Below are positions 1 to 63,233 of a DNA stretch of 63,233 bases, in pieces (positions within the stretch are counted from its first letter, which is position 1; every line of letters starts with the position of its first letter). A model generated the notes under the pieces. That model did not search any database and had not been told where the DNA came from. It saw only the letters and a program-made list of their open reading frames with translations. The stretch is taken from contig DASPTN010000111.1 of assembly GCA_035623395.1 (NCBI GenBank), positions 1 to 63,233 of the forward strand, given 5' to 3'. The translations under genes and the position numbers were made by a program. Origin of the DNA: Gemmatimonadales bacterium. Lineage in GTDB: Bacteria; Gemmatimonadota; Gemmatimonadetes; Gemmatimonadales; JACORV01.

Positions 1-2330
1 CCGGCCTCGACCTCGTAGTCGAGCGGGCACTTCTCGCCCGCGACCGTGACGGCCGAAGGGAGGGCCTCGAGGCCGCGGCGCGTCTCCGCCGGCACGAAAT
101 CGTCGGCACTGAGCGCGAGGTCGGCCGCCAGGAAGTCTTCGAACCGGCCGAGGGGTGACAGCCGCCGTCCGAGGGCGGCGCGCACCACCGAACCGTCGAC
201 GCCGCCAAGCGTGCCGCCCGAGCGCCGCCACAACTCCCCCAGGCGGTCGAGGGTGTGCCGCAGCGCCCGGGCATGCCGGTGGTGGGCGACGCCTGTCATC
301 AGCGCCTCGACCAGCGCCGCGCGCGCCGCTCCCGCGAGGTCCTCAGGGATGCGCTCGAGCGGCTCGACGTCCCGCTCGAGATCGAAGCCGTGGTAGGTGC
401 GGCGACGCACCGCCACCAGTGGCAGCCGCCGGTGCCGCGGGTCGTACTGCACCTCGGGAGCCAGGATGCGGGCGTAGTTCCGCATCAGGTCGTAGGGTAG
501 CTGGGTCCCCTCGATGGCCGCGCGGGGCACGCCGAACCGGTCGGCGAAGTACCGGATCGCGCCGGCCACGCCGCCCCACGCTCCGCACACGGAGCCGCGC
601 GAGACGCGGACCGGCTCGCCGGACGCCGTCTCCTCGTCGATCACCAGGTCGAAGGGCATGATGCGCGCGACCAGGTCCTGGAAGCGCCGCAGCGTCCGTT
701 CGTCGCCGTGGCGCATGGTCGCTGGCAGCGGCATCTCGAGCGCCCGGTACACCGACGCCACGCCGAGGGCCGCGTCCTCCACGGCCTTCACCAGCACGCC
801 ACGGCGGTCGGCCCACTCGGTGAGCGAATCGGCGAAGACGTGCCGCGCGAGCCCGTACACCTCGCTCACCGTCGCGTGCTGATTGACCGCCTCCGCGAAG
901 ACGTTGTACACGGACAGGTGATCGGAGCCCGGGACGATGAGCCCGCGGAGCATGCGCTCCTCGCGGGTCATCCGGTGCAGGGACTCGACCCCGGAGCAAG
1001 CCGCCACGACGGGGACGAGGTCGGCGTCGGCGTGCAGCAGCAGCTCCGCCCACGGCCGCTCGACGGGAAGGGCCTCGACCTCGGCGCCGTAGACCGTGAG
1101 CCGGCCATCGGCGACGATTCCGCGGCTCTCGAGTCGCCGGAGCGCGGCCGCGTACGCCGTCCGATCCAGCGTCACCGGCAGCTCGAGATCCGCGGCGTTC
1201 ACGCCGAGGGCCGCGCAGGTCATCGCCACCCGCTCGACGTCGCCGGCCAGCTGGAATTCCGGGGGCCCCGGGGCGAGACGGTCGAAGGCCAGGTCCCGAT
1301 CGCTGAGGATCCACACCTCGCCGCCGCGCACGCGGCCGTGGACGCGGCCAGCCATCTGGAGGAGGTCGTTCGCGGCGAGCGGCATGCGGGTCAGCACGTT
1401 CCGTCCGCGCTCCACGACGTTCTGGTACCGCGCGTCGAGGATCACCACCGTGTCGAGCCCGGCGATGTTCAGGGCCGATTGGCCCGCGGCCGTCATCGCC
1501 AGCAGGTACGGCTTCCGCGCCTTCCCTTCGAGAAACGGCCGGATCACGCGGATCGGCTCGCCGCCGTGGTAAAAGGCCGTGGTGAGCGCGGGCCACTGGG
1601 CTCCCACGGCCTCGGCCACCGCCTCCACTTCCGCCCTCGTGGGCACGAACACCGCGACACCCCGGCGCTCCCGCACCACCCGGCGCAGGAAGCGCGGATC
1701 CAGGAAGTCCTCCATCGACGACGGCAGCACGCGCACGCGCGCGGAGCGCGCGGTGTCGAAGGCGCGCGTCTCGATCACCTGCGCCGACCCGAGGTAGCGC
1801 GCGTAGAAAGCAGGGTCCACCGTCGCCGAGAGCCAGATGAACCTGCACCCGGCCCGCTTGCCCAGCGCCAGGCACAGCTCCAGCTCGGCCGAGGTCTGGT
1901 GGATCTCGTCCACCACCAGCACGTCGGCGCCGGTGATGACGCCGGCCTGGAACCAGCGACGGGCGATGCCGGTGGTGACGATGACGACGTTCCAGGACGG
2001 GGTCTCCGGCGTGGCCTCGCGCTCGCGATTGACGACGCCGACCCGGAGCGGGACGCCGAGGATCGTCTGAGCGATTCGCCGGATGCCGAGCGTCTTGCCC
2101 GTGCCGGTGCCCGCGACGACGCCGAAGCCCCTGCCGCCCGCCGCCAACGCCTGGATCTCCGCGCCGTGCTCAGCGTCGAGCACGGTCAGGACGTCCAGGC
2201 CCATCGCCAGCTCGATCGTCTCGCACGCCGCACGGGTCGGTGCGATGACGACCACGCGGCCGGTGGGCGGCCTCGCGGCGTGGAAGGCTTGGCGATCTGG
2301 TGGGAGGTAGTGGTCTCTGCTCGGGTGCAC
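1..2330 (-). CDS. DEAH-box ATP-dependent helicase (HrpA/HrpB-like); C-terminus runs off the left window edge
   Basis: Absent from the ORF track because no stop codon lies inside the window. My own minus-strand translation from GTG at 2330 gives ...GRVVVIAPTRAACETIELAMG...GFGVVAGTGTGKT (Walker A, about 2091-2111), LVVDEIHQTS (DEIH motif II, about 1899-1910), FIWLSATVD (motif III) and LLQMAGRVHGR (motif VI-like). The frame stays open and non-low-complexity down to position 1. Track ORFs 343..1875(-) and 708..2438(+) are Arg/Pro-rich shadows of it. Confidence 0.8.
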   Translation of the reverse strand, partial: MHPSRDHYLPPDRQAFHAARPPTGRVVVIAPTRAACETIELAMGLDVLTVLDAEHGAEIQALAAGGRGFGVVAGTGTGKTLGIRRIAQTILGVPLRVGVVNREREATPETPSWNVVIVTTGIARRWFQAGVITGADVLVVDEIHQTSAELELCLALGKRAGCRFIWLSATVDPAFYARYLGSAQVIETRAFDTARSARVRVLPSSMEDFLDPRFLRRVVRERRGVAVFVPTRAEVEAVAEAVGAQWPALTTAFYHGGEPIRVIRPFLEGKARKPYLLAMTAAGQSALNIAGLDTVVILDARYQNVVERGRNVLTRMPLAANDLLQMAGRVHGRVRGGEVWILSDRDLAFDRLAPGPPEFQLAGDVERVAMTCAALGVNAADLELPVTLDRTAYAAALRRLESRGIVADGRLTVYGAEVEALPVERPWAELLLHADADLVPVVAACSGVESLHRMTREERMLRGLIVPGSDHLSVYNVFAEAVNQHATVSEVYGLARHVFADSLTEWADRRGVLVKAVEDAALGVASVYRALEMPLPATMRHGDERTLRRFQDLVARIMPFDLVIDEETASGEPVRVSRGSVCGAWGGVAGAIRYFADRFGVPRAAIEGTQLPYDLMRNYARILAPEVQYDPRHRRLPLVAVRRRTYHGFDLERDVEPLERIPEDLAGAARAALVEALMTGVAHHRHARALRHTLDRLGELWRRSGGTLGGVDGSVVRAALGRRLSPLGRFEDFLAADLALSADDFVPAETRRGLEALPSAVTVAGEKCPLDYEVEA

Positions 2331-2335
2331 CGGCC

Positions 2336-3418
2336 TCAGTCACCCAGGCAGACGCCAAGCTCGCGCGCCGTGGACACCGTGTCGGAGTCCAGGGGAACGA
2401 TCTTGGGGTGTGCCAGGGCGTCCTTGAGTGGCACGTAGCCGACGGTGGGCGGCAGGTACGCCACCATCACACCGAACACCTTGTTCGCGACGCAGCGCAC
2501 CGCGGCGGCTCCGAAGCGCAGTGCCAGGAGCCGATCGAACGTGGTCGGTGTGCCGCCGCGCTGCAGGTGGCCCAGCGTCAGGGACCGGGTCTCCTTCCCG
2601 GTGCGCTGCTCGATCTCCCGCGCCACGACCTCGCCGATCCCGCCGAGCCGCTCCATCCCTCCGCCCAGCGAGGCCGGCCCCTTGAGGGCTCGCGACCCGC
2701 CCTTGGGAAGCGCGCCCTCCGCGACGACCACGACGCTGAAGTTCCTGCCCCGAGCCTCGCGCTCCTTGATCTTCCGGCACACGCTGTCGATGTCGAACGG
2801 AATCTCCGGAATCAGTATCACGTCGGCGCTCCCGGACACGCCCGAGTGCAGCGCGATCCAGCCGGCGTACCTCCCCATCACCTCCACGACCATCACGCGG
2901 CTGTGGCTCTCCGCCGTCGAGTGCACCTTGTCGAGTGCGTCGGTCGCGGTCGAGACGGCCGTGTCGAACCCGAAGGTGGCCTGCGTCCCGCCGACGTCGT
3001 TGTCGATCGTCTTCGGGACGCCGACCACCGGCAGGCCCTTCTCGTAGAGCTGCTGTGCGATGTTGAGGCTGCCGTCCCCCCCGATCGTGATCAGGGCGTC
3101 GAAGCCGTGCGCCCGGAACGCCGCCAGCAGCTCGTCGGAGCGGTCGGTTTCCTTGACCGTCCCGTCCGGCTGGCGCACGGGGTACTTGAACGGACTGTCG
3201 CGATTGGTCGTGCCGAGGATGGTTCCGCCGACGTGGGTGATCCCGCGGACCTCGTCGGGGCCGAGGGCCACGACCCGATCCTGGCCCAGCAGGCCGCCGA
3301 AGCCCCGCTGGATCCCGTACACAGCCCAGCCGCGGTGCACGGCCGACAGCACCGCACCGCGAATGACCGCGTTGAGCCCCGGGGCGTCTCCGCCGCCGGT
3401 CGAGAGCGCTATGCGCAC
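2336..3418 (-). CDS. pfkA: ATP-dependent 6-phosphofructokinase
   Basis: Track ORF of 360 aa. Motifs present: STGGGDAPGLNAVIRG, ITIGGDGSLN (the GGDGS form typical of ATP-PFK), VGVPKTIDNDV, MGRYAGWIAL. GTG start. Confidence 0.93.
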   Translation of the reverse strand: MRIALSTGGGDAPGLNAVIRGAVLSAVHRGWAVYGIQRGFGGLLGQDRVVALGPDEVRGITHVGGTILGTTNRDSPFKYPVRQPDGTVKETDRSDELLAAFRAHGFDALITIGGDGSLNIAQQLYEKGLPVVGVPKTIDNDVGGTQATFGFDTAVSTATDALDKVHSTAESHSRVMVVEVMGRYAGWIALHSGVSGSADVILIPEIPFDIDSVCRKIKEREARGRNFSVVVVAEGALPKGGSRALKGPASLGGGMERLGGIGEVVAREIEQRTGKETRSLTLGHLQRGGTPTTFDRLLALRFGAAAVRCVANKVFGVMVAYLPPTVGYVPLKDALAHPKIVPLDSDTVSTARELGVCLGD

Positions 3419-3636
3419 TGCCGGATCAGCTCCAGGACCTCGCCAGGCTCCGCATGTCGGTTCAGCGCCTTCTTCGAGAAGACGAGCTTGCCGTCCACCG
3501 TCACCTCGAACACGCCGCCGGACGATGGCATCATCACCACCTCGGCACCCGGGACGCTACGACGAATCTCGGCCGCCAGACCGGCGGCCCGGGACTCGTA
3601 GTGTCAAACGACGCAGTATTCGATGCTGATCTTCAC
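3409..3636 (-). CDS. SelW/Rdx-family selenoprotein (75 aa) with in-frame UGA (Sec) at 3604-3606
   Basis: Hand translation: GTG(3636) K I S I E Y C V V [UGA] H Y E S R A A G L A A E I R R S V P G A E V V M M P S S G G V F E V T V D G K L V F S K K A L N R H A E P G E V L E L I R Q C A TAG(3409-3411). It carries a CxxU redox motif and the G-x-FEV-x-V-x-GKL-x-x-SKK signature of SelW-like proteins. An AAGGAGG Shine-Dalgarno lies 4 nt upstream of the GTG. The track shows only the shadow ORF 3604..4203, which ends ...KISIEYCVV at the UGA. Confidence 0.75.
3571..3589 (-). promoter_or_regulatory. Candidate bacterial SECIS hairpin (GGCCGCC-GGUCU-GGCGGCC)
   Basis: On the minus strand, a perfect 7-bp stem starts 14 nt after the UGA (UGA CAC UAC GAG UCC CG). 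Its 5-nt loop is GGUCU, and the apical loop sits about 22 nt from the UGA. Confidence 0.6.
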
Positions 3637-3781
3637 CCGACCTCCTTGGGAACGCCGCGACAGACTGTAGCACGCAGCGTGCCTCCGCGACAGGCCGCTG
3701 CTTGACGTCGGCGGTCGGACATCATACCGTGGGCACGCTCCGAGGCCGCGATTGTGGCCTGCGCATCCGGCACGTCTGCAG

Positions 3782-3821
3782 GCTGCCGGCGCGCCGGCAG
3801 CAGTGACTGATTGGTCAGTCA
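3782..3821. promoter_or_regulatory. Two adjacent perfect palindromes upstream of or overlapping the chemoreceptor start
   Basis: GCTGCCGGCGCGCCGGCAGC (3782-3801) is a 20-bp perfect palindrome. It is followed by TGACTGA-TTGG-TCAGTCA (3804-3821). The track's TTG start (3811) sits in the centre of the second one. Confidence 0.4.
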
Positions 3822-5943
3822 GTACGATTGCTCCTTGGGAGACACCACCTTGAGCGACGAGCAGGTAGCCAGGCACTCGCCGAGCGGCGAGCAGTTCCTG
3901 AGGGTCGGCGTCGATCTGCTGGCCCTCGCGGCACTCGTCCTCGTGATCGTCCGCGGGGACTTCCCGCACCCCTTCCCCGTCTTCGAGTACGTGTTCCTGG
4001 TCGGGTTCGCGGCTGCGACACGAAGGTACGGACTGGCGCTGCCCGGCAGGGGATTCTCGTCGTTCGTCCTCGGCGTGGTGCTGTTCGCCATCCTGCACCG
4101 CGGCTGGGGCTGGGGCGTCCTGGTCTCGCCCCTCGGCATGCTGGCGGGCGACCTGCCGCTGCGCCGGCTGCGGCTTCGCGCCGCCATCGCCAACGCGAGC
4201 CATCTCACCTTCGGCGCGGCGGTGGTGGGCTTCGTCTACCAGCGCCTAGGGGGCGCCTTCGGAACGGGGGCGCTCACCGCGCCCAACGTGCTGCCGCTCG
4301 TGTTCCTGCTCGTGGGGCTTCCCCTGGTCGTCAACGGCACGTTCTACGCCGAGCTGACGTTGTCGGAGAGCCTGGCGTGGGTGGACGCGCGCCTGACGCT
4401 GCGTTGGGAATCGGTCGTGTACGTCCTGAGCGCGGCATTCGCGCTGGCGTGGATCGAGGTCGTGACGGCGGACATCCCGGCTTCACTCGCCGTGGGCGTG
4501 TGCCTCGTCGTCGTCGGGCTCCTGGTGCTGGCCCACTGGATCGTGCACAAGGGGATCCGTGCCGATGAGCTCGGCCTGGTCGAGCGGCTCTCGCGAGCGA
4601 TCGCGAGCGACGTCAATCTCGAGCGGAGCTTCGCGACCATTCTGGGCCTCACGCGACGCCTGGTGCCCTGGGATCAGATGGGCGTGGCGCGGTGGGACGC
4701 CGAGCGCCAGGAGCTGGTGCAGGTCGTGGACACGTCGCCGGAGCGCGCGCCCGGGTACCGAGCTCCGGGCGACCGCGGCCTGGTGGGCGAGGCGTTCACG
4801 CGCCGCAAGCCGGTCGTCACGGCCGGAAACGGGCACCAGCAGGCGGGCGGCGCCGGCAACGGCGCTTCCGAGATCCTCATCCCCCTGTACCAGGGCGAGG
4901 CGCTGGTCGGCGCCTGGAGCATCCGACACGCCGACGCCGCGATGTACCGCCCCGCCGACGCGGACATCTTGAACCTCGTGGCTCCCCAGCTGGCGCTCGC
5001 TCTCGCGGTCCACGGGGTTCTGGAGCCTCTGGTCGAATCCTCGCAGCAGACGGCCGGCTACGTCGAGCACGTGACGGCCACCAGCGAGGAGATTCACGCC
5101 AGCTCGGAAGAGGTGGCCGCCGCCGCGCACGGGGCCGAGGGTGGCGCCGCCAACGCGACGGAGCACGTAGCGCGGGCCGAGGCGGCGATGGTGGACCTGC
5201 GCGCAGCGGCCCACGACGCCGCCCTGGCGGGCGAGGAGACCCACCGGTCGGCGCAGGAGATGGAGCGGGCCGCCCAGGCGGTGCGGACGGCCACCGCCGC
5301 CACGAAGGCCAACCTGGAGCGCATCGGCAGCACCGTCGAGCAGAGCGTCGCGGAGGTCGGCCGGCTCCGGGAGGCTTCCGAGCAAGTGGTGCGGTTCGCC
5401 GAGACCATCGGCGCCATCGCGAGCCAGACCAACATGCTGGCGCTCAACGCCACGATCGAGGCGGCGCGTGCCGGTCAGCACGGAGCCGGATTCGCGGTCG
5501 TCGCCGACGAGGTGCGCCGGCTCGCCGAGGAGAGCGCCAAGGAGGCGAAGCAGGCCGGCCAGACGACCGGCGAGACCCGCCGGGTCATCGACCGAGCGGC
5601 TCAGCTGCTGGAGCAGATGCGCCGCGAGATCGGGGACGTCGCGGCGGCCGCGAGCCGCTGGATCGCGGAGCTGGAGGGCATCGTCCGAGCGGCCGAGACG
5701 CTCGCCCACCTCTCGAGCCGGATGGTGGAGTTTCCGCGGCGCAATGCCGAGCGGACGGCCGAAATGCAAGCGGTGTTGTCGGAGGTGAAGGCGGCCGCCG
5801 CGGCGTCCGCCAGCGAGGCCAAAGTGGTGGCGGCCGCCGCGGCCGAGCAGCTCAAGGCCATCGAGGACCTGTCGCAGAGCGCCCTGGAGCTGTCGGCGAG
5901 CGCCGAACGCCTCGCCGCGGCGACCCGTTTCGTCCAGGGATAA
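3811..5943 (+). CDS. Methyl-accepting chemotaxis protein with N-terminal polytopic membrane domain and a GAF-like domain
   Basis: Track ORF of 710 aa. There are about 8 hydrophobic helices in the first 250 aa, then a GAF-like segment ([27 protein letters not shown]...[19 protein letters not shown]). The MCP signalling hairpin follows: [40 protein letters not shown]. The start is uncertain; TTG at 3850, preceded by GGGAGA with a 7-nt spacer, is a better candidate than 3811. Confidence 0.85.
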
Positions 5944-6213
5944 GGCGCCCGGGGCTCGGGGTTGCGCATCCCCAGCCGACGCGCCAAGATTGTCGGGACT
6001 CCGGCGGCCGCCAGACCCCTCGTTCCCAAGGTCGAGGCCGTGGCGACCGCGTTCGTCGTTCCTCGGAGCGACGTCGAAGGTCTTCGCTGCAGAGGCGCCC
6101 CGCGCGCCAACCGCCTTCGTTCGTCGCCCACGCTGAGTCTCGGGGCACTCTTGGGCTCGCGCACGTGCGAGCGCCCGGCGCGGCCCGGACAAACTTCCGC
6201 TAGGAGACGCATC

Positions 6214-8037
6214 ATGGGTAAGCGAGTTCTGTTGGCCGCAGGGGCGTTGGCCACGTTGGTGCCGACGTTGCTGCTCGCGCAGCAACGCCCGGCGCAGCCG
6301 CCACCGGCCCAGCCCGCCAAGCCTCCAGCTCAGCAGCCGGCTCAGCGGCCCGCGGCGGCCCCGGCTCAGCACCCGGCTCCCGCACCGGCAGCGATGCCCG
6401 CCATGCCCGCTGCGCATCGTGAAGGCAGCTGGGAACTGAGCGCCGGTGCCGGCGTTCTGTACTTCGACAAGAAGCTGGCTGGCAACAACCAGGTCGTGCC
6501 CGGCGGTGCGCTGCGTCTCGGCTATCACTTCAACAAGAGCTGGGACCTCAGCGTCGGGTCGGGGATCGGGTTCAATTCCTCGCCGTCGGTCACCTACATC
6601 CAGCCGTTCGCGGCGCTCACCTGGACGCCGGACATCAACCGGAAGACCAGCCCGTTCCTCACGTTCGGCGGCGAGGGTACCTACGCCAGCTTCACCGGCG
6701 GGCACTTCACCGCCCAGTACGGCGGGCACGTCGGCGTCGGCCTGCGCCACATGATCGGTGAAGCCGTGGCGCTCCGCATCGAGGGCCGGGTCGGGTACGA
6801 GAACTTCAAGGAGTCGGCCATCGGCTCCATCCCGACCGGCACGGCCACCGTCGGCCTGTCGTGGTTCCTCGGCGGCCGCAAGGTCCTGACCCGCATCAGC
6901 GTCACGCCGGCCACCGCCACGCTGACGTCGCTCGGGCAGACCCAGCAGCTCGCGGCCCGCGCGCTCGATCAGAAGAACAACCCGATGACCGGAAAGGTCA
7001 TCCGCTGGACGAGCAACAACCCGGCGGTGACCGTTTCGCCCACCGGCGTGGTGACGGCGGTGCGTGACGGCGCCGCGACCATCAGCGCCACCAGCGAAGG
7101 CGTGACGGGGACGACGAACGTCACCGTCGCCCGCACGGCCGCGTCCGTGGCCGTTGCGCCGGCCATGGCCACTCTCAACGCGATCGGCGCCACTCAGGCG
7201 TTCTCGGCGACCGCGCGCGATGCGAACAACAATCCGCTCGCCGCACCGGCGTTCACCTGGGCGAGCAGCGACACCAAGGTGGCGACGGTGGATGCGGCCG
7301 GCGTCGTTACGGCCGTGGCCAACGGGACGGCCCGGATCACGGCGACCACCGGCGGCAAGAGCGGCTCGGTGAACGTCACGGTCGCGCAGACGACCGCTTC
7401 GGTCGTCGTGACGCCGGCGACGTCCCAGATTTCGGCCGCGGGCGCGACGGCGCAGCTGTCGGCCCAAGCGCTGGATGGAAACGGTCGGCCGATTGCGGCC
7501 AGGACCTTCACCTGGACCAGTGACGCGGCGGCCGTCGCCACCGTGAGCCCGACCGGGTTGGCCACCGGCGTGGCGAACGGCGCGGCTCACGTCACCGCCA
7601 GCGTGGACGGCAAGAGCGGGAGCGCGACGGTCACCGTCGTCATCGCGCCGAAGGGTGCTCCGCCGGTCGAGCTGCCGACGCTGCCCGCCGTGGGCGCCGC
7701 CAGCCTGGTCCTCAAGAACGTCACCTTCCGTCCGAACCGCGCGGTGCTGCTGCCCGCGGCGATGGCGGACCTCGACAAGATCGCGATTGCGATCCAGGCC
7801 GTCGCCAACTCCAAGTGGGAGGTGGCCGGCTACACCAGCAGCGTCGGCACCGCGGCGCACAACCTGCGGCTCTCGCAGCAGCGGGCCAATGCGGTGAAGA
7901 CCTACCTGGTGAGCAAGGGCGTCGCCGCCTCCGCGTTGACCGCGGTCGGCTACGGCGCGCAGCACCCGGTGGCCACGAACAAGACCGCCGCGGGCCGTGC
8001 GCAGAACATGCGCGTCGAGATCAAGCGGCTGCAGTAG
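6214..8037 (+). CDS. OmpA-family outer-membrane protein: signal peptide, P/A/Q-rich linker, 8-strand-type beta-barrel, 3x Big_2 Ig-like domains, OmpA_C peptidoglycan-binding domain
   Basis: The ATG at 6214 is preceded by AGGAG (6202-6206). Signal peptide MGKRVLLAAGALATLVPTLLLAQQ. Barrel-like alternating segment GSWELSAGAGVLYFD...TATVGLSWFLGG. Three repeats of about 82 aa (VTPATATL...VTVA). The C-terminus, NVTFRPNRAVLLPAAMADLDKIA...GYTSSVGTAAHNLRLSQQRANAVKTYL...GRAQNMRVEI, is the OmpA_C pattern. The track start at 5962 is an upstream extension without protein-like composition. Confidence 0.85.
   Translation: MGKRVLLAAGALATLVPTLLLAQQRPAQPPPAQPAKPPAQQPAQRPAAAPAQHPAPAPAAMPAMPAAHREGSWELSAGAGVLYFDKKLAGNNQVVPGGALRLGYHFNKSWDLSVGSGIGFNSSPSVTYIQPFAALTWTPDINRKTSPFLTFGGEGTYASFTGGHFTAQYGGHVGVGLRHMIGEAVALRIEGRVGYENFKESAIGSIPTGTATVGLSWFLGGRKVLTRISVTPATATLTSLGQTQQLAARALDQKNNPMTGKVIRWTSNNPAVTVSPTGVVTAVRDGAATISATSEGVTGTTNVTVARTAASVAVAPAMATLNAIGATQAFSATARDANNNPLAAPAFTWASSDTKVATVDAAGVVTAVANGTARITATTGGKSGSVNVTVAQTTASVVVTPATSQISAAGATAQLSAQALDGNGRPIAARTFTWTSDAAAVATVSPTGLATGVANGAAHVTASVDGKSGSATVTVVIAPKGAPPVELPTLPAVGAASLVLKNVTFRPNRAVLLPAAMADLDKIAIAIQAVANSKWEVAGYTSSVGTAAHNLRLSQQRANAVKTYLVSKGVAASALTAVGYGAQHPVATNKTAAGRAQNMRVEIKRLQ
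6895..7632 (+). repeat. Three tandem Big_2-type (bacterial Ig-like) coding repeats of about 246 nt each
   Basis: The repeats are ISVTPATATLTSLGQTQQLAARALDQKNNP...GTTNVTVA, VAVAPAMATLNAIGATQAFSATARDANNNP...GSVNVTVA and VVVTPATSQISAAGATAQLSAQALDGNGRP...GSATVTVV. Boundaries are approximate. Confidence 0.6.
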
Positions 8038-8060
8038 CCCGCAGCCCGTAGCTTCTCAAC

Positions 8061-8100
8061 CGACGAGCCCCGTCCCGGAGCATCGGGACGGGGCTCGTCG
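8061..8100 (+). terminator. Strong hairpin downstream of the OmpA-family gene (17-bp perfect stem, 6-nt loop)
   Basis: CGACGAGCCCCGTCCCG-gagcat-CGGGACGGGGCTCGTCG begins 24 nt after the stop at 8037. No U-tract follows, which is common in high-GC genomes. Confidence 0.6.
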
Positions 8101-8212
8101 CCTGCGATCCAACGCCGGAGTGGTCCGCCCGCAGCTACCCGCTTACCTTCGACTCCCATCCCGGCCGAACGAACCGGAGACCTCGGGGCCGCCTCTGCGG
8201 AACTCGCCGGCC

Positions 8213-10549
8213 ATGCGCCGCGCCGCCCTCATCGCCTGCCTGGCACTCGCCGCGGCCGCTTCCGCCGAGGCGCAGCGCCCGGTCGTGCCCACGCCCGCAT
8301 CCGTGCTCGGGTTCCAGCCCGGCACCGACCGCCGGCTCGTGGACTGGGACCCGATCGTGTCCTACTTCCGGGCGCTCCAGGAGACGAGCGACCGGGTGGT
8401 CGTCCACGAGATCGGTCGCACGACCAACGGCGCCCCGTTCATCGTGGCGTTCATCTCGAGTCCCGCCAACCTCGCCCGGCTCGGCGCGCTCGGCGTCATC
8501 CAGCGGCAGCTCGCCGACCCGAGGCTGGTTCACGACCCGGACGGCGCCGGGCGCCTGATTCGACGTGGACGCGTCTTCGTGCTGGTCACCGCGGGCATTC
8601 ACTCCACCGAAGTCGGCGGCTGGTTCACGCCGCTGGAGATCGCGTACCGGCTGGCGACGGGCACGTCCTCGGAGATCCGGACGATTCTCGACCGGACGGT
8701 GGTCCTGCTGGTCCCGTCGCTCAATCCGGACGGCGTGCCGATCGTCTCGCGGTGGTACGCCCAGACGCTCGGCACGGCGGCGGAGGGCACGAGCCCGCCG
8801 GAGCTCTACAACCGCTATGCGGGGCACGACGACAACCGCGACTGGTACGCGTTCACGCAGGTCGAGACTCGGCTCGTGGTGGACAGCCTCTACGACGTGT
8901 GGCACCCGCAGGTGACGCTGGACCTGCACCAGCAGGGGCCGGACGGCTCACGGATCTTCATTCCGCCCTATCTCGATCCCGTCGAGCCCAACGTCGATCC
9001 GTTGCTGGTCGCCGGAGACAACGCGCTGGGGCTCGCCATCGCGTGGCGCATGACGGCGGATGGCTTCACCGGTGTCGCCGTCAATTCGCTCTACGATGCC
9101 TGGTCCCCGGGGAGAGCCTTCGAGCACTACCACGGGGCCGCGCGCATCCTCACCGAGACCGCGAGCGCGAACCTGGCCAGTCCGGTTACCGTGCCGCCGG
9201 ACAGCCTGCGGCCGGCCCCCGGCCTCGATCCGCGCGTGGCCAGCTGGAACTTCGTCGCCCCCTGGCCCGGCGGCAGGTGGGGCATGGGCGACATCGTGCG
9301 CTATCAGACCGCCAGCGCAATGGCGCTGCTGGGCGAGGTGGCGACCTTCCGTCAGCGGTGGCTGCGCGACGCGGTCCAGGTGGCGGATCACGCGGTGCAC
9401 GGCTGGAGCGGCTGGCCGTACGCCTACGTGATTCCGGCGGCCGGCCAGAACCCCGTCGCGCTCGGCACGCTGCTCGAGATCTTCCGCCACGCCCAGGTGG
9501 AGGTGCGCGCCGCACGGGCAGCCTTCAGCCTCGGCCGGGAGCGGTTCTTCCCTGGGACCTACGTGGTCGTGCTCCGCCAGCCATATGCCGCCTTCGCCAA
9601 GGCCGTGCTGGAGAGGCAGTCGTACCCCGATCTGCGCGAATACCCCGGAGGTCCCCCGCGGCGGCCGTACGACGTGACGGCGCACAGCCTCTCGCTGCTG
9701 CTGGGTGTGCGGACCCTCGCGGTCGCCGAATCGCTGCCCGTCCCGCTGTCGGCGCCGATCGCTGCGGAGGCCCCCGCTCTCGTCGCGCCGGGTCTGTCGA
9801 CCGACCCCTCCGCTCCGCGGCCGAACGGCGCTTCGCCCCGGATCGCGATCTACCGCTCCTATGCGGCGCCGGAGGACGAAGGCTGGACCCGGTGGGTGCT
9901 GGATACGTGGAGGATCCCGTACCAGTCGATCGCGGATTCCGAGGTCCGGGCGGGTCGGCTCGCGGAACGCTTCGACGCCCTCATCTTGCCGAGCCAGGAG
10001 CCGGCGGCCCTGCTGAGCGGCCTTCCCGCCGACCGCTATCCCGGCAACCTGGCTGGCGGAGTCGGGCCCACGGGCGTGCAGGCGCTCCGCGACTTCGTCG
10101 ACGGCGGTGGCACCGTCATCGCGCTCAACCAGAGCTGCGGCTTCGCCATCGGCGCGTTGGATCTTCCGGTAACGGACCTGCTGCTCGACGTGCCCCCCAC
10201 CGACTTCTATGGTCCGGGGAGCATCCTGCGGCTGGTGCTCGACCCCGACGATCCGCTTGCGGCGGGGATGCCGAATCAGACGATCGCGTGGTTCGAGGGA
10301 GGTCCGGCGTTCGAGGTGCGCGATCCCTTGCGAGTCCGCGTGGTCGCCCGATACCCCGACGATCCGGCGGACGTCCTGCTGTCGGGCTGGCTCCTCGGGG
10401 CGCCGAGGCTTGCGGGGAAGGCGGCGATGGTCGAGGTACGGCGCGGACGGGGACGCGTGATCCTGTTCGGCTTCCGGCCCCAGTACCGGGGCCAGAGCCT
10501 GGCAACCTATCCGCTGCTGTTCAACGCCCTGAGGAGCGCGGCGCGCTGA
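8213..10549 (+). CDS. M14-family zinc carboxypeptidase with C-terminal class-I glutamine-amidotransferase-like domain, secreted
   Basis: An in-frame ATG at 8213 gives the signal peptide MRRAALIACLALAAAASAEAQ. Zinc motif VTAGIHSTEVGG (HxxE), then NPDG, HDDNRDW and LDLHQ. The C-terminal part (ALILPS..., GGGTVIALNQSCGF) resembles a DJ-1/GATase1 fold. Confidence 0.8.
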   Translation: MRRAALIACLALAAAASAEAQRPVVPTPASVLGFQPGTDRRLVDWDPIVSYFRALQETSDRVVVHEIGRTTNGAPFIVAFISSPANLARLGALGVIQRQLADPRLVHDPDGAGRLIRRGRVFVLVTAGIHSTEVGGWFTPLEIAYRLATGTSSEIRTILDRTVVLLVPSLNPDGVPIVSRWYAQTLGTAAEGTSPPELYNRYAGHDDNRDWYAFTQVETRLVVDSLYDVWHPQVTLDLHQQGPDGSRIFIPPYLDPVEPNVDPLLVAGDNALGLAIAWRMTADGFTGVAVNSLYDAWSPGRAFEHYHGAARILTETASANLASPVTVPPDSLRPAPGLDPRVASWNFVAPWPGGRWGMGDIVRYQTASAMALLGEVATFRQRWLRDAVQVADHAVHGWSGWPYAYVIPAAGQNPVALGTLLEIFRHAQVEVRAARAAFSLGRERFFPGTYVVVLRQPYAAFAKAVLERQSYPDLREYPGGPPRRPYDVTAHSLSLLLGVRTLAVAESLPVPLSAPIAAEAPALVAPGLSTDPSAPRPNGASPRIAIYRSYAAPEDEGWTRWVLDTWRIPYQSIADSEVRAGRLAERFDALILPSQEPAALLSGLPADRYPGNLAGGVGPTGVQALRDFVDGGGTVIALNQSCGFAIGALDLPVTDLLLDVPPTDFYGPGSILRLVLDPDDPLAAGMPNQTIAWFEGGPAFEVRDPLRVRVVARYPDDPADVLLSGWLLGAPRLAGKAAMVEVRRGRGRVILFGFRPQYRGQSLATYPLLFNALRSAAR

Positions 10550-10555
10550 GCGCCG

Positions 10556-10843
10556 CTACAGAGCGGCCACCGCGCGCTTCAGTGCGGCGAGCGCCTGCTC
10601 GTTGAGGCAGTAGCAGACCCGCGGAGGCTCGACTTCGCCGACGATCAGCCCCGCGTTCCGCAGGACCTTCAGGTGCTGCGAAACCGTGGACTGGGCGAGT
10701 GGAAGCTGGTCGACGATGTCGCCGCACGTGCAGCGGCCACGCTGCGCCGCGAGATAGCGGACGATCGCCAGCCGGGCCGGGTGGCCGAGCGCCTTGCACT
10801 GCCTGGCGAGGCGCACACCGGAGTCGAAGCTGGTGCCTGCCAC
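10556..10843 (-). CDS. ArsR/SmtB-family transcriptional regulator (95 aa)
   Basis: ...[59 protein letters not shown]... The GTG at 10843 is preceded by GGGGAGGGG, and the upstream gene stops at 10857. The track start at 10945 overlaps that upstream gene. Confidence 0.8.
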
Positions 10844-10856
10844 TGCCCCTCCCCGC

Positions 10857-12881
10857 TCAGGAGATCCCTGCCGGTGCCGGCTCCGGCTCCCAGGCGGTGA
10901 TGTAGCCCGCGAGCGCCGACGCCGCCACCGTGTACGGCGACGCAAGGTAGAGCTGGCCGGGGCCGGAGCGTCCCGGGAAGTTGCGATTGATCGCCGAGAT
11001 CGTCACCTCGCCCTTCGATCGGGACACACCGGGGCCGGCGTTGATGCATGCCCCGCACGACGGCTCGATGAACGTGGCACCGACCTGCGCGAAGATGCGA
11101 TCGTAGCCCCGCGCCTGACAGTACCTGAAGACCTCCTGCGAGCCGCACTGGATGAAGCACCGCACCCCCGGCGCCACCCGGCGCCCCTGGGCGGCGGCTT
11201 CGCCGAAGACGCGCGCGTACATGTCCATGTCCTCGCGCTTGCCGGCCGTGCACGACCCGGCGTACGCGATGTCGACCTTCACCCGCTCGCCGAGCTCGGC
11301 GATCTCGCGCCCGTTGCCCGGATCGCCTGGGAGCGCGATCATCGGCTTCAGCGCCGACGCGTCGATCTCGATGTCCCGCACGTACTCGGCCCCGGGGTCG
11401 GAGAACAGCCCGGCGCAGAGTCGCTCGGCGTCGGCCGGCGCCAGCCCACGCTGCTCGACGAGAAAGCCCACGGTCCGCTGGTCGGGCGCGATGATTCCGG
11501 TGAACGCACCGACTTCCGCCGCCATGTTCGTCATGGTGGCGCGCTCGTCTACGCTGAGTGCCTCGACGGCCTCGCCGCAGTACTCGACCACCTGCCCGAT
11601 GGCGTCCCCGTTCTTCACGTACGGGTGGCGCAGCAGCTGCAGCATGATGTCCTTCGCGGTGATGCCGTCGGGCTTCCGGCCGCGAACCACGACCCGGAAG
11701 GACGGCGGAACCTGGACCCGGACGTCGCGGGTGATCCAGCTGTTGAAGACCGCCGTGGTCCCGACCCCGAAGGCGACGCAGCCCACCGCCCCGGCATGGG
11801 GCGTGTGGGAGTCGCTGCCGATGATGACCTGTCCCGGCAGGGCGTGCGCTTCCAAGATCTTCGAATGACAGATCGCCTCGGAGCCGAGGCGGCCGAGCCC
11901 GAGCTCGCCGTAGAGCTTTACGCCCTTCGCGGCGGCGAACTGCCGCTGCTTGACCTCCAGCTGGCTCGCCACGTCCAGCAGGCCCTCCGCGATCCGCTCC
12001 GGAGTCATGGCGTCACGCAGGAACGTCAGGTGGTCGCGGAAGAAGAAGATGGACGCCGGATCGTTCAGCGGCTCGTCGGGGCCGAGCAGCTGCTCGAAGA
12101 AGATCGCGGCCATCGGGGTCACGTACTCGTGACTGAAGCGCACATCGGTGACGACGAAGCCCTCGTCGCCCGGCGCGACCGCCGGGACGCCGGTCCGCCC
12201 GGCTGCGGCATCCACCACCCAATGCCGCGCGAAGATCTTCTCCGCGATCGTCATCGGCCGGGGCGACGTGGTCACGGTCGGCACGCGCACGGCGCCCTGC
12301 AGCCGCGCCACATTGTAGTTGAACAGGCCGCCGAACTCGATGATGTCCCGGGTGATCCGCCCTTCACCCGCCGTGAACAGCGATAGCGGGATGGCCTCCC
12401 CGCGGCGCACGCGCTCGAGGACCGAGAAGTCCGTGGTCGTCAGGATCCCGAGGTTCTGGCAGTTCTCGTGGTAGATCCGCTCGATGCTCTCGCCGGCGAC
12501 CAGCTGGATCCCGGCGCGCAGCTCCGCATAGGGCGACTGCTCGCGCGACGAGCCCTTGCCGCGGCGCTTGCCGGCCGCCGAGGCCACGAAGCCGCCGCGC
12601 TTGACCGAGCCTCGGGTGATGGGGAACTGGTCGCCCGCCTTGAGACCGAGGTAGGGGAACTCGCCCAGCGTGTCGTCGAAGTAGTAGCAGATGTAGGCGG
12701 GGGTGATCTCGTCGGTCGAGACGTTGTCGCGGAGCTTCACGCCGGGCTGCCAGTCGAGGTCCTGGCCTGCGAGCTGGCGCGCGATCAGCTCCGGATCCTC
12801 CGTCAGGTAGAGGACACGTCCGGAGAGCCGGACCTGCTCCGGCCGGCGCGTCACGCGACGCGCGAGCAACGATGTGGGCAT
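10857..12881 (-). CDS. Aconitase-family Fe-S hydro-lyase, permuted fusion (LeuD-like swivel domain N-terminal, LeuC-like catalytic domains C-terminal)
   Basis: The internal ATG at 12881 gives [10 protein letters not shown]... The swivel-like part is [10 protein letters not shown]...[41 protein letters not shown]. The catalytic part is [11 protein letters not shown]...[14 protein letters not shown]...[13 protein letters not shown]...[13 protein letters not shown] (three Cys ligands). Confidence 0.8.
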
Positions 12882-12919
12882 GATCGAAAGATCGACCGCA
12901 GTCGCACGGCGGGCAAGGA

Positions 12920-12949
12920 TTGCCGCCGGGCACGACGGCCTGGTACACT
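12920..12949 (+). promoter_or_regulatory. Candidate sigma70-type promoter (TTGCCG-18 nt-TACACT) placing the TSS at or next to the GTG start at 12957
   Basis: The hexamers are read directly from the sequence. The -10 hexamer ends 7 nt before the start codon, and no SD is present. Confidence 0.3.
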
Positions 12950-12956
12950 GCCCCGC

Positions 12957-13883
12957 GTGCGCCGCGCGATCGTGCTCCTCGGATGCCTGCTCGTGGCGAG
13001 CTCGCCGGCCGCGGCCCAGCAGCGGCCGCGCCTCGAGCATGTCGACGACGCCGTGCTGCGGTCGCCGCGCCTGGTCGAAAGCTCGGGGGTGACGACCAGC
13101 ACCCGTCGAGCCGGAGTGCTGTGGACGCACAACGACAGCGGGGACGAGCCGCGGCTCTATGCCACCGATTCCGCCGGCGACGATCTGGGCTCACTGCTGG
13201 TCACCGGAGCCCGCAACGTGGACTGGGAAGACCTGGGCGCCGGGCCGTGCCCGGGCGTCGCCGCCCGGTGCCTGTTCCCCGCCGACATCGGAGACAACCT
13301 CCACTCGCGGCGGGAGATCGTGGTTTACCGCCTCCCCGAGCCCGAGCCGCCCAACGGCGCCGCGGACACGCTGCGATCGGTGTCGGTGGAGTCCGCTCTC
13401 GTGCTGCGTTATCCCGACCACCCCCATGACGCCGAGGCCATCGTCGTCGATCCGGCGGCGCGCATGTTCATCATCACGAAGGAGGCGTTCGGCCGACCCC
13501 GGGTGTACCGGGTGCCCCCGAGGGCGGCGCCCCAGCGCCCGGGCGATGTGGATACGCTGCGGTTCGTGGGCCTGCTGGACATCGCGCCGAACCTGCTGCT
13601 GCTCCGCGTCGTCACCGGGGCCGCCGTATCCCCCGACGGCGTGACGCTAGCGGTGCGCACCTACTCCTCCCTCCACTTTTTCCGTCTGCGGGGCGACTCC
13701 CTCCCGACGCCGCTGACGCCTGCGCGCGGCCTCATGATTCCCTTCGTCGAGCCGCAGGGAGAAGGCGTGGCGTTCGTTGCCCCCGACCTGCTGGTTCTGA
13801 CCTCGGAGCGAGGGAACGCGGCCTTCGGTACCGTTGCCAGAGTGCGTGTGATCGGGCTGCCCGAGACGTCACCGGGGCCCTAG
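12957..13883 (+). CDS. Secreted hypothetical protein (308 aa), possible beta-propeller
   Basis: GTG at 12957 gives VRRAIVLLGCLLVASSPAAAQQ (signal peptide), then SSGVTTS...LWTHNDSGDEPRLYA...DWEDLG...ADIGDN... The composition is balanced. The part of the track ORF upstream of 12957 overlaps the aconitase-family gene. Confidence 0.6.
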   Translation: MRRAIVLLGCLLVASSPAAAQQRPRLEHVDDAVLRSPRLVESSGVTTSTRRAGVLWTHNDSGDEPRLYATDSAGDDLGSLLVTGARNVDWEDLGAGPCPGVAARCLFPADIGDNLHSRREIVVYRLPEPEPPNGAADTLRSVSVESALVLRYPDHPHDAEAIVVDPAARMFIITKEAFGRPRVYRVPPRAAPQRPGDVDTLRFVGLLDIAPNLLLLRVVTGAAVSPDGVTLAVRTYSSLHFFRLRGDSLPTPLTPARGLMIPFVEPQGEGVAFVAPDLLVLTSERGNAAFGTVARVRVIGLPETSPGP

Positions 13884-13954
13884 CCTGGCGTGGGACGGAC
13901 TTGTAACTTTGGCGGCCGTTTGAGTCGGACGCCGCAACCTCCCCGGAGGCGAGC

Positions 13955-15055
13955 CTGACCCTTCCCACCTCGCATCGTGTCCCTGTTTCCTGGCTGCTCC
14001 AGTACGGCTGCCCTGCCATCAGGTATCGCACCCTCACGGAGATCGTGGGGAGTCCGGATCCGGCCCAGCTGGAGGCGCTGAGGCCAGAGCTGGAGGCGTA
14101 CGGGCCCGCTCGCCAGGTCGTCAAGAAACAGAAGGACACCGGAATCTGGGGAGGCAATCTCCTCGGCGTATCGCCCAACAAGGCTGCCGGGATCAAGGAC
14201 GTTGGCACCATCCACCAGTACCGCCGGCTCGTGGAGCTTTGCTGGACCCAGGAAAGCCGGCCCCTCAAGCTCGCAGGTCGCCTGTTGTACCGGATCCTCT
14301 CGCGCGACAACGACCCAAAGCTGCTGTTCGAGTATCAGAAGTTCGGTGCCGCCGAGGCCGGCGTCGAGCCCTGGATCAGAGAGATCATCCGGGAGGCCGC
14401 CGCGGCGGCGCTGGCGCAAGCGGGCCAGGGCGACGACCCGAGAGTCCGCGGCGCTGCTCACCGGATCGCGAACGCGGTGTCGCAGTTTCTCCGGGGCGAG
14501 GCGGTCGAGGAACCCCTGGTCAAGACGTCCCAGGGGTGGGTGCTCAAACCGGGGACCTACCCGCCCACGCTCTTCTCCGTCGCCTTGCTCGCGATGCTCC
14601 CGGCGGTGCAACGCGAGCGCGCCGGCCTCGTCGAGCGGTTGGGCACGTACCTGGCGCAGCCGGCCACCAAGAAGAGCTTCGGCGTGGCCTGCGGCAAGAA
14701 GGTCCTCAAGCCGACGTTCGTCCTGCTCGGCGATCCGCTGAAGGTCTCCGCCTCCGGCCAGCCGGACGATCTGCCTTTCGCGCTCTACTGGATGGAGATC
14801 CTAGCGCGCCTCGGCGTCCTTCAGCGCTCTGCGAGCGCCGCCCGGGCATGGGCACGGCTGCTCAAGGACTGCGACGAGCAGGGGGTGTGGAGCCCCAAGA
14901 ACCTGCGCACCATCCCTCGGCGGACCTCGCCGTGGTCCTACCACGCGTTCCCGCTCCAGGCTGACGCCCGGAGCCCCGAGAGTCGACAGGCCGACGTCAC
15001 GTTCCGCATGGCCTTGATCGCGCGCCTGGCGGGCTGGGAGGTCGCCCGCGCGTAA
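13955..15055 (+). CDS. Hypothetical protein (possible alpha/alpha-toroid repeat protein); start probably non-canonical CTG
   Basis: The track ORF starts at GTG 14045, but the frame is open from 13907. The upstream in-frame peptide LTLPTSHRVPVSWLLQYGCPAIRYRTLTEIVG looks like genuine coding sequence. The only plausible initiator is CTG at 13955, 5 nt after a perfect GGAGG (13945-13949). Repeated 'D/E-x-G-[IV]-W' motifs occur (KDTGIWGG, DEQGVWSP). Confidence 0.55.
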   Translation: MTLPTSHRVPVSWLLQYGCPAIRYRTLTEIVGSPDPAQLEALRPELEAYGPARQVVKKQKDTGIWGGNLLGVSPNKAAGIKDVGTIHQYRRLVELCWTQESRPLKLAGRLLYRILSRDNDPKLLFEYQKFGAAEAGVEPWIREIIREAAAAALAQAGQGDDPRVRGAAHRIANAVSQFLRGEAVEEPLVKTSQGWVLKPGTYPPTLFSVALLAMLPAVQRERAGLVERLGTYLAQPATKKSFGVACGKKVLKPTFVLLGDPLKVSASGQPDDLPFALYWMEILARLGVLQRSASAARAWARLLKDCDEQGVWSPKNLRTIPRRTSPWSYHAFPLQADARSPESRQADVTFRMALIARLAGWEVARA

Positions 15056-15077
15056 CGGGGCGACCGGACGATGCGTG

Positions 15078-15112
15078 TTGACTGACCGCTAGGTAGTAGC
15101 TATTGCTACTAC
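15078..15112 (+). promoter_or_regulatory. Candidate promoter (TTGACT-17 nt-TATTGC) with overlapping inverted repeat GTAGTAGC-TATT-GCTACTAC directly abutting the trmB-family start
   Basis: TTGACT lies at 15078-15083 and TATTGC at 15101-15106. The 8-bp inverted repeat spans 15093-15112, and the GTG start is at 15114. This is the most AT-rich spot in the area. Confidence 0.4.
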
Positions 15113-15113
15113 T

Positions 15114-15827
15114 GTGGATGAGCTTCTCCGCTTTGGCTTCACACCGACGGAAAGCAGAGTCTACGTCGCTCTGCTTCGCCACTCCCCAGCCACCGGCTAC
15201 GCCGTCGCCCGTGAGGCCGCCCTGGCCCGCGCGAACACGTACGGCGCGCTCGAGAGCATGGCCGCGAGGGGCTTCGTGACGCGGCTCCCCGGCAGCCCGG
15301 CGCGCTGGGTGGCCGAGGATCCGGACACGCTCCTGGGGCGCTTGGGGCGCGAAACCCAGCAGCAACTTCAGCGCCTGGCGCAGCAGCTGTCCGCCGTGGA
15401 GCGACGGAGCGCCCAACCGGGGCCGGCGGCCGTCGAGCTGCTCGCGGAACGCTCGGCGGTGCTCGACCGCGTGGCGGAATGGGCACGCGGCGCCCGCGAG
15501 GAGCTGCTCGCGGTCGTCGGTCCGTGGGCGTCCGATGTGTATCAGGACTTCGTCCGGGCTCGCGGCGCGCGCACCGCCGTGCGGCTGCTATCGCTGGGTG
15601 AGCCCGCCCCCGAGGGCGCGCTGGTGCGAGCCGTGTCCCCGGCGGACATCCGGTCGTACTGGGGCGGCCTGCCGATCGCAGTCGTCACCGATCGACGCCG
15701 CGCCGTCTGCGCGCTCGAGACCGGATCCGGCACGACTGGCGTTGCGACGACCCATCCCGCCGTGGTTCCCTTCGTCCGTCACCTGCTGCGCCGCGAACTC
15801 GCCTCCGCGGCGCAGGGCACGAGCTGA
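15114..15827 (+). CDS. TrmB-family transcriptional regulator
   Basis: The N-terminal wHTH, FGFTPTESRVYVALLRHSPATGYAVAREAALARANTYGALESMAARGFV, matches the TrmB pattern. Total length is 237 aa. Confidence 0.75.
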   Translation: MDELLRFGFTPTESRVYVALLRHSPATGYAVAREAALARANTYGALESMAARGFVTRLPGSPARWVAEDPDTLLGRLGRETQQQLQRLAQQLSAVERRSAQPGPAAVELLAERSAVLDRVAEWARGAREELLAVVGPWASDVYQDFVRARGARTAVRLLSLGEPAPEGALVRAVSPADIRSYWGGLPIAVVTDRRRAVCALETGSGTTGVATTHPAVVPFVRHLLRRELASAAQGTS

Positions 15828-15853
15828 GGCGGAGATCGAATCGGAGAGGCCCG

Positions 15854-16213
15854 ATGGTCCCTGACCCAGACGATCTCCTCACCCAGCAGCTTCGGCAGCT
15901 GCGCCGTGAATACCTGGTCGATTCGATCAAGCGCGTGGAGGAGCTCCGCGCGCTGCAGGCCGCGCTCGCTGGCGACCAGCAGGCCGTACTGGTCCGGCTC
16001 CGGCAGGCCTTCCACAAGCTGGCCGGTTCCGGCGGGTCCTATGGGTTCCCGGTTGTGAGCGCGCGGAGCCGGGAGGGCGAGGCCCTGGTTCAGCGCCTGG
16101 AGGCCGTGGCCGCCCCGCTCACGGCCGCCGATCGAGCCAGCATCGAGGCGTGCATCACCAGCATCGACCGTGCCTTTGCCGACGCCAGATCGTCCATGGA
16201 GTCGTCGCCGTAG
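15854..16213 (+). CDS. Stand-alone histidine phosphotransfer (Hpt) domain protein
   Basis: 119 aa, predicted helical. RQAFHKLAGSGGSYGF matches the Hpt H-x-L-K/A-G-S-x-x-x-x-G phospho-His motif. Confidence 0.7.
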   Translation: MVPDPDDLLTQQLRQLRREYLVDSIKRVEELRALQAALAGDQQAVLVRLRQAFHKLAGSGGSYGFPVVSARSREGEALVQRLEAVAAPLTAADRASIEACITSIDRAFADARSSMESSP

Positions 16214-16217
16214 CCGC

Positions 16218-16268
16218 TTGACCGCAGGTCGACGCCAGCCTAGGTTCCCTCGTCAACCATTCAGTTGA
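16218..16268 (+). promoter_or_regulatory. Candidate promoter TTGACC-17 nt-TAGGTT plus inverted repeat TCAAC-N6-GTTGA overlapping the tetR start codon
   Basis: TTGACC lies at 16218-16223 and TAGGTT at 16241-16246. The repeat TCAAC(16253-57)-CATTCA-GTTGA(16264-68) contains the TTG start at 16265. Confidence 0.4.
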
Positions 16269-16807
16269 GCAGTTGCGTGCTTTCAGCCAACGAGCGGCCC
16301 CGCCGAGATCGGATCCTGTCAGCTGCTGAGGCGGAGTTCGCGGCGCACGGGTTCGCCGGGGCGCGGGTGGAACGGATAGCGGCCGCTGCCGGCGTGAACA
16401 AGCAGTTGCTGTTTCACTATTTCGAGTCGAAGGCAGGACTCCACAGGGCCGTCGCGGAGGCGGTCACCGGCCGGCTGGATCTGGAGTCGGGCGTGCGAGG
16501 CACCCCCGTGGAGAGGCTGCGCGACCTGGTGAAACGCCTGGCGGCAGCCGTTCCTCACCTCGGAGCGCTCATCGTCGACGACACCCGGTCAAGAGCCGTG
16601 CAGGCAGTCGTCCGGATCCTCGAGGACGGTCAGCGTTCGGGCCACTTCAGGGACGACCTCAATCTGGAGCCTGTGGCGGAGGTGGTCGTCTCGGCGTCAC
16701 TCGGCCACGGGCGTGCACTTGTCGGCCCGCGCTCTGCAGGCACCCAGCCGGCTGATTTCGAGGGGACTGTCGCCCGGATGGTGGCGGACTACTGCGCCTG
16801 GCACTAG
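16265..16807 (+). CDS. TetR/AcrR-family transcriptional regulator
   Basis: RRDRILSAAEAEFAAHGFAGARVERIAAAAGVNKQLLFHYFESKAGLHRAV is the canonical TetR_N HTH. Confidence 0.85.
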   Translation: MSSCVLSANERPRRDRILSAAEAEFAAHGFAGARVERIAAAAGVNKQLLFHYFESKAGLHRAVAEAVTGRLDLESGVRGTPVERLRDLVKRLAAAVPHLGALIVDDTRSRAVQAVVRILEDGQRSGHFRDDLNLEPVAEVVVSASLGHGRALVGPRSAGTQPADFEGTVARMVADYCAWH

Positions 16808-16840
16808 ACGTCAACTGACTGGTTGATGGGCGGACCCCTC

Positions 16841-19276
16841 CTAGGGTGTCCTGGCGGAAAGCAGCTCGTCGACGGCCTTCGCGTCCTGGCTGCGCAGGGC
16901 TATGGCGAGCACCTCATCGAGCGTCTCGACCGGATGGAACGCGAGGTTCCGCCGCACCTCTTCGGGCAGGTCCTCGAGCTCCGGCTCGTTCTCCTTCGGA
17001 AGCAGGATCTCCAGGATCCCGGCCCGCGCGGCCCCGAGCACCTTCTCCTTCAGGCCACCGATGGGCAGAACCTTGCCGCTGAGGGTCACTTCCCCCGTCA
17101 TCGCCACGTCGTGCCGAACCGGCCGCTGCGTCATCGCGCTGACCAGCGCCGTCGCCATCGTGACGCCGGCCGATGGGCCGTCCTTGGGGATTGCGCCCGC
17201 CGGCACGTGCACGTGTACCTCGCGATCCTTGAGCGCTTCCTCCCGGACTCCCAGCACCGAGGCGTGGGTCTTCGCATAGGTGAGGGCGGCCCGAGCCGAC
17301 TCCTTCATCACGTCGCCCAGGTGCCCGGTGAGCACCAGCTCGCCCTTGCCCGGCATGAGGGAGGCCTCGACGAACATGATGTCGCCGCCGGTGGGCGTGT
17401 AGTACATCCCGGTCGCCGTTCCGATGGCGTCGCTGGTCGCGGCCCGCTCGGGGCGGACCTTCGGCCGGCCAAGCTGAGCGCGCACATCGTCCCCGGTGAG
17501 CACGATGCGCTCTCCGCCGTCGGTGGCCACGCGGCGCGCGATCTTGCGCGCCAGACGGCCCAGCTCGCGCTCGAGCTGCCGGACTCCCGCCTCGCGCGTG
17601 TAGCCACCCACGATCTCCCGCACCGCCGAGTCCTCGATCAGCAGGCGCTCGGGTGTCAGGCCGTTTTCCTTGAGCTGCCGTGGCACCAGGTACTGCCGCG
17701 CGATGGCCAGCTTCTCCAGCTCGGTGTACCCCGTGAAGTCCACGGTCTCCAGCCGGTCCAGGAGCGGCGCGGGGATGTTCTGGAGGAAGTTCGCCGTCGC
17801 GATGAACAGCACCTCCGAGAGATCGAACGGCACCCCCAGGTAGTGATCCGTGAACGAGTCGTTCTGCGCGGGATCCAGCACTTCGAGCAGCGCCGCCGCC
17901 GGATCACCCTGGAACGAGACGCCGAGCTTGTCGACCTCGTCCAGCAGGAAGACCGGATTCTTCGTGCCCGCCTGCTTCATGCCCTGGATGATGCGGCCCG
18001 GCATGGCGCCCACGTAGGTCCGCCGGTGGCCCCGGATGTCGGCCTCGTCCCGCGCTCCGCCCAGCGAGATGCGCACGTACTTGCGCCCCATCGCCCGTGC
18101 GATCGACTTCGCGATCGAGGTCTTGCCCGTGCCCGGCGGGCCCACGAACAGCAGGATCGGACCCTTCGCCAGGACCTTGTCGTCGGCCTGCCCGGGTGTC
18201 TCCGAGGCGGTGGCGCGCTCCTGCTTCTCGTCACGATCCCGCAGCTGGCGCACCGCGAGGAACTCCAGGACCCGCTCCTTGACGTCGCGCAGTCCGTAGT
18301 GGTCCTCCTCCAGCACCTGCTCGGCGCGTGCCAGGTCGAGCGAGTCTTCGGAGCGCGCGTTCCACGGCAGCTCCGCGATCCACTCCAGGAAGGTGCGGAT
18401 GACCTGCGCCTCCATCGAGTCCTTGGAGGTACGCTCCAGCCGGCCCAGCTCGCGCTCGACCTCCTTCTGCGCGGCCTCCGGCAGCTGGAGCTTCTTCAGT
18501 TTCTCCCGCAGCGCCGCCGCGTCGCGGTCCTCCTCGCTCTCGCCCAACTCTCGCCGGATGGCTTTCAGCTGCTCCCGCAGGTACAGCTCCTTCTGGCGCT
18601 CGCCCAGCTCCTCCTGGACCTGGGACTTGATGTCTTCCTGCGCGTCCGCGACGTCGATCTGCCGCTGCACTAGGATCAGGACCCGCCGCAGCCGCTCCTC
18701 GACGGCCAGCGTTTCCAGCAGCGCCTGGCGCTCCGGCGTCTTCACGTCCAGATAGCCCGCCACCATGTCGGCGAACCGGCCGGCGTCGGTCACCGAAGCC
18801 ACTACCTGCTGGACCATCTCCTCGGGCAGACCGCTCTTCTGCCCCAACTCGGCGGCGCGCTCCCGCGCCTCCTTGTAGAGCGCGAGGAACGCGGCGTCGC
18901 TGCCATCCGGTGGAGGCTGGTCCGCCGCCTCACGCACCACGGCTTCGAGGTAGCCGTCGTGCTCGGAGAGATGAATCGCGCTGGCGCGGAACTCGCCTTG
19001 CAGCAGCAGTTGCACGCCGGCCAGGCCGCGCTGCATTTGCCCGATGCGCGCGACCGTTCCCATCGAGTACAGGTTCTCGAGGCTGACCTGCTCGGTGTTC
19101 TCGCGCTGCGCCACCGCGAAGATGAGCCGCCGCTCGGACTTGAGCGCCGCCTCGATGGCGCGCAGCGTCCCCGGGCGGCCCGCGCTGATGGGCGTCGTCA
19201 CCCCCGGGAACAACACCATGTCCCGCAAGGGCAGCAGGGGTAGGCTCAACCGCTCACTCATTCGATCCTCACTCAT
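16841..19276 (-). CDS. lon: ATP-dependent Lon protease
   Basis: LPLLPLRDMVLFPGV (LON N-domain), GPPGTGKTSIAKSIA (Walker A), PVFLLDEVDK (Walker B), and PKDGPSAGVTMATALVSA (catalytic Ser). Two in-frame ATGs (19276 and 19261) lie in a duplicated ATGAGTGAG. The second has the better SD (GAGGA). The track start at 19921 is a shadow extension into the kinase gene. Confidence 0.93.
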   Translation of the reverse strand: MSEDRMSERLSLPLLPLRDMVLFPGVTTPISAGRPGTLRAIEAALKSERRLIFAVAQRENTEQVSLENLYSMGTVARIGQMQRGLAGVQLLLQGEFRASAIHLSEHDGYLEAVVREAADQPPPDGSDAAFLALYKEARERAAELGQKSGLPEEMVQQVVASVTDAGRFADMVAGYLDVKTPERQALLETLAVEERLRRVLILVQRQIDVADAQEDIKSQVQEELGERQKELYLREQLKAIRRELGESEEDRDAAALREKLKKLQLPEAAQKEVERELGRLERTSKDSMEAQVIRTFLEWIAELPWNARSEDSLDLARAEQVLEEDHYGLRDVKERVLEFLAVRQLRDRDEKQERATASETPGQADDKVLAKGPILLFVGPPGTGKTSIAKSIARAMGRKYVRISLGGARDEADIRGHRRTYVGAMPGRIIQGMKQAGTKNPVFLLDEVDKLGVSFQGDPAAALLEVLDPAQNDSFTDHYLGVPFDLSEVLFIATANFLQNIPAPLLDRLETVDFTGYTELEKLAIARQYLVPRQLKENGLTPERLLIEDSAVREIVGGYTREAGVRQLERELGRLARKIARRVATDGGERIVLTGDDVRAQLGRPKVRPERAATSDAIGTATGMYYTPTGGDIMFVEASLMPGKGELVLTGHLGDVMKESARAALTYAKTHASVLGVREEALKDREVHVHVPAGAIPKDGPSAGVTMATALVSAMTQRPVRHDVAMTGEVTLSGKVLPIGGLKEKVLGAARAGILEILLPKENEPELEDLPEEVRRNLAFHPVETLDEVLAIALRSQDAKAVDELLSARTP

Positions 19277-19492
19277 TCGTTCTACACCGTGGCCCGTCCG
19301 ATTCGACTCTACGTTGGCACCGATCGTGCCACGGCGCACGGCCCCGTTCGTGCCATTCTGGCAGCAGGGGAGGTCGACGCTCGCGCCCGGCGCGTCTCCG
19401 TGGCGCGGAGCGCGGCCGGCTGGCAGGCCGGGAGTGTTGCCACTCCTGTGGGCCAGCGGTAATCTTTCCGCGGCCATGAACCTCGTCCGTCC

Positions 19493-21415
19493 TTGAGTCC
19501 GCCCGAAGCCGACCGCGCTCTCGAAGCCCGCCTGTCTACGGCTTTTGCCGGCGCCTACACGCTCGAGGGCGAGATCGGCCGTGGCGGTATGGGCGTGGTC
19601 TACCGCGCACGGGACGAGAAGCTCAAGCGCACGGTCGCGGTCAAGGTCCTGCCGCCGGAGCTGGCGTTTCGCCGCGACATCCGCGCGCGGTTCGTCCGGG
19701 AGGCGGAGACGGCGGCCCGGCTGTCCCACCCGAACATCGTCCCGATCCACACCGTCAGCGAGTCCGACGATCTGGTCTACTTCGTCATGGGCTACGTCGA
19801 CGGCGAATCGCTGTCGGTGCGCATCAAGCGCCGCGGGCGGCTCTCCATCGAGGAGGCGCGGCGGATCATGCGCGAGACGGCCGACGCCCTCGCGGCCGCG
19901 CACCAGCAGGGCGTCATTCACCGCGACGTGAAGCCCGACAACATCCTCCTCGAGGGCACCCGCGGACGGGTGATGGTCACGGACTTCGGCATCGCGAAGG
20001 CGTTGAGCGCCGAGGGCGGCACGCTCACGGACACCGGCATCGCGATCGGGACGCCGGCCTTCATGAGCCCCGAGCAGGCCGCAGGCGAGCGGGTGATCGA
20101 CGGCCGGTCGGACCTGTACTCACTCGGCGTGGTCGCCTACCAGATGCTGGCAGGGGAGCTGCCCTTCCAGGCCCCGACGGTTCCAGGGCTGTTGATGAAG
20201 CAGATCGGCACGCCGGCCGTGCCGGTGGAGCGGCTGCGCCCCGACGCGCCGGCCGAGCTGGCTGCGACGGTGATGCGGTGTCTCGAGAAGGACCCGGAGG
20301 ATCGCTGGCCGACGGCGGACGCATTGCGGCGCGCGCTCGAGACGGGCACGTACGCGCCGCCCCCGGCGCGGCCCGGCTCGCGCCGGGCAACCCCCGCCGG
20401 CCGCCTGCGGGAGTTTCCGCGACCAGGCGCCGAGCCGGACGCCGCCAGCTGGCTGGAGGAGCGGCGCAGCCGGCAGGGTGCGCGCCTCGAGCGCGTCCGC
20501 GACAAGCTCGAGCGCAGGCGCGAGAAGCTCGAGCGGAAGGCGGAGCGCCGCGAGGAGGAGGAGCGCGAGGTCGCGCGCCGGGCGGCGCAGACCGGCGAGC
20601 CGCTGATGGTCGTGCAGCTGCGCCACCGCATGGCGCGCTACCTGTCCATCAACGGGATGCTGATGCTGATCAACATCACGTTCGCGGGCGGCATCGGGCA
20701 CCCGTGGTTCCTCGTCCCGGCGGTCGCGATGGGCTGGGGATTGGCGCGCGACTATTCCCGCCTGTGGACTGCAGGCTACTCGTGGAGGGACGTCCTGCAC
20801 CGGCCTCCGGCGCCGGACGCTCTGGAAGCGAAGACCGGCAGGGCCGCCCTGGCCGCCCGCGGCACACCCGACGAGTTCGGCTCCCACGCCGCCGGGATGG
20901 AGCAGGCGGCTCGGGACCGCTCCGCCATCCTCGGGATGCTGGAACGGATGCCCAAGTCCGAGCGGAAGATGCTGCCGGACGTCGGGCCGACGGTCGACCA
21001 GTTGCTGGGGCGCGCCACGGACCTCGCGCGTACGCTCGCGGCGCTGGAGCGCGACATCGACACGGCCGCGGAGCAGAAGATCGAGGCGCGCATCGTCGCG
21101 CTCGAGCAGGAATCCGCCTCGGCGGACCGGGACCGGCGCATGGGCCTGCTGCAACGCCAGCGACAGACGGTGCACGACCTGGTCGCTCGCCGCGCGGCGC
21201 TCGAATCCCAGCTCGAGTCCTGCCTGCTGGCGATGCAGAACGTGCGCTTCGATCTGCTGCGGCTGCGCTCGGCCGGCGTCGCCGAGGCGCTCGGCGACCT
21301 CACGCAGGCGACCCAGCAAGCGCGCTCCCTGTCCCGCGACGTGGACGCCGCGGTTTCGGCCGCCGTGGAGATCCGGAAGCTCACCGGGCGCGAGACCGGC
21401 CCGCCCGACCGCTGA
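19493..21415 (+). CDS. Ser/Thr protein kinase with central 2TM-type membrane hairpin and C-terminal coiled-coil domain
   Basis: GRGGMGVVYRA, AVKVL, HRDVKPDNILL, DFGIAK and GTPAFMSPEQ are Hanks kinase motifs. The membrane hairpin is YLSINGMLMLINITFAGGIGHPWFLVPAVAMGWGLARDY. A heptad-rich tail of about 190 aa follows. Confidence 0.88.
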   Translation: MSPPEADRALEARLSTAFAGAYTLEGEIGRGGMGVVYRARDEKLKRTVAVKVLPPELAFRRDIRARFVREAETAARLSHPNIVPIHTVSESDDLVYFVMGYVDGESLSVRIKRRGRLSIEEARRIMRETADALAAAHQQGVIHRDVKPDNILLEGTRGRVMVTDFGIAKALSAEGGTLTDTGIAIGTPAFMSPEQAAGERVIDGRSDLYSLGVVAYQMLAGELPFQAPTVPGLLMKQIGTPAVPVERLRPDAPAELAATVMRCLEKDPEDRWPTADALRRALETGTYAPPPARPGSRRATPAGRLREFPRPGAEPDAASWLEERRSRQGARLERVRDKLERRREKLERKAERREEEEREVARRAAQTGEPLMVVQLRHRMARYLSINGMLMLINITFAGGIGHPWFLVPAVAMGWGLARDYSRLWTAGYSWRDVLHRPPAPDALEAKTGRAALAARGTPDEFGSHAAGMEQAARDRSAILGMLERMPKSERKMLPDVGPTVDQLLGRATDLARTLAALERDIDTAAEQKIEARIVALEQESASADRDRRMGLLQRQRQTVHDLVARRAALESQLESCLLAMQNVRFDLLRLRSAGVAEALGDLTQATQQARSLSRDVDAAVSAAVEIRKLTGRETGPPDR

Positions 21416-21430
21416 CGGCCTGCGCCCGCC

Positions 21431-24400
21431 TCAGGCCCCGCGCCGCGTGAGGCAGGACCGTACCAGCGGCACAATCTCTTCCGCAGTCCAGCCGAACCGG
21501 CCCAATTCGAGCGCCAGGTGCTCGGCGTGTCCGCAGGCGGGCCCTCCCGCCCTGGCCCCGACCACCGCTCCACCCCAGTATCCGGTCTGCCAGTAGGGAA
21601 GAGCCGAGACCGCCCGCTCGAAGACCGGCCCCGCCACCACCGGCGGCGCCAGCTGGCCCAGGGTCGTGACCGCGCCTTCCAGCGCGCCGGGGAACGGGCG
21701 ATCCAGCGTCGGCCGCAGGCTCCCGATGGCGCGAATGGCCTCCGCCGCCGCGGCGGCGTAGTTGCCGCTGTTCGCGTCGAGCTGCGCCAGGACCGCGGAT
21801 GCAAAAGCCGAGTCGCCGCCGTGCGCACGCACACTCTCCAGCAGCTCGCGCCCCTTCGACGGATTGTTCAGCGCGAGCTGGGTCAGTCCCGCCGTGAGCA
21901 GCAGCCGTGCGTCATCGCCCCTCGCGGCCAGCGCCGTGTCCAGGTGCGCCGCCGCCGACCGGAAATCCCGGCGCCCGAACAGCACGGTTCCCAGCACGCC
22001 CTGGTAGGCCGCGTCGTGCGGCGCCGCGCGCACGGCCGCCTCCGCGGAGCGCAGGGCCTCCGCATTGTCGTCCGGCAGTGCCGCCGCGTAACCCGCGCGC
22101 CAGGCGCCGGGACGTGCGCTCCAGTCGTCGAGCGCAGGCAGCGAGTCGCCAACGGCGGCCTTCAGCGCCAGCAGGGAGTCGAACACCGCCTCCGACGAAA
22201 TGCCGCTGAGCAGTGAACGGGCCGCCTCGAACTCCAGCGCGGGATGGTCGTCCGTGTGCTCGAACGGCGCGCCGTGCGCCAGCGCCGCGACCCCCCGAGG
22301 GCCGAGCAGGAAGTGGCCGACCAGCTGCGCAGGCTCCTCGACCCGCAGCCAGGCGCGCATCGCATCGGCCGTGCGCGTCCCCGGCCGCAGCGCCCCGGCG
22401 ATGGCCGCGCCGCTCCAGCGCACCGGTCGGCGTGAGCCGAGCACAACGAGATCGCTCGAGTTCGAGAACCAGATCTCCACGTGCGGGAAGACGGCCCGCA
22501 GGTTCGCGACCACCACCGCCACGACGCCCGGTGTCACCCGGTACATCTGCAGCCACTGACAGAAGACGCCGCCCGGTGCCAGCCGCCGCCCGACCACCTC
22601 GAAGTAGTCGCGCGTGAACAGCGACGCCACGCCGGCGATCCAGGGATTGGAGGGCTCCGACACGATCAGGTCGTACGCGGAATCCGCCAGCATCAGCGCG
22701 CTGCGCGCGTCGTCCTCGATCACGTGAACCCGCGCATCCGCGAGCACGTCCCGATTGACGTCGCGGAAGTCGCCGCTCGCGCGCAGCACCGTCCGCTCGA
22801 TCTCGGCGACGTCGATCCGCGCGACGCCCGGCACGTCGGCGATGGTGCGCGTCGTGGCGCCGCTGCCGAAGCCCACCACGAACGCCCGCCGCGGCCGTCC
22901 CTGCGCCAGCGCCGGCAGCAGCCCCAGCGAAACCTGCGTGTCCATGTCGGCGACGCTCGACGCATCGACCTTGCCGTTCACCTTCAGCCAGCTCTGGTTG
23001 CCGTCTCTCCACACCGACACCGCGGAGTTCCAGCCTTCCTTGAAGAGCAGTTGCTCCGAGCCGTACCCCCGCAGGTAACGCCCGAGATCCTCGCGATCCA
23101 GGCGTGTCCGCCCGTAGACGGCGGGTGCCCGGTCGAGGAGCCGCCCCGACCAGCTCGGCGTGGCCAGCGCGATCACCAGCGCGAGCGCTCCCAGCGCCGC
23201 CGGGACGCGCTCCACGCCCAGGGGCATGCCGGCAGCGCCCCGCTCCCGCCACGCCCACCAGGCGAGCGACGCGGCGGCGGCCACGTTGATCACGACCCCC
23301 ACGATCAAGGTGCGCTCGCTGCCGATGAGGTGGACCAGCACGAAGCCGGTCACCACGGCACCGGCGATGCTGCCGAGCGTGTTGGCCAGGTACGCGTGCC
23401 CGACCTCCCGGCCCGTGGCCCCGACGCGCTCGGACGCGAGCTCGGCCAGCAGCGGGAAGCTGTAACCCATCCCGATCGCCGGCGGGATGACGACCAGCGC
23501 CACGGCCAGCGCGTGGAGCGCGAGCAGCTCTCCGACGCTCACGAACGGGACCTGGAGCGTCGCGACGACGTACACCGGCAGGGTCCTGAAGAACGGAAAC
23601 AGCAGTGACGCCAGCACCGCGATGACGCCCTGCACCGCCGCGGCGCGCAGCAGCAGGTCGCGTGGCGCCCGTCCGCGGCCCACCGCGATCAGGCTTCCCA
23701 GCCCGATGCCCAGCAGGAAGCAGGCGAGGATCGTGGTGAACGCATAGGTCGAACTGCCGATCACCAGGATGAGTGCGCGGGTCCACGCGATCTCGTAGAG
23801 GAGCGACGCTAGGGCGGTGAAGGCGATGAACCCCGTGGCCAGGCGGCGCGTCGCCGGACCGGCATCCGGCGTGAACACCGGCTCCCCCTCAGGTGCCGGC
23901 GCCGGCGGTGCCGGCTCCGGGACCCGCGACAGCAGCAGGGCCGCCGCGCCGAGGGCGAGGTTCACCGCCGCGGTGCCGAGCAGCGAGCTCCGCAGTCCGA
24001 CGAACTCGATCAGCACGTAGCCCGCGAGCAGACAGCCGGCGACGCCACCGACCGTGTTGAGTCCATAGAACAGCGCCAGCTCGCCGCGCAGCTCGTCGCT
24101 GCGGTCGCCCGCGAACGCGCGCGTCAGCACGGGGAGCGTTCCACCCATCAGAAAGGTGGGGATCAGCAGGACGACGAAGGCGAAGACGAACTTGATCGCG
24201 GTTCCCATCCACAGACCGGGAGCCAGGGTCCGCGCCACGTCGAGGTACACCGCGCCCACGCCCCGGAGGGCCCACGGCGACGCGAGGCCGAACAGCCCGA
24301 TCGCCAGCTCGAGGACGCCGTACAGCCGGGCCGGCCTGGTCAGCGCATCGGCTCGCCGGCCGAGCAGCCAGGCGCCGAGACCCAGCCCCCCCATGTACGC

Positions 24401-24550
24401 CGCCACGACGGTCGTGACCGAGTGGATCGTCGAGCCGAAGACCTCGTAGAGATCGCGGACCCAGACCAGCTCGTACACCAGACCGGCGGCGCCCGACAGC
24501 ACGAAGATGAGCCCGAACAGCGCGTGCCGCGCACGTCGGGCATTGGCCAT
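21431..24550 (-). CDS. Fused polytopic membrane (MFS-like) / spermidine-synthase-like methyltransferase-fold / TPR protein (1039 aa)
   Basis: ATG at 24550 gives [32 protein letters not shown], followed by many TM helices. The SpeE-like core is AFVVGFGSGATTRTI...DLIVSEPSNPWIAGVASLFTRDYF. The C-terminus has Ala-rich TPR-like repeats. The start overlaps the upstream stop (TGATG). The track ORF to 25543 is a shadow extension. Confidence 0.8.
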   Translation of the reverse strand: MANARRARHALFGLIFVLSGAAGLVYELVWVRDLYEVFGSTIHSVTTVVAAYMGGLGLGAWLLGRRADALTRPARLYGVLELAIGLFGLASPWALRGVGAVYLDVARTLAPGLWMGTAIKFVFAFVVLLIPTFLMGGTLPVLTRAFAGDRSDELRGELALFYGLNTVGGVAGCLLAGYVLIEFVGLRSSLLGTAAVNLALGAAALLLSRVPEPAPPAPAPEGEPVFTPDAGPATRRLATGFIAFTALASLLYEIAWTRALILVIGSSTYAFTTILACFLLGIGLGSLIAVGRGRAPRDLLLRAAAVQGVIAVLASLLFPFFRTLPVYVVATLQVPFVSVGELLALHALAVALVVIPPAIGMGYSFPLLAELASERVGATGREVGHAYLANTLGSIAGAVVTGFVLVHLIGSERTLIVGVVINVAAAASLAWWAWRERGAAGMPLGVERVPAALGALALVIALATPSWSGRLLDRAPAVYGRTRLDREDLGRYLRGYGSEQLLFKEGWNSAVSVWRDGNQSWLKVNGKVDASSVADMDTQVSLGLLPALAQGRPRRAFVVGFGSGATTRTIADVPGVARIDVAEIERTVLRASGDFRDVNRDVLADARVHVIEDDARSALMLADSAYDLIVSEPSNPWIAGVASLFTRDYFEVVGRRLAPGGVFCQWLQMYRVTPGVVAVVVANLRAVFPHVEIWFSNSSDLVVLGSRRPVRWSGAAIAGALRPGTRTADAMRAWLRVEEPAQLVGHFLLGPRGVAALAHGAPFEHTDDHPALEFEAARSLLSGISSEAVFDSLLALKAAVGDSLPALDDWSARPGAWRAGYAAALPDDNAEALRSAEAAVRAAPHDAAYQGVLGTVLFGRRDFRSAAAHLDTALAARGDDARLLLTAGLTQLALNNPSKGRELLESVRAHGGDSAFASAVLAQLDANSGNYAAAAAEAIRAIGSLRPTLDRPFPGALEGAVTTLGQLAPPVVAGPVFERAVSALPYWQTGYWGGAVVGARAGGPACGHAEHLALELGRFGWTAEEIVPLVRSCLTRRGA

Positions 24551-26673
24551 CAGAAGGCCGCCAGCTCCCGGATGGCCGCGGCGACGTCCGCGACCTGAGG
24601 CAGGATGTGGTCCTCGAGCTGCGGGGCGTAGGCAACGAAGCTGTCGGCCCCGGCCACCCGGCGCACCGGAGCGTCCAGCCACGTGAACAGTTCGTCGGCG
24701 ATCCGGGCGGACAGCTCCGCGCCGTACCCCCACGAGATCGGGTCCTCGTAGACGACCACGACCTTGCTCGTCCGGCGCACCGAGCTGGCGATCGTTTCCC
24801 AGTCCAGCGGCGACAGCGAACGCAGATCGATCACTTCCGCCTTCACCCCGGAGGCCTCCTCCACCTCCTTGGCGGCGACGATCGATCGCTGCACGAGCGC
24901 CCCGTACGTGAGCACGGTGACGTCGGAGCCCGCCCGGACGACTCTCGCCTTGCCGAAGGGCACCATGAAGTTCGGCCCCGGGTAAGGCGCCTTGTTGTAC
25001 GTCTGCCGGTACAGGTGCTTGTGCTCCAAGAAGAGCACGGGGTCGTCGCACCGGATCGCCGTACGCAGCAGTCCGTTGGCGTCGAGGGCCGTGGCGGGAC
25101 ACACCACCCGCAGGCCCGGAACGTGCGTGAACAGCGCCGCGCCCGTCTGCGAGTGATAGACGGCGCCGCCCTTCAGGTAGCCGCCGTAGGTCACCCGCAC
25201 CACCACCGGCGCGCTGAACGCGTCGTTCGACCGCCAGCGCAGCGCCGCCAGCTCGTTGCGGATCTGCATGTATGCGGGCCAGATGTAGTCGAAGAACTGG
25301 ATCTCGACCACGGGCTTGAGGCCGCGCGTCGCCATCCCGATCGCTCGGCCGACGATGTTCGCCTCGGCGAGCGGCGAGTTGAACACCCGATCGCCCCCGA
25401 ACCGCTTCTGCAGTCCCCAGGTGACCTTGAAGACGCCGCCCTTGCCCTTGACCTTGCCCAGCGCGCCGGCGCGCGACGCGTCGGCCACGTCCTCGCCGAA
25501 CACCACGATCCTGGGGTCCCGGTCCATCTCGTCGCGCAGACACGCGTTGAGCAGGTCGACCATCGTCGTCGGATCGCCCGCGAACTGCGGGTCGTCCTCC
25601 GTGTCGAACCGCTCGGAGGTCGGGTCGACGTCGCCCGAATAGACGTGGAGCGACGCCGTTTCCGCCGCCGGCGCCGGCGCCGCGAGCGCCGCCTCCGCCG
25701 CCGCCTCCACCGTCGCCGCCACCTCGGCCTGGATCCGCTCGAGCTCCTCGGTCGTCGCGACCCCGTCCGCGATCAGCCGCTCCGGGAACCGGGACAGCGG
25801 ATCACGCGCCGCCTCGGCCGCCCGCTCCTCGGGTGGCCGGTACATCACCTCGTCATCCGAGAGCGAGTGCGAGTACGGGCGAATGACGTGCGCATGCACG
25901 AGCGCCGGCCCCCGCCGCGCCCGGCAGTACGCCACCGCGCGCGACAGCACCTCGCGGGAGGCGACCGGGTCGCAGCCATCCACCTCCTCCACGAGGAGGT
26001 CGGGGAAAGCCGCCACCAGCTTCGAGATCGACCGGCCCGGGGTCTGCACCTCGATGGGCACCGAGATCGCGTAGCCGTTGTCTTCGACCAGGAACAGCAC
26101 CGGGAGCTTCAGGTTGGACGCCGTGCTGAGCGCCTCCCAGAACTCTCCCTCGCTCGACGTGCCGTCGCCCAGCGAGCAGTAGGCGACCTCGTCGTGGCGA
26201 GCGCGCTCCTTGCGGTCGGCGATCGCCTCGAGCCGGTCGTAGCGGTACCAGGCCTCCGCGCAGCCCACCGCCTGAAGACACTGCGTCCCGGTGGGGCTGG
26301 ACTGGCTGACGATGTTGAGCTTGCGGTGGCCCCAGTGCGACGGCATCTGCCGCCCGCCCGAATTGGGGTCGGCCGCGGCGCCCACCGCCGAGAGCAGCAT
26401 CTCGGTCGGTGTCATCCCCAGGGCGAGGCACAGCGCCCGGTCACGGTAGTAGGGGTAGAACCAGTCGTGGCCGGGCTTGAGGAGCGTGCCGGCGGCCACC
26501 AGCACCGCTTCGTGGCCGGCGCCGGAGATCTGGAAGAAGATCTTGTTCTGCCGCTTGAGCTGGATTTCCTTGTCGTCGAGCCTGCGCGACAACAGCATCA
26601 GGCGGTAGATGCCCAGGAGGTCGGCTCTGGCGAGCTGCCGGGCGCCGACCTCGCTCTTGGTCCGGGTGGCCAT
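24550..26673 (-). CDS. 2-oxoacid (branched-chain-type) dehydrogenase E1 component, fused alpha+beta subunits
   Basis: 707 aa. The alpha part is ...[40 protein letters not shown] (ThDP motif GDG...N). The beta part is VVFGEDV...[29 protein letters not shown]... Confidence 0.88.
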
Positions 26674-26729
26674 GAAGGACGCAAAATAGCCGACCGCCCG
26701 GCCCCGCTCAACGCCGTTCGGCCGGGACG

Positions 26730-28385
26730 TCAGTCACGCCGGTACACGACCCGGCCGCCGACGACGGTCGCCCGCACCAGGACCTGGTTGATTGAGTCGG
26801 CTGGGACGCCGAACAGGTCCCGGTCCAGCAGCACCAGGTCCGCCAGCATGCCGGGCCGCAGAACCCCGAGCCGCCGCTCGGCGAACCCGGCGTAGGCCAC
26901 CCCCGCCGTGTAGGCCCGGAGCGCCTCGTCCAGCGTGATCTTCTGCTCCGGGAACCACCCGCCCGGGTTGCGGCCGTCCAGCGTCCGCCGCGTCACCGCC
27001 GCGTACAGGCCCCACAGCGGATCGAGCGGGGCGACGGTCCAGTCGCTGCCGAACGCCAATCGCGCCCCGGTATCGAGCAGCGAGCGGAACGCGTAGGTCC
27101 CCGCCAGCCTCGTGGAGTCGAGGCGCTCGGCTGCCCAACGGCCGTCGTCGATCGCGTGATACGGCTGCATCGACGCGACGACCCCGAGCGCCCCGAAGCG
27201 CGGGATGTCCGGCCGGCGCAGGTGCTGCGCGTGCTCGACCCGGAAGCGGCGGTCGCGCGGTCCGCCGGCCGCGGCGGCCTCCGCGAAGAACTCGAGGAGC
27301 ATGGCGTTCGCCCGGTCGCCGATGGCGTGCACCGCTACCTGAAGGCCGGCGCTGTCCGCGCTCCGGATCAGCCGGCGCATCAGCGCCGAGTCGGTCACCA
27401 GGAGCCCCCGGCTCTGGGGCGCGTCGAGGTACGGTTCGTAGAACGCCGCGGTCGTCGACCCGAGCGAGCCGTCCATGAAGCCCTTGACGCCGCCCCACCC
27501 CAGCCAGTCGTCGCCGCGCCCGAGCGCGTGCACCGTGTCCGCGAGCATTCGCCACGTCGCGATCGGGAGGTAGACGCGGATGCGCGTGATCAGCGCGCCT
27601 CGCGCCCGCGCGCGGCGAAAGGCCGCAAAGTCCGACCAGGTGTACGACATCACGTGAACCGCCGTGACGCCATGCTGGGCGGCGTGCCGCATCGCGCGAG
27701 CGAGCGCGCTGTCCGACTCGTCGGCGCTGGGCTCCGGCTGGACCCGCCCCACCAGGTCCATGGCATTGTCCTTCAGCACGCCGGTGGGCTCCCCGGCGCT
27801 GTCGCGGACGATGATTCCGCCCGGCGGGTCCGGCGTGTGCGGCCCGATACCGGCGAGCCGCAGCGCGACCGCGTTGGCGAGCCCCATGTGGCCGTCGAGC
27901 CGGGTGACGAAGACGGGATTGGCCGGCGTGACCGAATCGATCCACTGGCGGCGCGGCAACGGGGCGCCGGTCCAGCGCTCGTGGTCCCAATCGCCGCCGG
28001 TGATCCAGCGACCGGCCGGCTGGGCGCGGGCGAACGCCGCGATGCGTGCCACGAACTCCGCCGGCGTGGCCGCGTCGCGCAGCGACACCGACAGCAACTG
28101 GACGCCGCCGTCGATGAAATGGGTGTGCGCGTCCTCGAAACCCGGCACGACCGACGCGTCGCCGTTGTCGAGGACGCGCGTGCCGGCGCCCACCAGGCGA
28201 CCCAGCGCCGTCCGGTCCCCGACGGCGACGATGGCGTCACCGCGGACCGCCACGGCGGAGGCCCACGGCCGGGCCGAATCCCCGGTCCACACGCGTCCAT
28301 ACACCACGAGCGTGGCGGGCTGCTGCGCCGCGGCCGCCGTCGCCAGCGCCGTCCATGCGAGCGCCACGGTCATCCGCACCTTCAC
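26730..28385 (-). CDS. Amidohydrolase-family (Amidohydro_3 / YtcJ-like) metal-dependent hydrolase, secreted
   Basis: Signal peptide [34 protein letters not shown] is the metal-binding HxH motif. Also AVHAIGDRA and RVEHAQH. The start is either GTG 28385 or ATG 28373. Confidence 0.85.
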
Positions 28386-28447
28386 GTTCGCTCCCCCGCT
28401 GAGTCCGTCACTACGGTATCTCGCGCGGCGGAGGCGGCGCCACTACC

Positions 28448-28957
28448 TTGTCCCGGAGACCCCTGCCGCGAAGGCGAACGGTGAACGAAGAGGCCAAGAA
28501 GACCGTCCTGCGCCACTTCCCGTACGGCCTCTACGCCGTGACGGTGATGAGTGAGGGAGAGGACCACGGCATGACGGCCAACTGGGTGATGCAGGCCGCG
28601 TTCAACCCGCCGATGCTCGTGGTTGCGCTCCAGAACGAGTCGAAGAGTCTGCCGATGATCCGGGATGCCCGCGGGTTCGCCGTCAACGTGCTGGCCGACG
28701 GACAGCGCGGCCTGGCCGAGCAGCTCGGGCGCTCGTCGCGAAGCCAGCCATACAAGCTCAAGGGCGTTCCGTCGCGTCCGGCGCCCGTGACCGGGGCTCC
28801 CATCCTCAGCGAGGGCCTCGGGTGGCTCGAGTGCCGGCTGGTCGCGACGATGCCCGCCGGCGACCACACCCTGGTCCTCGGAGAGGTTGTCGAAGCGGGC
28901 CTCGAGAGCGGACGCCGCGTGCTCACCCTCGACGCCGGGATGAAGTACGCCGGCTAA
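28448..28957 (+). CDS. Flavin reductase-like (FMN-binding split-barrel) protein
   Basis: FPYGLYAVTV...GMTANWVMQAAFNPPMLVVAL...GDHTLVLGEVV. The start is either TTG 28448 or GTG 28481. Confidence 0.8.
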   Translation: MSRRPLPRRRTVNEEAKKTVLRHFPYGLYAVTVMSEGEDHGMTANWVMQAAFNPPMLVVALQNESKSLPMIRDARGFAVNVLADGQRGLAEQLGRSSRSQPYKLKGVPSRPAPVTGAPILSEGLGWLECRLVATMPAGDHTLVLGEVVEAGLESGRRVLTLDAGMKYAG

Positions 28958-28997
28958 CCCGGGCCGCCCAGCGACCGCGCTCGCCGTCGCGCCTGGA

Positions 28998-30401
28998 TTG
29001 CTGCTGGCCGTCGCGTTGTCCGCTGCTGCGCAGGAGCATCGCGACACCCTCATCTACGACGTCGACGTGATCACATCGCCGTCGGCGCACCTGTCGATCG
29101 AGGCCCGCCTGACCACGATGGCCGCCGAGAGCGTCGCCCTGACCGCGCCGTCCGCGTCACTCCCCGCCGGAACCGAAGTCGAAGGACTCGTCGCCACCGA
29201 CGACCGTGGCAGGCCAGTCCCGGTGCTGGCGGCGGGCGACGGCTACCGCGTGGCAGCCCCCCCCGGCGGCGTCCGGTTCCGCTACCGCCTCGATTTCCAG
29301 AATGGCGTCGCGCTGAGCTCGACGGGCTCGGGGTTGAATGCGACGCACCTGTACGCGGTCAGCCGCGGGATCTTCGTCGCGCCAGATCCCTCCACGTACG
29401 ACCGGGAGCGCCCGTATCCGTCCATCTCGGTGCACTTCATCACGCCGCCCGGCTGGCACGTGATCACCGCCTGGGGAGTCGACGAGCCGGACTTCACTCC
29501 GGCCGGCAGCGGCGCCCTCCTGGGCAGCACGGTGGCCGCCGCGCCGGACTACCGCGTCCTGCGCGACACCGTCGGGGGGACCGTCTTCGTGCTCGCCATC
29601 CGTGGCGAACGCCATTTCAGCGACTCGGCCCTCGAGCGGGTGATCGCCGCCAGCCTGCGCCGCTCGTCCGAGACTCTGGGCGGCGTTCCGGTGCCCCGGG
29701 TCACCTACACCAGCGATCTGGGTTGGAAGGGGCGCACCAGCGGGAGTCTCCAGGGGCGGTCGAGCATCGGCCTGATCTGGGAGCCCGGCGAGCTGCTGGC
29801 GCGGGCCAGGATTCACGACGTCTTCCACGAGACCCTGCACCTCTGGTTCGGGGGCGTGATGGACGCCGAGCGCTGGTGGACCGAGGGAGTGACCGACTAC
29901 CTCGCGGCCCGGCTCGAGGCGGAGTGGAGCGGCCGCCCCGACGACCTGGCCGACCTCTGCTACCAGTCGCTGCGCAACTACGAGCGGATCGAGCGCGACA
30001 CGAGCATGACGATGAGCGAGGAGCAGCGGGACAACATCCTGGGGGACAACACCACCCTCCTCGTCTATCGCAAGGGCATGCTCGCCGGTCTGCTGCTCGA
30101 CGCCGCCATCCGCCGGGCGACGGATGGAGCGTCCACGCTCGGCGATGTGGCGCGTCGGCTGCTCGCGGCAGCTTCCCGCGATCCGGGCCGCCGGGTCAGC
30201 GACGCCGAGATCCACGACCTCGCTCTCGAGATCGGAGGGCCCGCGGTCGAGCCCGTCTGGCGCCAGGTCGTGGCCGGCACCAGCCTGATCCCCGAGGTGG
30301 AAGTCACCGAGGCGCTCCGGGTCGTGACGGGGCTGCCCGTCGCAGTTCCCGCCCCGATCGCCAAGGAACAGAAGGTCCTGATCGGCCACCCGAAACCGTG
30401 A
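28998..30401 (+). CDS. M61-like (glycyl aminopeptidase family) zinc metallopeptidase, secreted
   Basis: HExxH is present as VFHETLHLWFGG, and a downstream WWTEGVTDYLA provides the Glu ligand. The TTG start gives a very short signal-like N-terminus (MLLAVALSAAAQE). No other start codon exists in the open frame from 28944. Confidence 0.7.
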   Translation: MLLAVALSAAAQEHRDTLIYDVDVITSPSAHLSIEARLTTMAAESVALTAPSASLPAGTEVEGLVATDDRGRPVPVLAAGDGYRVAAPPGGVRFRYRLDFQNGVALSSTGSGLNATHLYAVSRGIFVAPDPSTYDRERPYPSISVHFITPPGWHVITAWGVDEPDFTPAGSGALLGSTVAAAPDYRVLRDTVGGTVFVLAIRGERHFSDSALERVIAASLRRSSETLGGVPVPRVTYTSDLGWKGRTSGSLQGRSSIGLIWEPGELLARARIHDVFHETLHLWFGGVMDAERWWTEGVTDYLAARLEAEWSGRPDDLADLCYQSLRNYERIERDTSMTMSEEQRDNILGDNTTLLVYRKGMLAGLLLDAAIRRATDGASTLGDVARRLLAAASRDPGRRVSDAEIHDLALEIGGPAVEPVWRQVVAGTSLIPEVEVTEALRVVTGLPVAVPAPIAKEQKVLIGHPKP

Positions 30402-30411
30402 GGCCGGCGCC

Positions 30412-30942
30412 ATGATGCTCAAGGGCAAGACGGTGCTGTTCTTCGTGGGTCCGCAGTACGAGGACCTCGAGCTCTGGTACCCGAAGATTCGACTGGAGGA
30501 GGAGGGCGCGAAGACGGTCGTGGCGGGGCTCGGGGAGAGAACCTACCTCGGGAAGAAGGGCTACCCCGTCACCGTCGACAGCCTGGTGGACGACCTCTAC
30601 GCCGAGGTCTACGACGGCCTCGTGATCCCCGGCGGCTATGCACCGGACCACATGCGGCGCTCGGAGAAGCTGCTCGGCATCACGAGGGCGATCGCGGAGG
30701 CGGGGAAGCCCGTGGCGTTCATCTGCCACGCGGCCTGGGTGCCGATCTCGGCCGGCTTGCTGAAGGGCCGCCGTGCCACCAGCGTGCGCGCGATCCGGGA
30801 CGACGTGGTCAACGCCGGCGCCACCTGGCTCGACGAGCCGGTCGTGGTCGACGGCAACCTGATCTCGTCCCGCACTCCCGCCGATCTCCCGGCGTTCTGC
30901 CGGGCCATCATCAAGGCGCTGGCAGCACCGGCGAAGGACTAG
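30412..30942 (+). CDS. DJ-1/PfpI-family protease/deglycase
   Basis: YDGLVIPGGYAPDHMR and KPVAFICHAAWV (nucleophile-elbow Cys-His), plus VVVDGNLISSRTPADLPAF. Confidence 0.88.
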   Translation: MMLKGKTVLFFVGPQYEDLELWYPKIRLEEEGAKTVVAGLGERTYLGKKGYPVTVDSLVDDLYAEVYDGLVIPGGYAPDHMRRSEKLLGITRAIAEAGKPVAFICHAAWVPISAGLLKGRRATSVRAIRDDVVNAGATWLDEPVVVDGNLISSRTPADLPAFCRAIIKALAAPAKD

Positions 30943-32171
30943 GCCTCCGCGTCGAACGGACGCAGCACGACGCCGGTCGGTACCTTGGGGGCGAAGAACG
31001 TGGACTTGGGCGGCATGATCTGCCCGGCGTCCGCCACCCTCCGCACCGCCTCGAGCCTGGTCGCCGGCAGGATCAGCGCGCAGGCGCAGCGGCCCTCGCG
31101 GGCAGCCTCCCGCGCCTCGGCGCCATCGGCCGTGTAGCGCAGCGTCGGTACGGCCCCAAGCAGCGACGCAGCGACGACCCCGACCGCCAAGGTGTCGGCC
31201 GCCGCCACCTCCAGCGCCCGGACTGCCGCGTGCAGCGGCTGGTCGGCGACCTTCGGCCACTTGGCCTTCGGCTGCACCGCCAGCGCCACTTCGCGGCCGC
31301 CCTTGAAGACCACCGAGAGCGTCGGCTCCTGGCGGGTCGGCGCGATCGTGAAGTAGGGCGCCGCGGCGGCCAGGAAGGCTTCGGCGTCCACGGGCGCGCC
31401 GTCCAGCATCCGGTGGGTGGGCAGGATCACGAGCCCCGGGTCGCGGAACGAGACCACGTAGCCGAGGGTGCGCGCGGCGCCTGCCTGCCAGGCCGGCGGC
31501 GCCTCGTCGCGGAACATCACCGACGTTTCGAAGCGGTGGTGCCCGTCCGCGACGTACACGCTCTCGGCGCCCGCCGCCGCCGCGAGGCGCTCCGCTTCCC
31601 GCCCGGTCACCACCCACATCGCCTGCAGTGAGCCCAGGGCCGTGCACTGCGCCCACGGGGGCCGCGACGTCGCCTCGCGCAGCGCGCCGTCGAGCTTCCC
31701 CGCGCTGTCCGGCGCGAGCAGGAAGACGGCGCTGAGATTCGCGCCCGTGGCGCGCATCAGCCGCCGGCGGTCCTCCTTCGCCTTCGCGTGGGTGCGCTCG
31801 TGCGGGAGGATGCGTCGCCGGGAGAACGGCTCCGCCGACACCGCCAGGAACACACCGGTCCGCTCGCGGACCGAGCCGTCGGGAAACCGCCCTGACGTCT
31901 TCAGCACGTAGGCGGACGGCTGCTCGTCGCGCACGAGCACGCCGCTCGCGCGCCACTGCGCCAGGAGCCGGGCCGCCTCCTCGTAGGGATCGCCGCCGTC
32001 GGTCGCCACCGGCAGATCCACGTGGACGACGTTGTACGGGTCGCGCGCCACCAGCTCGGCGCGCTGCGCCGGCGAGATCACGTCGTACGGGGGGGCGAGG
32101 CGTCGCTCGAGCGAGGTCGCGTCCGCGTAGCGCTCGCCACGGAACGGGGTGAACAGGCTCACGTCTTTCAT
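30939..32171 (-). CDS. DUF1015 domain-containing protein
   Basis: FTPFRGERY...PPYDVIS...LPHERT...YVADGHHRFETS...ILPTHR...MPPKSTFFAPKVPTGVV matches my memory of the DUF1015 family signature. The start overlaps the upstream stop (ATGA). Confidence 0.8.
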   Translation of the reverse strand: MKDVSLFTPFRGERYADATSLERRLAPPYDVISPAQRAELVARDPYNVVHVDLPVATDGGDPYEEAARLLAQWRASGVLVRDEQPSAYVLKTSGRFPDGSVRERTGVFLAVSAEPFSRRRILPHERTHAKAKEDRRRLMRATGANLSAVFLLAPDSAGKLDGALREATSRPPWAQCTALGSLQAMWVVTGREAERLAAAAGAESVYVADGHHRFETSVMFRDEAPPAWQAGAARTLGYVVSFRDPGLVILPTHRMLDGAPVDAEAFLAAAAPYFTIAPTRQEPTLSVVFKGGREVALAVQPKAKWPKVADQPLHAAVRALEVAAADTLAVGVVAASLLGAVPTLRYTADGAEAREAAREGRCACALILPATRLEAVRRVADAGQIMPPKSTFFAPKVPTGVVLRPFDAEA

Positions 32172-32491
32172 GTCGGTCCGTTTCCGGGGTGCGACGCGAT
32201 CAGCGCGTCGAGGATTTCCTTCACGCGGTGGAGGGACAGGCTGCTCACGTCCGCCTCCGCGGCCGCCGCGGTGCCGCCGAACGCAAGGTAGTCGCTCTCC
32301 AGGTGCCCCGCGGGCGCATTGCTCGTCGACCAGCGGATGAACAGCAGCGCCGCCCCGAAGCGTCCGTCGGGTCCGGGGTCGTCATCGGAGAACACGCCCA
32401 CCGAATACGGCTGGCCGTCGCTGCCGGTGAAGCCCGGCGGCCGGCCGTGTACGGCGACATAGCCGCCCAGCGTGTCTTCCGCGAGGTTCAT
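32168..32491 (-). CDS. Hypothetical protein (107 aa), translationally coupled on both sides
   Basis: ATG at 32491 overlaps the ProDH stop (ATGA), and its own stop overlaps the DUF1015 start (ATGA). The peptide MNLAEDTLGGYVAVHGRPPGFTGSDGQPYSVGVFSDDDPGPDGRFGAALLFIRW... is not low-complexity. I recognise no family. Confidence 0.55.
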   Translation of the reverse strand: MNLAEDTLGGYVAVHGRPPGFTGSDGQPYSVGVFSDDDPGPDGRFGAALLFIRWSTSNAPAGHLESDYLAFGGTAAAAEADVSSLSLHRVKEILDALIASHPGNGPT

Positions 32492-33417
32492 GTCCGCAGG
32501 CTTTCCTTGACCACGTTGCCGAGGATGAACGCGATGTTGGCCGGACGCTCGGCCAGGCGCCGCATCATGTAGGGATACCATTGCGTGCCGAACGGCACGT
32601 AGACCCGCACCCGGTACCCGGCGCGGCGCAGCTCCTCCTGGAGATCGCGCCGGATTCCGTACAGCATCTGGAATTCGAACCGATCCGCCGCGATGGCCTT
32701 CGCCTCGACGAACCGGCGCACGCCGGCGATGAGCGCCGGGTCGTGCGTCGCCACGGCCGGTTGGTGCCCGCGCTCCAGGAGCTTCTCGATCAGCTCCCGG
32801 TAGCTGCGGTCCACGTCGGCCTTGTCGGGGAACGCCACGCTCGCGGGCTCCTGATATGCCCCTTTGCACAGCCGCACGCGGGCGTGAAGCCCGATCAGGC
32901 GATCGACGTCGGCCGCGCTGCGACGCAGATACGACTGGATGACGATGCCGACCTGATCCCCGTAGGCCGGCAGCAGCTCCCGCTCGAACAGGTCCAGCGT
33001 CCGCTGGGTATGGGCGCTGCTCTCCATGTCGATCCGGATCGAGATGCCGAGCTCCCGGCCGCGATCGAGGATCCGGCGCATGTTGTCCAGGCACAGGTCG
33101 TGATCGAGGTCGAGTCCGAGCTGGGTGAGCTTCACCGACACGTTGCAGTCGAGACGGTCCGCGGCGATCCGCCCGAGGATCTGCGTCACCGCCTCGGTGC
33201 AGCCTCGTGCCTCCTCGACGTTGGTGACGCTCTCGCCGAGGAGGTCGAGGCTGGCCGCGATGCCGCGTCCGTTCAACTCCCGCACGGCCGCCGCCGCAGA
33301 GTCGATCGTCTCGCCCGCCACGAAGCGCGAGGCGAGCCGCCGGGCCAGGCGGTTGCCGCGAATGAAGGCGAAGATCTGGGGTTGCTCACTGAGATAGAGA
33401 AAGGTGCGACGCAGCAT
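32488..33417 (-). CDS. Proline dehydrogenase (monofunctional, PutA N-terminal-like TIM barrel)
   Basis: The internal ATG at 33417, 8 nt after the fadJ stop, gives MLRRTFLYLSEQPQIFAFI...FVAGETIDSAAAAVRELNGRGIAASLDLLGE...SVKLTQLG...IRIDMESS...QSYLRRS...VRLCKGAY...ATHD...FEFQMLYGIR...RVYVPFG..WYPYMMRRLAERPAN. Confidence 0.85.
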   Translation of the reverse strand: MLRRTFLYLSEQPQIFAFIRGNRLARRLASRFVAGETIDSAAAAVRELNGRGIAASLDLLGESVTNVEEARGCTEAVTQILGRIAADRLDCNVSVKLTQLGLDLDHDLCLDNMRRILDRGRELGISIRIDMESSAHTQRTLDLFERELLPAYGDQVGIVIQSYLRRSAADVDRLIGLHARVRLCKGAYQEPASVAFPDKADVDRSYRELIEKLLERGHQPAVATHDPALIAGVRRFVEAKAIAADRFEFQMLYGIRRDLQEELRRAGYRVRVYVPFGTQWYPYMMRRLAERPANIAFILGNVVKESLRT

Positions 33418-33424
33418 GCGTGGG

Positions 33425-35578
33425 TTACCGGTTCGAGGGGTAGAAACGGCCGCCATGCTCGGCCAGCGCCACCAGCGACGCCGCCGGCGCGAAACGGTCG
33501 CCATGGGTCGCGGCCAGGCGCGCGAGGGTGTCCACCGCGGCACGCGCACCGAGCGCGTCGAGGGTCCGGAACGGGCCGCCCCGGAAGGCCGGGAAGCCGA
33601 TGCCGAAGAGCGCGCCGATGTCTCCGTCCCGCGGCTGGGCGACGACGCCCTCCTCGAGGGCGCGCGCGGCCTCGTTGAGCATCGCGAACGCCAGCCGCTC
33701 GGCAATGGGGGCATCGTCCACCGGCGGCGCGGCCGGTGTCACGCCGAGGATCCCGTACACCGAGGGGTCCGGGTCGGACTTCTTCCCTGCCCGGTACAGG
33801 AAGAACCCGCGACCGTTCTTGCGCCCGAGCCGCCGGTCCGCCACCAGCGCGTCGAGGTTGCACGACTGCGCCAGCCGTCCGCCGAACGCCTCCTGCATCA
33901 CGTGTCCGGCCTTCGCCGCCACGTCGAGGCCGACTTCGTCCAGCAGGGTCACCGGCCCCACGGGGAAGCCCCACCCGGTCATGGCACGGTCGATCACCGG
34001 AATCGGCACGCCTTCCATCAGCAGGCGACCCGCCTCGTTGATGTAGGGCGCCAGGATCCGGTTGACGAAGAAACCGGGGCGATCCCGAACCACGATCACC
34101 GTCTTGCCCAGCCGCCGCCCGAACGCGACGGCCGTCACGGTCGTTTCCGCCGCGGTGCGCTCGCCGACCACGACCTCGAGCAGCGGCATCCGGTGGACCG
34201 GCGAGAAGAAGTGCATCCCGACCACCGTCTGAGGCCGCGTCGACGCCTCGGCGATCCGCGAGATCGATATGGTCGAGGTGTTGGACGCGAACACGCAGCC
34301 CGGGCGCGCGACGGCCTCGACCTCGCGCAGCACCTGCCGCTTGACGTCCAGGTCCTCGAACACCGCCTCGATCACGAGGTCGGCGGCGTGGAATCCCGCG
34401 TAGTCCACTCCGCCGGACACCAGGGCGAGTTGCCGGGCTGCCTCGCGGCGAGTGATGCTGCGGCGACGCACGCGCTCATCCACGATGCCGGCCAGCGCCT
34501 TGAGGCCGGAACTCACCCGCGGCAGATCGGCGTCCTTGAGGCGCACCGGGACGGCCGCCTGTGCCGCCGCGACGGCCGCGATTCCCGACCCCATGAAACC
34601 GGCGCCGAGGATCGCCAGCTGCGCGACCGGACGCGGTGACGGCGCGGGCGGCGGGACCCCGGGGTCCTTCTTCAAGGCGGTAGTGGCGAAGAACACCTCG
34701 ACGAGGCGCCGCGACACGTCGGTCATCGCCATCCGGCTGAACAACTCCGCCTCGTGCTCGAGCCCCTGCTCTCTGCCGCTCGCCAGGCAGTAGCGGATCG
34801 CGTCCAGCGCCGCGAGCGGGGCCGGATAGTGCCTCGCGGTCCGCTTGCGGGTCATGGCGCGCGCCCGCTGCAGCACGATCGCCTGGCCGAGCGCGCTGCG
34901 ATCGAAGAACCAGCCGCGGAGGCCGCCCCGCCGCTTGCGGCGCACCGGCCCGTCGGCCAGCCGCCTGGCGGCCCGCACGGCGACCTGCCGCAGGATCGCC
35001 GGCGGCACCAGCTCGTCCACGAGCCCCGTCTTCAACGCCTTGGCGGCGCGCACGTTCTTGCCGGTGAGGATCATCTCCAGCGCTGCGCGCAGCCCCACCA
35101 GGCGAGGCAGGCGAACGCATCCCCCGGCGCCGGGGATGATGCCGAGCTGGACCTCCGGCGAGGCCAGCACCGTCTTCGGGTGATCCGTCGCGACCCGGTA
35201 GTGGCACGCCAGCACCAGCTCGAGGCCGCCACCGACGCAGACGCCGTGAATGGCGGCGACCACCGGCTTGGGCGAGTCCGCGATCCGATCGAGCATCGCC
35301 TGCCCGTCGCGCGAGAGCCGCCTCGCCTCCTCGACCGTCCGCAGGGCGACGAATTCCTCGATGTCGGCGCCCGCCAGGAACACGTCCTGCTTGCCCGACG
35401 TGATCACGATCGCGCGAACGGCGGCGTCGCCCTGCAGCGCGGTGAACGTCGTCCTGAACTCGTCCCTCACCGCGCGCGAGAACTTGTTGACGCTCTCCCC
35501 CGGCAAGTCGAGCGTGACGACGGCAACGCCGTCTTCTACCGCTGTCGTGAGCGCGCCCGTGCGACCCTCCGCGTCCAC
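33425..35578 (-). CDS. Multifunctional fatty-acid oxidation protein (enoyl-CoA hydratase / 3-hydroxyacyl-CoA dehydrogenase, FadJ/FadB-like)
   Basis: The crotonase part is VITSGKQDVFLAGADIEEF...AAIHGVCVGGGLELVLAC. The HCDH Rossmann motif is LAILGAGFMGSGIA. The start is either GTG 35578 (11 nt after the thiolase stop) or TTG 35614 (overlapping it). Confidence 0.88.
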   Translation of the reverse strand: MDAEGRTGALTTAVEDGVAVVTLDLPGESVNKFSRAVRDEFRTTFTALQGDAAVRAIVITSGKQDVFLAGADIEEFVALRTVEEARRLSRDGQAMLDRIADSPKPVVAAIHGVCVGGGLELVLACHYRVATDHPKTVLASPEVQLGIIPGAGGCVRLPRLVGLRAALEMILTGKNVRAAKALKTGLVDELVPPAILRQVAVRAARRLADGPVRRKRRGGLRGWFFDRSALGQAIVLQRARAMTRKRTARHYPAPLAALDAIRYCLASGREQGLEHEAELFSRMAMTDVSRRLVEVFFATTALKKDPGVPPPAPSPRPVAQLAILGAGFMGSGIAAVAAAQAAVPVRLKDADLPRVSSGLKALAGIVDERVRRRSITRREAARQLALVSGGVDYAGFHAADLVIEAVFEDLDVKRQVLREVEAVARPGCVFASNTSTISISRIAEASTRPQTVVGMHFFSPVHRMPLLEVVVGERTAAETTVTAVAFGRRLGKTVIVVRDRPGFFVNRILAPYINEAGRLLMEGVPIPVIDRAMTGWGFPVGPVTLLDEVGLDVAAKAGHVMQEAFGGRLAQSCNLDALVADRRLGRKNGRGFFLYRAGKKSDPDPSVYGILGVTPAAPPVDDAPIAERLAFAMLNEAARALEEGVVAQPRDGDIGALFGIGFPAFRGGPFRTLDALGARAAVDTLARLAATHGDRFAPAASLVALAEHGGRFYPSNR

Positions 35579-35588
35579 GTTGACCGCC

Positions 35589-36881
35589 TCACATCCGCTC
35601 GAGGACCATGGCAAACCCCATGCCGCCCTGGGCGCACACGGAGATCAGTCCGAACTGCACGTTCCGACGCCGCATCTCGTTGGCGAGCGTGGTGACGATC
35701 CGCCCGCCGGTGGCGGCGAATGGGTGGCCGATCGCGATCGACCCACCCATCACGTTGAGCGCCTCCCAGTCGACCTCGCCGATCCGCTCGCTGCGGCCCA
35801 GGTGCTCGCGCGCCCACATATCCGACTCGAAGGCCTGAATATTCGACAGCACCTGCGACGCGAACGCCTCGTGCATCTCGACGAGCCCGAGGTCCTTCCA
35901 GGCGATGCCGGCCCGCTCGAGCGCGGTGGGCACCGCGTACCCGGGCCCCATCAGCAGCTGCGCGCCGGGATCGACCGCCGCCACGGCGTACGAGCGGACG
36001 AACGCGAGCGGCGTGTACCCGAGGGCGCGCGCGGCCTCGTCGCTCATCACGAGCACCGCGGAGGCGCCGTCCGTCAGCGGCGAGGCATTGCCGGCCGTGA
36101 CGGATCCGTAGCGCCGGTCAAACGCGGGCTTCAGCGCCGCCAGCTGCTCGAGGCTGGAGTCGGCGCGAATGCCGTTGTCCGCCACGACCGCGTCGTACGT
36201 CGGCGGAACGAAGACGGGCGCGATTTCCGACGTGAGCCTGCCGTCCGCGGTGCCCTGCGCGGCCAACCGGTGGGAGCGAAGCGCGTACTCGTCCTGGGCC
36301 TGCCGGGTGATGCCGTTCTCCTTCGCCATCTTCTCGGCCGACTGCCCCATCGTCTCGCCCGTGGACGGCTCCGCGATCGCGGGCGTCACCGGCACGAGAT
36401 CCCGGGGACGCACCTTCGCGAGGGTCGCCACGCGCTTGCCGAGGGTCCGCGCGCGACTCGCCTGCACGAGCAGCTCCGCGAAGCGCTTCGAGTGGAGGAT
36501 CGGGATGTCCGAGAGCGACTCCGTGCCGCCGGCGATGATCACGTCGGCCTGGCCGAGGGCGATCTGGTCGTACGCGTCCGCGACCGCCTGGCCCGACGAG
36601 GCGCATGCGCGGTTCAGGGAGAAGGCCGGCACGGTCCTGGGGAACTGGGGCAGCAGGCTGACCTCGCGCGCCACGTTGGGTGCGAGCACCGAGGGAATGA
36701 CCTGGCCGAAGATCACCTGATCGACCTTGGCAGGCGGGATCTCGCTGCGCGTCAGCAGCTCCCGGGTCGCCAGCCTGGCCAGCTCGACGGCGCTGAGGTC
36801 CTTGAGGACCGTCCCGGACTTCGCGAAGGGCGTGCGGCATCCCGCGATGATGGCGACGCGACGACCGTTCTGCCCGACCAT
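35589..36881 (-). CDS. fadA: Acetyl-CoA C-acyltransferase (3-ketoacyl-CoA thiolase)
   Basis: ATG at 36881 gives MVGQNGRRVAIIAGCRTPFAKS... Then LNRACASSGQAV (active-site Cys), NVMGGSIAIGHPFAATG, and CAQGGMGFAMVLE. Confidence 0.9.
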   Translation of the reverse strand: MVGQNGRRVAIIAGCRTPFAKSGTVLKDLSAVELARLATRELLTRSEIPPAKVDQVIFGQVIPSVLAPNVAREVSLLPQFPRTVPAFSLNRACASSGQAVADAYDQIALGQADVIIAGGTESLSDIPILHSKRFAELLVQASRARTLGKRVATLAKVRPRDLVPVTPAIAEPSTGETMGQSAEKMAKENGITRQAQDEYALRSHRLAAQGTADGRLTSEIAPVFVPPTYDAVVADNGIRADSSLEQLAALKPAFDRRYGSVTAGNASPLTDGASAVLVMSDEAARALGYTPLAFVRSYAVAAVDPGAQLLMGPGYAVPTALERAGIAWKDLGLVEMHEAFASQVLSNIQAFESDMWAREHLGRSERIGEVDWEALNVMGGSIAIGHPFAATGGRIVTTLANEMRRRNVQFGLISVCAQGGMGFAMVLERM

Positions 36882-36961
36882 GATCCGGCTCCGTTCGCGG
36901 CGCCCGCGATCGGCGCCGAATCCAGCAAAGCTAGCCCGTGCCCCGAGCGCGGGCCAGCGCA

Positions 36962-36978
36962 AACCGCACCGTGCGGTT
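36962..36978. promoter_or_regulatory. Perfect inverted repeat AACCGCAC-c-GTGCGGTT in the fadA / glpD divergent intergenic region (candidate operator)
   Basis: Read directly from the sequence. It lies 81 nt upstream of the fadA start and 28 nt upstream of the glpD start. Confidence 0.4.
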
Positions 36979-37005
36979 GCGGGATTTTGGTGTCAAATTG
37001 GGCCA

Positions 37006-38673
37006 ATGGACTCGGCGTTTTCCGCTGAGACGAGGCGGGCGGATCTCGACGCCATGGCCGCGGCGCCGCTCGACCTGCTGGTGGTCGGCGGGGGCATCAC
37101 CGGCGCGGGTATCGCGCGCGATGCGGCGCTCCGCGGGATCCGCACCGGCCTGGTCGAGGCTGCCGACTTCGGAAGCGGAACGTCCGGCCGCTCCACCCGC
37201 CTGGTTCACGGCGGCCTCCGCTATCTGGAGCACGGCTGGCTGCGGCTGGTGTTCGAGGCGAGCCGCGAGCGCCGGATCCTGATGCACATCGCGCCGCATC
37301 TCGTGCGGCCGGTGCCGTTCCTCTTCCCGGTCCACAAGGGCGGCCGGGTGAGCCGGGGCCGGCTGGCCGCGGGGCTGTGGCTGTACGACCTGCTGTCCGC
37401 CTTCCGCAACGTGCGCATGCACCGGACGCTGTCGCGGCGCGCCGTGCGCAAGGCCGAGCCGCAGCTGCGCAGCAAGGACCTGCTGGGGGGCGCCGTCTAC
37501 TACGACGCCTGCTGCGACGATGCGCGTCTGGTGCTCGCGAACGCGCGCGCGGCGCGCCGCGGCGGCGCGCTGGTGGCCAGCTACGCGCCGGTGCGCTCGT
37601 TCGAGAAGGCCGCCGGCCAGCTTCGCGGGGCCGTGGTGGAGGACGTCCTCGACGCGCGGCGTCTCGCCGTCCGCGCCCACGTCACCGTCAACGCCACCGG
37701 CCCGTGGACCGATGTGATCAGACGGATGGACGAGCCGGGCGCCGAGCCGGTCCTCAGGCCGACGAAGGGGGTCCATCTCGCGGTGCCGCACGCTCGGCTG
37801 GGCAACACGGGCGCACTCACGATGACGTCGCCGCTCGACGGTCGGGTCATGTTCGTCCTGCCATGGGGCGACGTGACCGTCGTCGGCACCACGGACACGG
37901 ACTACGAGGGCGACCCGGGCGACGTCGCCCCGACCGCAGACGACATCACCTACCTGCTGCGCTCGGCGAACGCGCTGTTTCCCGACGCGCGCCTCGCGCC
38001 CGCGGACGTGCTCGCCGCCTGGGCCGGCCTCCGGCCGCTACTCAAGGACGGGGGGGCTGCGGCAACGGCCGCGGTTCCGCGCGAGCACCGCATCTTCGAG
38101 AGCCCGTCCGGGCTGGTGACCATCAGCGGCGGCAAGCTGACCACGTATCGCTCGATGGCGGCGGAGGTGGTGGACCTCGTCGGGACGAAGCTCCACCGCC
38201 TCGACGGCCGCGACAGCGCGCCGCGCGCGCCGACCGCCGAGGAACCCCTGCCCGGCGGCGAGGTCGCCGACCTCGAGCTGCTGGTGCGCGAGCTGGTGAA
38301 GGAGCGTCTGTCCGAGGACGCCGCGCGTCATCTGGTCGACACCTACGGCACCGAAGCGATGGCGGTCGCCAATCTCGCCTTCCGCGACACGCCGCTGGCC
38401 GAGCCGCTGGCCTCGGGGGTTCCGGTTCTCCGCGCCGAGGTGGTCCACCAGGCGCGCCGGGAGATGGCGCTGTCGGTCGCCGACGTGATGATCCGCCGCA
38501 CGCACCTGTTTCGACGGCATCCCGGACAGGGCGCCGAGCTGACGCCGGTCGTGGCCGGCCTGCTCGGGAGGGAGCTCGGCTGGGACGCGGCCCGCGAAGC
38601 GGCGTCGCTGGCCGGTTATCTCGCCGAGGTGCAGCAGATGCGGCAGGCGATCACGCCGCCGCCGGCCGCCTGA
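37006..38673 (+). CDS. glpD: FAD-dependent glycerol-3-phosphate dehydrogenase
   Basis: ATG at 37006 gives MDSAFSAETRRADLDAMAAAPLDLLVVGGGITGAGIARDAALRGIRTGLVEAADFGSGTSGRSTRLVHGGLRYLE..., which is the canonical GlpD N-terminus. Also GGKLTTYR. Confidence 0.88.
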   Translation: MDSAFSAETRRADLDAMAAAPLDLLVVGGGITGAGIARDAALRGIRTGLVEAADFGSGTSGRSTRLVHGGLRYLEHGWLRLVFEASRERRILMHIAPHLVRPVPFLFPVHKGGRVSRGRLAAGLWLYDLLSAFRNVRMHRTLSRRAVRKAEPQLRSKDLLGGAVYYDACCDDARLVLANARAARRGGALVASYAPVRSFEKAAGQLRGAVVEDVLDARRLAVRAHVTVNATGPWTDVIRRMDEPGAEPVLRPTKGVHLAVPHARLGNTGALTMTSPLDGRVMFVLPWGDVTVVGTTDTDYEGDPGDVAPTADDITYLLRSANALFPDARLAPADVLAAWAGLRPLLKDGGAAATAAVPREHRIFESPSGLVTISGGKLTTYRSMAAEVVDLVGTKLHRLDGRDSAPRAPTAEEPLPGGEVADLELLVRELVKERLSEDAARHLVDTYGTEAMAVANLAFRDTPLAEPLASGVPVLRAEVVHQARREMALSVADVMIRRTHLFRRHPGQGAELTPVVAGLLGRELGWDAAREAASLAGYLAEVQQMRQAITPPPAA

Positions 38674-40156
38674 CGCGAGCCATGTCGCGGGCCACGGTCG
38701 GCACGGCCAGAAGCAGCAGGGCGCCGCCCAGGAGACCCACCGCGGGCAGCGTCATCAGCGCGATCCTCAGGCCATAGCGGTCCGACAGCACGCCCACCAC
38801 CGGCAACGCGATGGCGTCGCCGGCGATGTGGATGAAGAAGACGTACGCCCCCATGACGGTGGCCGCGATGCGCCGGGGCACCACGTCGAACAGCACGGCC
38901 GCGGCCGGACCGTTGTACCAGGTGAAGAAGAACACCACGATGAAGAACAGTCCGGCGAACAGCCGGACGTCGTTGACCAGCAGCAGCACCACGCACAGCG
39001 GCGCCCCGGCCAGGAAGCCCACCGCGCTGGCGATGACGCGCCCGGCCGGCGTGAACTCCATGAGGCGGTCGCCCGAGCGGCCACCGATCCACGAGCCGAG
39101 CACACCCGCCACCAGGCCCACCAGGCCGATCTGGCGGCCGGCCTGCAGCAGCGACATGTCCAGCACCCGCTGGAGGTAGCTCGCCGACCACGCCACCAGC
39201 GAGTTCATGGCTGCCGTGGTCAGCGCGCCCCCGATGAACATCCAGATCAGGGTCGGCGTGCGGAGCACCACGGCCGCCGCGTCCAGCATCTCGTCGACCG
39301 CGTCGGCGGGAACGCCCGCGAGCAACCGGTGGCGCCAGCGCATCGCCACGCGCACCCACTTGACCACCGTCCACACCAGCCCCACGCCGACGATCGCGCC
39401 GAACACCGCCGTGTCCGCCGCGGCCGGTACGCGGAACAGCACCAGCGCTCCGACGACCGCCGCGCCGATCGGGATCGACATGAGCAGCGGCAGGCCCGCC
39501 CGCAGGACCAGTCGCGGCGTGAGGGCGATGCGTCGCACCGGTCGCGGCTGCGGCGCGGCCCGCGGTTTGGGTCGCGGATCGCGCAGCCGAGAAAGGAGCA
39601 GCGCGAACAGGATGCCCGGCAGACCGACGACGATCAGCGCCGTGCGCCAGCCGAAGGCGGTCGCCAGGTGGCCGCCCAGCCATACCGCGAGCACGCCTCC
39701 GACGGCGAGCCCCGCCCAGAAGATGCCCATCGCCTGGGCGCGGCCGCGGTCCGGGAAGTAGTCGGCGAGCATCGCCTGCGCCGACGGCAGGTACGAGGAC
39801 TCGGCGACGCCCACGACGCCGCGCGTCGTCAGAAGATGCCAGTAGCTGGCCGCCGCCCCGCCCAGCGCGGTGAACCCGCTCCACAGGGCGACGCCGCCCG
39901 CGATGACGTTGCGCCGTGACCGGAGGTCGGACAGCACGCCCGCGCCCAGGGCGCCGAGCGCGAAGGCGATGGCGTACGACGACCCCAGCCAGCCCAGCTG
40001 CGTGTCGGAGATGTCCAACTCGTCCTTGATCGGCTCGAACAGGGCGAGAATGATGTTGCGGTCGAGGTAGTTCAGCAGGTTGCCGATGGCCAGCAGCGTC
40101 AACGCATACCACAGATACCGGCCGCTCAGGGCCGGGCGGCCGGACGCGTCGCTCAC
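38651..40156 (-). CDS. MFS transporter
   Basis: 501 aa with about 12 TM helices. LNYLDRNI, SDLRSRRNV and GVAESSYLPSA are MFS motifs. Its 3' end overlaps glpD convergently by 23 nt. Confidence 0.85.
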   Translation of the reverse strand: MSDASGRPALSGRYLWYALTLLAIGNLLNYLDRNIILALFEPIKDELDISDTQLGWLGSSYAIAFALGALGAGVLSDLRSRRNVIAGGVALWSGFTALGGAAASYWHLLTTRGVVGVAESSYLPSAQAMLADYFPDRGRAQAMGIFWAGLAVGGVLAVWLGGHLATAFGWRTALIVVGLPGILFALLLSRLRDPRPKPRAAPQPRPVRRIALTPRLVLRAGLPLLMSIPIGAAVVGALVLFRVPAAADTAVFGAIVGVGLVWTVVKWVRVAMRWRHRLLAGVPADAVDEMLDAAAVVLRTPTLIWMFIGGALTTAAMNSLVAWSASYLQRVLDMSLLQAGRQIGLVGLVAGVLGSWIGGRSGDRLMEFTPAGRVIASAVGFLAGAPLCVVLLLVNDVRLFAGLFFIVVFFFTWYNGPAAAVLFDVVPRRIAATVMGAYVFFIHIAGDAIALPVVGVLSDRYGLRIALMTLPAVGLLGGALLLLAVPTVARDMARVRRPAAA

Positions 40157-40186
40157 CGTGCCATGCCTGCGCGAGGGCGCACTCGG

Positions 40187-40966
40187 CTAGAAGAGCCCTT
40201 CTACGGACCGGCCGCCCATCGGCTCCGACCGCTGGGCCAGCAGCTTCTCGCGCGCCCGCACCACCACATCCACCGCCGCGGCGGGGTCGTCGGTGAGGTG
40301 GAAGATGTCGAGATCGCCGAGGTCGATCTTGCCCTGCGCCGCCGCGGTCGCCCGCAGCCAGTCGACCAGTCCGCGCCAGTACTCGGTTCCGAACAGCACG
40401 ACGGGGAAGTGCTTGATCTTGCCGGTCTGGATGAGGGTCAAGGCCTCGAACAGCTCGTCGAGCGTGCCGTACCCGCCCGGGAAGACCACGAAGCCGATCG
40501 AGTACTTCACGAACATCATTTTCCGGACGAAGAAGTACCGGAAGTGCATCGCCCTGTCGACGTAGGGATTCGTCCCCTGCTCGAACGGCAGCTCGATGTT
40601 GAGTCCGATCGACGGCCCGCCGCCTTCCTGCGCGCCGCGGTTCGCGGCCTCCATGATGCCGGGACCGCCACCGGTGATGATGGAGAAGCCCGCGCCCGCG
40701 AACCGCCGGGCCGTCTCGGTCGCCGCGCGGTAGTGCGCGTCGTCGGGCCTGGTGCGCGCCGACCCGAAGAACGTGACCCCGGAGTGCACGCCCGCCAGCG
40801 TGTCGAAGCCCTCGACGAACTCGCCCATGATGCGGAGCACGCGCCACGGATCCGACGAGACGAACTCGCGCCGCCGCTCGGTCGGGTGCGGAACGCTGAA
40901 GAGACGCTCGTCCTCGGTCGGCCCGAGGCGCCTCGGTCCGCTGTGACGATCGCCTGGTGCTGACAT
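40187..40966 (-). CDS. LOG-family protein (TIGR00730-type; cytokinin riboside 5'-monophosphate phosphoribohydrolase-like)
   Basis: ATG at 40966. Motifs: VTFFGSAR, IITGGGPGIMEAANRGA, VVFPGGYGTLDELFEALTLIQTGK (the PGGxGTxxE motif). Confidence 0.88.
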   Translation of the reverse strand: MSAPGDRHSGPRRLGPTEDERLFSVPHPTERRREFVSSDPWRVLRIMGEFVEGFDTLAGVHSGVTFFGSARTRPDDAHYRAATETARRFAGAGFSIITGGGPGIMEAANRGAQEGGGPSIGLNIELPFEQGTNPYVDRAMHFRYFFVRKMMFVKYSIGFVVFPGGYGTLDELFEALTLIQTGKIKHFPVVLFGTEYWRGLVDWLRATAAAQGKIDLGDLDIFHLTDDPAAAVDVVVRAREKLLAQRSEPMGGRSVEGLF

Positions 40967-40977
40967 CGGGAACCCTC

Positions 40978-41005
40978 TTGCCACGGATGAGCGTGCGAAT
41001 ATACA
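40978..41005 (+). promoter_or_regulatory. Candidate sigma70-type promoter TTGCCA-16 nt-TATACA for the small-ORF/queG operon
   Basis: The hexamers are read from the sequence. They lie in a locally AT-richer divergent intergenic region. Confidence 0.3.
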
Positions 41006-41035
41006 GATTCCACCCGGGTGGCACAAAGGAAAAAC

Positions 41036-41293
41036 GTGCAGTCGTGGCGCACGCTGTCGCTGTCCCTCGTCGGGAGAGCGGTCGTCAGTCCGCGCGTGGC
41101 GCGGGACCTCGCGGGCCTCGCGTGGTCCATGCGTCGCCGCGGCTGGTACCGGAAACCGCCGTTTCTCCCGCTCCCGCCGCCGGAATACGTCCGGTGGCGG
41201 ATGCTCACCGCGTACGGCGACGAGAAGGCGGTGCCGCCGGTCGACGACGTGCTCCGCGTGGCGCGGTGGCGACGGGAGCTGCTCAAGCCGTGA
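41036..41293 (+). CDS. Small hypothetical protein (85 aa), Trp/Arg/Pro-rich, coupled to queG
   Basis: GTG at 41036 is preceded by AAGGA with a 5-nt spacer. The peptide is VQSWRTLSLSLVGRAVVSPRVARDLAGLAWSMRRRGWYRKPPFLPLPPPEYVRWRMLTAYGDEKAVPPVDDVLRVARWRRELLKP. Its stop overlaps the queG GTG (GTGA). Confidence 0.5.
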   Translation: MQSWRTLSLSLVGRAVVSPRVARDLAGLAWSMRRRGWYRKPPFLPLPPPEYVRWRMLTAYGDEKAVPPVDDVLRVARWRRELLKP

Positions 41294-42255
41294 CGCCGAC
41301 GGCCCTCGCCGCCGCCACCAAGGCGCGCGCTGGCGAGCTGGGCTTCGGCGCCTGCGGCGTCACCGACCTGAGCCCGTCGGAGGCCGGCGCCGCGCTCGAT
41401 CGCTGGCTGGCGCTCGGCTATCACGGTCAGATGCAGTACATGGAGAAACAGGCGCCGCGGCGCCGGCAACCGGCGCGGGCGTGGGCCGGCGCGCGCTCCG
41501 CCGTCGTCGTGCTCCACAACTACTGGCAGGCCGACGCCGAGCCCGCCACGGGACGCGGCCGCATCGCGCGCTACGCGCTGGGCGACGACTATCACGCCGT
41601 GATGCGGGCCAAGCTCGAGCAGCTCGGCGCGGGCCTGGTGGCCGCCGCCGGGGCCGGCCGGTTCAAGGCGTACGCGGATGCGGGCCCGCTCCCCGAGCGC
41701 GAGCTCGCGCGCCGTGCCGGCCTCGGGTGGATAGGCAAGAACACGATGCTGATCCGCCCCCGGCTCGGCTCCTTCACGTTCATCGGGGTCGTGCTGACGG
41801 ACCTGCTGCTGGCCACGGATCAGCCGTTCGAGGCCGACCGCTGCGGGACCTGCCGGCGCTGCCTGGACGCCTGTCCGACGCGCGCGTTCCCAGAGCCCCG
41901 TGTGCTCGACGCCACCCGCTGCATCTCCTACCTCACCATCGAAGCTCTCGGACCCGTGCCCGAATCCCTGAAACCGGCGGTCGGGGACTGGCTCTTTGGC
42001 TGCGACGTCTGTCAGGACGTGTGCCCTTGGAATGTCAGCTTCGTCGAGGAAACGCGTGAGCCTCGCTACCGGGCCCGCCCCGCCGTCGACTGGCCGATGC
42101 TGAGGGACATCGTCACCATGGGCGAGGGGCAATTCGAAGAGGCCTTCGGGGCAACGGCGTTGGAGCGTGCCGGGCGAGCCGGACTGGCCCGCAACGCCAC
42201 GGTGGTGATCGAGAATGGTCGGCCGAGCGGGGAGTGCGCGTGGCCGGCAGCGTGA
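41290..42255 (+). CDS. queG: Epoxyqueuosine reductase
   Basis: LGFGACGVTDL, YALGDDYH, AGLGWIGKNTMLI, GSFTFIG, CGTCRRCLDACPT and CISYLTIE...GCDVCQDVCPWN are the 4Fe-4S and QueG signatures. The start is GTG at 41290. Confidence 0.88.
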   Translation: MTPTALAAATKARAGELGFGACGVTDLSPSEAGAALDRWLALGYHGQMQYMEKQAPRRRQPARAWAGARSAVVVLHNYWQADAEPATGRGRIARYALGDDYHAVMRAKLEQLGAGLVAAAGAGRFKAYADAGPLPERELARRAGLGWIGKNTMLIRPRLGSFTFIGVVLTDLLLATDQPFEADRCGTCRRCLDACPTRAFPEPRVLDATRCISYLTIEALGPVPESLKPAVGDWLFGCDVCQDVCPWNVSFVEETREPRYRARPAVDWPMLRDIVTMGEGQFEEAFGATALERAGRAGLARNATVVIENGRPSGECAWPAA

Positions 42256-42530
42256 AGGGCCTCGCCGCCTCGGAACGGGCAGCCGCCATCAAGCAGAGTC
42301 TCGCGGCTGGCCTGGCGAAGGTGGATCCCTACCATCGGCTCCAGGGCCGGCCGGTGCGCTATCAGGTCACCGCCGGTCAGACGCTGGAGATCACGTTTCG
42401 CGACGTGCCGAGCATCGGGGAAGCGGAAGTGAACGGGGTCAAGCGGCTGCTCGGCGGAAAGTCGTTCTGCGCCGTGAGCCCGCAGTCCCGCGAGCGGATC
42501 ATCGTCAGGTTCGTCGTGCCGCTGGAGTGA
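42252..42530 (+). CDS. Small hypothetical protein (92 aa), coupled to queG
   Basis: GTG at 42252 overlaps the queG stop (GTGA). The peptide ...VKGLAASERAAAIKQSLAAGLAKVDPYHRLQGRPVRYQVTAGQTLEITFRDVPSIGEAEVNGVKRLLGGKSFCAVSPQSRERIIVRFVVPLE has balanced composition. Confidence 0.45.
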   Translation: MKGLAASERAAAIKQSLAAGLAKVDPYHRLQGRPVRYQVTAGQTLEITFRDVPSIGEAEVNGVKRLLGGKSFCAVSPQSRERIIVRFVVPLE

Positions 42531-42531
42531 T

Positions 42532-43701
42532 CTACGCGGCGGCCCTCCAGCGCCGGCCGGCGAGGAGAGCGAGAAGCAGCGCCAGCACAGCCCACCCTGC
42601 CCCGGTCACGGCGGCCGTCGCGTCGACGTGCGGCCCGCCCGCAGGCGGCACCTCATACCAGTGACGGAGCGCATCCCGGACGAGCGTCGCCGCAGGGGTC
42701 TGGTACGCGTTGGCCAGCGCCGCGTCCGGCTTCAACGGCGACCGCCAGAGGGCCGCGAATTGCTGCGGTGTGCTTGAGGCGAGCAGGAAGGCGAGCACCC
42801 TCTCGGGCGGGATGGTCATGAAGGCGCTGTACGGCAGCTGCCCCCAGGTGTCGAGGCCGGTTGCCCGCAGACACGCTTGTGCGGCCCCGCGGACGCAGCC
42901 GACCGCGAGCCATCGCGCCGCCCACCAAGGCAGATCGTCCGGGCCGATCGTGGGCTGGAGCTGACGTCGTCTCACAACCCGGCGCGCGTCCACCAGCTGG
43001 GACGTGAGCGGATACCACCGATACCAGAACGTCGCGTCACCGACGGACCAGCGTCCGACCATTGCCCCCGGCGACCCGAAGCGCGCATACAGGGCGCACG
43101 CCCCTAGCCAGCGGGTGACCGGGCGCCCCGACGCGTCGTGGGCCACGTAGCTGGCCGCCCGCATCCAGTCGGGCTTGTTGAACAGGTCCACCAGCACGAT
43201 GCACGCGTTGCTCGTCTCCGCCTGGTCGACGAGCTCGCGCACCGTCCAGGAGGCGATTCTCTTGCCGCCTGCTCGGGTCGGGTTCGCGAACAGCGCGACG
43301 ACGAGCGGCATGCCGCGCGTTCCGGGAGACGGGTAGAGCGCGAGCTCTCGGCTCGCGGCGTCCAGCCAGAACCGAGCCGAGTCCGCCGACAGGGGCGCCT
43401 CGTACACGACCGTGACGGCGCCGTCGCTGGACCGCAACGCCCGCGCGCCGTGCGCGGCAGCCAGGACCGAGTCTGAAAGGCCGGCCTGTTCGACGGCCGT
43501 CTCCTGGACGCGCACCGCCTCCTGCACGTCCCTGCGGTATGGCGACGGGGACGCGCCCCCGTAGACCTCAGCGCCTGCCACGTAGACCAGCCCGAACCAC
43601 ACGCGGTCGGCACTCGGGACTCGCGGCGGCAACAGGGTCACCAACGCGACGAGGGCCACGAGCACCGGCAACGACAGCCACCACCTCCGGATCAGCGCCA
43701 T
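42532..43701 (-). CDS. Hypothetical membrane-anchored protein (389 aa; N-terminal TM/signal anchor and C-terminal TM with basic tail)
   Basis: ATG at 43701 gives MALIRRWWLSLPVLVALVALVTLL. The C-terminus is ...GAGWAVLALLLALLAGRRWRAAA. Trp-rich. The start overlaps the upstream gene by 10 nt. I recognise no family. Confidence 0.6.
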   Translation of the reverse strand: MALIRRWWLSLPVLVALVALVTLLPPRVPSADRVWFGLVYVAGAEVYGGASPSPYRRDVQEAVRVQETAVEQAGLSDSVLAAAHGARALRSSDGAVTVVYEAPLSADSARFWLDAASRELALYPSPGTRGMPLVVALFANPTRAGGKRIASWTVRELVDQAETSNACIVLVDLFNKPDWMRAASYVAHDASGRPVTRWLGACALYARFGSPGAMVGRWSVGDATFWYRWYPLTSQLVDARRVVRRRQLQPTIGPDDLPWWAARWLAVGCVRGAAQACLRATGLDTWGQLPYSAFMTIPPERVLAFLLASSTPQQFAALWRSPLKPDAALANAYQTPAATLVRDALRHWYEVPPAGGPHVDATAAVTGAGWAVLALLLALLAGRRWRAAA

Positions 43702-44786
43702 CGTCCGCTCCGCGCCGCAGCCAGAACGAGCAGGCCGGCGAAGACCGCCACCGGCCACGCGTCGCGCAGGTTGGCGGTGACCTCGGGCATCCCTCCTTCC
43801 GTCAGGACCCATGCCCGCCAACCCTGCACGAGTGAGTCCTCCGCAACGCCGGTCGCCCGAACGAGACGGTCCCCGACGCTGCCCGCTCGGTCCTGCAGGG
43901 CCTGCGGCAACGCGCCAGGACGGCTGCGCGTCAGAACGAAGCGCACGAAGCTCGCGCGCGGACTCGGGCCCGCCGGAATCGGCGGCAGGTAGCCGAGCGA
44001 AGTGAGACGCAGGCATGCATCCCGCGCCTCAGCCGCGCACTGCTGCGCGAGCTCCGCCGACTGGTGGGTCGGGAACCAGCGCCCGCTCACCAGCGCCTGA
44101 AGCTCCCGGGGGCGGTAGCGCACCTTGTAGGGCTCGGTGTCCGCATCGAGACCGAGCCAGAGCCTGCACGCGTCGACCTTGCCCTCGAGGCAGCCCGCGC
44201 CGACGCGGGTGTCTCCGCGCATCAGCTCGCGAACCGTGGCCGGGCCGTCCCGCTTCGGAGTCCACCCCAAGCCCAAGTCCGGTGGCAACCAACCCCGCCA
44301 TGTCGAGTCCAACGTCTCGCGGTAGTCCCACGCGACGGCCGCTGCGACGCTCCATCCGTCCGCCAGCGTATCAGGTCGCGGCTCCACGCCAACCGGGATG
44401 CGAGCCCGGTTCCTCAGACGTTCCGTGCGCACCGTCGAATCCACGCCGGTCGCCGCCAGCGCCACGACTACGCGAACCGCGAGGAACCGCGCGGGAAGCG
44501 CGTCCCGCAGATACTCCGCCGCGCCCGCCGTGATCCGGAACCCGGTCTCGGTGCCGACTGCGTCCGGCAAGAGCACGGTGAGCGGACCCGCATCGAACCG
44601 GCGGGCGCGGCGCTCCCAGGCCGTCCTGGCGTTGGCGACCGAGTCCCTCACCGCGATGCCGCGCCACAACGACTGCGCCTGCGCCAGCAGCGCGTGTGAT
44701 CGACGGGCCGCACCTCGCCCCGTCTGTGCTCGCGCCCCGCCGGCGCATGCCACGAGCGCGAGGCCAACCGCGAAGGTCCTAGACAT
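43692..44786 (-). CDS. Hypothetical exported/membrane-anchored protein (364 aa; signal peptide and C-terminal TM with basic tail)
   Basis: MSRTFAVGLALVACAGGARAQ is a signal peptide. The C-terminus is ...AWPVAVFAGLLVLAAARSGRWR. The C-terminal half appears homologous to the downstream gene's C-terminal half. Confidence 0.6.
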   Translation of the reverse strand: MSRTFAVGLALVACAGGARAQTGRGAARRSHALLAQAQSLWRGIAVRDSVANARTAWERRARRFDAGPLTVLLPDAVGTETGFRITAGAAEYLRDALPARFLAVRVVVALAATGVDSTVRTERLRNRARIPVGVEPRPDTLADGWSVAAAVAWDYRETLDSTWRGWLPPDLGLGWTPKRDGPATVRELMRGDTRVGAGCLEGKVDACRLWLGLDADTEPYKVRYRPRELQALVSGRWFPTHQSAELAQQCAAEARDACLRLTSLGYLPPIPAGPSPRASFVRFVLTRSRPGALPQALQDRAGSVGDRLVRATGVAEDSLVQGWRAWVLTEGGMPEVTANLRDAWPVAVFAGLLVLAAARSGRWR

Positions 44787-45438
44787 CGAACAGCGCCCAC
44801 CTCCCGATCAGGATGCTCAACGGTCCGGGCCAGTTGGTGAGCCACATGAACACGGTCGGTGTGACGGTGGCGCCCACCCCGAACCCCCAGAGCACGGCGT
44901 CGGCGAGCAGGAGACCGCCGATGCCGCCGAGTACCGCCAGGGCCGCACGACGGGTGCTGATGGCGATAGTGAAGAAGATCGCGTAGCAGACGAACGCCGC
45001 GAGCAGGAACCGCGCCGTCAGCGCCAGCGGATACGCGTGGACGCCGCTGGGCAGCCTCACGGAAACGGTTGCCACCAGCGCGCCGATGCCGATGGCCGTC
45101 ACCGGGACCAGCAGCAGCGTCGTTCCCGCGGCGAAGCGCAACCACACGTAGCGAGCCCTCGTCACCGGGAGCGAGAGCGCATATACGTGCTTGCCCGCGT
45201 GATCCGGCGCCCACGACCCGATCCCCAGCAGCACGCCCGCCAGCATCGCGACGTACGGAACGAGCTGTCCGATCTGTTGCGCCGCGTACAGCCACTGGGC
45301 CACCTGCCCGGGCGGTGCGCCCTCGAGGCCGCCGCCGTAGGTGACGGTGAGCAGCGGCAGCGCGAAGGCCAGCACGCCCAGCAGCACCACCGGCAGCCGC
45401 AACGCGCACCACTGCACGTAGAGAATCTGTCTGTACAC
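44779..45438 (-). CDS. Polytopic membrane protein (219 aa, about 6 TM), probable permease partner of the ABC ATPase
   Basis: Hydrophobic throughout. It sits 16 nt downstream of the ABC ATPase gene and overlaps the next gene by 8 nt. Confidence 0.65.
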   Translation of the reverse strand: MYRQILYVQWCALRLPVVLLGVLAFALPLLTVTYGGGLEGAPPGQVAQWLYAAQQIGQLVPYVAMLAGVLLGIGSWAPDHAGKHVYALSLPVTRARYVWLRFAAGTTLLLVPVTAIGIGALVATVSVRLPSGVHAYPLALTARFLLAAFVCYAIFFTIAISTRRAALAVLGGIGGLLLADAVLWGFGVGATVTPTVFMWLTNWPGPLSILIGRWALFDV

Positions 45439-45454
45439 GCTCCACCCCCCCGTC

Positions 45455-46348
45455 TCAGGCCGCCGGAACTCGGGAAACCCTCAGCAGCTCCACGAATCCC
45501 TCCTCGAGGTCGAGGTCGACCACCTCCCTCAGCTCCGCGTTGGCCGTGCTGAGCCACTCCGCCATCCGCGGTTCCCATCCGCGCACGACCCACGTCTGCT
45601 CCCCGTCCGACGGCTCTCGGCTCAAGACCACGAACGGCGCGCCGGTCACCACGGCGGGCGCGCGCACCACCCGCAGTCGCTTGATTCCGTTCTTGAATTC
45701 GGCCATCGGCAGCTCGGCCACCAGGTTCCCTTCGTCGAGGATGCCGATCCAATCGCAGATCCGTTCCAGCTCGTGGACGAGGTGGCTCGAGATGAAGACC
45801 GTCGTCGTCCCCTGCGAGCAGAAATCCACCAGCGCCGCCAGGACGTCGCGCCGCACGACCGGGTCCAGGCCGTCCGTGGGCTCGTCGAGGATCAGGAGAC
45901 GGGGCCGTTGCGCGAGCGCGAGGAGGACGTGGAGCTTGCCCACCTCGCCCTTGGAGAGGTGTGAGATACGGTGGTCGGCACGCAGCCCGAAGCGGCGTTG
46001 CAGGTCTGCGGCGTAGGCCGCGTCGAAGCTGCGGTAGAACGCCGCGTGCAGTCGCGTCGCCTCCGACACCGTGAGGTACGGATAGAGATGCGGCCGTTCC
46101 GGCACGTAGCCGGTCTCGCCCAGGATCTCCGGCATGTCGCGTGGCACCGAGCGGCCGAGCATGCTGATCGTCCCGCGGCGCGGCCGTAGCATCCCGAGCA
46201 GCAGCCGGATCGTCGTCGTCTTCCCCGAACCGTTGGGGCCGAGAAAGCCGTACATCGATCCCTCGCGCACGGTGAGGCCCAGGCCGGCGATCTCGAAGTG
46301 CTTGCCGGCCCGGTACGCCAGATCGTGCGTCTCGATCGCGTTGTTCAT
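45455..46348 (-). CDS. ABC transporter ATP-binding protein (ABC-2/YtrB-like)
   Basis: GFLGPNGSGKTTT (Walker A), LSKGEVGKL (signature), LLILDEPTDGLD (Walker B), and SSH (H-loop). Confidence 0.9.
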   Translation of the reverse strand: MNNAIETHDLAYRAGKHFEIAGLGLTVREGSMYGFLGPNGSGKTTTIRLLLGMLRPRRGTISMLGRSVPRDMPEILGETGYVPERPHLYPYLTVSEATRLHAAFYRSFDAAYAADLQRRFGLRADHRISHLSKGEVGKLHVLLALAQRPRLLILDEPTDGLDPVVRRDVLAALVDFCSQGTTTVFISSHLVHELERICDWIGILDEGNLVAELPMAEFKNGIKRLRVVRAPAVVTGAPFVVLSREPSDGEQTWVVRGWEPRMAEWLSTANAELREVVDLDLEEGFVELLRVSRVPAA

Positions 46349-46737
46349 GTGGACCGTGCCTTCATTTCGACCTTCAGCGCCTGGTCGAGATCCTCGCGCG
46401 TGACGCCGAGAGCGGCCGCTTCCTTGAGCAGCCGTCGCACGAGCCTGCGTGCCTCCCGCTGCCGCTCCGCCTCCCGCTTCGGCGGCGCCAGCTCACGGAC
46501 GAACGTGCCTGCGCCCTGCCGACTCTCGACCACGGCAGCCTCCTCCAGCTCGCGATAGGCCTGCACGACGGTGGCGGGGTTCACCCGCAGCTGCGACGCC
46601 AGCTGCCGGACCGAGGGGAGCGCCGCGCCCGGCGCGAGGTCCCCGGTCGCGATCGCGATGCGGATGCGATCGGCGATCTGCGCGTAGAGCGGAACGGGAC
46701 TGCGAGGATCGATGTGCCGGAACACGGCCCCTGCCAT
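46345..46737 (-). CDS. GntR-family (YtrA-subfamily-like, short) transcriptional regulator
   Basis: PLYAQIADRIRIAIATGDLAPGAALPSVRQLASQLRVNPATVVQAYRELEEAAVVESRQGAGTFV. 130 aa. Its stop overlaps the ABC start (ATGA). Confidence 0.88.
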   Translation of the reverse strand: MAGAVFRHIDPRSPVPLYAQIADRIRIAIATGDLAPGAALPSVRQLASQLRVNPATVVQAYRELEEAAVVESRQGAGTFVRELAPPKREAERQREARRLVRRLLKEAAALGVTREDLDQALKVEMKARST

Positions 46738-46759
46738 CTGTATCGCTGTACCGATACAG
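46738..46759. promoter_or_regulatory. Inverted repeat CTGTATCG-CTGTAC-CGATACAG immediately upstream of the gntR start codon (candidate autoregulatory operator)
   Basis: The 8-bp perfect arms are read directly from the sequence. The repeat abuts the ATG at 46737, so the mRNA is either leaderless or the operator lies in the 5' UTR. Confidence 0.5.
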
Positions 46760-46780
46760 TGGCACTTTGGGGCCGACCTG

Positions 46781-47662
46781 TCAAGTGGGCCGCAGCACCA
46801 GCAGCGTGATCTCCGGCGGACAGCGCCAGCGGATCGGCGCCGTGATGGCCCCGATCCCGCGCGAAACGTAGAGTTGCCGGTCCTCCTCGCGGATCGGGCC
46901 GGCCAGATAGCGGTAGCCGAACTGCGACGGCACGTAGGGAGGCCCCAGCCACGGAAGGTGCGCCTGGCCGCCGTGGGTATGGCCCGACACCATCAGGTCG
47001 AGGCGCAGGTCCGCGGGCCAGAACGCGAAGACGTCCGGATCGTGGGACAGCACCACGCGCGGCACGCGATCGGGGACGCCTTCCAGCGCCGCAGCGAAGT
47101 CGACGACGTCGAAGCGCAGGTCACCGACCCCGGCGACCGCCAACGCGTCGGTGCCGCGCCGGACGAACGTGCACCGGTTGCGAAGCTCGACCACTCCCGC
47201 CGACCGCAGCGCGTCGCGCACCAGCTCGGCACCGACGTAGTGATCGTGGTTGCCGAGCACGCCGAAGACACCGTCCGGCGCCGCCAGCGGCCGCAGCAGG
47301 TCGACCAGGCCGCGGGCGTAGCGCGGGCTGTGCGAGAGGTAGTCGCCGCCGAGCAGGATCAGGTCCGGGCGCAGCGCGACGGCGGCGACGACCGCCTTCG
47401 CGATCCACGACTTCGGCACCACGGCGGAGTAGTGCAGGTCGGAGAGAAACGCGACCCGGTAGCCGTCGAACGACGGCGCGAGGTCGCGCACCGGGATCTC
47501 GCGGCGCTCGACGGTCAGCCGCTTGAGGCCCCACAGGCCGAACGGGCCGGCCAGTGTCTCGACCGCATGGCTGAACAGGTTCTCGAGTCTCCGCCGCCGG
47601 CCGGGGACGAGCGGGCTGCTGCGAGGCACGTGGCGCGGCGAACGGATGAGCGGGCCGATCAC
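46781..47662 (-). CDS. Metallophosphoesterase (calcineurin-like)
   Basis: FLSDLHY, LLGGDY, GNHD and SGHTHGG are the canonical metallophosphoesterase motif set. Confidence 0.85.
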   Translation of the reverse strand: MIGPLIRSPRHVPRSSPLVPGRRRRLENLFSHAVETLAGPFGLWGLKRLTVERREIPVRDLAPSFDGYRVAFLSDLHYSAVVPKSWIAKAVVAAVALRPDLILLGGDYLSHSPRYARGLVDLLRPLAAPDGVFGVLGNHDHYVGAELVRDALRSAGVVELRNRCTFVRRGTDALAVAGVGDLRFDVVDFAAALEGVPDRVPRVVLSHDPDVFAFWPADLRLDLMVSGHTHGGQAHLPWLGPPYVPSQFGYRYLAGPIREEDRQLYVSRGIGAITAPIRWRCPPEITLLVLRPT

Positions 47663-47704
47663 GGGACGGCGCGTCGGGGTGCCGTCCGCCGCCGCGGCCG
47701 GGCG

Positions 47705-48457
47705 CTACAAGCCGGTGGGATGATCGACAAACGACCAGGGCAGCTGGAACCGCTCCGCGATGTGCTCCGCCAGCGCCTTCACGCCGAGGGTCTCCGTCGC
47801 GTAGTGGCCGGCGTAGAAGGCGTTGACGCCGAGCTCCTCCGCGTCGAAGTAGGTCCAGTGCTGCCCCTCGCCGGTGACGAACGAGTCGAGGTCCGCGCGC
47901 TTGGCCTGCGGGATCATGGAGCCCGCGCTCCCGGTGATGATGCCGACGCGCCGCACGCGCTCCGGCCCGCCCGCGATGACGCGCACCGTGCCGCCGAGAA
48001 TCTCGTGCAGCCGTGCGGCCAGGGTGTCGCGCGGCAGGTCCAGCTCGCCCCACGTTCCGAGCGGCGCGCCGCGATACTCGGCGAACCAGCCGCGCACCTC
48101 GACGCCGAGCTTGCGGGCGAGGACCACGTTGTTGCCGACCTCCGGGTGCCGGTCGAGCGGCAGGTGCGCCGAATACAGGGCGATGCCGTGACGCACCAGC
48201 GAGGCGGCGCGCCGGAAGTGACGGCCCACCAGCGGCTCGAGGCCGCCCCAGAACAGCCCGTGGTGCACGATCAACAGGTCGGCGCCGCGCTGGGCCGCCT
48301 GGTCGATCACCGCCTGACAGGCGTCGACGGCGACGGCGACGTTGTGCACGTCGCCGGCGTTCTCCACCTGGAGCCCGTTGAGGGCGTTGGGGTCGTCGGC
48401 TACCTCCCCGGTGCGGAGGTAGTCGTCGAGGTACCGCACGAGGTCTTCGAGGCGCAC
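47705..48457 (-). CDS. Nif3-like dinuclear metal centre protein (YbgI/GTP cyclohydrolase 1 type 2 family)
   Basis: NGLQVE, DLLIVHHGLFW, LYSAHLPLD and YAGHYATE. Confidence 0.88.
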   Translation of the reverse strand: MRLEDLVRYLDDYLRTGEVADDPNALNGLQVENAGDVHNVAVAVDACQAVIDQAAQRGADLLIVHHGLFWGGLEPLVGRHFRRAASLVRHGIALYSAHLPLDRHPEVGNNVVLARKLGVEVRGWFAEYRGAPLGTWGELDLPRDTLAARLHEILGGTVRVIAGGPERVRRVGIITGSAGSMIPQAKRADLDSFVTGEGQHWTYFDAEELGVNAFYAGHYATETLGVKALAEHIAERFQLPWSFVDHPTGL

Positions 48458-48540
48458 CGCTCAAGCCCGTGGAGAGGGGGTCACGTCACTGCCTGGCCGT
48501 GAAACGGTCGACCACGCCGCGCGCCGCCGGCGCTCGCTGC

Positions 48541-49035
48541 CTACTGGCTCCGGCCGAAACCGCCGGGAGCCCGGGACGGCGTCGTCGACGATTCCGGTGG
48601 CTCGGACGCCGCATCGGTCCGCCGATTCTCCTGAAGCGGCGAACCCTCGCCCATCTTGATGCGGCCGTTCAGCGTTCCTCCCTCGGCGACGGAGATGCGG
48701 AGGGTCGTGATGTCGCCGTCGATCGACGCGCCCGCCTGGACCTCCACCCGCCCGCGCGCCCGGATGGCGCCGTTCACCACGCCGCCCACGATCACCTCGG
48801 CGGTCTCGATGTCGCCGCGCACGACGCCGCCCTTGGCGACGAGCACCTGCGTCGAAGCCTTCACGTGCCCGTCGACCGTGCCCTCGATCTTGACGACGCT
48901 GTCCGTCTCCAGGTCGCCACGCACGACCATGCCCGCCCCCACGATGGACAGGCTCAGGGCCGCGCCCGATGGCCTCGCCGACGGCGACGCCTTCCCGCCC
49001 TCGGGCTGGGGTTTGCTGCCGCCGAAAATGCCCAT
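48541..49035 (-). CDS. Bactofilin (polymer-forming cytoskeletal protein, CcmA/BacA-like)
   Basis: IVGAGMVVRGDLETDSVVKIEGTVDGHVKASTQVLVAKGGVVRGDIETAEVIVGGVVNGAIRARGRVEVQAGASIDGDITTLRISVAEGGTLNGRI is the repetitive beta-helix pattern of DUF583/bactofilin, with disordered termini. Confidence 0.85.
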   Translation of the reverse strand: MGIFGGSKPQPEGGKASPSARPSGAALSLSIVGAGMVVRGDLETDSVVKIEGTVDGHVKASTQVLVAKGGVVRGDIETAEVIVGGVVNGAIRARGRVEVQAGASIDGDITTLRISVAEGGTLNGRIKMGEGSPLQENRRTDAASEPPESSTTPSRAPGGFGRSQ

Positions 49036-49037
49036 GC

Positions 49038-49853
49038 CTACGGTCCCTCCCGCACCAGCGTGGTCGGATCGATGGACCGGCCGTGGAGTCGCACCTCGAA
49101 GTGCAGGTGCGGGGCGGTCGACCGGCCGGTATTGCCGGAGAGCGCGATCACCTGGCCCGCCGCGACGGTGTCTCCCCGCGACACCACGATGCGCGACAGG
49201 TGACCGTACATGGACTGATAGCCCGAGGGATGCTCGAGTAACACGAACAGCCCGTACGACGAATCCCGGCCCACCCGCTCAACGATTCCGCCTCCCGACG
49301 CCCTGACGTCGGAGCCCTCCGGCACCGCGAGGTCGATGCCCGGGTGCACCTCCTCGCTGGGCGTGTCCGCGACCATCCCGCGCGTGCGGTACGACGGCAC
49401 CGACAGCGGCCAGCGGTTCGGCACCGACAGACCCACCTGTGGCCGCCCTCCCGAGTCGCGCGCCGGGGGCCGCGCCACCATGGCCGGCGCGATGTAGAGC
49501 AGTTCCTCGCCCGCCGCGAGTTGGCTCTCCGCGGTTCCGGCCGGGGCCGGCACCTGGGCGCCGAGCATGCCGCGCAGATGGGTGTACCTCGCCTCGGCGT
49601 CGGAGAGCTCGCGGGCGAGCTCGGTGACGCGGGCGTTGTCCCGGGTCAGTTGCTCGACGCGCCGCTGGAGGAGCGGCGCCCGCAGCGCGGCAGTGAGGAC
49701 CGGCCCGTACGTCGCGACGATGGCGACCGCGGCGAGGAGCAGGACAGCCGCGGCGATCAGCCCCGCTCGCACCACCCACGACGGGACCTGCAGCTGTCGC
49801 GAAAACAGCGCCCCGTTGCGGTGGATGATGACGGTGTAGCCGGGGCCTCGCAC
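49038..49853 (-). CDS. M23/LytM-family peptidase with N-terminal TM anchor and coiled coil
   Basis: GTG at 49853 overlaps the parB stop (TAGTG). TM helix VVRAGLIAAAVLLLAAVAIVATY. Catalytic motifs HPGIDLAV (HxxxD) and GNTGRSTAPHLHFEV (HxH). Its stop lies 2 nt before the bactofilin start. Confidence 0.85.
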   Translation of the reverse strand: MRGPGYTVIIHRNGALFSRQLQVPSWVVRAGLIAAAVLLLAAVAIVATYGPVLTAALRAPLLQRRVEQLTRDNARVTELARELSDAEARYTHLRGMLGAQVPAPAGTAESQLAAGEELLYIAPAMVARPPARDSGGRPQVGLSVPNRWPLSVPSYRTRGMVADTPSEEVHPGIDLAVPEGSDVRASGGGIVERVGRDSSYGLFVLLEHPSGYQSMYGHLSRIVVSRGDTVAAGQVIALSGNTGRSTAPHLHFEVRLHGRSIDPTTLVREGP

Positions 49854-50743
49854 TAGCCGTCCCACCTGCGGCCGAGGATGAGCTCGAGCAACCGGCCCAG
49901 ATCCTCCTCGGAGTAGAACCGCACCTGCAGGTGTCCCTTCCCCTTCCCCGTGAGCACCACGGTCGCGTCGGTTCCAAGCCTCTTCCGGAGCGCCGATTCG
50001 ATCCTCGCGACCTCGGCCGGCACCGCACGCCGTCCCGCGCGGCCCTTGCCGTCGCGACGGCCCGCCGGTCCGCCGCGCGCGTGGCGCTCGATCTCGCGCA
50101 CCGACCAGCCGTTCGCTACGCATTCCCGGGCCAGCCGCTCGATCCGGCGGTCGTCGCCCAGGCTGAGCAGCGCGCGTGCGTGTCCGGCCGTGAGCGCGTC
50201 ACTGGCCACCAGCTTCTGGACGCTCTTGGGCAGCTTCAGCAGGCGCACCGCGTTCGCGACAGTCGAGCGGTCGCGGCCGACGGCCTCGGCGATGGCCGCG
50301 TGCGACAACTTGAAGTCCGTCGCCAGCCGTTCGTAGCCCTCGGCCTCCTCGATGGCCGACAGCGAGGCGCGTTGCAGGTTCTCGACCAGGGCCAGGGTCA
50401 GCAGGGTTCGGTCGTCGACGTCGCGGACGACCGCCGGGATCCTCTTCCACCCGAGTTCGCGGGCGGCCCGCCAGCGTCGCTCGCCAGCCACCAGCTCATA
50501 GCCCGGCCCGACCTGTCGGACGATGACCGGCTGCAGCAGCCCGCTGCTGGCGATCGACTGCTTCAGCTCGGCCAGGGCCGTGGGATCCATCGCGCGCCGG
50601 GGCTGGAACCGGTTGGGCTCCACCGCGTCCACCGGAAGCTCCTGCAGCGCCCCTTCGCGCTCGGCCTCCTCCACGGTGCCGGTGCCGAGCAGGGCCTCGA
50701 GACCCCGGCCCAGTCGGCGCCGGCTCCCGGTCGCGCCGCTCAC
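49853..50743 (-). CDS. parB: Chromosome partitioning protein ParB (Spo0J)
   Basis: GTG at 50743 overlaps the parA stop (GTGA). LGRGLEALL, NRFQPRR, LLQPVIVR, GERRWRAA and LVENLQR are ParB boxes. Confidence 0.92.
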   Translation of the reverse strand: MSGATGSRRRLGRGLEALLGTGTVEEAEREGALQELPVDAVEPNRFQPRRAMDPTALAELKQSIASSGLLQPVIVRQVGPGYELVAGERRWRAARELGWKRIPAVVRDVDDRTLLTLALVENLQRASLSAIEEAEGYERLATDFKLSHAAIAEAVGRDRSTVANAVRLLKLPKSVQKLVASDALTAGHARALLSLGDDRRIERLARECVANGWSVREIERHARGGPAGRRDGKGRAGRRAVPAEVARIESALRKRLGTDATVVLTGKGKGHLQVRFYSEEDLGRLLELILGRRWDG

Positions 50744-51564
50744 GTCGCCGCCTCCGCAGCGTGCTTGGTGGTCTCGCGGGCCTCGGCGCCCAGCTTGGAG
50801 GCGGTGCGGCGGATCAGCTCCTCCGCGACGCTCAGGTAGCACTGCGCGCCGACGGAGCCGATGTCGTAGAGCAGGATCGGCTTTCCGAAGCTTGGGGCCT
50901 CGGCCAGGCGCACATTGCGGGGCACCACGGCCTTGAACATCCGCGCCCCGAAGTACTCCCGCGCTTCGTCGGCGACCTGGCGCGAGAGGTTGAGCCGGGC
51001 GTCGTACATCGTGAGCAGGACGCCGTCGATCGCCAAGCGCGGGTTGAAGTTGCGCTGCACCAGTCGCACGGTGTTCAGCAGCTGGGACAGCCCTTCCAGC
51101 GCGTAGTACTCGCACTGGATGGGGATGATGACCGAGTCCGCCGCCGTCAGCATGTTGAGTGTCAGCAGTCCGAGCGACGGCGGACAGTCCATCAGGACAT
51201 AGTCGTACGACCGGCGCACGCTCTCGAGCGCGCCGCGCATGATGGTCTCGCGGTGCGGCCGCGAGACCAGCTCGACCTCGGCGCCGACGAGGTCGCGGGA
51301 CGCGGGTGCCACATCGAGGAAGGGGAAGTGGACGGCGCGGCGGACCGAGTCCGCCAGGGGCCGGTTGTCGAGCAGAACCTCGTACAAGGTCAGATGAAGC
51401 CCGTCGCGCTCCAGTCCCACGCCGCTCGTGGCGTTCGCCTGCGGGTCGGCGTCGACCAGCAGCGTGCGCTTCTCCGCCGCCGCCAGGGAGGCAGCCAGGT
51501 TGACGGCCGACGTCGTCTTGCCGACGCCGCCCTTCTGGTTGGCGATCGCGATGACCCGAGCCAT
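50740..51564 (-). CDS. parA: Chromosome partitioning ATPase ParA (Soj)
   Basis: VIAIANQKGGVGKTTSAVNLA (deviant Walker A), LLVDADPQANAT, and YVLMDCPPSL. Confidence 0.93.
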   Translation of the reverse strand: MARVIAIANQKGGVGKTTSAVNLAASLAAAEKRTLLVDADPQANATSGVGLERDGLHLTLYEVLLDNRPLADSVRRAVHFPFLDVAPASRDLVGAEVELVSRPHRETIMRGALESVRRSYDYVLMDCPPSLGLLTLNMLTAADSVIIPIQCEYYALEGLSQLLNTVRLVQRNFNPRLAIDGVLLTMYDARLNLSRQVADEAREYFGARMFKAVVPRNVRLAEAPSFGKPILLYDIGSVGAQCYLSVAEELIRRTASKLGAEARETTKHAAEAAT

Positions 51565-51582
51565 GGGGCGGGGGAATCTATC

Positions 51583-51598
51583 TGTTGCACGTGCAACG
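51583..51598. other. parS site 1 (TGTTGCACGTGCAACG)
   Basis: It matches the canonical parS tGTTnCACGTGaAACa in the palindromic core GTTGCACGTGCAAC. It lies 19 nt upstream of the parA start. Confidence 0.8.
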
Positions 51599-51628
51599 GG
51601 CTAGCGGACTTGCAGGGCAGGGAGGGGG

Positions 51629-51644
51629 TGTTGCACGTGCAACG
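51629..51644. other. parS site 2 (identical TGTTGCACGTGCAACG)
   Basis: An exact second copy, 46 bp from site 1 (start to start). Confidence 0.8.
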
Positions 51645-51696
51645 GGGCCCACAACGTCGGCCCCGCCGCGAACGCCTCAGCGCGCCGCCCCTCAGC

Positions 51697-52971
51697 TCAA
51701 TCCTGCCTCGCCCAGCGCCACAGCTCCTTCAGGTTGGGCCGCTTGCCGTACATCAGGATCCCGATCCGGTACACCCGGGCCGACAGCCACACCACCAGCA
51801 GCACCGTGGCGGCGGCAATCACCAGCGACAGGGCCAGCTGCGCGGTCGGCACGTCTGAGGTCGCCACCCGCACCGGCATGATGATGGGCGATGAGACGGG
51901 GATCATCGAGGTGACCACGGCCATCTGCCCGCTCGGATCGCTCAGGGCCGCGAACGACACGATCAGGGAGAAAACCAGCAGCATCATCACCGGCTGCTGG
52001 GCCTGCTGCGCCTCGGAGTCGGCCGTGACCGACGCGCCGACGACCGCGAACAGCGCGGCGTACAGCAGGTACCCGAGCACGAAGTACGCCCCGACGACGG
52101 CGAGCAGGGTTCCGCTGATGGCGGGGAAGGTGAAGCTGCTGATCTGCTCCAGCGGCACGTGGAACGCCCCCAGGATCTGCGCGCGGAAGTGCAGCATCAG
52201 GTACCCGGTGAACGTCCAGATCCCGAACTGGAACAGCCCCACGCCGCCGACCCCGACGACCTTGCCCAGCATGAGCTGGAACGGACGGAGGCTCGACACC
52301 AGAACCTCAATGATGCGGGTCTGCTTCTCCTCCAGCACGCTGCGCATCACGTTGATGCCGTAGATCAGGATGATCATGTAGAGGACCAGCCCGACCCCGT
52401 AGCCGAGGAAGAACGTCACCATCCCCGACTCGCCCGTGGCTCCCCGCTTCGTGACCCGCAACGTCTTGAGATCGATGCCGCGCTGCGCCTCCTGCACCAC
52501 CCCCGGGTCCACGCCGCGGCGGGTGAGGCGCTCGGTCACCACGCTCTGCCGCAGCGCACCCTCCATCACCGCCATGTCGCGCAGCGAAGACACGTTGCGG
52601 CCCCGATACTCGGCCGTGCCGGATTCCAGCGTCGCCGACGACACCGTCAAGAACCCGTCCAGCGCCTCCGTCCGGACCTCGTTGGTGAGCGAGTCCTTCA
52701 CCGCAGTGTCCTGACCCTCTCCGGATTCCAGCAGCTCCACCGTGAACCGACCCGATCCCGCGAGCTGCGTCCTGAGCCGCTGCGCGAACGAGTCGCTGCC
52801 CTCGTCGACCAGCACGATGTGGTTCACCCGTCCCGACCGCGTCGCGAGCAGGCTCGGCAGGACGGTCACGGCGATCATGAACACCGGGCCGAGGATCGTG
52901 GACACCAAGAACCACTTGGATCGCACCCGCTCGACGAATTCCCGGCGGATGACCGCCCAGACCTTATGCAC
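51697..52971 (-). CDS. ABC-2 type transporter permease (NatB-like)
   Basis: 424 aa. The N-terminal TM is followed by an extracytoplasmic loop of about 150 aa and then 5 TM helices. It overlaps the upstream ATPase gene by 8 nt. Confidence 0.8.
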   Translation of the reverse strand: MHKVWAVIRREFVERVRSKWFLVSTILGPVFMIAVTVLPSLLATRSGRVNHIVLVDEGSDSFAQRLRTQLAGSGRFTVELLESGEGQDTAVKDSLTNEVRTEALDGFLTVSSATLESGTAEYRGRNVSSLRDMAVMEGALRQSVVTERLTRRGVDPGVVQEAQRGIDLKTLRVTKRGATGESGMVTFFLGYGVGLVLYMIILIYGINVMRSVLEEKQTRIIEVLVSSLRPFQLMLGKVVGVGGVGLFQFGIWTFTGYLMLHFRAQILGAFHVPLEQISSFTFPAISGTLLAVVGAYFVLGYLLYAALFAVVGASVTADSEAQQAQQPVMMLLVFSLIVSFAALSDPSGQMAVVTSMIPVSSPIIMPVRVATSDVPTAQLALSLVIAAATVLLVVWLSARVYRIGILMYGKRPNLKELWRWARQD

Positions 52972-53920
52972 GGGCCACCTCCGGCCCGGCGGGGGCCGCG
53001 GCGGGCCCCGCCTTGTCGAGGAAGATCCGGTTCAGCGACGGCTCGATCCGCTCGAACCGGCGCAGCCGCGCCCGCGTCGCCATCAGCCGCTCCAGGACGA
53101 GCTGCGGGTCCACTCCGGGCTTGAGCTTCAGCTCCGCGGACACGCCCGAATCGTCGGCGGCGGCCACGAGGTCGCTCACGGCGGCCATGGCCTCCGCACC
53201 GGCGGCCGCGTCCTCGAACGCCACCGCGACGTGGGTGCCGCCGTGCTCCCGCTTCACCTCCGCCAACCCGCCGTCCAGGACCTTCCGGCCCCGGGCGATG
53301 ATGCACACGTGGTCGCAGATCTTCTCCGCAACGTCCATCTGGTGGGTGGAGAAGATGATGGTCGCGCCGGAGCGGGAGAGGTGCACGATGATCTGCTTGA
53401 GCACGTCCTGGTTGATCGGATCGAGGCCGGAGAACGGCTCGTCCAGGATCAGCAGCTCGGGCTCGTGCAGCATCGTCCCGATGAACTGGACCTTCTGCTG
53501 CATGCCCTTCGACAGCTCCTCGACCTTGCGCGAGCCCCACTCGGCGAGGTCGAGACGCCGCAGCCACTCGTCCGCCTTCGCCCCGCCGCGCACGCGATCG
53601 ACGCCCTTCGCCTCGGCGAGGAACACCAGCATGTCCCGCACCCGCATCTTCCGGTACAGGCCGCGCTCCTCGGGGAGGTAGCCGATCCTCGCGCTGTGGT
53701 GCCGTCCGCCCATCCGGTCCCCGAACAGCTCGATCGTGCCCTCATCCGGCATCGTGATGTTCATGACCATCCGGATGGTGGTGGTCTTGCCGGCACCGTT
53801 CGGGCCGAGCAGCCCGTAGACGGCGCCCTTGGGGACCCGGAGCGAGAGATCTGCGACGGCGACGTGGCCCGCGAACCGCTTCGCGATCCCGTCGACGGCG
53901 ACGACGTTGTCTGGAGTCAT
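52964..53920 (-). CDS. ABC transporter ATP-binding protein (NatA-like)
   Basis: ATG at 53920 overlaps the DJ-1 stop (ATGA). GLLGPNGAGKTTT, LSKGMQQKV, LLILDEPFSGLD and STH. Confidence 0.9.
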   Translation of the reverse strand: MTPDNVVAVDGIAKRFAGHVAVADLSLRVPKGAVYGLLGPNGAGKTTTIRMVMNITMPDEGTIELFGDRMGGRHHSARIGYLPEERGLYRKMRVRDMLVFLAEAKGVDRVRGGAKADEWLRRLDLAEWGSRKVEELSKGMQQKVQFIGTMLHEPELLILDEPFSGLDPINQDVLKQIIVHLSRSGATIIFSTHQMDVAEKICDHVCIIARGRKVLDGGLAEVKREHGGTHVAVAFEDAAAGAEAMAAVSDLVAAADDSGVSAELKLKPGVDPQLVLERLMATRARLRRFERIEPSLNRIFLDKAGPAAAPAGPEVARA

Positions 53921-54438
53921 GGGCTGAGCAGCCGGGCCAGGGTTTCGCCGAACGCGGCGGCCGCTTCCGGGCCGCTGGCGGTGACGATCGTTCCGTCGAG
54001 CACGACGGGCTCCTCTACGTAGGTCGCGCCGCCCCGTTTCAGCTCCACGATGGCGCGGCGCGAGGGATAGGACGTCGCCCGCTTGCCGGCCAGCAGGCCG
54101 GCGCGCGCGAGCACCGCCGGAGCCAGGCAGATCGCCGCGACGGGCTTGCCGGCAGCGTGCACCGCCCGCGCGAGCACCTGCAGCGGCTCGCAATCCCAGA
54201 GGTGGGCCGGCGCGCCGGCGCCCCCGGCGATGGCGAGCGCGTCGCACGACGCCGCGTCGGCCTGCTGGATCGTGCAATCCACGCGGACCTCGGCGCCGAG
54301 CATCCCGGTCGCGACCCCGCCGCGGGTCGAGGCCACGGCCACTGTGGCGCCTGCCTGCTCGAGCGCGCGTCTCGGCTCGAGCAGCTCCTCGTCACGGAAG
54401 CGCTCCGGCGCAATCACGTACACGACCTTCGGCGGCAC
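53917..54438 (-). CDS. DJ-1/PfpI-family protein (second paralog in the window)
   Basis: DALAIAGGAG, KPVAAICLAPAVLA (nucleophile-elbow Cys), and VVLDGTIVTASGPEAAAAF. Confidence 0.85.
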   Translation of the reverse strand: MPPKVVYVIAPERFRDEELLEPRRALEQAGATVAVASTRGGVATGMLGAEVRVDCTIQQADAASCDALAIAGGAGAPAHLWDCEPLQVLARAVHAAGKPVAAICLAPAVLARAGLLAGKRATSYPSRRAIVELKRGGATYVEEPVVLDGTIVTASGPEAAAAFGETLARLLSP

Positions 54439-54499
54439 GGGAAGATCTCCGGCGCGGTCACCGGAGAGGGAGAATAACAGCGCAGACTTCGGGGGGCGA

Positions 54500-54946
54500 C
54501 TAGGACGGGATCTTCGCGCTCTCCTCCAGAGCGTTCCAGCCGAGCAGCGCGCACTTGACCCGGATCGGGAACTTCGCGACGCCGGCGAGCGCGCGCGCCT
54601 CGCCGAGGGCGCGATCCCGCGCCGCCTCCGCGGAGCCGTGCATCATCTCGCCGAACCGCGCGCCGAGCGCGCGAGCCTCCGCCACGGTCTTGCCCTTGAT
54701 GAGCTGCGTCATCATCGATGCCGACGCCTGGCTGATCGAGCAGCCGCGACCCGAGAAACGCACGTCGGCGATCGTGTCGCCGTCGAGCAGCAGGTCGAGC
54801 TCCAGCTCGTCGCCGCAGGTGGGGTTCGACAGCGCGACACGGCGGGTGTGCGCCTCGAGGCTGCCCTTGTTCCGCGGCCGCCGGTAGTGGTCCAGGATCA
54901 GCTCCTGGTACAGCTCGGCGAGGCCGGAGTCGTCGCGCTCAGGCAT
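54500..54946 (-). CDS. sufU: Fe-S cluster assembly sulfur-transfer/scaffold protein SufU (IscU-like)
   Basis: LYQELILDHYRRPRN, NPTCGDELEL, GRGCSISQASASMM and RVKCALL (Cys ligands). Confidence 0.85.
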   Translation of the reverse strand: MPERDDSGLAELYQELILDHYRRPRNKGSLEAHTRRVALSNPTCGDELELDLLLDGDTIADVRFSGRGCSISQASASMMTQLIKGKTVAEARALGARFGEMMHGSAEAARDRALGEARALAGVAKFPIRVKCALLGWNALEESAKIPS

Positions 54947-56165
54947 GGGCGTAGCCGAACAGCGCGCGTGCCTTCTCGAGCGCGGCGACGAGCGCGTCCA
55001 CGTCCTCGCGCGTGTTGTAGACGTAGAACGTCGCCCGGGCGGTCGCCGCGACGTCGAGCCGGCGCATGAGCGGCTGCGCGCAGTGGTGCCCGGCGCGAAT
55101 CGCGACGCCCTCGCTGTCCACGATGGTCGCGAGATCGTGGGGATGGATGTCCGCGAGCGTGAACGACACGACGCCCGCGCGCTCGGCGGGCCCGTACACC
55201 CTGATGCCCTCGACGGTCGCCAGCCGCTCCAGCGCGTAGCCGGTGAGTGCCCGCTCGTGGGCCGCCACCTCGTGCATCCCCAGGCCCTGCAGGTACCGGA
55301 TGGCGGCGCCCAGCCCGATCGCCCCCTCCACGTTCGGCGTGCCGGCCTCGAACTTGTGCGGCAGCGGCGCGTAGGTCGCCGTCGTGTCCTGCACGGTGCG
55401 GATCATCTCGCCGCCGCCGTGATAGGGCGGCATCGCGTCCAGCAGCGCCGGCTTGCCCACCAGCACGCCGATGCCCATCGGCCCGAGCATCTTGTGACCC
55501 GAGAAGGCGTACAGGTCGCAATCCAGGCCCGCGACGTCCACTGCGAGATGCGGCACCGCCTGCGCGCCGTCCACGACAACGACCGCGCCGGCATCGTGCG
55601 CCAGCCGCGTCAACTCCGCCACCGGATTCACGGTGCCCAGGACGTTGGAGACGTGCGGGAACGCGACGATCCGCGGGTGTCGCTCCAGCGCGCGCCGGAA
55701 ATCGTCCCCGTCGATCCTGCCGTCGGCCGTCAGCTCGACCATCACCAGCCGCGCGTCGCGCGCCTCGGCCAGCAGCTGCCACGGGATCAGGTTGGAGTGG
55801 TGCTCCATCGCCGTGACGACGATGGTGTCGCCCGCGCGCACCCGCGAGCGGCCCAGGGACGAGGCGACCAGGTTGATGGCCTCGGTCGTGCCGCGCACGA
55901 ACACCACGCCCGCGGGGTCGGGCGCGCCGACGAACGCCGCCACCTCGGCGCGCACCGCCTCGTACGCCTCGGTCGCCCGGACCGCGAGGTCGTACGCGCC
56001 CCGGTGCACGTTCGCGTTCAGGGTCCGGTAGTACTCCGCGATCGCCTCGATCACCTGGCGCGGTTTCTGGGTCGTGGCCGCGGAGTCGAGGTAGACGAAG
56101 GGACGGCCGTGGATCGCCTGGTGGAGAATCGGGAAGTCCGGCCGAACGTCACGCACGCGGGTCAC
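54939..56165 (-). CDS. sufS: Cysteine desulfurase SufS (class II aminotransferase V)
   Basis: FPIL...YLDSAATTQKP, NANVHRG, FSGHKMLGPMGIG (PLP Lys), and RAGHHCAQP (active-site Cys). Confidence 0.92.
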   Translation of the reverse strand: MTRVRDVRPDFPILHQAIHGRPFVYLDSAATTQKPRQVIEAIAEYYRTLNANVHRGAYDLAVRATEAYEAVRAEVAAFVGAPDPAGVVFVRGTTEAINLVASSLGRSRVRAGDTIVVTAMEHHSNLIPWQLLAEARDARLVMVELTADGRIDGDDFRRALERHPRIVAFPHVSNVLGTVNPVAELTRLAHDAGAVVVVDGAQAVPHLAVDVAGLDCDLYAFSGHKMLGPMGIGVLVGKPALLDAMPPYHGGGEMIRTVQDTTATYAPLPHKFEAGTPNVEGAIGLGAAIRYLQGLGMHEVAAHERALTGYALERLATVEGIRVYGPAERAGVVSFTLADIHPHDLATIVDSEGVAIRAGHHCAQPLMRRLDVAATARATFYVYNTREDVDALVAALEKARALFGYAHA

Positions 56166-56201
56166 CTTCCGCCGCGGCGGAGCCCCGGCGATGGAGCCAC
56201 A

Positions 56202-57548
56202 TCACAAATCTGCTCCTCCGTCCCGGCGCGGACCGGCGACGTGCCCTGCCGCGAGACGTCCGCGCACCAGGCCGTCCAGGCACTCGCGCAGCGGCGCATG
56301 CCGCAGCCGGCCCAGGATCTCCGCGCCGAATCCGTAGGTCAGCAGCGCCCTGGCCTCGGCGGGCCCGAGTCCGCGGCTCTGCAGATAGAACAGCTCCTTC
56401 GGATCGAGCGGGCCGAGCGTGGCTCCGTGGGTGCACTTCACGTCGTCGGCGTAGATCTCGAGCTGGGGCTGGCTGTCCGCGCGGGCCTCTTCCGACAGCA
56501 CCAGGTTGTGATTGGTCTGCTTGGAGTCGGTGCGCTGCGCGCCGGGACGAACCACGATCCGCCCGTTGAACACGCCGCGCGCCGCGCCGTCCAGGACGCC
56601 GTTGAAATACTCGTGGCTCTGGCAGTCGGGCTGCGCGTGGTCGATGACCGTGTGGTGGTCCGCGTGCTGCCGCCCCGCCAGGAGGTACAGGCCGTTGAGC
56701 ACCAGCTCTGCGCCGGGCCCGTCGAGCACCGCGGTGATGTCGTGCCGCGCAAGGGCGGCCCCGAGCACCACCGGATGGAGCCGCAGCACCGAGCCGCGCC
56801 CCTGGCGGGAGCGGGTGGTCGCGACGTGACACGCGCCGGCCGCCTCGCGCTGCACGCGGGTCAGCTCAAGGTGCGCTTCGTCCTCCACGACCACGTCCGT
56901 CACCGCGTTGGTCCAGTAGCGCCCGGCGCCGAGTCCGCCGTACCCCTCGATCACCGACACGCGCGCGCCGCGCTCCACGACGATCAGCGCCCGCGGGTGC
57001 GAGACCGTCGGGCCGGTGCCCGGCACGGACAGGAACAGGATCTGGAGCGGCTCGTCGAGGTCCACGCCGGCGCCCACCCGGATCAGCGCGCCGTCGCCCA
57101 GGAACGCCGTGTTGAGGGCCGCGAACACGTTCTGCTCCCCCGCGCCCAGGAGGGGCTCGACGAGCCGCGTCGGGCCGGCCAGCGCGGCAGCCAGGCTGCC
57201 CGCGCTCACGCCCTTCGGCAGATGCGCCGACGACAGCGCCGGCGCGAACCGGCCGTTGACGAACGCGAGCCGGACCGCCTTGCCCACCGGCAGCCAGGCG
57301 GGCTCCACCTCGCGCGTCGTCGGCTCCGCAGCCGCGGCAGCGGGAGCGAACGGCGTCTCGACGAGCGGCGCCACGCTGGTGAAGCGCCACTCCTCCTGTC
57401 GCGTGGTCGGGAATCCCGCCTCGGAGAAGCGCGCGATGCCCGCCGCGCGCAGCTCGCGAACCCACGCCGGCGCCGCGCCGCCGCCGTTCGCCGCGAAGGA
57501 CTCGTACTGCGCGACGTACCGCCGCACCGCGTCCACGGATCCGCTCAC
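56202..57548 (-). CDS. sufD: Fe-S cluster assembly protein SufD
   Basis: GTG at 57548 lies 20 nt after the sufC stop. ...EEWRFTS... is followed by a C-terminal beta-helix ending ...QLEIYADDVKCTHGATLGPLD...FYLQSRGL. Confidence 0.85.
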   Translation of the reverse strand: MSGSVDAVRRYVAQYESFAANGGGAAPAWVRELRAAGIARFSEAGFPTTRQEEWRFTSVAPLVETPFAPAAAAAEPTTREVEPAWLPVGKAVRLAFVNGRFAPALSSAHLPKGVSAGSLAAALAGPTRLVEPLLGAGEQNVFAALNTAFLGDGALIRVGAGVDLDEPLQILFLSVPGTGPTVSHPRALIVVERGARVSVIEGYGGLGAGRYWTNAVTDVVVEDEAHLELTRVQREAAGACHVATTRSRQGRGSVLRLHPVVLGAALARHDITAVLDGPGAELVLNGLYLLAGRQHADHHTVIDHAQPDCQSHEYFNGVLDGAARGVFNGRIVVRPGAQRTDSKQTNHNLVLSEEARADSQPQLEIYADDVKCTHGATLGPLDPKELFYLQSRGLGPAEARALLTYGFGAEILGRLRHAPLRECLDGLVRGRLAAGHVAGPRRDGGADL

Positions 57549-57567
57549 CGGCGCCCCGCCCTGCGGC

Positions 57568-59770
<2,203 letters not shown>

Positions 59771-59774
<4 letters not shown>

Positions 59775-60460
59775 CGGTGCTCCTGCCTCGCTTCGGCGGA
59801 CGCCGTGTCGCTCGCGCCCGGGGTGATGGAGTACTCGCAGGCGTTGGAGCCCTCGGTGATGTGCGTGCGCCGCTCGACCTGCGCGGCCAGCACCTCGGTC
59901 AGGAACCGCCGCTCGGCGGCGCATACCTCGGGATACCGCTCCGCCACCGCCCGTATGGCACAGTTGTGCTCCGCCAGACGAATCGTGCCGTCGGCGGTAT
60001 TCCATTCCGCCATGTATCCCTCTTCCGAAAGCATCCGCACGAGGCGCTGAAGCCGCACCTCGACCGGCTGATCGGCCAGCTCGCTCTTCAGCGACTCGCT
60101 CCGCGAGCGGAACTGGTCGACGAACATCCGGCTGATCTCACCGCGGCCCGCCCGCTCCTCCACGTGCTGCAGCAGGCCCTTCAGCGCGTCCTCGTACCGG
60201 TTCGGAAACAGGCTCTCTCCGCGCTGCGTGAGCCGAAACACGAACGCCGGCGCGCCCATGCCCCGCTGCTCCCGGCCATAGCTGACGCACCCGTCGAGCT
60301 CCAACTCCTTGAGGTGGCGCCGAACCGCGTTGGCCGACACGCCGAATGCGACGCTAAGTTCTTTCGCCGTAGTCGGTTGAGACTTCTTTATCTGCAGCAG
60401 GATCTGCGCTCGAAGGCCGCGATGGCCGGGGATCGATGGTGCGGGAGTTGAGAACGCCAT
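59771..60460 (-). CDS. sufR: SufR-like winged-helix transcriptional regulator of the suf operon
   Basis: The N-terminal wHTH is [43 protein letters not shown]. The C-terminal Cys cluster ([19 protein letters not shown]...SNACEY) fits a Fe-S-sensing SufR. It is the first gene of the suf cluster. ATG 60460 is preferred over TTG 60484. Confidence 0.7.
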
Positions 60461-60479
60461 GGATACGTTGCCCCACTTT

Positions 60480-60497
60480 GCCAATGTTTTTGTTGGC
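60480..60497. promoter_or_regulatory. Inverted repeat GCCAA-N8-TTGGC in the AT-richer region upstream of sufR (candidate operator)
   Basis: Read directly from the sequence. It lies 20-37 nt upstream of the ATG at 60460. Confidence 0.3.
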
Positions 60498-60511
60498 GAA
60501 GTAAGGTAACC

Positions 60512-62368
60512 CTAGTAAAGGAAGGTCCGCAACGCCGCGGCGGAGGTCGCCCCGAGCGCGGCCAAGATATCGGCCAGCCCGATCCAGTCGTTCCGGTGCT
60601 CGACGGCGAGTGTCAGCAGCGCCTCGCGAAACAAGGCGTCCCCCGCCCCCCCGCGCGCTGCTTCGAGGGCGGCCACACCCTTGGACCTCAAGAGCGCAAC
60701 CGAGGAGTCGCCAACCGGGACCTGACTCAAGGGGAGGTCCATCCCGCTCGGCAGAGAGCGCCACGCGCTGTCGGCCTGCTGCATCAGGCGCTGACGCACG
60801 GAGTCCCCCTCGATCGCGCCTCGAAACGCTGCTCCGGTCCACTCCGGAATCACTTCGGCGATCCAAGCCGAGCCTGGCCCGGCGGCCGCCACCGAGTTGC
60901 CCCACCAGGTGCGCGCGAGCTCGCGCGCAACGTCGGCACTCGCCGGGACGAACTCGGCGTTGGCGGAATCGACCGCAAACCCGTACGGGTGCCCGACCAG
61001 GAGCAGGCCGGCGAATCCGCGGACTTCGGGCGTGCCGGTGACCGCGACGTCGACCTCGTCGAGCGGCAGCCGGCCGAACGCACGAGAGCAGAACAGCCAC
61101 GCCGTGCGGACCTCCGCGGCGAGTGAGTCGACCGTGGCGCTCGACGGCGAATCCTCGGCCGTCAGCCATACGGACACACCGACGCCGCCCTCCGATCGCG
61201 CCACGATCCGGAATGGGCCCAGGGCGAAGGCTGCTCCGGCCGTCGCGATCTGGTCCGCGCTCCACGTCACGTGCCGCCGGCCGAGCGAGACGCCGTCGGC
61301 GGTCAAGCGCCCGGGCGCCACGGCTCGCCACGCATCGGGCAGATCGAAGCTCAAGGTCACCCGCGGGCGCGGCGTTCGCACGAACTGGAACGTCGAATCG
61401 AGGGCCGGTTGGACTCTCGGCAGCCAGTCCACGGCGGCGAAGGCACCCCTCGTCGACAGCTGCATCAGCCGGGGCGGCAGGTGATCCGTTCCCGCCGCGT
61501 GGTAGTGAACGGTGAACGTGGTGTTTCCCCGCGGCGGAACGGCACCGGGCAGACGAACCCATGAGACGCTGCCGGACGAGCGAGACGGCAGCAACGCGGA
61601 GTCGCCACGCATGGAGTCGACGACGAACGCCGGCCAGACCCAGACGGCCACGGACTCCGCCGGTGAGGCTCCCTGGTTCACCAGGTCGACCGTGACGGCG
61701 AAATCGACCCGCACCACCTGCGGATCGTACCGCACCAGCGCGTCGAACGACGTGGCCTGCCACCCGGTCGGCGGAACGACCTGCGCACTCGCGACGCTTT
61801 CCGCCACGGCGAGCGGCGGCGCGGGGCTGACCGGCGCACCGCCCCGAATCCTCAGGCCGGCGATGACTCGCTGGTATCCGGCCTCGATCGAGTCCCGCGG
61901 CAGCCCGCGCGGGTAGCGCAACTGCAGAATGATGAGGTCGCCGCCGCGGGCGATGGCGTATTCGTCCACGTCGAGGACCACATGGTCGATCGCCCCGCTC
62001 ATCCGGGTGCGCAGGGCCGGGAGGCCGGACACCCCGAGGGAATCGCTTGCCACCAGCGCGAACGTGCGCCCCAAGCGCCGGCGCCAGGTGGTCTCCACGC
62101 GGCTCTCGACGACCCGCTGCAGGGGCACCTCGCCGGGGAACGTGGTCAACACCAGGGCCCCCCACAGCTGCTCGCGGAGCGCCGCCGCGCGGGGGTGGAA
62201 GATTACGGTCGTGGTCTGGGGCCCGGATCCGGGCTCGAAGACCCAGTCGGGGAAGGGGCGGGGAAGCGAAACCCCGTACGCCTCGTTCGCGTAAACCGGG
62301 GCGTCGAGCGTCGCGGTATCCTGCGGGGTCGGAAGGCCGGCCAGGACGGCGAGCACCATCCCGATCAT
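60512..62368 (-). CDS. M1 (aminopeptidase N)-like protein lacking the zinc-binding histidines (probable pseudo-peptidase)
   Basis: 618 aa. [14 protein letters not shown] aligns to the M1 consensus HELAHQWFGN with both His replaced by Arg. The downstream WIAEVIPEW aligns to WLNEGFA. The overall length and order fit an M1 fold. Confidence 0.7.
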
Positions 62369-62417
62369 GGCTCGATCCTACAAGTCGGACGAAAAGCGCG
62401 CTACATTGGCCGGGCCC

Positions 62418-63062
62418 ATGTTCCTGCTCCTGCCCTTCGCCCTCGGCATCGCGGTTGGCGTCCTGTACTGCGCCCCAGTCGGGCCCGTGAACCTGGAGAT
62501 CGTCCGGCGCGGCCTGACGGTGGGATTCCTCGCCGCGTTCCTCGTCGCGCTCGGCTCGGTCATCGGGGACTCGTTCTGGGCGGCCGTCGGCATTCTGGGC
62601 TCCGGTCTGCTGATGGGGTCCATTCCGCTCCGCGTGACGATCGGCTTCATCGGCGTGCTGATCCTCCTCTTCCTTTCATGGAGCGCCTTCCGGGCATCCG
62701 CCCAGAATCCCGACTATCACCTGTCGGACCCGCCCCGCAAGCGGGTCGGATTCGCCGTGGGCGTGGCCCTGTCGATGGCGAACCCGTTCGCCGTCTTCTT
62801 CTGGCTGTGGCTGGCCGCGTCGGGCGCGATGGCGTCCGCCGGCGTCGACAGCGCGCACCACGTGGCCCGGATGTGGTTCTTTACCGGCCTGGTAACCGGC
62901 GCCGTCCTGTACGGCCTCGTCCTGTCGGGCGTCGTGGCGTGGAGCCGGCGCTTCATCTCGGCCCGCATGATGCGAGCGATCAACGTCGGCGCGGCCATCG
63001 GGCTCCTGGCGCTCGCGGTCGTGATGACCTTCCGGATTCTCAGACTCGTCAGAAGGATGTGA
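62418..63062 (+). CDS. LysE/RhtB-family amino-acid exporter
   Basis: ATG at 62418 gives [33 protein letters not shown]... About 6 TM helices and about 214 aa. Confidence 0.8.
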
Positions 63063-63233
63063 GCCTGCCGGCCGTGGCCACCCCCTCCTCCCCAGCGCCG
63101 CCGTTGCTCGCGCTGAGCGCCGTCACGAAGCGGTTCCCGGGGGTCGTTGCCCTCGATGCGGTGGACCTCACGGTGCTCGCCGGCCGGGTGCATGCGCTCG
63201 TGGGAGAGAACGGGGCGGGCAAGTCGACGCTGC
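63059..63233 (+). CDS. Sugar-type ABC transporter ATP-binding protein (RbsA/MglA-like), N-terminal fragment running off the right edge
   Basis: Hand translation from GTG 63059 (which overlaps the LysE stop, GTGA) gives [58 protein letters not shown]. Confidence 0.75.

Follow-up and report, generated by a model that had tools for sequence, protein, structure and literature searches.

Between pfkA and a chemoreceptor gene, in the 63,233-nucleotide stretch of Gemmatimonadales DNA analysed here (the window), an Arg-rich reading frame ends with the peptide KISIEYCVV at a TGA codon. A sequence-only reading of this DNA had taken that frame, which is ORF 3604..4203 on the minus strand, for a shadow and proposed that a selenoprotein gene runs through its TGA. 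Does translation stop at this codon, or does it continue with selenocysteine (Sec)? From the family, the conservation and the RNA structure described below, we conclude that the locus is very probably (about 93%) a functional gene of this Gemmatimonadales bacterium, encoding a SelW-like selenoprotein (Rdx family) of 75 residues.

The reading frame and its annotation

Read from the sequence of the minus strand, the gene begins at a GTG (3636-3634), has an in-frame TGA at 3606-3604 followed by CAC, and ends at a TAG (3411-3409). Its product through the UGA (minus strand, 3636..3409) is VKISIEYCVV-U-HYESRAAGLAAE...GGVFEVTVDGKLVFSKK..., 75 aa; with the TGA written as an asterisk, the full read-through translation is VKISIEYCVV*HYESRAAGLAAEIRRSVPGAEVVMMPSSGGVFEVTVDGKLVFSKKALNRHAEPGEVLELIRQCA. 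The features of the locus are:

2336..3418, minus strand: pfkA, phosphofructokinase of the 'mixed' subfamily TIGR02483 (ORF; 444 bits against a cutoff of 430.55)
3409..3636, minus strand: predicted full coding sequence for the SelW-like selenoprotein (Rdx family), with 75 codons and a stop (translation, HMM matches)
3502..3522, minus strand: S-G-G-V-F-E-V (S39-V45), the Rdx tGxFE[IV] motif (sequence and alignment)
3571..3589, minus strand: SECIS-type hairpin within the coding sequence, arms 3589-3583 and 3577-3571, loop GGUCU at 3582-3578
3604..3615, minus strand: CxxU redox motif, Cys8 (TGC, 3615-3613), Val, Val and predicted Sec11 (TGA, 3606-3604)
3641..3647, minus strand: Shine-Dalgarno-like AAGGAGG, 4 nt 5′ of the GTG start (read directly)

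All sequence features that had been described earlier are present on the minus strand: the strong AAGGAGG (3647-3641) with its GTG start, the C-V-V-U near the N terminus, the 75-aa protein obtained by translating through the TGA, and a perfect 7-bp hairpin with loop GGUCU, 14 nt past the UGA. At the homologous start position, 71 of 80 relatives have ATG, eight have GTG and one has TTG. A simple pattern search found a Shine-Dalgarno-like motif upstream in only 28 of these 80.

The gene had also been called unannotated, and standard gene callers had been expected to miss or truncate it. The expectation was borne out, since public calls give a 41-aa fragment here. The first statement holds for the full gene, which is without annotation, but not for the whole locus, where the public fragment is a C-terminal piece of the Rdx protein. 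For most of roughly 500 relatives, the public calls are likewise a 41-59-aa fragment, or else a product in which W takes the place of Sec. Gene finders would cut the gene short because the UGA that they take for a stop is read as selenocysteine, and with such calls the catalytic CxxU motif is lost from protein databases.

Family and predicted fold of the product

The Rdx family is defined by Cys-x-x-Sec/Cys near the N terminus and a conserved tGxFE[IV] motif (PMC10650576). With U replaced by C, the read-through product matched Pfam Rdx (PF10262) at E = 2.5e-21 and 76.1 bits (cutoff 22.6), end to end, its residues 2-73 aligning to all 74 profile positions (1-74). It also scored above the curated cutoffs of the NCBIfam models NF041051 (90.8 bits; cutoff 88) and TIGR02174 (65.5 bits; cutoff 34.2), so that full-length matches over curated cutoffs were obtained with all three models. 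Within the second motif, our alignment of relatives shows no variation at G40, G41 and V45 and almost none at F43 and E44. Among solved proteins, sequence matches were to 2fa8 (5.9e-10), MIEN1 (2ljk) and mouse SelW (2npb, E = 2e-3), and C8-V-V-U11 aligns with the CxxC of Atu0228 and MIEN1.

We modelled the structure on a proxy, P0001, a natural Cys homologue that is 67% identical. The model (pLDDT 91.9) has the elements E2-8, H14-27, E32-38, E43-47, E50-54 and H66-74, and its strand 1 and helix 1 flank the redox motif. Its best match in the PDB was 2fa8, a bacterial SelW-related protein (TM 0.91, rmsd 1.5 A), followed by MIEN1, SelW and thioredoxins. The HMMs, the matches to solved structures and the Cys-homologue model together bear out the earlier assignment to the SelW/Rdx thioredoxin-like family. 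By this proxy, the product would adopt a thioredoxin-like beta-alpha-beta-beta-beta-alpha fold with Cys8 and Sec11 at the strand 1/helix 1 junction, where they may switch from a selenolate/thiol pair to a selenenylsulfide and back. Such chemistry would make the protein, most likely, a small thiol-dependent oxidoreductase.

Cys-type bacterial Rdx structures (Atu0228 of Agrobacterium, 2fa8; 2obk, 2oka, 2ojl, 3dex and 2p0g) resemble the P0001 model in fold (TM 0.84-0.91) and place the motif alike, their IxYCxxC aligning with IEYCVVU. They differ in having Cys rather than Sec, a CTQC-type motif followed by W, about 25 more residues and no SECIS. Mammalian SelW (2npb) and MIEN1 (2ljk) are also alike in family, in CxxU (SelW) or CxxC (MIEN1), in GxFE[VI] and in the thioredoxin-like fold, but mammalian SelW is distant in sequence (E = 2e-3), and eukaryotic SECIS elements lie in the 3′ UTR and have another architecture (PMC13188914). 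The closest parallels are the bacterial SelW-like selenoproteins found by Zhang and Gladyshev in the Sargasso Sea, GOS and genome surveys. These have about 75-100 aa with a CXXU near the N terminus, a SECIS hairpin inside the coding sequence just 3′ of the UGA, a presumed redox function and, in organisms that use Sec, few homologues with Cys (PMC1088965, PMC1794560). The window gene shares their size, CXXU and SECIS and passes TIGR02174 ('CXXU_selWTH') and NF041051; it is set apart by its source, Gemmatimonadales from peat and soil, and by a tight pairing with pfkA. Bacterial members of this selenoprotein family have been known since 2005, and the window gene is an ordinary addition to them that leaves existing knowledge of how Sec is inserted unchanged.

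Conservation of the TGA and its hairpin

From roughly 500 relatives, we assembled 80 species-level Gemmatimonadales loci, using C-terminal peptide patterns that are independent of the TGA codon. All 80 genomes have TGA at the Sec column, which is the position of the second Cys in the CxxC redox motif and a classic site of Sec/Cys exchange. Forms listed in databases with W at this column have TGA in the underlying DNA. The first 69 codons contain no indels and no other stops in any of 81 sequences. Divergence is ordered third > first > second codon position, with values of 0.38/0.21/0.13 ahead of the TGA and 0.42/0.26/0.13 over codons 12-33, and by this pattern the flanks on both sides of the TGA are evolving as coding sequence. 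The part downstream of the TGA is thereby kept in frame among the orthologues, and Cys codons (TGT/TGC) occupy the Sec column only in rare homologues elsewhere (L083-L086 and L089). One of these Cys-form loci came from a metagenome pattern scan and the others from look-up. The five fall into three lineages, one of which lacks the loop and two pairs of the hairpin, while two keep it.

The hairpin, GGCCGCC-GGUCU-GGCGGCC, folds at -14.9 kcal/mol, and its loop begins 21 nt past the UGA. The bSECIS model describes an apical loop of 3-9 nt on a stem of 4-16 bp, a G in the first two loop positions, a UGA-to-loop distance of 16-37 nt and an MFE of at most -7.5 kcal/mol (PMC13188914). The window hairpin lies within all four ranges, with its 5-nt loop on a 7-bp stem, the loop sequence GGUCU, the 21-nt spacing and its folding energy. 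Among 81 sequences, a G stands within the first two loop positions in every one, 79 pass the MFE threshold and 93.8% of aligned stem cells are paired. The second loop position is G in all 81 (G35, invariant), and the third is U in 75. The outermost pair, 27-45, joins two synonymous third positions and is G-C in 44 sequences, A-U in 28 and something else in seven. No shuffle of 500 reached its covariation score, and the signal collapsed in slid controls. On the tree, this pair has switched independently at least eight times (Fisher p = 1e-15), and one locus (L076) carries a double compensatory change (ATC...ATG). Third-position divergence is 0.195 in the hairpin codons compared to 0.42-0.58 elsewhere. 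Because the same codons encode a conserved peptide, RAAGLAAE, part of the hairpin's conservation is at the protein level. The hairpin thus agrees with the published bacterial SECIS model and covaries at synonymous sites.

Taken from the window alone, such a hairpin is less striking. The local fold has z = -1.05, which is not significant, and in this 71% GC window 25 of 1166 TGA triplets (about 2%) have a perfect 7-bp hairpin starting 8-25 nt downstream; in five of the 1166 there is also a GU near the beginning of the loop. What raises the feature above chance is the match to the family together with the comparative evidence, not the hairpin alone. Rfam gave no SECIS match, either in a gathering-threshold scan of the whole window or in a permissive scan of 3350-3750; a terminator-like STnc70 helix on the bare stem (E = 3.4) and one other match were set aside as chance. 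The long lower stem of the window's own MFE structure was also rejected, as it is not conserved among relatives.

The sequence-only reading had likened both the hairpin and the codon after the UGA to E. coli fdhF, whose sequence is TGA CAC GGC CCA TCG GTT GCA GGT CTG CAC from the UGA onward. The likeness holds in that both elements lie directly 3′ of the UGA within the coding sequence, CAC follows both UGAs, and the two share the apex GGU-CUG, read in the same frame. It fails for CAC as a conserved feature: in 77 of 80 relatives the UGA is followed by AAC or AAT, so that CAC here is incidental. The fdhF loop also starts one codon closer to the UGA (18 nt, compared to 21 nt in the window), and the fdhF upper stem is interrupted, whereas the stem in the window is G+C-rich and unbulged, a perfect 7-mer. 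The bulged U in the fdhF upper stem has a functional role. Judged by these sequences, the window hairpin would work as the fdhF element does, although the two elements are distinct. Translation would begin at GTG 3636, and the ribosome would pass the UGA at 3606-3604 without terminating. As in fdhF, the GGUCU-looped mRNA hairpin (3589-3571) would recruit SelB carrying Sec-tRNA(Sec), and selenocysteine would be inserted as residue 11.

Could the TGA instead be a true stop? A pseudogene or nonsense truncation would end at codon 11 and leave at most a 43-aa internal ORF (GTG 3540), and it is the product that gene callers imply, with their 41-aa fragment here and 41-59-aa fragments for most relatives; that no Sec machinery was seen in the window would also fit. 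However, a decayed gene would hardly keep its TGA in 80 of 80 relatives, or 10 codons before it and 22 codons up to the internal start that evolve as coding without indels or extra stops. The internal start is itself not conserved, fragment lengths ranging from 41 to 59 aa, and the Pfam model, whose match begins at profile position 1, needs the N-terminal strand and the CxxC/U that truncation removes. We regard this explanation as barely credible. Read-through without Sec, by near-cognate suppression or by a reassigned code (Trp, Cys or Gly), would give a full-length protein that is not a selenoprotein. It would agree with the W that some public gene callers put at the UGA codon and, again, with the absence of Sec machinery from the window. 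But no codon serves more often as an ordinary stop in the window than TGA, which closes 21 of 41 crude gene calls, including pfkA, and also ends the SelW-like gene itself in 63 of 80 relatives; this argues against global reassignment and makes the recoding local. The position of the UGA at the second Cys of CxxC points to Sec instead, as does the hairpin at the right distance from it, which is conserved, covaries and agrees with the SECIS model. We consider a non-Sec reading very improbable.

A further explanation accepts the selenoprotein but holds that the hairpin at 3589-3571 is a by-product of near-palindromic Ala-Ala-Gly-Leu-Ala-Ala codons, the true SECIS being elsewhere, different or larger. 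The conserved peptide makes this worth weighing, as do the two Cys-form homologues that still carry the hairpin and the pair 31-41, which gives way to an A.C or U.C mismatch in 27 of the 81 sequences. There is also a possible lower helix (columns 19-25 with 46-51), in which pair 19-51 shows some exchange of G-C and C-G; it is only partly supported, as most sequences leave its pairs 21-49 and 24-47 open, and we did not retain it. Coding constraint does not account for covariation at 27-45, where both partners are synonymous third positions free of protein constraint, nor for third-position divergence that is halved in exactly the hairpin codons, nor for the invariant loop G35. We therefore judge it very unlikely that the SECIS lies in another structure, and favor the selenoprotein gene with the hairpin at 3589-3571 as its SECIS element.

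Selenocysteine decoding and the pfkA neighbor

The conserved TGA and hairpin indicate that this peat Gemmatimonadales lineage decodes Sec, and that the 80 related species-level genomes do so too. We found no selA, selB, selC or selD within its 63 kb, no SelA, SelB or SelD domains among the 20 largest window proteins scanned, and no tRNA genes either in the window or in the sequence flanking 60 related loci. A loop-type scan for a second selenoprotein gene in the window recovered the known gene and two antisense shadow-frame matches, in the chemoreceptor and GlpD-like genes, which we rejected; two composition-based scans found nothing further and were insensitive, missing even the known gene. 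Our literature search on Gemmatimonadota and selenocysteine found no discussion of Sec or selenium use in the phylum. If the lineage decodes Sec, the trait would be maintained at least partly for a very small redox protein.

The GTG start of pfkA (3418-3416) overlaps the last 10 nt of the selenoprotein gene, making pfkA its likely operon partner. In 68 of 80 relatives, pfkA lies directly downstream on the same strand. Two metatranscriptome contigs, unstranded, of depth 2-3 and possibly including DNA carry-over, cover the locus: one spans 3493-3643, with the start codon, the TGA and the hairpin, and the other spans 3185-3446, across the pfkA/selenoprotein junction. A consensus scan of 2200-3900 for promoters and terminators found nothing. 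The gene order makes it probable that the SelW-like gene and pfkA are transcribed together and coupled in translation.

We found no paper linking SelW-like genes and pfkA. The conserved pairing suggests a specific idea of what bacterial SelW-like proteins might do, namely that this selenoprotein is a dedicated redox partner or regulator of the coupled 'mixed-type' phosphofructokinase. We hold this to be speculative and rather doubtful. If it is true, selenium status or thiol redox state would be tied to glycolytic flux, and the pairing would provide the first functional handle on bacterial Rdx proteins.

A SelW-like gene very probably read through an in-frame TGA

The sequence-only reading proposed an unannotated SelW-like selenoprotein next to pfkA. 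Every detail that it described (SD, GTG start, TGA, read-through frame, hairpin and shadow ORF) was found in the sequence, on the minus strand.

3409..3636 (-): predicted selenoprotein gene, start GTG at 3636-3634, stop TAG at 3411-3409
3647-3641 (-): AAGGAGG, four bases ahead of the GTG start
3606-3604 (-): in-frame TGA, preceded by VKISIEYCVV and followed by HYESRAAGLAAEIRRSVPGAEVVMMPSSGGVFEVTVDGKLVFSKKALNRHAEPGEVLELIRQCA up to the TAG
3589-3571 (-): hairpin GGCCGCC-GGUCU-GGCGGCC, perfect 7 bp, 14 bases past the TGA
2336-3418 (-): pfkA, subfamily TIGR02483, whose GTG start overlaps the last 10 nt of the selenoprotein gene (3409-3418)

Our results support the selenoprotein interpretation, which we consider very likely (roughly 93%). 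Entered with Cys in place of Sec, the 75-aa protein matched Pfam Rdx (PF10262) end to end (profile positions 1-74 of 74, E = 2.5e-21) and exceeded the curated thresholds set for NCBIfam TIGR02174 (CXXU_selWTH) and NF041051. Among solved SelW-related proteins, sequence matches included Agrobacterium Atu0228 (2fa8; 5.9e-10), MIEN1 (2ljk) and mouse SelW (2npb; 2e-3). As a proxy for structure, we modelled P0001, the closest natural Cys homologue (67% identical). The model (pLDDT 91.9) has a beta-alpha-beta-beta-beta-alpha order with CxxC between strand 1 and helix 1; in the PDB it best matched bacterial SelW-related proteins (TM up to 0.91), followed by MIEN1, SelW and thioredoxins. All three Rdx features listed in a review, a thioredoxin-like fold, Cys-x-x-Sec and tGxFE[IV] (PMC10650576), are present, the fold being judged on the proxy model.

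Truncation by gene callers had been anticipated and was borne out. A mechanical ORF list splits the gene into an ORF of 43 aa that begins at an internal GTG (3409..3540) and a long Arg-rich shadow ORF that has KISIEYCVV at its end and stops at the TGA. The contig is present in peat metagenomes and two ENA assemblies, and the sole call for the locus in public assemblies is a 41-aa Rdx fragment. A protein search gave 595 matches. Among the best 120, most were fragments of 41-59 aa that span no more than the C-terminal 55-75% of the query, the way in which gene callers cut a selenoprotein short. Several fragments carry the label "selenoprotein W-related protein".

The Sec column in relatives

Full-length protein entries have C, W, R or L in the Sec column. 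In the underlying DNA, Cys was a genuine TGT or TGC, one R was CGA, and a W, in a JGI metagenome locus (Ga0070741_10010610, 2001-2231), was TGA. Trp at this position in public entries is the product of gene calling that rendered TGA as W, and such entries conceal selenoproteins in protein databases. The CGA (Arg) locus (GCA_033612675.1, JAWMQY010417899.1, 698-922) retains an intact hairpin and is the only one in which DNA confirmed the Arg codon; P0011 and P0022 have R or L at the protein level. As these codons are single-base neighbours of TGA and lie on short contigs, the rare R/L variants may stem from sequencing errors or from recent inactivation.

We also scanned one genome per species with two C-terminal peptide patterns that are independent of the Sec codon, and obtained 520 relatives. 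Of the best 80, 79 were Gemmatimonadales/Gemmatimonadota MAGs; the remaining one was a 1.7-kb contig assigned to a Methylomirabilota bin. The Sec column was TGA in all 80, in frame between IEYCVV and NYEPRAAGLAAE.

Could the TGA mark a pseudogene, or the upstream part be irrelevant to an internally started product? Across the 81 sequences (the window gene and its 80 relatives), the first 69 codons contain zero indels and zero further stops, and the downstream part stays in frame in orthologs. Mean pairwise divergence at positions 3/1/2 was 0.38/0.21/0.13 before the TGA, 0.42/0.26/0.13 from the TGA to the callers' internal start and 0.52/0.24/0.16 beyond it, a coding pattern (pos3 > pos1 > pos2) in all three segments; ahead of the start codon, a 60-nt stretch shows essentially no relatedness (0.69). 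Together these results rule out a pseudogene as well as an internally started product. We also rejected reassignment of TGA: of 41 crude gene calls in the window, 21, with pfkA among them, terminate in this codon, and in 63 of 80 relatives it is the terminal stop of the selenoprotein gene itself. The recoding is therefore local and context-dependent.

In the 63-kb window, no tRNA gene was found, nor any SelA, SelB or SelD domains among its 20 largest proteins; the flanks of 60 related loci likewise contained no tRNA gene. From the conservation pattern, we infer that the organism's genome contains this machinery.

The hairpin as a probable SECIS element

The hairpin alone is not beyond chance: its local fold z-score was -1.05 in a window of 71% GC, and approximately 2% of window TGA triplets have a hairpin with a perfect 7-bp stem that begins 8-25 nt further downstream (only 5 of 1166 when GU early in the loop is included). 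Family membership and the comparison with relatives carry the case instead. Bacterial SECIS elements are modelled as a 4-16 bp stem capped by a loop of 3-9 nt that has a G within its first two positions; the loop follows the UGA by 16-37 nt, and the MFE is <= -7.5 kcal/mol (PMC13188914). The window hairpin fits all four (5-nt loop on a 7-bp stem, GGUCU, 21 nt, -14.9 kcal/mol); the loop G is present in 81/81 sequences and the energy falls within the limit in 79/81.

Reading the hairpin as a SECIS also agrees with its covariation at synonymous sites. Helix cells were paired in 93.8% of cases. The outer pair connects the third positions of an Arg codon (CGG/CGA) and an Ala codon (GCC/GCT), both synonymous, and these switch jointly: 44 sequences have G-C, 28 have A-U and 7 have another combination (Fisher 2x2 = 1e-15). 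The covariation score was attained in 0/500 shuffles, and slid controls collapsed. On a neighbour-joining tree that left out the hairpin codons, we counted at least 8 independent switches, an approximate number since only 186 nt were used. One relative (L076) has amino-acid replacements on each arm (ATC...ATG) that amount to a double compensatory change. Third-position divergence is only 0.195 over the seven codons of the hairpin versus 0.42-0.58 elsewhere, which indicates that the RNA is under selection as well as the protein. Some points are weaker. Pair 31-41 (alignment columns) is mismatched in 27 sequences, and support for a lower helix is partial. In three Cys-form lineages, the loop and two stem pairs were lost in one only.

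The proposed likeness to E. coli fdhF held up against the actual fdhF sequence (TGA CAC ... GCA GGT CTG CAC). The CAC is not conserved among relatives, and in fdhF the GGT CTG apex lies one codon nearer the UGA. Bacterial SelW-like selenoproteins with CXXU and a SECIS just past the UGA were described in 2005; in the Sargasso Sea data they outnumbered every other selenoprotein family (48 genes), and they have few Cys homologues (PMC1088965, PMC1794560). The gene belongs to this known group, for which curated HMMs exist. Its mildly new aspects are the lineage, the predicted Sec (TGA column) shared by all 80 Gemmatimonadales species and a coupling to pfkA that is conserved; searchable literature yielded no discussion of Sec use in Gemmatimonadota and no paper linking SelW/Rdx to phosphofructokinase.

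Pairing with pfkA, transcription and other genes

The selenoprotein gene and pfkA are a conserved pair: in 68 of the 80 Gemmatimonadales loci (L003-L082), pfkA is the next gene downstream and has the same orientation. The other 12 keep the divergent chemoreceptor gene upstream, which is present in 41 of 80 relatives, or have pfkA displaced (for example L058). In L031 (QHUC01000110.1, from about 3001), the Rdx frame continues 388 codons into a PFK without roughly its first 55 residues, either a gene-fusing deletion or an assembly artefact.

In two metatranscriptome runs, one contig spans the start codon, TGA and hairpin (3493-3643) and another the junction with pfkA (3185-3446); depth is only 2-3, and the contigs are unstranded and unjoined. 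No contig covered 3644-3974, the intergenic region and first ~160 nt of the chemoreceptor gene. As coverage ends 7 nt upstream of the start codon, the 5′ end of the mRNA may lie close to the SD, at this very shallow depth.

Elsewhere in the window, four long ORFs (336-618 aa) of coding-like composition had no Pfam match at E <= 1e-5, and domain matches revealed a SUF iron-sulfur cluster assembly cluster, whose aminotransferase is probably the cysteine desulfurase SufS.

14045-15055 (+): Pfam-less ORF
28998-30401 (+): Pfam-less ORF
42532-44016 (-): Pfam-less ORF
60512-62368 (-): Pfam-less ORF
54939-60005 (-): SUF cluster
58341-60005 and 56202-57659 (-): two SufB/SufD-family proteins
54939-56165 (-): class-V aminotransferase
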